The notes beneath the pieces are model-generated. The model searched no databases. It worked only from the letters and a program-made list of their open reading frames with translations, and was not told where the DNA came from. DNA of 40,421 bases from Propionibacteriaceae bacterium (GTDB lineage Bacteria > Actinomycetota > Actinomycetes > Propionibacteriales > Propionibacteriaceae). Positions 1 to 40,421 of the stretch are shown here, piece by piece. A program made the position numbers and the translations under genes. The stretch covers positions 1 through 40,421 of the forward strand of contig JAITVA010000254.1 in NCBI GenBank assembly GCA_031286045.1. Direction: 5' to 3'. Position 1 is the stretch's first letter. Each line of letters starts with the position of its first letter.

Positions 1-185
1 ACATCCAACTGGCCTCTGTGCGTGTTCAAGCCACCTCGGATCACTGCGCCGAAGTGGCACTACGGCTGACCACGAGCGGTGTCAGTCACGCGGTCGCATT
101 GACGGTGCGTCACAGCGACGGCCAATGGCGCGGACGCGATGTCGCCATCGGATGACGCGCGAGCCAAAGTGACGCCGGGCATCGC

Positions 186-399
186 GAAAAGACAAGAATC
201 GACCGCCAGTGTCTCTCGTCTGAAGATGACCCGTCTTCCCACCCCACCATGGGACCGGAACGGTCCAGAAGTCGCTCATTCGAAGATGGCCGATCTCCCG
301 GCCCACGATGGGACAGGCACGGTCCACCGGTAGCTCATCTGAAGATGGTCGACTCTCCCGGCCCACTGCGGGACCGGGAGGGTCGGCCACTAGCTCACT
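186..399 (+). repeat. Tandem array of three ~60-nt hairpin-forming repeat units (222-281, 282-340, 341-399) plus a truncated unit (~186-221), abutting the secA stop codon
   Basis: Units begin GAAGATG(A/G)(C/T)C and end in GCTCA(T/C). Each carries an imperfect palindrome, e.g. GGACCGGAACGGTCC at 252-266. Positions 347-388 fold as an ~18-bp stem whose mismatches are U.G wobbles on the + strand RNA. The same family recurs inverted at 4230-4349. Confidence 0.8.
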
Positions 400-3142
400 T
401 CTTCTTCTTGTTGCGTCGTCCGGCCGCGCCTGGTCGGCTCTCGCGCAGGGTCGCTGTCTGTTCGCTTTGGACCGATGGCTGAGCCCCGGCGTTGACGACT
501 GTGGCACGGGCCGTCGTCGAGGTCGCTGTCGACGCCAAGAGACCCTTCGCGGTCATGTGTATCTCCGAACGCGCTGCGGCCTCTTCCGCTGCCAACGCTT
601 GACGGGCTGCGCGGCGCACATTGCGGCGAGTCTGATCGACGGGTTCTTCGGCCGCCGCCTGGGCCGGCGCCTTCTGCACCTGGATGCGGAAGAGGAAGGA
701 CACAACCTCCTCCATGACAGAGTCCATCATCTCCAAGAACATGCCAGCACCCTCGCGCTGATACTCGATCAGCGGGTCGCGCTGCGCCATCGAACGCAAG
801 CCGATGCCCTCACGCAGATAGTCCATCTCGTAAAGGTGCTCGCGCCACTTCCGGTCCAGCACCGTCAAGAGAACCTGCCGCTCGACGGTGCGCATGGTCT
901 CCTCGCCGAGCTCCTCTTCACGACCGTCATAGGCCTTCTGGGCGTCGTCGACGAAGGCCTGGACAAGATCCTCCTGCTTGAGTTCCTTGTCTTCGAAATC
1001 GCTGGGGTCGAGCTTGGTCGGATACAAGGTCTTCATCTGTGTCCACAACTGGCCCAGATCCCAATCCTCTTCATACCCCTGCGTCGCCCCTTGGACATAT
1101 TCGGTGACGACCTTGCTGACCGTGTCACGCAACTGCTCCTCAACGTCCGTGCCCTCCAGCACGCGTCGACGGTCCTTGTAGACGACGAAACGCTGCCGGT
1201 TCATGACATCGTCATACTTCAAGACGTTCTTGCGAGTCTCGAAGTTCTGCGCCTCGACCTGCTCCTGCGCGTTCTGGATCATCTTGGTGATGCGCTTGTC
1301 TTCGATCGGCACATCGTCGGGCACCTTCAATGCCCGCATGAACCAATCGACCATGTCACCCTTGAACAGCCGCATCAAATCATCCTGCAATGACAGGTAG
1401 AAACGCGACTCACCGGGGTCGCCCTGACGCCCAGAGCGTCCACGCAGCTGGTTGTCGATGCGGCGAGAGTCGTGTCGCTCCGAGCCGATGACATACAAGC
1501 CGCCAGCGGCCACCACCTCGTCATGCTCAGCCGCGACCTGCTCGGTGATCTCCTCGACCGCGATCGGCCACTGCCTCTCATAGTCCTCCGGTGTCTCCAC
1601 CGGGTCGAGCCCGCGCTCGCGCAACAAAGCGTCTGCCAAGAACTCGGGGTTGCCACCCAAGATGATGTCGGTGCCACGACCGGCCATATTGGTCGCCACC
1701 GTGACGGCGCCCTTACGCCCAGCCAGGGCCACAATGGCAGCCTCACGGGCATGCTGCTTCGCGTTCAGCACCTGGTGGGGCACACCGGCCAGCTTCAACC
1801 GCTTGGACAATTCCTCTGACTTGGCGACCGACGCGGTGCCGATCAGCACCGGCTGGCCATTATCGTTGCGCTCCATCACGTCGGCCACGATGGCGTCGAA
1901 TTTCGCGGTCTCAGTACGGTAAACGTAGTCCTTCTTGTCTGCGCGGATCATGGGCAGGTGGGTCCGAATCGGCAACACCCGCAATCCGTAGATCTTCTGG
2001 AACTCGGACTCCTCCGTCTTCGCGGTGCCGGTCATGCCTGAGAGTTTCTCGTACATCCTGAAGTAGTTCTGCAAGGTGATCGTCGCCAGCGTCTGGAACT
2101 CAGCCTTGATCTCTACCCCTTCCTTGGCCTCCAAGGCCTGGTGGAGGCCCTCGGAGTAGCGCCGCCCGATCAGCGTTCTCCCGGTGAACTCGTCGACGAT
2201 CAGCACCTCGCCATCCGACACGACGTAATCCTTGTCGCGCTTGAACAGTTCCTTACCCTTGATCGCATTGTTGAGGTAGGAGATCAGCGGCGTGTTGGCC
2301 GACTCGTAGAGGTTCTCGATGCCGAGGCGCTGCTCGACAGCGGTGATGCCTGGCTCCAGAACGGCGACCGTCCGTTTCTTCTCGTCGACCTCATAGTGAA
2401 CGTCACGCTTAAGCGACTCGGCGATGCGTGCGAACTCCGGGTACCAGCCAGAATCCTCGTCAGCCGGGCCGGAAATGATTAGCGGCGTGCGCGCCTCGTC
2501 GACCAGAATCGAGTCGACCTCGTCGACGATGGCGAAGTTATGACCCCGCTGGACGCAGTCCTCCAGCCGCAGTGCCATGTTGTCGCGCAGATAATCGAAG
2601 CCGAACTCATTGTTGGTGCCGTAGGTGATGTCAGCGGCGTAGGCCACCCGACGCTCCGCCGGGGTCATCTGTGACAGAATCACGCCGGTCTCCATGCCCA
2701 GGAAGTGATGGATGCGCCCCATCTGCTCCGACTGGAACTTGGCCAAATAATCGTTGACCGTGACAACGTGAACACCCTTGCCAGTCAGGGCGTTGAGGTA
2801 AGACGGCAGCACCGCCACCAGGGTCTTGCCCTCACCAGTCTTCATCTCGGCGATGGTGCCCATGTGGAGGGCGGCGCCGCCCATGAGCTGCTCGTCGAAG
2901 TGGCGTTTGCCCAACACCCGCTTGGCCGCCTCGCGCACCGTCGCGAAAGCCTCCGGCATCAAGTCATCAAGTGATTCACCGTTCTCATGACGGGTTTTGA
3001 AGTCAGCGGTCTGCGCTTTCAACTCGTCGTCGCTCATGTTGAGGTAATCGTCTTCGATGCCCGACACCTGGTCCGCCACGGCTTGCAACCTCTTGATGAA
3101 CTTGCCCTCCCCCACATGGAGGATGCTATCCAAAAGGTTCAT
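395..3142 (-). CDS. secA: Preprotein translocase ATPase SecA
   Basis: 927-aa ORF with SecA hallmarks: [15 protein letters not shown]-terminus, [11 protein letters not shown] Walker [28 protein letters not shown], basic KKKK tail. Start placed at the ATG at 3142 (MNLLDS...); the ORF track extends 12 codons further, to 3178. Confidence 0.95.
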
Positions 3143-3186
3143 TGCTCTCCCGTCTCTGCTCCGCGGGCGCGGGGCCAATCTGTCCT

Positions 3187-3192
3187 ATTCTA
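3187..3192 (-). promoter_or_regulatory. Candidate -10 hexamer TAGAAT upstream of secA
   Basis: Reverse complement of ATTCTA at 3187-3192, ~45 nt upstream of the secA ATG. No convincing -35 box. Confidence 0.3.
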
Positions 3193-3219
3193 CTGGGGCG
3201 AGGCGAAGCGGTACCACTT

Positions 3220-3252
3220 GGGGGAGGCCAACCCTTCGGGCGATCATCCCCC
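3220..3252 (-). terminator. Possible stem-loop downstream of xerD
   Basis: GGGGGA (3220-3225) pairs with TCCCCC (3247-3252) around an inner GCC/GGC pairing. No U-tract follows, so this is weak. Confidence 0.3.
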
Positions 3253-3263
3253 GCTCGTGTGGA

Positions 3264-4397
3264 TCAGCCATTCAGAGCCCGGGGATGGGCCTCACGGTAG
3301 ACCTCGCGCAGGTGATCGAGAGTCACCAGGGTGTAGATCTGAGTGGTGGCGACCGACGAGTGGCCGAGCAACTCCTGGACGACCCGCAGATCAGCCCCGG
3401 CGTCGAGCAGATGGGTGGCATAGGTGTGGCGCAGAAGATGGGGCGAGACCTCCTGCTCAATATGGGCCGCACGCCCCAGTTCAGTGATGCGGTTGAAGGC
3501 GCTCTGGCGTGATAGTCGAGCGCCGCGCGCATTGAGGAAGAGCGCCCCAGTCGTTAGGCGAGCCCGACTGGCCAGGGGCGGGCGACCACGCACCAACCAG
3601 GTCTGCAAGGCTTGGCGAGCGTACCGTCCGACCGGCACCACACGCGCCTTGTTGCCCTTACCGATGAAGCGGATGCCGCTGACCGGATCCTCCAAGAATC
3701 GTATGGCGTCATCGACGTCAAGGGCCAGCGCCTCAGAGACACGAGCACCGCTGCCGTACAGAAGTTCCACCAGCGCTCGATCGCACAACTGATCTGCAGG
3801 CGAACCCGGCTCGACCCCACCGGCCGCAGCGATCAGTCGGCTGACTTCGTCGATCGTCAAGGCCGCCGGCAACCGGCGACCCGGGGTTGGCGGTGTGACA
3901 TCATGGGCCACATCGGTGAGCGTGATCTTCTCAACCGCCCAGAAGCGATGCAGCCCCCGCACAGCCACCGTCATCCGACCGATGGTGGACGCGGCCAAGC
4001 CGCGCGTTCGCATGGCCGTAAGAAAACCGCGCACCGTCGATGTGTCGATGTCCTGTGGTCGAACCACGCCGAGATCGCCCAGGTACTCCTGATAACGGTC
4101 GAGATCGCGAGCGTAAGCCGAGGTTGTGTTCGCCGACAGGCCACGCTCGACCTTGAGATGATCGAGGTAGGCCGTGATCCCCCGACGAAGAGGGACGCCA
4201 CCCCCCGATGCCACCGGCCCCGCACCCTCGACTGAACCGCCGGTGGACCGTCCCAGATCCCCAGCAGGACGGGAAAACCCGCCCTTTTCGGACGAGCTGC
4301 TAGTGGACCGGCCCGGCTCCGCAATCGGACCGGAACGCCCACTGTTTTCGGCGGAGGTCTGCGCCTGGCCCTGAGGATCGTCAACCGCGTCGATCAT
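3264..4397 (-). CDS. xerD: Tyrosine site-specific recombinase XerD with a ~65-aa repeat-derived N-terminal extension
   Basis: The C-terminal catalytic region (LLRHTYATHLLDAGADLRVVQELLGHSSVATTQIYT) and the core-binding start (ITAYLDHLKVERGLSANTTSAYARDL) are typical XerC/D. Called xerD from the pyrG-NUDIX-xerD synteny. The ATG at 4397 lies 3 nt after the NUDIX stop, and there is no alternative in-frame start before the core-binding domain. Confidence 0.9.
   Translation of the reverse strand: MIDAVDDPQGQAQTSAENSGRSGPIAEPGRSTSSSSEKGGFSRPAGDLGRSTGGSVEGAGPVASGGGVPLRRGITAYLDHLKVERGLSANTTSAYARDLDRYQEYLGDLGVVRPQDIDTSTVRGFLTAMRTRGLAASTIGRMTVAVRGLHRFWAVEKITLTDVAHDVTPPTPGRRLPAALTIDEVSRLIAAAGGVEPGSPADQLCDRALVELLYGSGARVSEALALDVDDAIRFLEDPVSGIRFIGKGNKARVVPVGRYARQALQTWLVRGRPPLASRARLTTGALFLNARGARLSRQSAFNRITELGRAAHIEQEVSPHLLRHTYATHLLDAGADLRVVQELLGHSSVATTQIYTLVTLDHLREVYREAHPRALNG
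4230..4349 (-). repeat. Two exact-period 60-nt copies (4230-4289, 4290-4349, plus a degenerate third to ~4385) of the secA-downstream repeat family, inside the xerD coding region
   Basis: The reverse complement aligns with units at 222-399 (GAAAAC...GGTCCG...GGACCGG...GCTCGTCC versus GAAGATGG...GGTCC...GCTCAT). It is translated as a 20-aa peptide repeat: ENSGRSGPIAEPGRSTSSSS / EKGGFSRPAGDLGRSTGGSV. Confidence 0.75.
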
Positions 4398-4400
4398 GTC

Positions 4401-6847
<2,447 letters not shown>

Positions 6848-6857
6848 TCAGAGGGGA

Positions 6858-9800
6858 CTATCCCTGAGACACCCTGCGCCGCTTCAGGCCGACCCACACA
6901 CCGGCCGAAGCAACCATCAAACCGGCCAGCAGCCCATGCAGCTTGATCTCCTGCGTGGTCGCCGATCCACCTGTCTTGATGACCGGTCCGCCGCCCTTGT
7001 TCGCGGCTGTGACTTCGAAGGTCCCCGAGACCGAGCCGGACTTCTCACCGGTCAACGTTCCCGTATGGGTTCCCACCTCGAAGTCAGCGGGAACGATGAA
7101 CTCGAAGTACACACGTCCCTCCTGGTCTGCGATTTGGCAACCGACGTTGAGCGTCGACGACTGAACCGTCAAACAGACCTTCTCACCAGGGTTGAAGTTG
7201 GTGCCCGTGACCGTCTGCTGCTGCTGCGGCTGACGAGTCGGGTAGCCAAACTCGATACCAAGCGAACCAACGATCACCTCGGTCGGATCAGACTCGTTTC
7301 CAGCCGGATCCGTCTCCACAACCTGGATGACATCGCCCGGGTTGAGCGGCGTCGTCGGCGTGCACACGAAGTGGCCGTCCTTATCGATCGGGACATCCTG
7401 GCAACCGTCCACCGGCTTGCCATCAGGACCCTTGACATCGATCGTGTCACCCGGTTCTCCGCCACCGATGACCTCAGAACCGTTGGGCGACTCAGCGTCC
7501 GGCGGCTCGGGGCGATCAGTGTCGAGATCAGTGGTGGTCGGACCGGAGTCGTTGCCCGCAGGATCAGTGGCGACAGCAGTGATCGGACCAGAAGGCGTGC
7601 CGTCAGGAGTCATGCAACTCCAGGTCGTGTCCTTCTGAACCTCGGCAGTGCAGATCTCCTTGCCATCCTCGTCGGTCACGGTCACAATCGTGCCCGGGTC
7701 GAGCGGATGGTCTGGCGTGTTCGGCACCGTGCCGCCGATCTCATCGCCATTGGCGGTGTCGATGATCGGAGCGTTCGGCGCGACCGTGTCGATCGTGAAA
7801 TCGACCTCATTCGACGGACCAGACACGTTTCCGGCCGGATCGGTCTGGGTGGCGGTCAGAGTGTGATCACCATCAGGCATCGGATCCTTGGGCGTGCATG
7901 TCCAAGTCTTGTCGGCGGCCACCGTCGCCGTGCAGACGACGACATCCTTTCCGTCGGGACCCTTGTCATGCACGGTCACCGTGTCACCGGGCTCATCGGC
8001 AGTGCCGCTGATATCCGGAGTGTTGTCGTTGGTGAGAGCACCATCCTTCGGGTCAGTGATGACTGGAGGATTCGGACCATTGGTGTCCTCGAACGTGACC
8101 GGCGCCGGCGAGCCGAAGATATCGACCGGTGTGGTGACAGCAGTCGCCGGATCATCGATCTTGGCCGTGACATTGACTGTCTCCACCTTGTTGTCGGTCA
8201 CCTTGATGATGGCGTGGCCTGTCTCATCCGTGGTCACAGTCGTCGCCTGACCGGTGACGCCGTCACCAACCAGAGAACCAGAACCATCGACCCCGAAGTC
8301 AACCGGAGCATTCGCCACCGGGTTGCAGTACTTGTCGGTGATATAGGCATCAGCTGTCGCCTGGCCACCGATCTCCAACTTCAACGGGTCAACCGTCAGA
8401 TTGGTCGGCTCCCGACCGTCGCAGTCCTCGGGATTCGGCACCACCGGAACACCCTTGCCTGCCGTGAAGGTGACGTCCACCGGCGAGCCGAAGATATCGG
8501 CGCCCGCCTTGACGGCTGTGTCGATCGTCGCACGAACCGAAACCGTCTCAGCCTTCTTGTCAGTCAAGGTCACCTTGCACACACCATCGTCACCCGAGGT
8601 GCATGTCACGGCCTGGCCTGCTTCAGTGCCACCGGTGTTGAAGAAACCTTCACCGGTCACAGACAGAGCCACCGCAGTGCCAGCCACTGGGTTGTCGTTG
8701 ATATCGCGGATCGTCGCCGTCGCCGTGACGTTGTCACCAGCGATCTGCTTCAGAGGCTCCACCACGAGGGAGGAGTGCTCCGCATTCGCCGCACCCGACT
8801 TGAAGGTCAGGGTCACAGGCGACGAAGCCCCTGGGAACTTCGGCTCGACCTTGTCAGGCCCGATGAAGACCCTGGCGGTGTGATCGCCTGCCTTCGTCGA
8901 GGTGTACCAGATCGTGGTTTCGCCGTCCTCATTGGTCGGTTTGATGCCGGTCTGAGCGACCAGTGTCGCATCACCAACCTCGGAGACAACAGTCTGGTTC
9001 GGGACGGGGTTGTCGTACTTGTCCTTCGCCTCGACCAAGACCTCGTCGCGCGCACTGCCATCGGCGGTCGCGTTGTTGACCGTGACGGTCACCTTGGAGT
9101 GAGCGGCGTCCACCGGGCCGGGATACCAAGCACGGCTTTGCGCCTGACCAATTTGACCATTGATCAAGGTCGCGGTGAAGGCGTACGTGCCCGCCTTGGT
9201 CGACGAGACCGTCACAGAGCACTCGCCCTGAGCATTGGACACGCAGAACATGGAATCTGGGGTCCAATCCAACAGTTCGGCGTCATGGTCGACTCCGAAG
9301 GTCACGGCCGCGTCAGCCACCAGTTCATTGCGATCGTTGCGCACCGTGGCGGTCAGAGTGTACGTGTTGTCCTCACCCTCACCAACCTCGAGCGGCCCGT
9401 CGGGCGTGATCGTCCAGGAAGAGTTCTCAGGTGAGACTTCATCCGTCCCGAAGTACATCGTCACAGGCGAGCCCTTGGGCGTGACTGTGTCGTTGATGCG
9501 GACATCGACCGTCTTCTGACCGGGAACCGTGGAGGCGTACCAGATGGTCGTTTTGCCATTGGCGTCGGTCGCGGCAATATCAGGCTGAATCGTCAGACCG
9601 TTCTCGCTGCCAGCCACCGGTGTTGAAGAGACCTTGGCCCCCGGAACTGGGTTGTCAAAGCGGTCCATCGCCGTGACTTCGACCACATTGTGGGCGATGC
9701 CGTCATACTTGGCGCCGTTGACGATCAACTTCGCAGTCGAATGATCAGCGTCAACTGGACCAGGTGTGAACACAGCCGTCACAGGATCAGACACCAGGCC

Positions 9801-12800
9801 ACCGGCCTCGCCGGTGATGTCATAGGATCCAGCCTTGGTCGAGGTGACCTCGATAGAGCAGGAGCCATTGCTAGCGGCAGTCTGGCAACTGGCCTGAGTC
9901 TGTCCATCTGGCGTTGTCAGACCTGCCGGCAGATCGAAGGCGACCCCAGCTTCGAGCGGATTGCCGTTGACATCCGTCGCCTTGGCCGTCACCGTGTAGA
10001 CATTGCCAACTTCCTGCGGACCGGCCGGGGTGAGCGTCAAAGTCAGATCACCCAGAGCACCGCTGACGAAGTTCAGCGTGACCGGAGACTGCTTCAGTTC
10101 CTTGCCCTCCACTGTCGCCGTCACATCATGGCCCCCAGCGACCCGTGAGGTGGCATAAGCCACACCGTGACCGGTCGCGTCAGTCGTGATACTCGATGCC
10201 AGCAGAGTCAATGCCGAATCAGTCGTGCTCAGCGCGACCTGTGCGGCGTCAACCGGGTTACCGAACTTATCAACCGTGAAGACGTTGACACCGTCACGAT
10301 CCGTCCCATCCGCCTGCGCGTTGTTGGGGTCGACCCAGACGGAAGTCTGGTTCTTCGACTCGTCAACCTCAGGCGTGTCGGGGTTGTCCTTGGAGTCACA
10401 GGTCTCGACCGCCGGGTTGCAGACCTTGTCCGGAGTGAAGGTCACAGTCTGCGGGCTGGACCTCTTCGGATCACCGTTGCCGCCAAGATCAACGTTCTGA
10501 CCATTGACGGGCACAGTCGCGTGCACCTCATAGTCGCCGGCGAAGTAGCTGCTGAGTGTCACGAAGCAACGGCCATCGCCCACCGTCTCACACGTCGTGT
10601 CACTGAGCTGAGCCGCCTTGGAGTTGTCCGCCCATGGGCTGTTGACAGCGAATGAGACGGTCGCCCCGGGAATCGGGTTCATCTGATCATCAACAATGAA
10701 GGCCTCCGCCTTGAAGGTCGAGCCCACCACCTGAGAGTGATCCGGTGTGATGATCAACTGAGACTTCTCAGCGGAGATGTTGCCAAGCGCGAAACGGATC
10801 GAGTTGATGCCGTTGGTCGCAGGTGTCGGAACATCCAGATCCTCGGTCATCTCACCAGAACGCACCTTGGCGTTGGCCGTGTAGGTGCCAGCCGTCGTCG
10901 AGGTCCAGGACACATCAACCTTGGCGTCGTCACCCGTGGGATCGGACTTCTGGGTCAGCGGTGTCAGCTTGTCGGCCAGGGCTCCGACCGTGGCGTCCGT
11001 CACAGTGAAGACCGCACTAGCCACAACATTGCCATACTGGTCATAGGCCGATGCCTGAGCAACGTCCTTGGCCGTGCCATTCGCAGGCTGGTCATTCGTG
11101 GTCATGACGATCTTCGTGAAGTTCTCCTCATCCTCCTTCTCAGGCGTCTCAGGATTGTCGATCGGCGTGCAGTTGTCGACGCAGACATCGCCGGCCACGA
11201 AGGTCACCTGTGGCTTCTCCGTGAGGAGGACACCATCCACCGTCGCGGTCACCGTGAAGGTGCCCACCAGCTGGGAGGTCGTCGTGAACGTATAGGTGCC
11301 ATCGTTGTGATTCGCGAACTGGACGAACACCAAGTCCGGCAACTGCGGAGCCGTTCCAGACATCACGAAGTCGGACAATTCCAGATCCGTGATCGGGTTG
11401 TCGTACCCATCACGGGCCGTCACCGTCGCAACGACCGGGGAACCGGCGGTTTGACGGCTCGGCTCAACCGTCAGGTGGCTCTTGTCCGCGTCCACCTTGC
11501 CATGGGTGAAGGTCAGAGTCTTCGGGGAGGCCATCGCTGCGACGCCACCGCCTTGGATCTCCTGATCACCGTTGACGTAGCCGTGCAGAACCACCTGCTC
11601 GGCCTGAGTGTCGGTGATCTCCACCGTGCACTGGCCATTGTCGCCTGTGGTGCAGGTCAGGGCACTCAGCTTGGCCGAGTCGTTGTCTGTCGCTGTCGGC
11701 TCATCGAGCGCGAAGGTGACCACGGCGCCCGCCATCGGCGTGCCTGCGTCGTTCTTCGCGGTCGCCGTCGCAACAATCTTGTCGCCGACGACCTGAGACT
11801 CGCGATCCACCTCAAGGGTCGACTTCTCCGCAGACGCGGTGTCATCCTTGAAGGTGATGGTCTTGGGCGAGTCGATCATGGGATTAGCCGTGGTACGTCC
11901 CGTGCCGATCTCACCGCCATTCACAAAACCGTGAGCTATGACTGTCTCGGGGTTGGCGTCCCTGACAATGGCCTCGCAGGTGCCGTCGTCCTGGGTGACA
12001 CACGAACCGGTCACCGTGGCGGACCCATCGGCATCATCCACCGAGAAGGTGAAGGTGGTTCCAGCGCCGACCTTCGTGCCGTTGATGTCCTTGCCAGTCG
12101 CCTTGAGAGTGACCGAAGAACCCGTCCGCGTGGTGGCGGTGCCGTCGGCGGCCACCACAGTCGGGTCACTCGCCACGATCTCGAGTTCGGATGTCGAGGG
12201 GTGAGCCGGACCGACACCAGTGAAGACGACCGTAGCCGGCGATCCGGACAAGCCGGAACCACCGTCGAGGGCGGCCGTCACATGAACGGTCTCAGCCCGG
12301 TCGTCAGTCAATTGGATGATGGCCTTCGAGTCAGCACCCGTCGTCACGACCGCTGACTGCAGGTCTGTGCCAGAACCGATGAAGACTGCGTCGCCGTCCA
12401 CGCCAAAGTTGACATTGAAGCCCGAACCCACCACGTTGCAGTAGGTGTCGGTCACATACGCGGTCGCTGTTGAGTTGGTGCCGATGCCGACCGGGCTGTC
12501 CGCGGTCAGGTTGGTGCCGACCAGGTGTGGATCACGGCAGTCCACAGGCGGATCCACCGTCTCATCCGGGTTGCCAGCCTTGTACTCAACCGTGGCCGGA
12601 GAGTTGTTGACATCCTTGAGCGCCCCACCGTTGTCCTGATCAGGGATCTGAGCATGGATGAGGAACTTGCCTGCTGCGATGCTGGTCAAGGTGACCGAGC
12701 AGTTGCCCTGGTCACCTGTGGTGCAGGTATTGGATGACAGCTTTGTGCGGTCAGGGTTGACGGCGGCGCCGGTCAGATCCGTCACCTTGTAGGTGACCGT

Positions 12801-15800
12801 TGTGCCTGGAACCAGGTTGTCGTTCTCGTCGCGGGTTGTCGTAGTGGCGGTGTATGTGTTCTGTGCTCCCTCACCGACCGTCAAAGGTCCTGCGGGGGTC
12901 ACCGTCAAATCAGAGTGGTCCCATCGAGCCGAACCTGGCGTGAAGGTCAGAGTCTTCGGAGACGCGAGCGCGGGATCGCCGCCGCCCTTGATCTCCTCTT
13001 GACCGTTGGTGCCGTTCACATAGCCATGCAGAGTGACCTGCTCGGCCTCACTGTCCGTCACATCGACGGAGCACTGGCCATTGCCATCGGTCACGCAGGA
13101 CACAGCGCTGAGCTTGGCCGAACCAGTGGTCGCGCCAGCAGGCTCGTCCAGGGCGAAGGTCGCCGTCGCTCCAGCGATGATGCCGCCGTCAGCGTCCTTG
13201 ACAGTCGCGGTCGCCTTGACAATGCCGCCGACCGCGACCGTGCCCGAAGCCGGTTCGATGCTCAAGGTCGACATCTGGCCGCTGGGAGCCGGTCCGAATG
13301 AGAACAGAATCGCAATGTCATCCCCGAGTTGAGGGGTGAAAGTCGCCGAAGCGGTCGCCCCGTCGCAGGTGGACGTGGCGCCGGCGATGGCCGCACCAGT
13401 GGTGGTGTCAGTGACCGTCACAGTGCGGCAGGTGGCCGACGCGTCCTGAGAGGCGGCGTTGACCGTCACTTGTTGGCCAGGCGTGGCAGCTTGAGCCGTC
13501 GCGAGGACCTTGCCCGTCGACTTGTCAGCAGTCAAGGACTCACCATTGACCTGGAAAGTGACTGGTCTGGAACCGGAGTTCTCCACCGCCGGGCGATAGA
13601 CCGCGTCAGCCAGGGCGAACGAGTAGTCCTCGATCTCACCAGCGGTGACCCAGCTCGACGTCCCGGAGTACTCACTCTTGGAGTTGTCGGGCGCAGTCGC
13701 GGAGGCTGTCGAACCGTTGACCCGCATCTGAACCGTCGAACCGACGGTGGTTGTTCCACGCGACTGATACTGATAAGCGCCAGTGGCCGTGTCACCGCTC
13801 AGCGCCGGAGACCACACAGCGTTGGCATTCCAGGTGTTCGAGTTGGCCGGGGTCGTCCAGCCGGTGACGGTGGTCTGCGCAGCAGCCGTTCCGTTGACAG
13901 CGGCACTCAACGAGTTCTGATGAGTGGCGGCGATCGTGGTGTCCTGGAGTGGGATGTCTCCCAGGGAAGACGAACTCAGGGTCACGCCGTCATCGGTCGC
14001 GTTGTGCGAAGCGTTGTCGGCGGCCGGGCCGGAGTACACGCCAAGCGTGTCGCCCAAGTGGGTCGTGTCTGAGACGCCATTGGTGTGGCTCGGGATGTTG
14101 GCCGTTGTGGGGCCAGCCGCCGCGTCACCATAGGAGCCGCGTGCGGTGAAACCGAAGTCCGCAGTTGGAACAGCGTTCGACGTGTTCATCGCGACAGTGC
14201 CATAGGTCAACCAGGAACCGACGGCGCTGGTCGAACCAAGCTCGCCCGCAGCAGGATCCGTGTTCTCGTAAGGTGACAGCGCACCAGAGCAGGCGCCCGC
14301 AACTGTGTTCGCCGTCGCGCCACACTGGATGGTCGCTGTGTTGCCACCATTGGTGGAACCGGCCCCCCAGGTCTGCACCGCGTTGACCATGGTGCCGTCC
14401 GACATCGGAGCCTGCACCTGAATCGGACGCACGTAGTACTTCTCACCAAGCAAACCCGCTGTCAAGAAGGAGTACACACCAGTCGAACCGGTCTTCTGTG
14501 TCGACAGCAGCTTGCCGCTGTCGTCGTACAGCCCGACTGTCTGGTTGGGCAGACCGGGCTCATCGGCCTGGATCTGGCCGTCGGCGTTGAGGTCGTTCCA
14601 CAATGTGCCACGAACGATCTGGGCCATCTGAGACGAGGCGTTGTCACGCGCCGCCGCCGCGATCGGCAGTGACTGATCGGAGTTGCCCACCGAGTAGACA
14701 ATCTTGGCCGTCGCGGACATCGGATCAATCTTGACCATGTTGGTGGTGCCCGGATAAGGAAGAGTGTTCCACTGTGTTGAGGCGCCGCAGGCCGGGCCTG
14801 GCCACATGTTGCCACCGTTCGCTTCGGCGTTCATCTCGGCGCGCGGGCGGCAGGCGTCAGCCGAAGCAGGAGCGTCGGCCGGCATGTTGTAGGTTCGCGT
14901 GCCAGCCGCGTTGAGCAACTGCCCGTTGAGGAAAGCGTTGCCCCAGGTGCCATAGGTGCCACCGGCCGCGTCCCATGCCTGATTGCTCGCCGTCGGGTCT
15001 TTCAGAATGTCTTCGACGACGTAGTAGCGCCAGGGGTTCGAGGCCGAACCGTCGACAATGTTTCCAGCAGCGTCACGCGCCGGCTCCAGACGAACCAGCT
15101 TGGCGTTGTTGATGAGTTGAGGGCTGGCGTAGGTGCCGGTGTACATATAGGCGTTACCGTCGGCGTCCAAGGCGAAGTCAGCCGGGGCGTATGGAGTGGA
15201 GTACCCGGCACTGTCGTTGTTCGCGAAGATATTCATGCGCTCCTGCGAAGGCGTGCTCATCCCCTGATACCAGTCACCGGGCTGAACCGCGCCAGACAGA
15301 GAGAAAGAGCCTGTCTGAGGATCCCACACAGAGAAACGCCAGTGCTTTTCCGTGCTGGCCGCAGTCGACGTTGGGTCTTGGTCGTCCGCCTCAGATAGGA
15401 AGGAGGACTCGACGTAGAGCAAACCGCTGTATTGGTCGACCTCGCCACCGGTCGCGTGTCCTGCGTTCACCCCTCCGCTGAACAGCGAATCGTTCCTGCC
15501 GTCGGCATTCACGATCGGCCACGGTGAGGTGTTGCCGTCGCCACCCTTGGGAGCGGGCATGCAGGACCAATAGATGGCAGAGTCACCGGAGGTCACCCGC
15601 ACGATCGGAGTCCAGCCTTCCGAGCAGGACGCCGGTCCGTTGGACTGGCGCGCGTCACGGCTCCAGAAATAAGCTGTCAGAGGACCATCGGGGTTGTTCT
15701 GCGTGCCACCGATACGCCCAGTCGCCATCGAACTGAACTGATATTCGTCGAAGTCAGCGGCCCCGGCACTCGTGCCGACCCAATGCATCGCCGCCCTGGT

Positions 15801-16145
15801 CTGATAGGTCGACATGTCGGCTGACCAGTCGGTCGCCTCCCAGAGGATGTCTTCCGTGCCGTCTTGATCCGTCGACGGATCAGCGGCGTCCAAAGAGTAG
15901 AAGATAGCGTCTTCGCCCAGAAGATCGTCCCACACTGCCGTCCAGTTGGTGACCCGAGCCCACACGGGCGTGGTCGCAGAGTGAGACAAGCCCACTCCGG
16001 CCGCAGATGCCTGCGACGCCTCCAGGGTCTGCCCCAGGAAGACGCCGCCAATAGTCAGGACAAAAGCCGACACCGACGCCACTGACTTGAGCAGCTTGCG
16101 TCGACTTCTGTTTGTGTCATGAGTAATACCTATAGCACTAGGCAT
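6858..16145 (-). CDS. Giant (3095 aa) cell-surface protein: signal peptide, unknown ~460-aa N-terminal region, SdrD-B-like domain, GEVED domain, ~15 Big_1 (invasin/intimin-type) Ig-like domains, three TxTDxAGN Ig-like domains, C-terminal membrane/wall anchor
   Basis: Signal peptide aa 1-48 (cleavage ASQASA/AG). SdrD-B-like GTLWNDLNADGQIQADEPGLPNQTVGLYDD at nt ~14346-14609. GEVED domain from DFGFTARGSYGD to GEIEDYSF, nt ~13611-14159. Big_1-like repeats at nt ~8091-13298, each ending SP-x-T-x-x-F. TATQTDPAGN / VATDPAGN / VETDPAGN modules at nt ~7262-8087. C-terminal hydrophobic stretch LLAGLMVASAGVWVGL followed by KRRR. Confidence 0.9.
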   Translation of the reverse strand: MPSAIGITHDTNRSRRKLLKSVASVSAFVLTIGGVFLGQTLEASQASAAGVGLSHSATTPVWARVTNWTAVWDDLLGEDAIFYSLDAADPSTDQDGTEDILWEATDWSADMSTYQTRAAMHWVGTSAGAADFDEYQFSSMATGRIGGTQNNPDGPLTAYFWSRDARQSNGPASCSEGWTPIVRVTSGDSAIYWSCMPAPKGGDGNTSPWPIVNADGRNDSLFSGGVNAGHATGGEVDQYSGLLYVESSFLSEADDQDPTSTAASTEKHWRFSVWDPQTGSFSLSGAVQPGDWYQGMSTPSQERMNIFANNDSAGYSTPYAPADFALDADGNAYMYTGTYASPQLINNAKLVRLEPARDAAGNIVDGSASNPWRYYVVEDILKDPTASNQAWDAAGGTYGTWGNAFLNGQLLNAAGTRTYNMPADAPASADACRPRAEMNAEANGGNMWPGPACGASTQWNTLPYPGTTNMVKIDPMSATAKIVYSVGNSDQSLPIAAAARDNASSQMAQIVRGTLWNDLNADGQIQADEPGLPNQTVGLYDDSGKLLSTQKTGSTGVYSFLTAGLLGEKYYVRPIQVQAPMSDGTMVNAVQTWGAGSTNGGNTATIQCGATANTVAGACSGALSPYENTDPAAGELGSTSAVGSWLTYGTVAMNTSNAVPTADFGFTARGSYGDAAAGPTTANIPSHTNGVSDTTHLGDTLGVYSGPAADNASHNATDDGVTLSSSSLGDIPLQDTTIAATHQNSLSAAVNGTAAAQTTVTGWTTPANSNTWNANAVWSPALSGDTATGAYQYQSRGTTTVGSTVQMRVNGSTASATAPDNSKSEYSGTSSWVTAGEIEDYSFALADAVYRPAVENSGSRPVTFQVNGESLTADKSTGKVLATAQAATPGQQVTVNAASQDASATCRTVTVTDTTTGAAIAGATSTCDGATASATFTPQLGDDIAILFSFGPAPSGQMSTLSIEPASGTVAVGGIVKATATVKDADGGIIAGATATFALDEPAGATTGSAKLSAVSCVTDGNGQCSVDVTDSEAEQVTLHGYVNGTNGQEEIKGGGDPALASPKTLTFTPGSARWDHSDLTVTPAGPLTVGEGAQNTYTATTTTRDENDNLVPGTTVTYKVTDLTGAAVNPDRTKLSSNTCTTGDQGNCSVTLTSIAAGKFLIHAQIPDQDNGGALKDVNNSPATVEYKAGNPDETVDPPVDCRDPHLVGTNLTADSPVGIGTNSTATAYVTDTYCNVVGSGFNVNFGVDGDAVFIGSGTDLQSAVVTTGADSKAIIQLTDDRAETVHVTAALDGGSGLSGSPATVVFTGVGPAHPSTSELEIVASDPTVVAADGTATTRTGSSVTLKATGKDINGTKVGAGTTFTFSVDDADGSATVTGSCVTQDDGTCEAIVRDANPETVIAHGFVNGGEIGTGRTTANPMIDSPKTITFKDDTASAEKSTLEVDRESQVVGDKIVATATAKNDAGTPMAGAVVTFALDEPTATDNDSAKLSALTCTTGDNGQCTVEITDTQAEQVVLHGYVNGDQEIQGGGVAAMASPKTLTFTHGKVDADKSHLTVEPSRQTAGSPVVATVTARDGYDNPITDLELSDFVMSGTAPQLPDLVFVQFANHNDGTYTFTTTSQLVGTFTVTATVDGVLLTEKPQVTFVAGDVCVDNCTPIDNPETPEKEDEENFTKIVMTTNDQPANGTAKDVAQASAYDQYGNVVASAVFTVTDATVGALADKLTPLTQKSDPTGDDAKVDVSWTSTTAGTYTANAKVRSGEMTEDLDVPTPATNGINSIRFALGNISAEKSQLIITPDHSQVVGSTFKAEAFIVDDQMNPIPGATVSFAVNSPWADNSKAAQLSDTTCETVGDGRCFVTLSSYFAGDYEVHATVPVNGQNVDLGGNGDPKRSSPQTVTFTPDKVCNPAVETCDSKDNPDTPEVDESKNQTSVWVDPNNAQADGTDRDGVNVFTVDKFGNPVDAAQVALSTTDSALTLLASSITTDATGHGVAYATSRVAGGHDVTATVEGKELKQSPVTLNFVSGALGDLTLTLTPAGPQEVGNVYTVTAKATDVNGNPLEAGVAFDLPAGLTTPDGQTQASCQTAASNGSCSIEVTSTKAGSYDITGEAGGLVSDPVTAVFTPGPVDADHSTAKLIVNGAKYDGIAHNVVEVTAMDRFDNPVPGAKVSSTPVAGSENGLTIQPDIAATDANGKTTIWYASTVPGQKTVDVRINDTVTPKGSPVTMYFGTDEVSPENSSWTITPDGPLEVGEGEDNTYTLTATVRNDRNELVADAAVTFGVDHDAELLDWTPDSMFCVSNAQGECSVTVSSTKAGTYAFTATLINGQIGQAQSRAWYPGPVDAAHSKVTVTVNNATADGSARDEVLVEAKDKYDNPVPNQTVVSEVGDATLVAQTGIKPTNEDGETTIWYTSTKAGDHTARVFIGPDKVEPKFPGASSPVTLTFKSGAANAEHSSLVVEPLKQIAGDNVTATATIRDINDNPVAGTAVALSVTGEGFFNTGGTEAGQAVTCTSGDDGVCKVTLTDKKAETVSVRATIDTAVKAGADIFGSPVDVTFTAGKGVPVVPNPEDCDGREPTNLTVDPLKLEIGGQATADAYITDKYCNPVANAPVDFGVDGSGSLVGDGVTGQATTVTTDETGHAIIKVTDNKVETVNVTAKIDDPATAVTTPVDIFGSPAPVTFEDTNGPNPPVITDPKDGALTNDNTPDISGTADEPGDTVTVHDKGPDGKDVVVCTATVAADKTWTCTPKDPMPDGDHTLTATQTDPAGNVSGPSNEVDFTIDTVAPNAPIIDTANGDEIGGTVPNTPDHPLDPGTIVTVTDEDGKEICTAEVQKDTTWSCMTPDGTPSGPITAVATDPAGNDSGPTTTDLDTDRPEPPDAESPNGSEVIGGGEPGDTIDVKGPDGKPVDGCQDVPIDKDGHFVCTPTTPLNPGDVIQVVETDPAGNESDPTEVIVGSLGIEFGYPTRQPQQQQTVTGTNFNPGEKVCLTVQSSTLNVGCQIADQEGRVYFEFIVPADFEVGTHTGTLTGEKSGSVSGTFEVTAANKGGGPVIKTGGSATTQEIKLHGLLAGLMVASAGVWVGLKRRRVSQG

Positions 16146-16477
16146 TCTTTACCCCCCACGTTATTTGAGATACTTTCCGATGTTTCCAGTCGCCATTTTC
16201 GAGCCCCTGGCAATACCCGCTACAACAGCAACCTGCTGTAATAGCACTTACCCCGTAAGCTTGCCATCTTTGCCGACATCATGCAATATCGGTGGAGAAG
16301 CCATGTTATTACTATGGATAGTCAGTGATGTGGCTCTGTCTTCGGCTTAAACATACTGTGCAGTCTCTATGAGATCGCCGTTCTGTTCATCTGTCATCAC
16401 ATGTTCCAGGTCAAGAGAATATGTGCATTTCAACATGATATATGCCGTGACATGCGCTGTCGCAGCCGACAAACACC
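16146..16477 (-). promoter_or_regulatory. AT-rich (by eye below 50% GC) 332-bp intergenic region: promoter/5' UTR of the surface-protein gene and 3' end of the PKS operon
   Basis: Composition contrasts sharply with the ~63% GC flanks. Contains TTGACC and several TAnnnT hexamers on the minus strand, but no single promoter can be fixed by eye. Confidence 0.5.
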
Positions 16478-17374
16478 TCACCGGATGATGCGACCCATTC
16501 GCCACGACGCGATGACGCCGAGGACCACAGTCAGCCCCAGCAGGATCATCACCATCGTGGCAGTGGTCAAGTCATGTCCCTGCACCGTTAGCTCAGCGCC
16601 GACCGCCTGCATCAAGTCTGTCAATGACTGATCACGAGACTCCCCTTGCGGCAGGAAGGAGAAAAGCTGAGTGGCTCCCGGCTGCATCGAAGGCCGCCGC
16701 ACCAAGGCGGCGGTTTGAGCGAAGGGCAGCAGGGACAGCACCGACACCAGGTTCTCAGACAGAGTGGACGGCATGACATAACAGAACGACAGGAAGCCCA
16801 TCGCAGTGCCCATAACCAAGGCGTAGCCGTTGTAAGCCCCCTGCGTGGCTGTGAAAGTGACCATGACTGTGTTGAAGGCGGAGAAAACCAGACAGGACAG
16901 AAACACACCGACGATGGCTCGCGAGCCCTGGTCCACCGTCAACAAGGGCTGGTCTTGAAGGTAGGTCCACAGTTGGCCCAAGGCCCAGATCGCGATAGAG
17001 ATAATGAAGGACACCGCGACAACCGCCACCACGTATCCCAGGGCCAACTGCCAGCGGCGAAGCGGGGCCACCAGATAGTCGGAGAACCGACCGCTGACAC
17101 GGTCCTCCACAAAGGCGGACAGAATGCCGACCGAAGTTGAGAAGGTCGCCATGGTCGTGATCGAGGCGAACATCCAGGAGTCGCACAGCGCGTAAGCGTC
17201 AGCCGACGTGGAACCCGGCACCATCGCGCCCATCGCCTCCGCCATCTGCTTGCGCAAGAAGACGACGAATAACGCGAACATGATCAGCGGCCCGACCATC
17301 GACGAGAAGACGCTCATCGGATCGCGCCAGTAGGCCCGTAGGTTGCGCCGGGCCAAAGTGAGGACCTGCTTCAT
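16478..17374 (-). CDS. ABC-2 type transporter permease
   Basis: 298 aa with ~6 hydrophobic segments and an N-terminus (RRNLRAYWRDPMSVFSSMVGPLIM) typical of the ABC-2/DrrB family. ATGA overlap with the upstream ATPase gene. Confidence 0.8.
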   Translation of the reverse strand: MKQVLTLARRNLRAYWRDPMSVFSSMVGPLIMFALFVVFLRKQMAEAMGAMVPGSTSADAYALCDSWMFASITTMATFSTSVGILSAFVEDRVSGRFSDYLVAPLRRWQLALGYVVAVVAVSFIISIAIWALGQLWTYLQDQPLLTVDQGSRAIVGVFLSCLVFSAFNTVMVTFTATQGAYNGYALVMGTAMGFLSFCYVMPSTLSENLVSVLSLLPFAQTAALVRRPSMQPGATQLFSFLPQGESRDQSLTDLMQAVGAELTVQGHDLTTATMVMILLGLTVVLGVIASWRMGRIIR

Positions 17375-18342
17375 GCGGACCCTGCTTCCTTGAGTGTCGC
17401 CTTCCCCGGTGAGCCGTCGTCGCCACGATGACCAGTCAGGGCTAAAAAGACATCATCCATCGAGCCATGGCGAAACTCAAAGTCATCGATATAGCTCCAC
17501 AGATAGGGCATCAACCACTTGACCTGCCGAGTCGAGCTCACCGACAAGCGCACCGGATCATCCGGCACAGTGGGCGCCGTGACCGCACCAGAGGGGAAGG
17601 AATGCACCAGCAGACGCATCACCTCGGGGACATTCGACACATGCAGCCGAAGTTCGCCCTGACTGTGGTCCTGGCGAAGTTTTGACGGCGTGCCTGTGGC
17701 GACGATCTCGCCCGCTTCGATGATGCAGACCATGTCGGCGCGCTCGGTCTCTTCCATATAGTGAGTGGTCAAGAACACTGTCATGCCTTCATGCTCGCGC
17801 ACGTCGGCGATCGCCTGCCAAACCTGCTCACGGCTACGAGGATCGAGTCCTGCGGTCGGCTCATCCAAGAACAACATGCTGGGACGATGGATCAGCGCCC
17901 GAGCAATGTCAGCTCGCCGCTTCTGCCCGCCTGACAGTCGTCGATACTGTCGGTCAAGGAAAGACTCCATCTCCAACAACTCGGTGAGTTCACCGACCCG
18001 GGCCCGACGGGTGCCAGAGTCGAGCCGGTGAAAACGAGCTCGAAGCGTCAGATTCTCACGCACAGTCAGGCGTGGGTCGAGCAGAGCCGCCTGAAAAACG
18101 ACTCCGATGCTGCGTCGAATGGCGTCATTGGATCGACCCAGGCGGTGTCCGGTGACCCAAGCCTCACCCCCAGTCGGCCTCAGCAATGTCGTCAAACAAC
18201 TGATAGTGGTCGACTTGCCAGCGCCGTTGGCGCCCAAAAAGGAGAAAAAGGTTCCTTCTTCGACATTGAAACTGATGTCCTTGACCGCCTGGACTCGGCC
18301 GTAGGACATTCGAAGATGTTCCACCTCGACCGCTGCTGTCAT
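17371..18342 (-). CDS. ABC transporter ATP-binding protein (DrrA-like, ABC-2 subfamily)
   Basis: Walker A GANGAGKST, signature LSGGQKRR, Walker B MLFLDEPTAGLD. ATGA overlap with the hydrolase stop (18339-18342). Confidence 0.9.
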   Translation of the reverse strand: MTAAVEVEHLRMSYGRVQAVKDISFNVEEGTFFSFLGANGAGKSTTISCLTTLLRPTGGEAWVTGHRLGRSNDAIRRSIGVVFQAALLDPRLTVRENLTLRARFHRLDSGTRRARVGELTELLEMESFLDRQYRRLSGGQKRRADIARALIHRPSMLFLDEPTAGLDPRSREQVWQAIADVREHEGMTVFLTTHYMEETERADMVCIIEAGEIVATGTPSKLRQDHSQGELRLHVSNVPEVMRLLVHSFPSGAVTAPTVPDDPVRLSVSSTRQVKWLMPYLWSYIDDFEFRHGSMDDVFLALTGHRGDDGSPGKATLKEAGSA

Positions 18343-19151
18343 CGCGCCTCCGAAGCCTCGGGCCCCGACGCCGGCTGAACCGAGGAGTCGACGACCATCG
18401 TCGCCGAGAACTCGACCAGGCGCTGGGCGATCGCGTCACCTTGACGGACCACCATGTTGTGGTCGCCTTCCAGTAGAAGCAGTTGGGAATGGGGCAGGCG
18501 CGCAGCCGCCGCGTGCCCATCCTCGATGTAGGGTGACGACTGGCCGTAAACCAGCAGAGCCGGGCGAGTCATCGTCTCCAAAGGCGCGTTCCAGAAGAAA
18601 TCGGCGTCAGCCCTCGCGTCAGCCAACAGCCCGGCGTCGAGGAGAGAGTGGACAGTGTCACGGAACTGTTTGGCGGAGCGTGCTGGCAACTTCATCCCGA
18701 TCGACTCGGAGTACCCCGCCAGCGTCTCAGTGATCTTTTGGTCGACGTCGTCGACCTCGACCAGGCTTGAAGACTTCAGCCCGGCCGCCTCCAGCAGGGC
18801 CACTCCCAAGACCCGGTTCGGCGCCTCCAAGGCCGTCTCGACGACAATGGCTCCACCGAAGCTGTACCCCACCAAAAAGACCTGGTCGATGCCCAGGGCA
18901 TCCAACAATCCGATCAGATCATGAGCCATGTCCCGCAGACGAAATCCGTCAGCACGGCCCTTGGAGAAGCCATGGCCGCGCAAATCGTACAGCACCACTT
19001 TGTAGCCCAACTGGGCCAATTCTCTGGCGCCACACCAGAAGAAGATGCCGTGATGTGTGTAGAGACCATGGACCATCACCACCGTCGGGGATCCCTTGGG
19101 ATTCAGGACCTGGTTGTACAAGCGAACGCCGTCGACCTCACTGTATGACAT
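18339..19151 (-). CDS. Alpha/beta-fold hydrolase (candidate thioesterase/acyltransferase of the PKS operon)
   Basis: VVMVHGLYTHHG oxyanion region, GYSFGG nucleophile elbow, GDHNM histidine. Start placed at the ATG at 19151 (MSYSEVDG); a GTG at 19175 is the alternative. Either start overlaps the ACP stop. Confidence 0.8.
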   Translation of the reverse strand: MSYSEVDGVRLYNQVLNPKGSPTVVMVHGLYTHHGIFFWCGARELAQLGYKVVLYDLRGHGFSKGRADGFRLRDMAHDLIGLLDALGIDQVFLVGYSFGGAIVVETALEAPNRVLGVALLEAAGLKSSSLVEVDDVDQKITETLAGYSESIGMKLPARSAKQFRDTVHSLLDAGLLADARADADFFWNAPLETMTRPALLVYGQSSPYIEDGHAAAARLPHSQLLLLEGDHNMVVRQGDAIAQRLVEFSATMVVDSSVQPASGPEASEAR

Positions 19152-19458
19152 CGTCGATGAACCCCACGATGTCACCCACGGTGAGCTCGCCCATCTGCTG
19201 GATCGGCATGCTCGCTATCCACATGACCAACGGTTCCGCCACAGGGTAACGCTGGTCGATCGCCTCGACCAGTCTGAGCATGTCCAGGCTGCTCAGCCCC
19301 AGATCCGCCAGTGCTTTCGTCTGCTGAGTGATGGGCATCACCGCGACCACATCGGCTCCGAGCACCTCGCTCAGACAGTCCTTCAGCACCCCCATGATCG
19401 CCGCCGAATCGACCGGCTCAGTCCCCGAGACCCAGCCTGCCGTCGCCTCATCAGCCAT
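19138..19458 (-). CDS. Discrete acyl carrier protein (106 aa)
   Basis: ADLGLSSLDMLRLVEAID phosphopantetheine-attachment motif (Ser at nt ~19288-19290). The ATG at 19458 lies 1 nt after the PKS-B TGA and is preceded by GGAGGGAC. The upstream 29 codons in the ORF track overlap PKS-B. Confidence 0.8.
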   Translation of the reverse strand: MADEATAGWVSGTEPVDSAAIMGVLKDCLSEVLGADVVAVMPITQQTKALADLGLSSLDMLRLVEAIDQRYPVAEPLVMWIASMPIQQMGELTVGDIVGFIDDVIQ

Positions 19459-19459
19459 G

Positions 19460-22400
19460 TCAGTCCCTCCTCGTCCAACCAATGATGTACCCGTCGTCAG
19501 TACGACTGGTGTCGACCCACACCTCGCCGACGTGCAGCGACTCACCCTCGACCCGGTCGATCTGGATCTGCTTGGGCGCGGCCTCCAAGCCGCTGCCGCG
19601 CCGCTTGGCGCAGGCCTCCTTCGCCACCCAGAAACGGGTCATCCACTCGTCAGTGTCGCCCTGAGACCGAGCCAGCTCCCGCTCTTGGTCAGTCAAGGCC
19701 AGACGCCACACCGCCTCATCACGGGGCTCGATCTTCTCGATGTCGATACCCACCGGGACAGTGTCCACCATGGCCACGCCATGGCCGTGACTATGCGCCA
19801 CCGACACCTCGGGGCGGTTGGGGAACTCCTCACCGTCGCGATCACGCACGATCGGTTTGCCGTTCTCGTCGTAGTCGACCGTCACCTCGATCGGATAAAG
19901 ATAGGGGTCACCCTCGTGATGCAGCCAGGAACGAACCGCGTCCTTGAGCGCGACGCGACCGGACAGGAAGTCGATCTGGGCGCCCCGCGTCGCCAACTCG
20001 TCGGCCCGCCCCTTCTCCTTGGCGGACAAGTAGCACAGCACCAGGAAGTAACCAGCCGAGCGAGTGGGATTGTGCGAGTCGTAGTAGTACACCCCCGGAG
20101 CGATCTGTTGGGCCAGAACTGAACGCCAAGGGTGGTTGACCGACTCCCACAAACTGATGTCCATACCGAGACGCTGGTTGACCCAACCCCGGGCGATGGC
20201 CCAGACCAAACCATCGCGCAGATAGATGATGTCGCCGGTGATGAATCGGTCGCCGATCTGACGAATGACACAGTACGACTCGAAGACACCGCTTTGGTCG
20301 AACATGTCCTGGTAGAAACGAACTTCCTTGACCCGCACCGGGAAAGAGACACGGTTCTCGTCCATGTAGAGGTGGAGGAACAAACCGATGCTCTGACCCA
20401 TCTGGTCGAGCAGCGATCCCTTGCCCTGCCTGGGTTCGACGATCGAGTGGAAGCCATGCTCACCGTACAGGGTGTACTCCTTGGCTGACCAGTAGCGGGG
20501 ACGATGGAAGCTGTACTCGACATACTGGTCCGCGGTCGGCATCGGCTCGCGCACCGCTGGTCCGATGTCGCGCCTGGCGTCGGCGACAACATCGGCCTGG
20601 GGCGGCGGTGGCATCTCCTCGGCCAAGGTGACGTCAATGGTGAGGCGACCGGGCACAGTCAACGCCACAGTGAACTCTGATTTCCAAAAGCCCTGAACCG
20701 TTGAGTGGAAGGGCATGGTCACCGCGATGAAATCCATCGCCGTGATCGGACCGAGCTTGACCACCTTCAGCCCAGGGGCTTGGGCCATGGCCACTTCAGC
20801 CATCAACTCCATGCTCATCGTCAACGGGATGACCGAATAGAAGTCTTCTTTCCTGGGCCAGTCGGCTGGTTGATTGACGATGGAGTGATCCAGCACGTAG
20901 GGGTGGTCGTCAAGGCTGAGATCGAGCGGCACCTCAAAAGACGTGCCCGCACGACTGGGCTTGGCTGGCGCCTGAGCACGCGGCGCAGGCGGCATGGAAG
21001 GCGTCGAGGCCGCAGTCAAGGCTGCGTCTGGCGAAGCCGGGACCGCGACGACCGGGGTCTGGTCCGTGACTGTCAAGGACTGCGGCCCCGCAGCAGAAAG
21101 CGGCGCGACCGGAGGCATCGACGTCGTCGTGGCCGGGGCAGGCAGGACCATTGATGGCATTGCGACCACCGGCGGCATCTGCCCTGGAGCCGGCCATGCG
21201 CGGGTGAAGCCACGTGCGGGCAGGCCACGATGGTTGAGTGGAATCTGTGACAGCGGCGGTGGCGCCAGTGGGGTTTTCGGCGCCACCGCCGTGTCGTCCC
21301 CCCCCACGCCAGTTGTGGAGACAGTCCCGCTATCGTCCGTTTGGGCTGCGGACGACGCGACTGGGGACAGTTGTGGGGTGCCCTCACTCGACACCCGGCC
21401 AAGGTCGGGAACTGCGACCGACCTCGTGGCGGCCGACCCGGTCGCCGCAGACTTTCCACCCTCCGCTAGACAGCGATCGGCCGGCGCCAGCACCTCATCC
21501 AAGCTGGCGAGCTCAGTCAGGATCGGCGACCCGTTGGGCAAAAGGTGCAAAGCCTTGAGGTTTTGCAGGGCGCGAGGCATGCCCAGGAAATCAAGATCGG
21601 CCGCGCCTCCCATGACGAACAAAAGGGCATGGACGCGACGCAACTGGTCGACCGCGCTACGCAATGAGCTGATCGCTTGGATCGAGCCGAATTCCCGCCC
21701 GGCCAACGTGTCGTCGATGAAAGACGTCAGCGACCCGACACCCGACTGGATGAAGACGCGCACCCCTTGGTCGTAGAGTGCCTCGATCAACTGTCTAAAG
21801 TACACCGGTTCGGTCAACTGGCCCCCGAACGAGGCGTCAGCCATGACGCCGTCTGACGGGATCTCAGCCAGACTCACCGCCGAGATGACCGGAGCCTTCC
21901 CCCGCCGCACCGGCAACTGGGACATGGCCTTCAACGGCACCTGGACGACATGCTTGAACAAGGGCGTGTGCAAGGCCGTGCCGAAAGGCAAGACTTGACA
22001 GACGACATGATGGGCCTCCAGCGCGCCGATGAGCGGCTTGGTCGACTCACCGACCGCGCAGAACACCCTTTGGCTCGGGCAGTTGTCATTGGTGAGGTAG
22101 ACGTCAGGGAAGTCGGCCAATATCTCAGCTTCGGCGTCATCAGACAACTCGCCGTTGGCGACCACCAAGTGGAACTCAGGAATCAGGCCTTCCAACTCAT
22201 CCATCGGAAGATGGGTCAGGTCGAAAATGACATGGTCGAAGGACTCATCCAGCATTCCAGCCGCCCGCCCGGCGTGCCACTCGCCGATCGAGTGTCCGGC
22301 CAAGTAATCAGCCTTCACCCCGGTCGCTTCCAGGGCCTGATTCACGAGCAGGGAGGTCTTGAAGTGTGCGATGGTGGCGTTCGCAGCGGCGTCACCCGAC

Positions 22401-24187
22401 TCTTCTGGGAACTGCATCCAGGTCAGGCCCAACTCATCGACCAAGGAGTCATGCTCGACACCCGCGCTGGCGTCCCAGCCAGGGAACAGGAAGGCGACCT
22501 TGCCGCCCTGCAGCAGCAGTGGATCCTCGCTGTACCAGATGTCGGAGCGTCCCAGCCAGGGCTTGCCTCGTTTGATGATGTCGATCGCCAGTTTGACGCG
22601 CTGCGGAGTGGGATTGAAGATGACCAGACGACAGGGATCGCCGGGCTGGCCGACGACTGAGCCGAAACGGTTGACGAAATGCTCCAGATCAATCTTGGAC
22701 AGCACATCCTCTCGGGTCGAACCAGCGACCGCGTAGGCCTGAGGCGAGTACTGACGACGACGATCGGATCGGTAACGACCGGCTTGTCGGGCGGGCTCCT
22801 GATACGCGGTCAACACAGCATGTCCGTCGACACCGCCGAAACCGAACGCGTCCACCCCCGCTATCAGGGGCAAGCCACTCGCTTGCCAATCGATCAAGGT
22901 GTCTGGAGGGGTGAAACGTGAGGCGGCCATGGCCTCCAGTGGTTCGGCGCAATGCAGGGTCGGCGGTATCTGACGATGGTGCAGCGCCAAGGCTGTCTTC
23001 ATCAACCCCATCATGCCTGCCGCCGGCATCAGATGACCGATGTTCGACTTGACTGAGCCGACGAAAGCCCTCCGCGCGGCCTTGTCACCGAACACCTTGG
23101 TCAAAGTCTCAATTTCGGTGGCGTCGCCGACCGGGGTGCCGGTGCCATGGGCCTCGATATAGGCGACATCGGCCGGATCGAGCCCAGAGCGTTCCCAGGC
23201 ACGGCGGATGACGGCCGCCTGACCGTCGCTGTCGGTGATCAAGACCGAATGGCCGCCACCATCGGAGCCGATAGCGGTGCTCTTGACCACAGCGTAGATT
23301 CGATCATTGTCAGCAATGGCCCGTTCCAGCGTCTTCACCACCATGAAACCGGCGCCCTGACCGATGAGCAAACCGTCACCCTGGGCCGAGAACGGCGCGA
23401 TCTCGCCACGACGAGACAAGGCGCCCATCATCGTGAAGGCGCCCCAAAAAATGGAGGACTGAGCCGAATGCATGGCGCCCACCAGGATGACATCAGACTC
23501 GCCTGAGACGAGCAGACGACTGGCATGGTCCAAGGCGACAATACCCGAAGCACAGGCGGCGTCCAGAACATAGGCCGGCCCGTGCATGTCGAAGTGATTG
23601 GCCACCCCGGCGGCCACAAGATTCGGCATGGTCGCCGCCGCCGTGTCGCCTTGGAACCGGCCGAACTTCGTCTGGTACTCGGCCTTCACACGGTCAAGAT
23701 CTGACTTCGGCAGATGGGGCAGAGCATGGCGCAACAACGCGGTGAACTCGTCGGCGAAGCGGATGAGTTCAGCCCCGCGCAACTGGGGCAGACCGGCGAA
23801 ATTGCCACGCCCAATGATGACCGAGGCCTTGTCCAGCGACACGTTCTTGGCCAGGATTCCGGCATCGCTCAGCGCCTCCTCGGCCAGAGTGTAGGACAGC
23901 AACTGGTCCGGATCCGCTCCATCGGCCGCCACCGGCAAGATGCCGTAACGCATCGGATCGACGACCCCCGGTGTGATGAAGCCACCACGCCTGCAGTAGA
24001 AACGATCGATCACGTCCGAGTCGGGCTGATCGAAATAGAAGGGCTCAATCACCTCCGGTGGCGCCTCGGTGATGGAATCAACGCCCTGGGCGATGTTGCT
24101 CCAGAACTTGCCCACGGCGTTGGCGCCCGGACAGATCAGTGACATGCCAACAATAGCGATGTCACTCGGTCGAGCTTCTGGAACCAT
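19460..24187 (-). CDS. Type I PKS/FAS subunit B: KS-AT-(Pro/Ala/Met linker)-DH-PPTase
   Basis: KS triad: DAACASG (Cys at nt 23552-23554), EAHGTGT, KSNIGH. AT: FLFPGW and GHSIGE. DH: DDHPYVLDH and LLDQMGQ. Sfp-type PPTase: GIDIE (nt 19736-19750) and FWVAKEACAKRRG. Start probably the ATG at 24187, 8 nt after GGAGG; the ORF track begins at a GTG at 24202. Confidence 0.9.
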   Translation of the reverse strand: MVPEARPSDIAIVGMSLICPGANAVGKFWSNIAQGVDSITEAPPEVIEPFYFDQPDSDVIDRFYCRRGGFITPGVVDPMRYGILPVAADGADPDQLLSYTLAEEALSDAGILAKNVSLDKASVIIGRGNFAGLPQLRGAELIRFADEFTALLRHALPHLPKSDLDRVKAEYQTKFGRFQGDTAAATMPNLVAAGVANHFDMHGPAYVLDAACASGIVALDHASRLLVSGESDVILVGAMHSAQSSIFWGAFTMMGALSRRGEIAPFSAQGDGLLIGQGAGFMVVKTLERAIADNDRIYAVVKSTAIGSDGGGHSVLITDSDGQAAVIRRAWERSGLDPADVAYIEAHGTGTPVGDATEIETLTKVFGDKAARRAFVGSVKSNIGHLMPAAGMMGLMKTALALHHRQIPPTLHCAEPLEAMAASRFTPPDTLIDWQASGLPLIAGVDAFGFGGVDGHAVLTAYQEPARQAGRYRSDRRRQYSPQAYAVAGSTREDVLSKIDLEHFVNRFGSVVGQPGDPCRLVIFNPTPQRVKLAIDIIKRGKPWLGRSDIWYSEDPLLLQGGKVAFLFPGWDASAGVEHDSLVDELGLTWMQFPEESGDAAANATIAHFKTSLLVNQALEATGVKADYLAGHSIGEWHAGRAAGMLDESFDHVIFDLTHLPMDELEGLIPEFHLVVANGELSDDAEAEILADFPDVYLTNDNCPSQRVFCAVGESTKPLIGALEAHHVVCQVLPFGTALHTPLFKHVVQVPLKAMSQLPVRRGKAPVISAVSLAEIPSDGVMADASFGGQLTEPVYFRQLIEALYDQGVRVFIQSGVGSLTSFIDDTLAGREFGSIQAISSLRSAVDQLRRVHALLFVMGGAADLDFLGMPRALQNLKALHLLPNGSPILTELASLDEVLAPADRCLAEGGKSAATGSAATRSVAVPDLGRVSSEGTPQLSPVASSAAQTDDSGTVSTTGVGGDDTAVAPKTPLAPPPLSQIPLNHRGLPARGFTRAWPAPGQMPPVVAMPSMVLPAPATTTSMPPVAPLSAAGPQSLTVTDQTPVVAVPASPDAALTAASTPSMPPAPRAQAPAKPSRAGTSFEVPLDLSLDDHPYVLDHSIVNQPADWPRKEDFYSVIPLTMSMELMAEVAMAQAPGLKVVKLGPITAMDFIAVTMPFHSTVQGFWKSEFTVALTVPGRLTIDVTLAEEMPPPPQADVVADARRDIGPAVREPMPTADQYVEYSFHRPRYWSAKEYTLYGEHGFHSIVEPRQGKGSLLDQMGQSIGLFLHLYMDENRVSFPVRVKEVRFYQDMFDQSGVFESYCVIRQIGDRFITGDIIYLRDGLVWAIARGWVNQRLGMDISLWESVNHPWRSVLAQQIAPGVYYYDSHNPTRSAGYFLVLCYLSAKEKGRADELATRGAQIDFLSGRVALKDAVRSWLHHEGDPYLYPIEVTVDYDENGKPIVRDRDGEEFPNRPEVSVAHSHGHGVAMVDTVPVGIDIEKIEPRDEAVWRLALTDQERELARSQGDTDEWMTRFWVAKEACAKRRGSGLEAAPKQIQIDRVEGESLHVGEVWVDTSRTDDGYIIGWTRRD
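19463..20140 (-). other. PKS-B C-terminal Sfp-type 4'-phosphopantetheinyl transferase domain
   Basis: aa ~1355-1580. FLSGRVALKDAV, GIDIEKIE, FWVAKEACAKRRG. Confidence 0.8.
20168..20941 (-). other. PKS-B PKS-type (double hot-dog) dehydratase domain
   Basis: aa ~1088-1345. LDDHPYVLDHSIVNQP and D-x3-Q (DQMGQ). No FabA-type motif seen. Confidence 0.65.
21593..22510 (-). other. PKS-B acyltransferase-like domain
   Basis: aa ~565-870. Has GHSIGE and ALHTPLF but lacks the GQGSQ motif (FLFPGWDAS instead). Confidence 0.7.
22805..24163 (-). other. PKS-B ketosynthase domain (intact Cys-His-His, so not a CLF)
   Basis: aa ~14-466 in ORF-track numbering; motifs as listed for the CDS. Confidence 0.85.
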
Positions 24188-24219
24188 ACTCATTTCCTCC
24201 ACAGTGTCTATCCCGTTCG

Positions 24220-27200
24220 CTAGTCATTCTCAGCTGTCAAGACAGCGTCGATAAAACCTTGAATGTCGCGTTCTTGACCAGCCAAGGCCATGACCGAGCA
24301 GTCCTCGCCAGTCATGAGCTCATCGACAAAGAACTCTGCCCCTTCCGCCAAGGGCATCAGGCTCAGACCGCGCTTGCCCATCTGCTCGGCCAGAGCCGGC
24401 GAGACCATGCCCGCCCCGCCCCATGGCCCCCAAGCGATGGCGACCGCCTTCACTGCCCGACCCTGACGCTCAAGCAGCCGTGCGGTCTGGTCGAACACCG
24501 AGTTGGCCGCAGCGTAGTCACACTGGCCTCGATTGCCGAAAGCCGACGACATTGACGAGAACAGCACCAAGAGTTTGAGCTCGCCGACCATGTTGGCGAT
24601 GACCGCCAGCGGATCAGTCTTGGTCGTGTACACCCGCTCGAACGACTCCCAGGTCTTGTCCTGAAAAAGCTTGTCTTCCAACACCGCCGCGGCATGGAAC
24701 ACGGCGTCGACATGGCCGAACCGCCTGCGCAACTGGTCGACCAAGCGATGAAGCGCGACCGTGTCGTGGATGTCGAGGCCGACATAGCCGACGTCGGCCC
24801 CACTGGCCCCGATCTGGAGCAGAGCCTCTTCGATGCTCTTGGCCTTCATGATGGCCGCGACGCGCTGCTTGACCGCGCGCGGGTCGGTCATGTGCTCGAC
24901 CTCGATGAGGTGGCGCTGCACCTGGGACGCGTCAGCCAGGTCAGCGTAACGCTGAGCGAGATCGGCATCGCGAGCAGTGCGCCCAACCAGGACGTAGTGG
25001 CAGGGCTGGACCGACGCCACCTGAGCCATCAAAGCCGGCGAGATCCCCTGAGCGCCACCCAGGACGATCACGACTGAGTCGCGGTTCAAATCTCCCAGCG
25101 GCCGTCGGGAACCCTGCGTGCCTTGGACCACTGGGACATCGCGCAGACGCCTGTCACCGTCGTACACCACCTCCGGGTACCTGGCCTCGGTCGCCATCTC
25201 AGCTAGAACCATGTCTGAGAATTCGGGTTCGACGAAGAGGGCCTCGCCAGTGATGGACTTCCATGTCACCTGGGGGTACTCCAGGCGCATCGTTTTGATG
25301 AAGCCTGGAAAACCCTGCAGTGTCGTGATGTTCACGGCCGAGTCATCGCTGCTAGCCGTGTCGTCGAAAACCACCACCTGGCCACAGACCGTCAAATCGA
25401 CGCTCTTCACCAGGTCGAACAACTCGTGCATCGACCATGGATCGGTCGCGGTGCGGATGAAGATCAGCCCATCGATGTCATGGGGCTGGTCACCAGCCTC
25501 AATGACGACGCTGGTCGCCCCCGCTTCAGCCAGCTTCCGGGACACTGCGGCGGCGAACCGTCCAGCGGTGATGGCGAAACGTCGGCCCAGCAAGGAACGA
25601 GTCGGACCACTGAAGGGGTACGACTGCCGCTGCCACACCAGCCGCGTGATCGGAACAGTCGCGGCCGGAATCAGGTGGGCGTCGTCCCCGACGCCCTCAC
25701 GCGCTTTTGGGGAGGCATCACCTGCCCCCTCGTCTGCCGGGCTGGACGAGGCCACTGGCGCGGGCTCGGCCCCGTCGCTGTCAGCGATGTCTTGGGCCAG
25801 TTGCTGGAGCCAGTCGACCATGCCACGCAAGGTCTTGATGGCGGCGAGCTGCTCTAGACCAGACGCCGCGTCGGCGTCGTCAGCCTCGGACTCTGGCATG
25901 TCGATCTTGTTGGACAAGGCCCCCAGTATCTCCAGTCGCTTGATCGAGTCGATACTGAGATCGGCCTCCAGATCCATGTCCATGCCCAACATCTCAGGTG
26001 GATACCCCGTCTTCTCAGCGACCACCTCCAAGATGATGTCCTTGAGTTGATCGGCGCTGAGGTCTTGCACCTTGGGCAACAAACTACTCGAGACAACCCG
26101 TTCCTGAGTCGGCTCAGTCATCGTCGAGTCCAGGGGTGACGGCGTGGACAAGGCGGTGGGTTCAGCCACCAGAGTCGGAACTGGGGCTTGGGCCACAATC
26201 GCCGCAGGGGTCTGGGTCTCGACCGACATGGCGACACTGACTGGCCCAGGCACAGCCACTGGCGTCGTGACTGGCATAGCACCCATGGGCGCCATGGTCA
26301 CCGGCGGCGCCGGGTAAGCCATTGGCGCCATTGGCGCATACCCCCATTGCTCCGCGGGCGACGACGCCGGCCCACCCGGCTGCCCGAGCCCCATTCCGGT
26401 CAGCAGAATATCGCGCTGGTCGTCGAGCATGGCGCGCATGTTGAGCAGGTAGGTGTAGACCAACTGCTCCCGACCGCTGAGTGGCTGCGGAACAGTCACA
26501 TTGACGGGCATGTTTGACCCGGTCGTCTCCGGCTGTGGTGCCATAGGTTTGTCTCCTAACATGGTTTCTTTTTGGTGAGATGGAAAGACGTGTGCCGCAG
26601 GATCGAGATGATGCTCGCCCTGCTCGCGCCAACGTTTGATCGGGACCGCCTGTTGACCGTCCACCATCCATACGGTGGACGAGGCCGCGTACGCGCCGGG
26701 ATCACTCAGGTCCAAGGCCACCGCGTGTCGACCATGGAACAAGTTATCAACCTCGATGTCACGACCGGAGGCGACCCACCGCGCCAGGGCTCTCAAGAAG
26801 GTGCGCATGCCGTCCGCGCCAGACAACTCCGTCGCAATGGTGACGACATCTGCTCCCAAAGTGGCGCTTGCCAGCCCCGTCAGGGTTTTGCCTGGTCCCG
26901 CTTCGATGAAGACCCGGATGCCGTCGTCATACATGGCGCGCAACTCGTCGCTGAAACGAACCGGCTTGACCAGGTGTTCCGCCAGACGTTGGCGAATCTT
27001 CGCCGGGTCAGATGGATACACCGCCGCCGTCGTATTGGACCAGACCGGCATCTGGGGCGTGCCCAAATCGACATCAGCCAACACCTGCGCGAACCCAGCC
27101 TCGGCAGTGGTCAACAAGGGAGTGTGAAAAGCGCAGGCCACGTCGATGCGCTTGGCTTTCACACCTTTGTCACGGCACTGTGCCACCAGCGCCTCGACAG

Positions 27201-30200
27201 CCGCCGTGGCGCCGCCGACACCGACCTGAGTCGGCGAGTTGTAGTTGACCGCCCAGAGATCATCGCGCCCGCGCAGCAGCTCCTCAGTCTCCTCGGCGGG
27301 TTGGACGACCACAGCCATGGCTCCCGGATCAGCTCCGGCGCTCGCCAGGATCGTTCGCGCCCTGGCCTTCGACAGATCCACCAAATCCGAGGGATCGATC
27401 ACACCGGCGTAGACCAAGGCGGGCAGTTCGCCGTAGGAATGGCCAGCCACGGCATCGGGCGTGACACCGAACCATGTCAGCAGTTTCGCGATGGCCGAAT
27501 CGACGACACCCAGCAGCGGTTGCGCGTTGCGCGTGTCGGTCACAGCTGCGCGTTGAGCCTGTTTGGCCTCATCACTGAAGGCGGCGCCAGGCAGGCCGAC
27601 ACGTTCCAGCTCCGGGTGTCGTTCCAGCTCATGACGAAGACCGGGGAACATGACGAACAAGTCACGAGCCATGCCGACACGTTGACTGCCCTGCCCCGAG
27701 AACAGGAAACCAACCTTACCTGCGACCGGATCGCGGTAGTACACACCGGGGGCCTGAGCGCCATCCAAGGCCACAGTGATCTTCGTCAGAAGCTTGCTCC
27801 ATGAACCGGACACGATGGCGATCTGGATCGGCTTGTCCGACGCCTTCGCCAACGTGTAAGCCACATCCTTGAGCGCTATGGTGTGGCTGACTTGGGCCAG
27901 TTCACGCACCTGGCGCAACTGCTCACAAGCCTCCTCACGGGTGTCACCGCGCACCAGGAAGAGCTCGCGGGCCCAACTCGTGGCGCTCGGCGTGTCCGCA
28001 GAGGTCGACTCCGACGGGGTGTAATTCTCGACGATGGCATGGAAATTGGTGCCACCGAAACCAAAACCGGACACGCCCGCGATGCGTCGCTTCTCGGTCC
28101 ACACCGTGGCGTGACCGTTGGCGTTGAAACGGAAGGGCGAGCGCGACTCCTGGTAGGCCTTGACCGGTTTGTTCAAATGCAAGGTCGGCGGAATCACGCC
28201 GTGGCGCACTGCCAGGGCGGCCCGGATCAAGCCGGCGACCCCGGCGGCGCACTTGGTGTGACCAATCTGGGTTTTGACCGACCCGACGAAGGTCTGTCCA
28301 GGCAGGGCCCCGCCGCCGATCATGACCCGCGACAAGGCCTTGAGTTCAGTCGAGTCCCCCACCGCCGTGCCCGTGCCATGGGCCTCGATCAAGCCGACCT
28401 GGCTCGGCAGAACTCCCGCCATCCGATAGGCCCGCTCAATCGCGGTCATCTGTCCGCGCATGTTCGGCGCGGTCAACCCAAGACTGCGCCCGTCCGACGA
28501 GCCCTGGACGCCCCGGATCACAGCATAGACACGATCACCGTCACGTTCGGCGTCACTCAGTCTCTTCAAAATGACAATGCCCACACCCTCGCCCAGAGCC
28601 AGGCCATCACCCGACTCGTCGAAGGTGGCACAGTAGCCACGCGGAGACAAGGCATGGGTGGCCGAGAACATGACATAGTCGAGGATCGAATTATGCAGGT
28701 CGGCTCCACCGCAGATCACCATGTCAGACTGACCCGACCACAGCTCCTGGCACGCGACGTCGACTGCCGCCAAAGATGAGGCGCAAGCCGCGTCGACCGT
28801 GAAATTGCGCCCGCCGCAGTTGAATCGGTTAGCGATCCGCCCGGAGGTCACATTCGACAAGATCCCCGCGAAGGAATCCTCGTCGACCTTGGGCAGGGCC
28901 GTCGCCAGTTCGTCCGGGATCTCGCCGAACAAGGTACGCAGCCCCGTGCGCGAACCATAGGCGCTCGACAGTTCACCCATCGCCTCAGTTCCGATGATGA
29001 CTGAGGTGTCGGGTAGACCCCGCTTGATCTGGTCGGCGTAGCCGGCATCCTGAAGAGCCCGTTTGGCCACCAGCAGACTCAACAGTTGAGCCGGTTCGAC
29101 CGATGAGACCGTCGCCGGTGCGATGCCGAACTCCAGTGGGTCGAACTCGGCTGGTGACAAGAAACCACCCCACTGAGAGACCACGAAGTCAGTGTCGGTG
29201 GTGCCTTTGCGATAGAAGAGGGCGGGATCCCAGCGCTGAGCTGGCACCTCGACGATGGAATCATGACCCGACAGGATGTTGCGCCAATACTCATCGACAT
29301 TGTTAGCGTCGGGGAAGAGGCCTGCCATACCGATGATGGCGATGGGCTCCGGCGACGCGCCCTGGTCGCCATCGGCACGATCGAGCCAACCCCTTTCAAA
29401 GTCGGCAGGCTCGACGACGGCGAGGCGCTCGATCAGATCGGTGGCTCCGGTGGTCACCGCTTCATGAAGCTCGACCATCTGCGAGACATGGTCGGTCAGC
29501 GCCGCCACGTCGCCAGCCATGTACAAGCCCTGCTGACGCTGCTCGTCAGGCGTCAACCGCGTCAACTCCATCTGTCCATCTCCGCGGCCCAAGGCCTTGG
29601 TGGCGACCCTGGCCCGTCCCAGGTTGAGTTCTTCCAGCGCCACTCGCCGCGCCAGGGAATCCATGTCCATTCCAAGGATGCGGGCCTTCTCTTCCTGGAA
29701 GAAGTCGATGAAGGGGGTGGGCAAGGCTCTGGTCTCTTGGCCCGGCGCAGACTCCAACAACACGGTGCGGTCCGCCGCTGTCGCTAACTCTTGGAACAGC
29801 GAAGTGATGGCCCCGGACTCGACTGCCTGTCTGGTCAACAGGTAGGCCGTGCCCATGATGACACCGACCTTGGCCCCGAACGCCGCCAGCGAGGCTGCCA
29901 TGATGGAGACGAAAGCGGATGACAACTCGTCGTGGATGCCACCCGCGAAGATCGCCGTCAACCCCGCTGGATCGTCGGTGGCGAGCAGGTGGATCAACTG
30001 CTTCTCCCACAACACCGTGGAGTACAAGGGGCCGACGTGGCCGCCGGACTCGCGTCCTTCGAAGATGAAGCGGCGGGCCCCAGCAGCGATGTTGTCGTCC
30101 AGCAGTGTGGCGGAGGGCACATGTAGGAACGCCTTGATCCCAGCTTTGTCGAACCGTTTACCCTGAGCTGGACGCCCCCCCGCGATCACCACAGCGGTCG

Positions 30201-31329
30201 GCTTATGGCGCATCGCCAGAATCTGATCGACTTGGGCGTCGAAAGCTGCCGGCTGGATGAAGCCGAGCAAGCCAGCTCCCCAGGCGGCTTCGCCGAGCTG
30301 ATTCTCTGTCGCCGTCAGCGCCTCCTGCGTCTGAGCGGCGGAGGCCATTCCCACAGCCAACATCGGCAAGGCTCCGGCCCGTGCCACCTCTGTCAGGAAC
30401 TGAGGCGTGTCGGAGACCCTAGCCATCGGACCTTGAATGATCGGATAGCGCACACCCAACTCCTGAGCCAGATCGGAGTCAGGATGGAGGGCCGCCTGAA
30501 ACTTAGCTTGTCTCACGTGGCCGTGAGCCGCCTCGGTGATGGCATGGACCAGAGCATCCAGGTGACGATAGGTTCGCTTGTACTCGGCCGCCAGCGTGAA
30601 GTCTTGACCGAGAGGAACAAGGTTGCAGGCCAAGTCGAACCCCGACATCAAAGCCTCAGCCTCGGCCGCAGTGGTGGGGTGGGGCATCGTCGGCCACTTC
30701 GCGACGCGATGGCCACACACCATGGTGGTCTCGGCGCCATTGAGTTTCTCCAAGACAGACTTCAGAGCCTTAGGGGCGCCGCTCGAGCTCAGCAGGGCCA
30801 CCTGTGAGTCAAGATGAACCCCAGCCGCCCCCAATGCGAGATAGGCGGCGGCGGTATGCACCCCGACACCGCCGTGGATGTACAACCTCACCCCGGCGGC
30901 GAGCGCGATGTCACGGACCCGCTGGAAAAGGATGAAGGTGGACTCCTCACCGCCACGCCCAGCGGCGTCATTCCCCTTGACAGCGATGGCCGTGACGCCG
31001 GCTGCGATGGCGGCCAGGGCCTGGCGAAGATCGAAGACCTGCCAGACCCGTTCGATCGAGTCATCCACACCGGTGTCGTCGACGCCCCACTCGAGAAGAA
31101 CTCGGTCAACCTGAGCAGGCAGCTCGACACCTTTGACCGGACCAGCCAAGGCCACCCCGAAGCAGGCGTGAGTCCGACGAGTCACCTCGCGTAGCTGTGC
31201 CGCCGCTAGCGCCGCGTCACGGCCCAGGTGAAGGTAGGGGTACGCTCCGCATCGCAGAGACTCCACCACTAGTCTCCAATCGGGGGCCTCAAAAGGCGTG
31301 ATGATGCACACATCAGCAGTTTTTGACAT
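24220..31329 (-). CDS. Type I PKS/FAS subunit A: tandem NMO-like (FMN enoyl reductase)-KS-AT-ACP-KR
   Basis: ER: YPIIQGPMARVSD and EGRESGGH. KS: DAACASS (Cys849, nt 28783-28785), EAHGTGT, KTQIGH. AT: FLFSGQGSQ, GHSYGE, CAFHT. ACP: LEADLSIDSIKRLEILG. KR: VIVLGGAQGIS and CDYAAAN. My residue count from these motifs closes exactly on 2369 aa. Confidence 0.93.
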   Translation of the reverse strand: MSKTADVCIITPFEAPDWRLVVESLRCGAYPYLHLGRDAALAAAQLREVTRRTHACFGVALAGPVKGVELPAQVDRVLLEWGVDDTGVDDSIERVWQVFDLRQALAAIAAGVTAIAVKGNDAAGRGGEESTFILFQRVRDIALAAGVRLYIHGGVGVHTAAAYLALGAAGVHLDSQVALLSSSGAPKALKSVLEKLNGAETTMVCGHRVAKWPTMPHPTTAAEAEALMSGFDLACNLVPLGQDFTLAAEYKRTYRHLDALVHAITEAAHGHVRQAKFQAALHPDSDLAQELGVRYPIIQGPMARVSDTPQFLTEVARAGALPMLAVGMASAAQTQEALTATENQLGEAAWGAGLLGFIQPAAFDAQVDQILAMRHKPTAVVIAGGRPAQGKRFDKAGIKAFLHVPSATLLDDNIAAGARRFIFEGRESGGHVGPLYSTVLWEKQLIHLLATDDPAGLTAIFAGGIHDELSSAFVSIMAASLAAFGAKVGVIMGTAYLLTRQAVESGAITSLFQELATAADRTVLLESAPGQETRALPTPFIDFFQEEKARILGMDMDSLARRVALEELNLGRARVATKALGRGDGQMELTRLTPDEQRQQGLYMAGDVAALTDHVSQMVELHEAVTTGATDLIERLAVVEPADFERGWLDRADGDQGASPEPIAIIGMAGLFPDANNVDEYWRNILSGHDSIVEVPAQRWDPALFYRKGTTDTDFVVSQWGGFLSPAEFDPLEFGIAPATVSSVEPAQLLSLLVAKRALQDAGYADQIKRGLPDTSVIIGTEAMGELSSAYGSRTGLRTLFGEIPDELATALPKVDEDSFAGILSNVTSGRIANRFNCGGRNFTVDAACASSLAAVDVACQELWSGQSDMVICGGADLHNSILDYVMFSATHALSPRGYCATFDESGDGLALGEGVGIVILKRLSDAERDGDRVYAVIRGVQGSSDGRSLGLTAPNMRGQMTAIERAYRMAGVLPSQVGLIEAHGTGTAVGDSTELKALSRVMIGGGALPGQTFVGSVKTQIGHTKCAAGVAGLIRAALAVRHGVIPPTLHLNKPVKAYQESRSPFRFNANGHATVWTEKRRIAGVSGFGFGGTNFHAIVENYTPSESTSADTPSATSWARELFLVRGDTREEACEQLRQVRELAQVSHTIALKDVAYTLAKASDKPIQIAIVSGSWSKLLTKITVALDGAQAPGVYYRDPVAGKVGFLFSGQGSQRVGMARDLFVMFPGLRHELERHPELERVGLPGAAFSDEAKQAQRAAVTDTRNAQPLLGVVDSAIAKLLTWFGVTPDAVAGHSYGELPALVYAGVIDPSDLVDLSKARARTILASAGADPGAMAVVVQPAEETEELLRGRDDLWAVNYNSPTQVGVGGATAAVEALVAQCRDKGVKAKRIDVACAFHTPLLTTAEAGFAQVLADVDLGTPQMPVWSNTTAAVYPSDPAKIRQRLAEHLVKPVRFSDELRAMYDDGIRVFIEAGPGKTLTGLASATLGADVVTIATELSGADGMRTFLRALARWVASGRDIEVDNLFHGRHAVALDLSDPGAYAASSTVWMVDGQQAVPIKRWREQGEHHLDPAAHVFPSHQKETMLGDKPMAPQPETTGSNMPVNVTVPQPLSGREQLVYTYLLNMRAMLDDQRDILLTGMGLGQPGGPASSPAEQWGYAPMAPMAYPAPPVTMAPMGAMPVTTPVAVPGPVSVAMSVETQTPAAIVAQAPVPTLVAEPTALSTPSPLDSTMTEPTQERVVSSSLLPKVQDLSADQLKDIILEVVAEKTGYPPEMLGMDMDLEADLSIDSIKRLEILGALSNKIDMPESEADDADAASGLEQLAAIKTLRGMVDWLQQLAQDIADSDGAEPAPVASSSPADEGAGDASPKAREGVGDDAHLIPAATVPITRLVWQRQSYPFSGPTRSLLGRRFAITAGRFAAAVSRKLAEAGATSVVIEAGDQPHDIDGLIFIRTATDPWSMHELFDLVKSVDLTVCGQVVVFDDTASSDDSAVNITTLQGFPGFIKTMRLEYPQVTWKSITGEALFVEPEFSDMVLAEMATEARYPEVVYDGDRRLRDVPVVQGTQGSRRPLGDLNRDSVVIVLGGAQGISPALMAQVASVQPCHYVLVGRTARDADLAQRYADLADASQVQRHLIEVEHMTDPRAVKQRVAAIMKAKSIEEALLQIGASGADVGYVGLDIHDTVALHRLVDQLRRRFGHVDAVFHAAAVLEDKLFQDKTWESFERVYTTKTDPLAVIANMVGELKLLVLFSSMSSAFGNRGQCDYAAANSVFDQTARLLERQGRAVKAVAIAWGPWGGAGMVSPALAEQMGKRGLSLMPLAEGAEFFVDELMTGEDCSVMALAGQERDIQGFIDAVLTAEND
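24310..25662 (-). other. PKS-A ketoreductase (structural plus catalytic subdomains)
   Basis: aa ~1890-2340. Rossmann GGAQGIS and catalytic Tyr in CDYAAAN. Confidence 0.8.
25810..26082 (-). other. PKS-A single in-cis ACP domain
   Basis: aa ~1750-1840. DSIKRLE with Ser1795 at nt 25945-25947. Preceded by a ~150-aa Pro/Ala/Met-rich linker. Confidence 0.85.
26830..27717 (-). other. PKS-A acyltransferase domain (malonyl-type motifs)
   Basis: aa ~1205-1500. GQGSQ, GHSYGE (Ser1298), AFHT. Confidence 0.85.
28021..29349 (-). other. PKS-A ketosynthase domain
   Basis: aa ~661-1103, from EPIAIIGMAGLFP to GFGGTNFHAIVENY. Confidence 0.9.
29410..31329 (-). other. PKS-A N-terminal tandem nitronate-monooxygenase-like TIM barrels (PfaD/FabK-type ER)
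   Basis: Copy 2 (aa ~290-620) has IIQGPM and SGGH. Copy 1 (aa ~1-215) has ITPF and AAGRGG instead. Confidence 0.7.
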
Positions 31330-31536
31330 CGTTCTTTTCTCAAATCCCTACCGGACTGCTGTCCGACCCTTATCGCTTTGTTGCCCAAAAGCAACCTCAA
31401 CAATATACGGCAAGTGCAAATATTCAAAATTGGATGACGCTTGATCACATAGAAGACTACGAGCGAATACCATTGAGTAAATGAAAAACAACCTCAATGA
31501 TTTCTTATAGGGACACGCTCAACGAGGGTGTGGCGG
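31330..31536 (-). promoter_or_regulatory. AT-rich 207-bp region between the recN stop and the PKS-A start (operon promoter/5' UTR)
   Basis: Markedly lower GC than its flanks, with AT-rich stretches (TATATTG, TTTTGAATATTTGCAC on the minus strand). Small hairpins at CGGAC-AGCA-GTCCG (~31351-31368) and GTTGC-N6-GCAAC (~31378-31395). Confidence 0.5.
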
Positions 31537-33252
31537 TCAGCGAAGAGCGGGCTTGGTCTCATTCGCCATGCGCGTGGCCTGAGCCAACAGGTCACGGGCA
31601 TGGGACAAGGCGGAATCACTGCCGACCAGCCCACCCATCATGCGGGCCAGTTCGGCCACCCGATCCTCGGCGCGAACCTCAGTCAGACCCGACGAGGTCA
31701 CGTCACCGTCACTGGTCTTGGCGACGACATACTGGGTCGCGGCGAAGGCCGCCACCTGGGCCAGGTGAGTGACAGCGATGACCTGCCCATGTCTCGCCAG
31801 TCGCGCCAGGCGCAGACCGACCTGCAGCCCGACCGCCCCACCGATCCCTGCGTCGACCTCGTCGAACACATATGTCTGGTTGAACTGGTCGTCCGCCAGC
31901 ACAACCTCGATGGCCAGTCGCACACGCGACAGTTCGCCACCCGAGGCGACCTTGCCCAAAGCAGCCGGTTCCATGCCCGGATGAGCGGTGAACAACAGCG
32001 TCACCGAGTCTGCTCCCGACGGGCCTCGCTGGGGCAAGGGCGCGACCTCGAACTGGACTGTGGCGTGCGGCATCGCCAGAGCCGCCAGCTCATCGCCCAC
32101 CCGCTTGCCGAAATCAGCCGCCGCCTTTTGACGGGCCGTGGTCAAATCGGTCGCCTGAGCCGTCAAGCTGGCGTCCAAGCGAGCGATCTCAACGCCCAGG
32201 GCTTCGCTGCGGTCTTGCGAGTCAGCGACCTCAGCCACTCGCGCTTCGGCCTCCCGCGCCCACTGCCTGACCTGGTTGACATCTGAGCCATACTTCCGCG
32301 TCAAGCCCTTCAACTGGGCCAAACGCTGCTCGATCCACTCCAGGCGCACCGGATCTGCCACCACATCGGCGACATAGCTGGACAGTTCCCCAGCGAGATC
32401 AGCGGTCAGTGCCGAGACCTCCGTCACGCGATCGCGCAAGTCAGCGGCGGCGCCGTCACGGGCCGCCAAGTGTTCCAGCGCCCTTCGTGCGACCGACAAC
32501 GCCGTCAGGGCTGACGCCGCATCCATGCCGTCGTCTGCCCCGACCAGCGCGGTCAGCGCCTGGTAGGCCGACGCCCGCAACTCGTCCGCGTCCTGGAGCC
32601 GACGAGCCTCATCCGCCAAAAGCTCGTCCTCGTCTTCCAGCGGATCGACTTTGGCGATCTCGGCCAGACCGAAATTCAACATGTCCAGTTCACGGGCCTG
32701 CTCGCGCTGCGACTGGGCCGCCTGCGCCAACTCGGCCGACAGACGGTGATGACGTTCGAAGTCCACCCGGTAGGCCGCCAGTCGATCGGCCATGGCTCGC
32801 CCTGCCGCCCGGTCGAGCACCTCTCGTTGGCGTTCCGGTGTTGACAGGCGGATCTGCTCCGACTGACCATGGATCGTCACCAGATCCTCACCCAAAGATC
32901 GAGCCAGCGCTTGAGTGACGCTCGCTCCGCCGATCCAACTGCGACTGCGCCCATTGGCCCCGATTTGGCGCGTCACCAGCAACTCGCCGTCTTCGATCTG
33001 ACCGCCGGCTGCGTCGACGGCGGCAGCAGACTGTGGCGACACCGTGGCGAACCGTGCCTCGACCACTGCAGTCGCTTGGCCCCGACGCACGATGTGGGCG
33101 TCGCCCCGAGCGCCGGCCACCAGCCCCAGGCCTGACACCACCATGGTCTTGCCCGCCCCGGTCTCACCCGTGACCACGGTCAATCCCGGCCCGAGCGGCA
33201 AGGTCGCCTCAGCGATGACGCCCAGGTTCTTGATGGTGAGTTCGGTCAGCAT
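31537..33252 (-). CDS. recN: DNA repair protein RecN
   Basis: MLTELTIKNLGVIAEATL...GETGAGKTM Walker A, long coiled-coil middle, C-terminal SGGELSRV and FDEVDAGIGG. Confidence 0.95.
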   Translation of the reverse strand: MLTELTIKNLGVIAEATLPLGPGLTVVTGETGAGKTMVVSGLGLVAGARGDAHIVRRGQATAVVEARFATVSPQSAAAVDAAGGQIEDGELLVTRQIGANGRSRSWIGGASVTQALARSLGEDLVTIHGQSEQIRLSTPERQREVLDRAAGRAMADRLAAYRVDFERHHRLSAELAQAAQSQREQARELDMLNFGLAEIAKVDPLEDEDELLADEARRLQDADELRASAYQALTALVGADDGMDAASALTALSVARRALEHLAARDGAAADLRDRVTEVSALTADLAGELSSYVADVVADPVRLEWIEQRLAQLKGLTRKYGSDVNQVRQWAREAEARVAEVADSQDRSEALGVEIARLDASLTAQATDLTTARQKAAADFGKRVGDELAALAMPHATVQFEVAPLPQRGPSGADSVTLLFTAHPGMEPAALGKVASGGELSRVRLAIEVVLADDQFNQTYVFDEVDAGIGGAVGLQVGLRLARLARHGQVIAVTHLAQVAAFAATQYVVAKTSDGDVTSSGLTEVRAEDRVAELARMMGGLVGSDSALSHARDLLAQATRMANETKPALR

Positions 33253-33258
33253 GGCCGC

Positions 33259-34161
33259 CTACCCCTGACCTCGCCAGCCCTCTATGGGCAAAGCGAACTT
33301 CTTCACCAAGCGCGACGTGAAGGGCTGCTCGGAGAGCCTGGCCACGATCAGGTCATGGGAAGACCGTTGGACTGTCAACCGGTCGCCTGGGGACACGTCG
33401 GTCGAGCGCGCCCCATCACAACACACAAAACCGTCGACATCGCCGAGCACATCCAATCTGACTTTGGAGTTCGGCGCCAAGACCATGGATCGTGCGAACA
33501 GGGCGTGCGCCGATAGCGGCACCACCTGGAAAGCCTCCAACTGGGGCCACATCACCGGCCCACCAGCCGAGAAAGCGTAGGCTGTCGAACCAGTCGGCGT
33601 CGACACCAGAATGCCGTCACAGGCCCAACGTGACACCGGCAATCCGTCGATCGAGACCAGGCAATCGACCATCCGCATGCGCGAGGCCTTCTCCAGCGAG
33701 ACCTCGTTGATCGCCACCGAACGCCACACCGGCATATCCTCGCCCGCCCGGAAATGCTCGGCCACGATCGTCATACGTCTTTCCAAAACGAAGTCACCGG
33801 CCACGACCCGGCTGACCAGCTCAGGGATCTGGGACACCTCCAACTCGGCCAGAAACCCAACGTGGCCGAGGTTGACGCCCAGCACGGGAGTGTCGGAATC
33901 GAGGGCTCTCTCTGCTGCCCGCAGAATTGTGCCATCACCGCCGAAGACAACGATCACCTCCGCACTGGGCAAGGATTCGTCGGTGATGTCGGCGAACCTC
34001 GCCTGAGGAACCTGCCGCTGAAACTGGACGCGCGCTTCCGGCACCACCAAGCACTCGAAGCCAGGCGGCAGCTCCTCGATGAAGCGGCAGGCGGCCGTCA
34101 GCGCGGGCACACGCGAGGCGTGCGTCCATACTGCAATACGGCGAGGCAGACCATTTTCCAC
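33259..34161 (-). CDS. nadK: NAD kinase
   Basis: GGDGTILRAA and the NEVSLEK / TPTGSTAYAFSAGGP motifs. Start placed at the GTG at 34161, giving ~300 aa; the ORF track extends to 34260 with non-conserved sequence. The stop is 6 nt before the recN start. Confidence 0.88.
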   Translation of the reverse strand: MENGLPRRIAVWTHASRVPALTAACRFIEELPPGFECLVVPEARVQFQRQVPQARFADITDESLPSAEVIVVFGGDGTILRAAERALDSDTPVLGVNLGHVGFLAELEVSQIPELVSRVVAGDFVLERRMTIVAEHFRAGEDMPVWRSVAINEVSLEKASRMRMVDCLVSIDGLPVSRWACDGILVSTPTGSTAYAFSAGGPVMWPQLEAFQVVPLSAHALFARSMVLAPNSKVRLDVLGDVDGFVCCDGARSTDVSPGDRLTVQRSSHDLIVARLSEQPFTSRLVKKFALPIEGWRGQG

Positions 34162-34322
34162 GTTCCCTACTGTAGTGGGCCGGTCTGACAAGAAGTAACT
34201 TATCCACAGGGTTCGTGTCTTCGCGAAGGGTTGTCCCCAAGGCAGGATAGCGTGACACAATGGTGTCGGCGCCCGCCCGACAGATCCTCACCGCATGAGG
34301 GTGGCGTACTGAAGGAGTTCAC

Positions 34323-34874
34323 ATGACACGTGCCCTGATCATCGTCGATGTGCAGAACGACTTCTGCGAAGGGGGTTCGCTGGCCGTCAGCGGCGGGATC
34401 GCCGTCGCCGGCGCCATCAGCCGTCACCTCGAGCACAGTTCCTACGACCTGGTGGTGGCCACCCGTGACTCACACATCGACCCCGGCTCTCACTTCGCCG
34501 ACACCCCTGACTTCATCGACTCGTGGCCGCCCCACTGCCGAGTCGGAACGTGGGGCCAGGAGCTCTGCCCCAAGCTGTCGATCTCCCATCTAGATTCAGT
34601 GATTGACAAGGGTTTTTACGCCGCATGTTACTCCGGCTTCGAGGGGGTCGACGCCTGGGGACGCTCACTGAACGAGGTCTTGGCCGCCCGCAAGGTCGCC
34701 ACAGTCGACGTCGTCGGCCTGGCCACCGACTACTGCGTCAAGCGCACGGCCTTGGATGCCGCCGCCAACGGCTACCTCACCCGAGTCCTGCTCGACCTGA
34801 CCGCCGCCGTCGACCCAGCAGGGCTCGACACCGTTGGAGCCGAACTGCGTCAAGCCGGGGTCAGCGCGATCTGA
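34323..34874 (+). CDS. pncA: Nicotinamidase/pyrazinamidase
   Basis: MTRALIIVDVQNDFCEGGSLAV...SWPPHC...ATDYCV is near-collinear with M. tuberculosis PncA. GGAG lies 6 nt upstream of the ATG. Confidence 0.92.
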   Translation: MTRALIIVDVQNDFCEGGSLAVSGGIAVAGAISRHLEHSSYDLVVATRDSHIDPGSHFADTPDFIDSWPPHCRVGTWGQELCPKLSISHLDSVIDKGFYAACYSGFEGVDAWGRSLNEVLAARKVATVDVVGLATDYCVKRTALDAAANGYLTRVLLDLTAAVDPAGLDTVGAELRQAGVSAI

Positions 34875-34922
34875 ACCGTCCCCAACCGCCACCGCTCGAT
34901 CACCGCGACGGCCACCGGTTCC

Positions 34923-35651
34923 TCAGGAAAGACTGCGACGGAACAAGCAGAAGACCTCGCGATTTCCCTTCTCCCCCGGCACTGCTGACTCGTGCGACCA
35001 CTCCAGTTCCCAGCCCAAATCGGACGCGTAGGCGACCACGTCAGACACCGCTTGGGCGCGATCAGAGTCAGCCACAACCACACCATGCTTGTCCAGTCTC
35101 GCCCGACCGAGCTCGAACTGCGGCTTGACCAAGACCAGGGCCACCCCGTGAGCAGACAGCACAGAGAACAAGGGACCAAGGATCAGCTTGAGGGAGATGA
35201 ACGAGACATCAGCCACCACCAGATCGACCGGGCGGTCGTCGACATGGGCCAGAGTCAGGTCACGCAGGTTGAGCCCCTCCTCGACCACGACCCGCAGGTC
35301 AGCGCGCAGTTCCGGCGCCAACTGACCGTGGCCGACGTCAACGGCGTACACCACCTGCGCGCCGCGACTCAAGACCACCTGAGTGAACCCACCCGTGGAC
35401 GCCCCAGCGTCGAGCACGCGTGTTGGCACCACCACTCCCGAACGGTCCAGCGCGTCGAGCAACTTGTGCGCCGCTCGCGAAACATAAGGATCAGACTCGA
35501 CCTCCAGTCGGTCGTCAGGCCGAATCAGTGTCGCGGGCTTGGGGTTGCCGACCCCATCGAGGCGGACACGTCCGCCGTCGATCAGCTGTCGGGCCTGAGC
35601 CCGTGACCGCGCCAGACCACGTGCGACCAAGGCCACATCCAGCCGCATCAT
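34923..35651 (-). CDS. tlyA: TlyA-family rRNA 2'-O-methyltransferase (hemolysin A-like)
   Basis: S4-like N-terminus MRLDVALVARGLARSRAQARQLIDGGRV and FtsJ-type SAM motif LDAGASTGGFTQV. Confidence 0.9.
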   Translation of the reverse strand: MMRLDVALVARGLARSRAQARQLIDGGRVRLDGVGNPKPATLIRPDDRLEVESDPYVSRAAHKLLDALDRSGVVVPTRVLDAGASTGGFTQVVLSRGAQVVYAVDVGHGQLAPELRADLRVVVEEGLNLRDLTLAHVDDRPVDLVVADVSFISLKLILGPLFSVLSAHGVALVLVKPQFELGRARLDKHGVVVADSDRAQAVSDVVAYASDLGWELEWSHESAVPGEKGNREVFCLFRRSLS

Positions 35652-35818
35652 CCCTGGGCCGACGAGGTGCTCAGAAACTGTTGCAGCGCCTCCTGAGCCT
35701 GGCGGTACACCGCCGCATGGTCACTCAGCGGCTTTGTCGTGAGTTGAGCGACTTGGCGCAGCGCCTGGTCAAGCGCGTCGTCTTCAGTGACCGGCGGTTC
35801 ATCCAGTTCTGCAGTCAT
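35648..35818 (-). CDS. Small ORF (56 aa, below the ORF-track cutoff) translationally coupled to tlyA
   Basis: Translation: MTAELDEPPVTEDDALDQALRQVAQLTTKPLSDHAAVYRQAQEALQQFLSTSSAQG. Its TGA (35648-35650) overlaps the tlyA ATG (35649-35651). TATACT lies 7 nt upstream of its ATG, suggesting a leaderless transcript. Its position matches the small ORF upstream of tlyA in mycobacteria. Confidence 0.5.
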   Translation of the reverse strand: MTAELDEPPVTEDDALDQALRQVAQLTTKPLSDHAAVYRQAQEALQQFLSTSSAQG

Positions 35819-35979
35819 GATCACGAGTATAAGAGGTTCCGCCGATAGGTGCGCGGGTCAGGGTGTGGGTTCAGGAGTCGTGGCGGCAAGGACGACGAGG
35901 CAGGCGGGCCGGACACCCGTCGACCGAGGAGAAGGCAGTCCGCCATCCATCCGATCATGGACCGAGACGCGCCTGCTAT

Positions 35980-35992
35980 TGAACATCGTTCA
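35980..35992. promoter_or_regulatory. BioQ-type operator TGAAC-ATC-GTTCA upstream of the TetR gene
   Basis: Perfect 13-bp palindrome, 10 nt upstream of the candidate -10 TAGACT, so it overlaps the -35 zone. Confidence 0.7.
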
Positions 35993-36002
35993 TGACTCGG
36001 CC

Positions 36003-36008
36003 TAGACT
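36003..36008 (+). promoter_or_regulatory. Candidate -10 hexamer TAGACT, 6 nt before the GTG start of the TetR gene (leaderless mRNA)
   Basis: TAnnnT hexamer; the spacing puts the transcription start at or next to the start codon. Confidence 0.4.
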
Positions 36009-36014
36009 GGAGCA

Positions 36015-36569
36015 GTGAATCTCAATCGCCACACGATCGTGACCTGCGCGCTGACCATCCTCGACACCTACGGTCTGCCCGACGTCACGATGCGACGGAT
36101 CGCCTCAGCCCTGAGCGTCCAACCCAGCGCCCTGTACTGGCACTTCGCCTCAAAACAGGAGCTGCTCGCCGCCGTCGCCGAAGAGATCCTGCACGATCTG
36201 CCTCGCCTCAGCAGTGGGGAGTCGACCCGCCTACGTTTGTGGGCAGCGCGTCTCCACGGGGTGCTGCTGCGCCATCGCGACGGAGCGGAGGTCGTCTGGT
36301 CGGTTCTGGCGCTGACCCCCTGGGAAGAGGGGATCGGGCTGACCATCGAGCAAAGACTCGCCGAGTCCGGCCTCACGGCGTCGCTGGCCCACAGCGCCGC
36401 CCAAGGGCTGCTCAATCTCGTGCTCGGCCAGGCTCTCAGCGCCGACCAACGCCGCCAGGCCCAACTGCTCAATGTCACGACGCTGACCGACGCCGACGAC
36501 CCTGCCACCACCCTGGACGACACCGTCGCCATTTTTGTGGCGGGAATCGACCAGGCCCGATCATGCTGA
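36015..36569 (+). CDS. bioQ: TetR-family transcriptional regulator, BioQ-like
   Basis: N-terminal HTH VTMRRIASALSVQPSALYWHFASKQELL. Overlaps bioN by 7 nt. Two TGAAC-N3-GTTCA boxes lie in the locus. GTG start. Confidence 0.75.
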   Translation: MNLNRHTIVTCALTILDTYGLPDVTMRRIASALSVQPSALYWHFASKQELLAAVAEEILHDLPRLSSGESTRLRLWAARLHGVLLRHRDGAEVVWSVLALTPWEEGIGLTIEQRLAESGLTASLAHSAAQGLLNLVLGQALSADQRRQAQLLNVTTLTDADDPATTLDDTVAIFVAGIDQARSC

Positions 36570-37231
36570 GCCTGTACATTCTGGGGGACTCCCCCATCCA
36601 CCGCTGTCCAGCTTGGCTCAAACTCCTGGCCTTGGCACTGATCGGCAGCGTCGTCATGATCATCGACTCATGGCCGACACTGACCGCAGTCCTCGTCCTC
36701 ATCATCGGCGCCTATGTCCTCGCGCGTGTCCCATGGCACGCCTGCTGGCCCATGCTGCGCGCCATGATCATTTTCGTGGCCATCATCGCCGCTTGCCAGT
36801 GGCTATTCGGCTCAGCGGCGACGGTGGCGGTCGTGTCCATCCGGCTGACCTGTGTCATCATGGCCGCCAACTTAGTGACATGGACCACCAAAGTCAGCGA
36901 CCTGGTGGCCAGCATCGACGTGGCCGTCAGCCCGCTGACCCGCCTGGGTGTGCGCACCGACCGATTCAGTCTGGCCATCGCTTTGGCACTGCGGTTCATC
37001 CCCGTCATCGCCGAGCAGGGACGGCGCATTCGAGAAGCTCAGGCGGCACGCGGGGTCAGAGCACCGCTGACCTACCTGGCGCCGCTCATCATCAAGACTG
37101 TGCGCATGGCCGACGGCGTAGGGGACGCCCTTGAGTCTCGCGGAGCCGATCTGCGTCCGGTGACCACAGCCGGAACCCCTGCTTGTCCGAGCCGGCGAGC
37201 CTTCGTGGACACCGCCGATCACAGCGGCTAG
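36563..37231 (+). CDS. bioN: ECF transporter transmembrane (T) component, BioN/EcfT-like
   Basis: Hydrophobic 222-aa protein with the EcfT signature region LALRFIPVIAEQGRRIREAQAARG. The ATG at 36563 overlaps the TetR stop. Confidence 0.8.
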   Translation: MLSLYILGDSPIHRCPAWLKLLALALIGSVVMIIDSWPTLTAVLVLIIGAYVLARVPWHACWPMLRAMIIFVAIIAACQWLFGSAATVAVVSIRLTCVIMAANLVTWTTKVSDLVASIDVAVSPLTRLGVRTDRFSLAIALALRFIPVIAEQGRRIREAQAARGVRAPLTYLAPLIIKTVRMADGVGDALESRGADLRPVTTAGTPACPSRRAFVDTADHSG

Positions 37232-37242
37232 GCTGGTCTCAC

Positions 37243-37255
37243 TGAACACTGTTCA
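37243..37255. promoter_or_regulatory. BioQ-type operator TGAAC-ACT-GTTCA upstream of bioY
   Basis: Perfect 13-bp palindrome in the 53-nt bioN-bioY gap, 30 nt before the bioY ATG. Confidence 0.7.
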
Positions 37256-37284
37256 ATTGAGTTTCCCCAAGAGAAAGCCACTTC

Positions 37285-37959
37285 ATGCGTTCCAAAGACA
37301 TCGCCCTGATCGCCCTGTTCGCTGCCCTGACTTGCGTGCTCGGACTCACACCCGTGATCCCGCTGCCTGTGCTTGGTGTGACCTTCTCACTGCAAACCCT
37401 CGGCATGATCCTGGCCGGGGTCGTGCTCGGCGCCAAACGCGGCGCCCTGGCCATGCTCCTCGTCATCGTTTTGGTGGCGATCGGTCTGCCGGTGCTGACC
37501 GGCGGTCAAGGCGGCATCGCCAAACTCGTCGGCCCCACCGCCGGTTTCGTCTGGTCCTGGCCCATCGGCGCGCTGATCGCCGGAGGCCTGGTCGAACGCT
37601 GGTGGGCCCACCTGAACCTGGCCAAAGCCCTGGTCGCAGCCTTGCTCGGTTCGCTGTCGCTCTACGTTCTGGGACAGGTCTGGCTGGCCTGGAGCCTCCA
37701 TATCCCCGCCAGCGTCGCCAGCTGGTCGTGGCTGGTGTACGTCCCCGGTGACCTGGTCAAGTCCATCGTCGCCGCCCTCGTCGCCGTCACTGTCAAGAAG
37801 GCCTATCCGCTCATCACCGCGCGCCGCGACACCACGTCAGCCGATGCAGCCAAACCGCAGGGTGACACCGCGTCAAGCGATACAGACCAACTGTGGAGCG
37901 GCACAGCGTCGACGCCTGTCACCGTTGCCGCCAACGCGGAATCGAGCCCCGCCTCATGA
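37285..37959 (+). CDS. bioY: Biotin ECF transporter substrate-binding (S) component BioY
   Basis: BioY motifs TFSLQTLGMILAGVVLG, GLPVLTGGQGG, GPTAGFVWSWP, VPGDLVKS. Carries a ~45-aa Ser/Thr/Ala-rich C-terminal tail. Confidence 0.88.
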   Translation: MRSKDIALIALFAALTCVLGLTPVIPLPVLGVTFSLQTLGMILAGVVLGAKRGALAMLLVIVLVAIGLPVLTGGQGGIAKLVGPTAGFVWSWPIGALIAGGLVERWWAHLNLAKALVAALLGSLSLYVLGQVWLAWSLHIPASVASWSWLVYVPGDLVKSIVAALVAVTVKKAYPLITARRDTTSADAAKPQGDTASSDTDQLWSGTASTPVTVAANAESSPAS

Positions 37960-38648
37960 TCCGACTCGACCATGTCAGCCACCGTTATGGCGCACGTGAC
38001 GTGCTCCATGACCTGAACCTCGATCTGAGCGAGCACCGCATCGGTGTCGTCGGCAGCAATGGCTGCGGCAAGTCCACCTTGGCCAGGCTGTGCAACGGAC
38101 TGATCCTGCCCTCGTCTGGCGCGGTCAGCGTCGAGGGCCACGACACTGCCAAGGACAGCTCAGCCGTCCGGTCGCTGGTCGGTTTCGTCTTCCAGGACCC
38201 CGATCTGCAGATCATCATGCCCACCGTCGGCGAGGACCTGGCCTTCTCGCTTCGACCACACCGTCTTCCTAAAGCGGAGGTCGCCAAGCGAGTGGACCAA
38301 TGGTTGCATGCCTACGGATTGCAGTCGCACCGCGATCATCCGGCCCACCTCCTCTCCGGCGGCCAGAAACAACTGCTAGCTATCGCCGCAGTCCTCATCG
38401 CCGAGCCGCAGGTCGTCATATTTGACGAGCCCACCACCCTGCTCGACCTGGCCAACAAACGTCGAATCATGGACATCGTGCTCCGGCTTGACCAGCAGGT
38501 CATCGTCGTCACGCACGATCTGGAGTTCCTGACCGACTTCGACCGTGTGATCGTGCTGGACCAGGGTCGAGTGGTCTGTGATGATCGTCCTCAACCAGCA
38601 CTGGCCCACTACAGACGCTTGGCGCTTGGCGAGCCCCCGGTCTGCTGA
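37956..38648 (+). CDS. bioM: ECF transporter ATPase, BioM/EcfA-like
   Basis: Walker A GSNGCGKST, signature LSGGQKQL, Walker B VVIFDEPTTLLD. The ATG at 37956 forms an ATGA overlap with the bioY stop; the ORF track starts 21 codons earlier, inside bioY. Confidence 0.88.
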   Translation: MIRLDHVSHRYGARDVLHDLNLDLSEHRIGVVGSNGCGKSTLARLCNGLILPSSGAVSVEGHDTAKDSSAVRSLVGFVFQDPDLQIIMPTVGEDLAFSLRPHRLPKAEVAKRVDQWLHAYGLQSHRDHPAHLLSGGQKQLLAIAAVLIAEPQVVIFDEPTTLLDLANKRRIMDIVLRLDQQVIVVTHDLEFLTDFDRVIVLDQGRVVCDDRPQPALAHYRRLALGEPPVC

Positions 38649-38726
38649 AGGGGCGCAATCGGGGCGCAGGAACTAGACTGGGCACAACAAAGCGCCAGAA
38701 CTGTTGGTGTTATGGAGGAGGACCTT

Positions 38727-39611
38727 ATGCGATGGGTGGCACTGTCCGCGACCGGACGACTGGCTCAGGTCGAACTGACGACACCGATGAACACCGCCCG
38801 TGCCAATCTGGTCCCGACCCGCGTCGACCATGACGTGCTGATGTCGTGGACGGCAGCCGAAGACGGTTACGTCGGGGCTGTCAGTTCACGCGGCACTGCT
38901 TATCGGTTAGGTCTGTCCGATCTTCCGACCCTTGCGCCCAGTGGGCCTTGGTCACTGTGGGACGGCCCTTTGGCCCACGATCTGCTGTCGGCGTCCGACG
39001 ATGAGCACATCATCGGATTGTATTCTCTCGGCCTCGACGCCCCACCGTTGGCCTTGGGCACTCGTCGTGGCACGGTCAAACGAGTCGTTCCCGAATACAA
39101 AGGCTGGGACTCCTGGCAGGTGATGTCCGTCAAGGACGACGATGAGATCGTCGGTTCAAACGCCGCTGCGGATGGCGACGATCTGGTTGTCATCACCACC
39201 GATGCCCAGTTGTTGCGTCTGTCCGCCCGGGAGGTGCGTCCCCAAGGCCGCTCGGCCGGTGGCATGGCTGGCATCAAACTTGCGGAGGGTGCAGAGGTCA
39301 TCTTTTTCGGCGCCATCACCAAGGACGAGCGCGACGGTGCCATCGTCGCCACACTCGCGGTCGGCGCCGATTCTCCGGCCACCGTCAAGACGACAGCCTT
39401 TGACCAGTACCCCACTAAGGGACGGGCCACCGGTGGAGTGCGCACCCATCGTTTCCTCAAAGGCCAGCACCATCTGACACTGGCCTGGGCCGGTTTGCCC
39501 CCGGTCAGAGCCTGCGACGCGCAAGGCGCCCCACGCAACCTCCCTAGCTGTGATGATCGTCGCGACGGGACAGGGAGCAAGGTCTACGGCCCCTTCTACG
39601 CCCTGGGTTGA
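38727..39611 (+). CDS. Stand-alone GyrA/ParC C-terminal-domain-like (beta-pinwheel) protein
   Basis: Blade-like repeats such as LLRLSAREVRPQGRSAGGMAGIKLAEGAEVI and YPTKGRATGGVRTHRFLKG. No N-terminal breakage-reunion domain and no GyrA box. The ATG at 38727 has GGAGGAGG 5 nt upstream; an alternative ATG at 38712 lies within that SD. Confidence 0.7.
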   Translation: MRWVALSATGRLAQVELTTPMNTARANLVPTRVDHDVLMSWTAAEDGYVGAVSSRGTAYRLGLSDLPTLAPSGPWSLWDGPLAHDLLSASDDEHIIGLYSLGLDAPPLALGTRRGTVKRVVPEYKGWDSWQVMSVKDDDEIVGSNAAADGDDLVVITTDAQLLRLSAREVRPQGRSAGGMAGIKLAEGAEVIFFGAITKDERDGAIVATLAVGADSPATVKTTAFDQYPTKGRATGGVRTHRFLKGQHHLTLAWAGLPPVRACDAQGAPRNLPSCDDRRDGTGSKVYGPFYALG

Positions 39612-39653
39612 GCCGAATTCTCGCCCCAGGCTGTCCGGCCGGATACGGGCCCC

Positions 39654-40421
39654 TTATGCTGGAGTCACTGACGGGCTCAACAGCGCACGGATATCCGGAC
39701 CAATGTAGGTCGGACGCTGAACCGCCGGCCTGCCGACCAGATCAGCCACCGTATGCGAACCGGAGAGCACAAACAAACTGTCCCAGCCCGCATTGTTGGC
39801 GCCCTCGACATCCGTGTCGAGACGGTCACCGACGAAGAGTGGCCGAGTCCCGCCAATCCGACGCAGGGTCTCGTCCAGCAGCGGCCTCGCCGGTTTGCCG
39901 CCCATCACAGGCGAGTACCCCGGCAAGGCCTCACGCATCGCTTTGATGATTCCCCCCATCCCGATGGCTATGCCCTCGCCGGAAGGACGATTGAGGTCGT
40001 CATTGCAGGCGTACCAGGTGGCCCCCGCCTGCACCGCGAAACATCCCTGGTTGAGGTCCTCCCAGCGCAAGCTGGGGTCGTAGCCCAAACAGATCGCCGC
40101 CGTGGCACTCGACCGTGCCGTCACCGGACTCAACCCCACCGCCTTGAGCTCAACTGCCAACGCATCGGTCCCTAGGAGCAAGACTTCAGCGCCAGAAGGC
40201 AAGGACTCACCCATGATGCGGGCCGTCGCCTGGGCCGAGGTCACCACATCAGCGACCGTGCACTCGATGCCAAGACTGGTCAAATGATCCGCCACTGTCT
40301 GAGGGGAACGCTGGGCATTGTTCGTCACGAACCCCACCCGGACTCCGCGACGTCGGACCTCGGCGATGGTCTCGGGTGCGCCAGGAACAGCGTCAGCCCC
40401 CCGGTACACCACCCCATCCAG
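39654..40421 (-). CDS. HAD-IIA family phosphatase (NagD/Rv1692-like), 5'-truncated by the window edge
   Basis: The reverse complement of the last 24 nt reads LDGVVYRG, the HAD motif I region. The M at 40412 in the ORF track is therefore an internal GTG Val, and the gene continues beyond 40421. GDRLDTD motif near the C-terminus. Confidence 0.85.
   Translation of the reverse strand: MDGVVYRGADAVPGAPETIAEVRRRGVRVGFVTNNAQRSPQTVADHLTSLGIECTVADVVTSAQATARIMGESLPSGAEVLLLGTDALAVELKAVGLSPVTARSSATAAICLGYDPSLRWEDLNQGCFAVQAGATWYACNDDLNRPSGEGIAIGMGGIIKAMREALPGYSPVMGGKPARPLLDETLRRIGGTRPLFVGDRLDTDVEGANNAGWDSLFVLSGSHTVADLVGRPAVQRPTYIGPDIRALLSPSVTPA

Follow-up and report, generated by a model that had tools for sequence, protein, structure and literature searches.

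An exporter-coupled operon of a Propionibacteriaceae bacterium encodes a member of an uncharacterised family of lipid synthases

The six-gene operon described here lies in a 40,421-nt stretch of DNA from an uncultured member of the Propionibacteriaceae (contig JAITVA010000254.1; the whole stretch is called the window below) and belongs to a widespread, catalogued and uncharacterised family of lipid synthases whose layout was already known. The likeliest role of the operon is to build and export a lipid that is long and mostly saturated. Its two large proteins, PKS-A and PKS-B, have a defined domain content with intact catalytic motifs and are homologous to ArsA and ArsD, the first four genes form a core that is conserved in other bacteria, and that core is coupled to the genes of an exporter. 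We consider it probable that the operon specifies an iterative type I synthase of the Ars-like ("Type M") kind, resembling a fatty acid synthase (FAS) and dedicated to a secondary lipid, with a release enzyme and an exporter of its own. A preliminary description made from the DNA letters had predicted a largely saturated long chain, and we retain that prediction, with a chain length that we infer.

All six open reading frames were found on the minus strand between positions 16478 and 31329, in the order PKS-A, PKS-B, free acyl carrier protein (ACP), alpha/beta hydrolase, ABC ATPase and ABC-2 permease, and they are translationally coupled. Their coordinates are those reported earlier, and reading the DNA across the junctions confirmed the tight coupling. 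The TAG of PKS-A is followed after 17 nt by a GTG or after 26 or 32 nt by an ATG, and we favour the ATG at 24187 as the start of PKS-B because of a GGAGGA Shine-Dalgarno sequence. A single nucleotide separates the TGA of PKS-B from the ACP ATG, the ACP gene runs 14 nt into that of the hydrolase, and the hydrolase/ATPase and ATPase/permease junctions are both ATGA overlaps. The six genes are in our view one real operon, with co-transcription predicted from gene spacing. Promoter- and terminator-like sites between 16000 and 31700 were no commoner than in shuffled sequence. The AT-rich intergenic region of 207 nt between recN and PKS-A (31330..31536, minus strand) is the probable site of the operon promoter and leader, a role that we infer because a consensus scan called no promoter there; the corresponding gap in the related locus L001 is comparable, at 165 nt. 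The operon sits among core genes (tlyA-nadK-recN ... pyrG-xerD-secA), its neighbours being recN, nadK, tlyA, a gene for a Big_1 surface protein and pyrG.

Pfam and NCBIfam searches, profile comparisons and an AlphaFold model compared with Foldseek upheld the domain assignments made earlier, with one change of order. PKS-A (2369 aa; 24220-31329, minus strand, as are all features below) reads ER'-ER-KS-AT-ACP-KR, the domains from ER to KR being called by Pfam/NCBIfam: the degenerate enoyl reductase, ER', precedes the canonical one rather than following it. This FMN/NMO-type duplicate (aa 1-285; 30475..31329; weak NMO match, E 0.0037) lacks the GGH histidine in alignments and resembles the ER (internal similarity, E 0.015). 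It is conserved in ArsA, in Dyadobacter and in the stand-alone Chryseobacterium ER, and the motifs KGxExGG...FILxQ and GGxGxHxAAA are repeated. The ER proper (aa ~290-640; 29410..30462) is of FabK/PfaD type (PF03060 at 344-613; TIGR03151 FabK at 287-635) and keeps the conserved FEGRESGGHVGP motif in the alignment. The first ketosynthase, KS_A (aa 661-1100; 28030..29349; PF00109/PF02801, KS match at 661-1052), has its Cys-His-His set in the motifs DAACASS, EAHGTGT and KTQIGHT, and its top NCBIfam model is PfaA (TIGR02813, 875 bits). It is followed by a malonyl-type acyltransferase, AT_A (aa 1205-1500; 26830..27717; PF00698 E 1.4e-39, match at 1208-1496; FabD model TIGR00128, 177 bits), with GHSYGE, an Arg at Ser+25 and an AFH motif. 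One PP-binding match and one DLSIDSI motif mark a single in-cis ACP (aa ~1760-1830; 25840..26052; PF00550 at 1765-1815; LSIDSIKRLE), and the KR (aa 2086-2304; 24418..25074; PF08659 E 5e-30) ends the series.

PKS-B (about 1575 aa; 19460-24202; Pfam KS 14-418, AT 623-819, ACPS 1483-1555) reads KS-AT-DH-PPTase. The catalytic motifs, called intact in the preliminary description, proved nearly invariant in 39 aligned sequences (the window protein and 38 full-length family representatives). KS_B (aa 14-470; 22793..24163; PF00109/PF02801) is a catalytically complete second ketosynthase, with Cys217 kept in 37 of the 39 sequences and His352 and His390 in 38 and 39; a reading of it as a chain-length factor (CLF) was rejected because the catalytic Cys is kept, and Pfam finds no second KS-like domain in PKS-B. 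PfaA is the top NCBIfam model for KS_B as for KS_A, and the two fall into separate paralogue groups with 35-45% pairwise identity between groups. In the PfaB-like acyltransferase AT_B (aa ~520-860; 21623..22645; PF00698, 37 bits) the Ser and His are present (GHSIGE, with GHSxGE nearly invariant in the alignment), but Ser+25 is hydrophobic throughout the family in place of the malonyl-binding Arg, so that AT_B is not a canonical malonyl transferase. This family-wide lack of the Arg in AT_B and the nature of ER' as a degenerate duplicate without the GGH histidine are new details.

The DH of PKS-B (aa ~1085-1375; 20078..20950), a PKS-type double-hotdog dehydratase, has no Pfam match in the window's own protein and was recognised through a profile, a structure model and homologues. 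Homologues have PF14765, the family profile matches the CurK DH (E 6.7e-5), and the AlphaFold model (pLDDT 91.7) yields Foldseek matches of the DH to MlnB, MAS-like and Cur dehydratases (E 1e-13 to 1e-10, TM 0.62-0.75). Its His1106 and Asp1266-x3-Gln1270 are kept in all 39 sequences, and it is the sole DH, with no FabA-type enzyme detected by Pfam or Foldseek. The Sfp-type 4'-phosphopantetheinyl transferase (PPTase) that follows (aa ~1380-1579; 19463..20065; PF01648) matches Sfp by family profile (E 5e-11) and by Foldseek (4mrt, TM 0.75), its D/E/K/E residues are nearly invariant across the alignment, and its best-scoring model is HetI, weakly. Between them, PKS-A and PKS-B thus supply KR, DH and ER alike, all with their residues intact.

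Enediyne PKSE likewise has a DH fused to a PPTase, and this fusion, the Pfa-like ACP motif and the PfaA model of both KS domains could be read as signs of an unsaturated product, made by a PUFA synthase or by a polyene or enediyne synthase of the PKSE kind. We regard such a reading as highly improbable. The resemblance to PUFA synthases (PfaABCDE) extends to the PfaD/FabK-type ER and to AT_B, which is like the PfaB-type non-malonyl acyltransferase, but PKS-A has one ACP instead of a tandem array, the operon lacks both a CLF and a pair of FabA-type DH domains, and its PPTase and a functional-looking ER are fused in cis into the megasynthases. Compared with PKSE, a single KS-AT-ACP-KR-DH-PPTase protein, the window splits the domains over two proteins and adds an ER and a second KS-AT. 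Neither enediyne cassette genes nor a hot-dog thioesterase stand beside the PKS genes in the window, where the putative release enzyme is an alpha/beta hydrolase; the window holds no further polyketide-related gene, and the neighbours are housekeeping genes. The preliminary description was right to place the operon outside both canonical types, but the PKSE ancestry that it proposed finds no support: the longer DH-PPTase matches that we inspected included no PKSE, and the PPTase model is that of HetI, weakly.

Homology points instead to the Azotobacter arsABCD phenolic-lipid operon, which is Type P of Shulse and Allen 2011 (PMC3098273). Its ArsA is a characterised type I fatty acid synthase, described as making C22-C26 chains for ArsB and ArsC (PMC4824345, PMC6274091, PMC13291983). 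PKS-A is collinear with an A. chroococcum ArsA-like protein (2509 aa; 39.6% identity over 1539 aa, BLASTP) whose Pfam order, NMO-KS-AT-KR, is identical; the match extends to the ACP and KR regions, the KR region being 31.5% identical, and ER'-ER-KS-AT-ACP-KR is common to both. The DH-PPTase part of PKS-B is in turn an ArsD homologue (P0210, E 2.5e-27 at 87% query coverage; 27% identical over 510 aa), which in the window sits fused behind an extra KS-AT. The Ars locus differs in having no second KS-AT, free ACP or alpha/beta hydrolase, and its chain passes directly to two type III PKSs, present in L009, whereas no type III PKS (chalcone/stilbene-synthase-type) ORF lies within the window. Both have an ABC exporter nearby, of MacB/FtsX type in Ars and of ABC-2 type in the window.

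The free-standing ACP (106 aa; 19138..19458; PF00550) carries its Ser in DLGLSSLD, has its own Shine-Dalgarno sequence and can be aligned to its small counterparts in Dyadobacter, Protofrankia and Chryseobacterium. The alpha/beta hydrolase (270 aa; 18339..19151; PF00561 E 4.8e-27, weak PF00975) has a GYSFGG nucleophile elbow and a GDHN His; its catalytic acid was not placed with certainty. It is a predicted chain-release or transfer enzyme, and its orthologues follow the ACP in L001, L003, L005, L007, L011, L012, L014 and L015. The exporter consists of an ABC ATPase (17371..18342; PF00005), whose closest model is DrrA (TIGR01188, 269 bits, below the cut-off of 312), and an ABC-2 permease (16478..17374; PF01061 and PF12698). 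Its genes are conserved in L001, L003 and L005, with the permease after the hydrolase and ATPase in the first two, and among the loci compared it occurs only in the Propionibacteriaceae/Actinomycetes MAG group.

The combination of domains had been presented as matching no known system, which overstated its novelty: besides the ArsA architecture of PKS-A and the ArsD homologue in PKS-B, Type M of Shulse and Allen 2011 (PMC3098273) was already catalogued, from Frankia, Renibacterium salmoninarum, Actinosynnema mirum and Streptomyces avermitilis. As in that type, PKS-A is a fused pfaD-pfaA homologue, PKS-B a fused pfaB/C homologue with a PPTase, and the host an actinobacterium. Fused pfaDA and pfaBC with PPTase also occur in R. 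salmoninarum, Aquimarina and Flavobacterium (PMC13291983, 2026), an arrangement known in the literature as an uncharacterised "secondary lipid synthase". Our literature search found no paper tying the gene set to a product, in agreement with the earlier view of the product as uncharacterised.

The family is a large one, with 194 representatives (50% identity) matched by the DH-PPTase at E<=1e-30, and a co-occurrence check recovered the four-gene core of PKS-A, PKS-B, ACP and hydrolase, common to Propionibacteriaceae, in Protofrankia, Streptomyces, Dyadobacter, Chryseobacterium and Listeria. This gene order is preserved in Protofrankia and in Streptomyces, with the PKS-B equivalent a single 1753-aa protein in Streptomyces sp. 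XD-27 and split in two in Protofrankia. In the Bacteroidota version (Type N-like; Chryseobacterium and Dyadobacter) the domains and their order are the same and the ACP and hydrolase are conserved, but the Chryseobacterium domains are spread over six genes. The pairwise comparisons of KS_A covered Dyadobacter and Chryseobacterium (59% identity), Protofrankia (56%) and ArsA (49%). The window's proteins are only 36-38% identical to those of Protofrankia and, over their full length, 42% and 41% identical to those of Dyadobacter, the closest relatives outside Actinomycetota among those compared. The patchy distribution across phyla, with likeness to Dyadobacter (42%) above that to Protofrankia (38%), suggests horizontal transfer of the cluster.

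That pattern also bears on whether the operon might encode the cell's housekeeping synthase of membrane fatty acids, a role that Shulse and Allen suggested for the R. salmoninarum Type M cluster (PMC3098273). A complete set of FAS activities that includes its own PPTase and a setting among core genes, in a position shared with L001, would fit such a role. We nevertheless think it quite unlikely: beyond the patchy distribution, the genes are translationally coupled to a dedicated exporter, the cluster in L003 and L004 has another context, beside pst-like genes, and chains of the ArsA type, at C22-C26, exceed the length of those in ordinary membrane lipids.

What follows the core differs between loci. 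Where the window has its ABC-2 exporter, the related loci of Dyadobacter, Protofrankia and Chryseobacterium (L007, L011 and L012) have glycosyltransferase genes: a UDPGT-family (GT1) gene after the hydrolase in Protofrankia, two GT1 genes and three Condensation/PapA-like acyltransferase genes in Dyadobacter, and a GT1-GT1 fusion with two Condensation/PapA genes in Chryseobacterium. The synthase could accordingly supply the lipid moiety of an envelope glycolipid or acylated sugar, by analogy with the heterocyst glycolipids, with the hydrolase acting as a transferase, a glycosyltransferase encoded elsewhere in the genome and the ABC-2 pump exporting the finished glycolipid. The glycosyltransferase near the A. 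chroococcum ars locus and the weak HetI match of the PPTase lean the same way. We hold this to be possible but rather unlikely for the window's operon, as no glycosyltransferase or PapA-like gene occurs in the 40-kb window or beside the operon in L001 and L003, and the window has no thioester-reductase (HglB-type) domain for an alcohol aglycone.

For the Ars-like synthase that we prefer, the C-terminal PPTase of PKS-B would bring both carrier proteins, the one within PKS-A and the free-standing one, into the holo form, and AT_A would load malonyl units. KS_A, the KR, the PKS-B DH and the FabK-type ER could then run fully reducing elongation cycles, the outcome of which, by analogy with the C22-C26 chains demonstrated for the homologous ArsA/ArsD pair, would be a long, essentially saturated acyl-ACP. 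We propose, from motif logic and co-occurrence, a second stage made up of the family-specific KS_B and Arg-less AT_B together with the free ACP and the hydrolase. KS_B may carry out a chain-length-specific elongation, and the free ACP may receive from AT_B a non-carboxylated acyl group, be it a starter or the completed chain. Release or transfer of the chain may then fall to the hydrolase, leaving the ABC-2 pump to carry the lipid to the envelope or out of the cell. The chain may keep a hydroxyl group, in which case "saturated fatty acid" would describe the product too simply. For the family as a whole, the GT1 genes that follow the core, joined in the two Bacteroidota loci by PapA-like genes, suggest that the usual end product may be a glycolipid.

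The operon consists of six consecutive minus-strand ORFs called at 16478-31329, and its preliminary description as a six-gene set was both genuine and correct. The first gene, PKS-A (24220-31329, minus strand; 2369 aa), carries by Pfam and NCBIfam an NMO/FabK-type enoyl reductase (ER; aa 287-635), a KS (aa 661-1052), an AT (aa 1208-1496), a single PP-binding domain (aa 1765-1815) and a KR (aa 2086-2304). It is followed on the same strand by PKS-B (19460-24202), for which Pfam reports a KS (aa 14-418), a weakly scoring AT (aa 623-819) and a PPTase of the ACPS family (aa 1483-1555), then by a free ACP of 106 aa, an alpha/beta hydrolase of 270 aa, an ABC ATPase whose top model is DrrA (269 bits, under the 312-bit cut-off) and, as the last gene, an ABC-2 permease. 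Direct reading of the DNA agrees with the tight junctions first reported: the PKS-A stop codon is TAG, with a GTG 17 nt and ATGs 26 and 32 nt downstream (a gap of 17-32 nt), the PKS-B TGA and the ACP ATG are 1 nt apart, the last 14 nt of the ACP gene are shared with the hydrolase gene, and the hydrolase/ATPase and ATPase/permease junctions are two ATGA overlaps. Among the candidate PKS-B starts, the ATG at 24187 is preferable, given a GGAGGA Shine-Dalgarno sequence. The operon is bounded by AT-rich gaps of 207 nt upstream (31330-31536) and 332 nt downstream (16146-16477), where the promoter and the end of the transcript are likely to lie. Consensus scans found no convincing promoter or terminator in either gap, and across 16000-31700 matches were no commoner than in shuffled sequence. 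GC content drops to about 0.58 around 16-17 kb.

Housekeeping genes lie on both sides, with secA, an xerC/D-type recombinase gene, a NUDIX gene and pyrG on one flank and recN, nadK and tlyA, together with a BioY ECF transporter, on the other; tRNA and Rfam searches of the window returned no element. The window takes in its entire 40,421-bp contig. The encoded PyrG is 86-88% identical to that of uncultured Propionibacteriaceae MAGs. Its ORF (4997-6820, minus strand) was called with a TTG start at 607 aa, homologues are 545-553 aa long (about 55-60 aa shorter) and the database entry for this PyrG has 518 aa; translation probably begins downstream of the called TTG. Next after the operon, 6858-16145 (minus strand) encodes a 3095-aa protein with 14 Big_1, 6 Invasin_D3 and 3 Big_6 domains, Big_13 and SdrD_B, an N-terminal signal-like hydrophobic stretch and, at the C-terminus, a KRRR-tailed membrane anchor; it has no LPxTG motif. 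Genes for a TetR-family regulator, a CbiQ-type T component, a BioY S component and an ABC ATPase at 36015-38648 (plus strand) look like a biotin ECF transporter module, and the sole Pfam match of a 299-aa ORF at 38712-39611 (plus strand) is one DNA_gyraseA_C beta-propeller blade (aa 156-199).

Pfam detects no DH in the window's own PKS-B, and its presence is shown by three other lines of evidence. PF14765 is present in many proteins homologous to the C-terminal 541 aa; a 40-sequence profile searched against the PDB matched the CurK DH (E 7e-5), the PksJ DH (2e-4) and Sfp (E 5e-11); and an AlphaFold model of the DH-PPTase half, built on the 40-sequence alignment (pLDDT 91.7, pTM 0.87) because a single-sequence prediction was unusable (pLDDT 31), matched by Foldseek the PKS double-hotdog dehydratases of MlnB, a MAS-like PKS and CurF/H/J/K (E 1e-13 to 1e-10; target TM 0.62-0.75), as well as Sfp (TM 0.75) and human AASDHPPT (TM 0.63). 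By these matches the DH is of PKS type and not of FabA type, in line with the original remark that no FabA-type DH was visible. Its His1106 and Asp1266-x3-Gln1270 are kept in 39/39 aligned sequences (38 full-length representatives of the family and the window's own protein). The same conservation extends to the KS of PKS-B (KS_B), whose Cys is kept in 37/39 and whose two His residues are kept in 38/39 and 39/39, and PKS-B has no space for a CLF, which bears out the reading of the second KS as catalytically complete. A PUFA, polyene or enediyne synthase would be a very improbable identity for this operon given the single ACP of PKS-A, the lack of both a CLF and a FabA-type DH, the ER in cis and the absence of any further polyketide-related gene among the neighbours. 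The proposed PKSE ancestry likewise found no footing: the longer DH-PPTase matches examined (P0023, P0100 and P0117) are linker-rich or differently fused family members, and none is a PKSE.

The N-terminal 285 aa of PKS-A, termed ER', lie upstream of the canonical ER, the reverse of the order first given. ER' is a degenerate internal duplicate, with the KGxExGG...FILxQ and GGxGxHxAAA motifs repeated but the GGH histidine missing. It is also kept in ArsA, Dyadobacter and the free-standing Chryseobacterium ER (554 aa). Acyltransferases that load malonyl units follow a malonyl-binding Arg rule (FabD Arg117). The AT of PKS-A (AT_A) has this Arg at Ser+25 together with an AFH motif. In the AT of PKS-B (AT_B), GHSxGE is invariant and the His is kept, so that the GHSxG noted originally stands, but the malonyl-binding Arg is absent, Ser+25 being hydrophobic family-wide; this argues that AT_B handles a non-carboxylated acyl group. 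By pairwise comparison, identities are 48-80% within the KS_A group (the ArsA KS included), 42-78% within the KS_B group and 34-45% between the two, and the KS domains appear to fall into two old paralogue groups.

Relatives were sought by a genome scan with PKS-B as the query. One Propionibacteriaceae MAG (L001) has a copy 68% identical that likewise sits between recN and the Big_1 giant protein (homologue at 18104-24727 of L001, in the equivalent position). The common gene order is shared by further Propionibacteriaceae MAGs (L002-L004; 53-60% identical), an Actinomycetes MAG (L005), a Clostridiales MAG fragment (L006) and Dyadobacter sp. (L007; 41% full-length identity); a Pseudomonas locus (L008) was dropped as a generic KS match only. 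Against 1.84 billion representatives, the DH-PPTase half gave 3383 matches at E<=1e-3 and 194 at E<=1e-30, the latter being representatives at 50% identity. Full-length matches are mostly 1400-1600 aa with the matching region C-terminal, the KS-AT-DH-PPTase layout was found in all four that were scanned with Pfam (P0003, P0023, P0044, P0117), and those with a named source come from Propionibacteriaceae, Azoarcus and Gemmatimonadota, under generic protein names only. An ER'-ER query added Tannerellaceae, Mucilaginibacter, Polyangiaceae, Streptomyces, Frankia, Caldilineaceae, Planctomycetes and Listeria cornellensis. The fragmented Listeria copy (L015, 10001-21848), in a Bacillota genome, comprises many short genes (ER, KS-AT, KR, KS, AT-DH and an 88-aa ACPS piece) and may be a decaying pseudogene cluster or reflect assembly frameshifts.

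In the compared family loci, wherever one of KS_B-AT_B, the free ACP and the alpha/beta hydrolase is present, so are the other two, and the four-gene core of PKS-A, PKS-B, ACP and hydrolase is kept across at least three phyla. What varies is downstream. Streptomyces sp. XD-27 (L014) has a split PKS-A, a 1753-aa KS-AT-DH-PPTase, an ACP and a hydrolase; Protofrankia (L011) has PKS-A, PKS-B split into KS-AT and DH-PPTase, a 141-aa ACP, the hydrolase and a UDPGT glycosyltransferase. Bacteroidota loci have glycosyltransferases and, additionally, PapA-like acyltransferases: in Dyadobacter the core precedes two GT1 and three Condensation/PapA-like genes, and Chryseobacterium ginsenosidimutans (L012) spreads the common domains over six genes with an ACP, a hydrolase, a GT1-GT1 fusion and two Condensation/PapA-like genes. 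The ABC-2 exporter is found in the window and the Propionibacteriaceae/Actinomycetes MAG group. With these glycosyltransferases in view, the window's synthase could make the lipid part of a glycolipid whose GT is encoded elsewhere, a reading we regard as somewhat doubtful. The six genes adjoin pst-like genes in L003, with a matching ORF pattern in L004, and the window proteins resemble those of Dyadobacter slightly more than those of Protofrankia; this differing context and affinity suggest horizontal movement of the cassette. Close relatives (L001-L006; P0152, P0165, P0337-P0351) are often MAGs of unrelated lineages (Propionibacteriaceae, Clostridiales, Coriobacteriales, Tannerellaceae, Azoarcus). 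Isolate names such as TD116, Lab288, Cu122 and Gx485 resemble those of termite-gut metagenome bins, and if the MAGs are such bins the cassette may have passed between lineages of a single habitat by horizontal transfer.

The novelty of the layout that was implied at first does not hold. It is already catalogued by Shulse & Allen as Type M, a cluster type with no product assigned that takes in Renibacterium salmoninarum, three Frankia strains, Actinosynnema mirum and Streptomyces avermitilis (PMC3098273), and the common order is seen directly in the Protofrankia and Streptomyces loci. The operon is therefore a further member of the catalogued, widespread Type M/N secondary lipid synthase family. 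Shulse & Allen proposed a housekeeping FAS for Renibacterium, an identity that we consider unlikely for the present operon. Our literature search found no paper assigning a product to the family, in keeping with the initial statement that the six-gene set was not recognised as a characterised pathway.

The nearest characterised relative of the family is the Ars fatty acid synthase. In Azotobacter chroococcum (L009), from which the Ars domain layout was taken, a 2509-aa NMO-KS-AT-KR protein is followed by two type III PKSs, a 636-aa PS-DH + ACPS protein (P0210; E 2.5e-27 to the DH-PPTase query), an ABC ATPase and an FtsX-type permease, an order that agrees with arsABCD as described for A. vinelandii. 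Downstream of arsD (12018-19348), a MacB/FtsX-type ABC exporter, a GT4 glycosyltransferase and a stand-alone 455-aa acyltransferase-domain protein may be further phenolic-lipid pathway parts. PKS-A is collinear with the ArsA-like protein (39.6% identity across aa 97-1563, with the ACP and KR regions aligning as well). In secondary sources, ArsA is described as a fatty acid synthase making C22-C26 chains that are handed from its ACP to ArsB/ArsC, and ArsD as its PPTase (PMC4824345, PMC6274091, PMC13291983). By this collinearity, the P0210 homology and the described roles, PKS-A and the DH-PPTase half of PKS-B together correspond to a type I FAS that is proven to be fully reducing and to make long chains. 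The Ars locus differs in lacking KS_B-AT_B, the free ACP and the alpha/beta hydrolase, all three, and its type III PKSs take the chain instead.

The model that we favour, and hold to be probably right in outline, is Ars-like reducing synthesis followed by a second stage, release and ABC-2 export. The PPTase would prime both ACPs, and AT_A, KS_A, KR, DH and ER would run fully reducing cycles like those of ArsA/ArsD, yielding a long saturated acyl-ACP. The second stage would be formed by KS_B, the free ACP and the AT_B that lacks the Arg; it could consist of elongation to a specific chain length, of moving the chain to the free ACP, or of both. The hydrolase would then release or transfer the product and the ABC-2 pump would export it.

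As a bare sequence feature the operon holds no surprise for a polyketide or lipid specialist, and its moderate specialist interest lies in the six-gene form with a coupled exporter and no tailoring genes, in the missing Arg of AT_B and in the degenerate state of ER'. The family of Type M/N synthases, catalogued in 2011, is large and spread over several phyla. Because it is a compact, self-contained 14.9-kb form that encodes the synthase, an activating enzyme, a carrier, a release enzyme and an exporter, and no tailoring genes, the operon is a convenient heterologous-expression candidate for learning the core's product, and the family-wide Arg-less AT_B and strict co-occurrence of KS_B-AT_B, free ACP and hydrolase provide concrete testable hypotheses. 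One possibility, put forward tentatively, is that the core makes a yet-undescribed lipid class, with the KS_B/AT_B/free ACP stage dedicated to, for example, a terminal step that is partly reduced or joins chains. If true, this would mean that in the Propionibacteriaceae lineage an ABC-2 pump exports an unglycosylated lipid that is new to the envelope or secreted.
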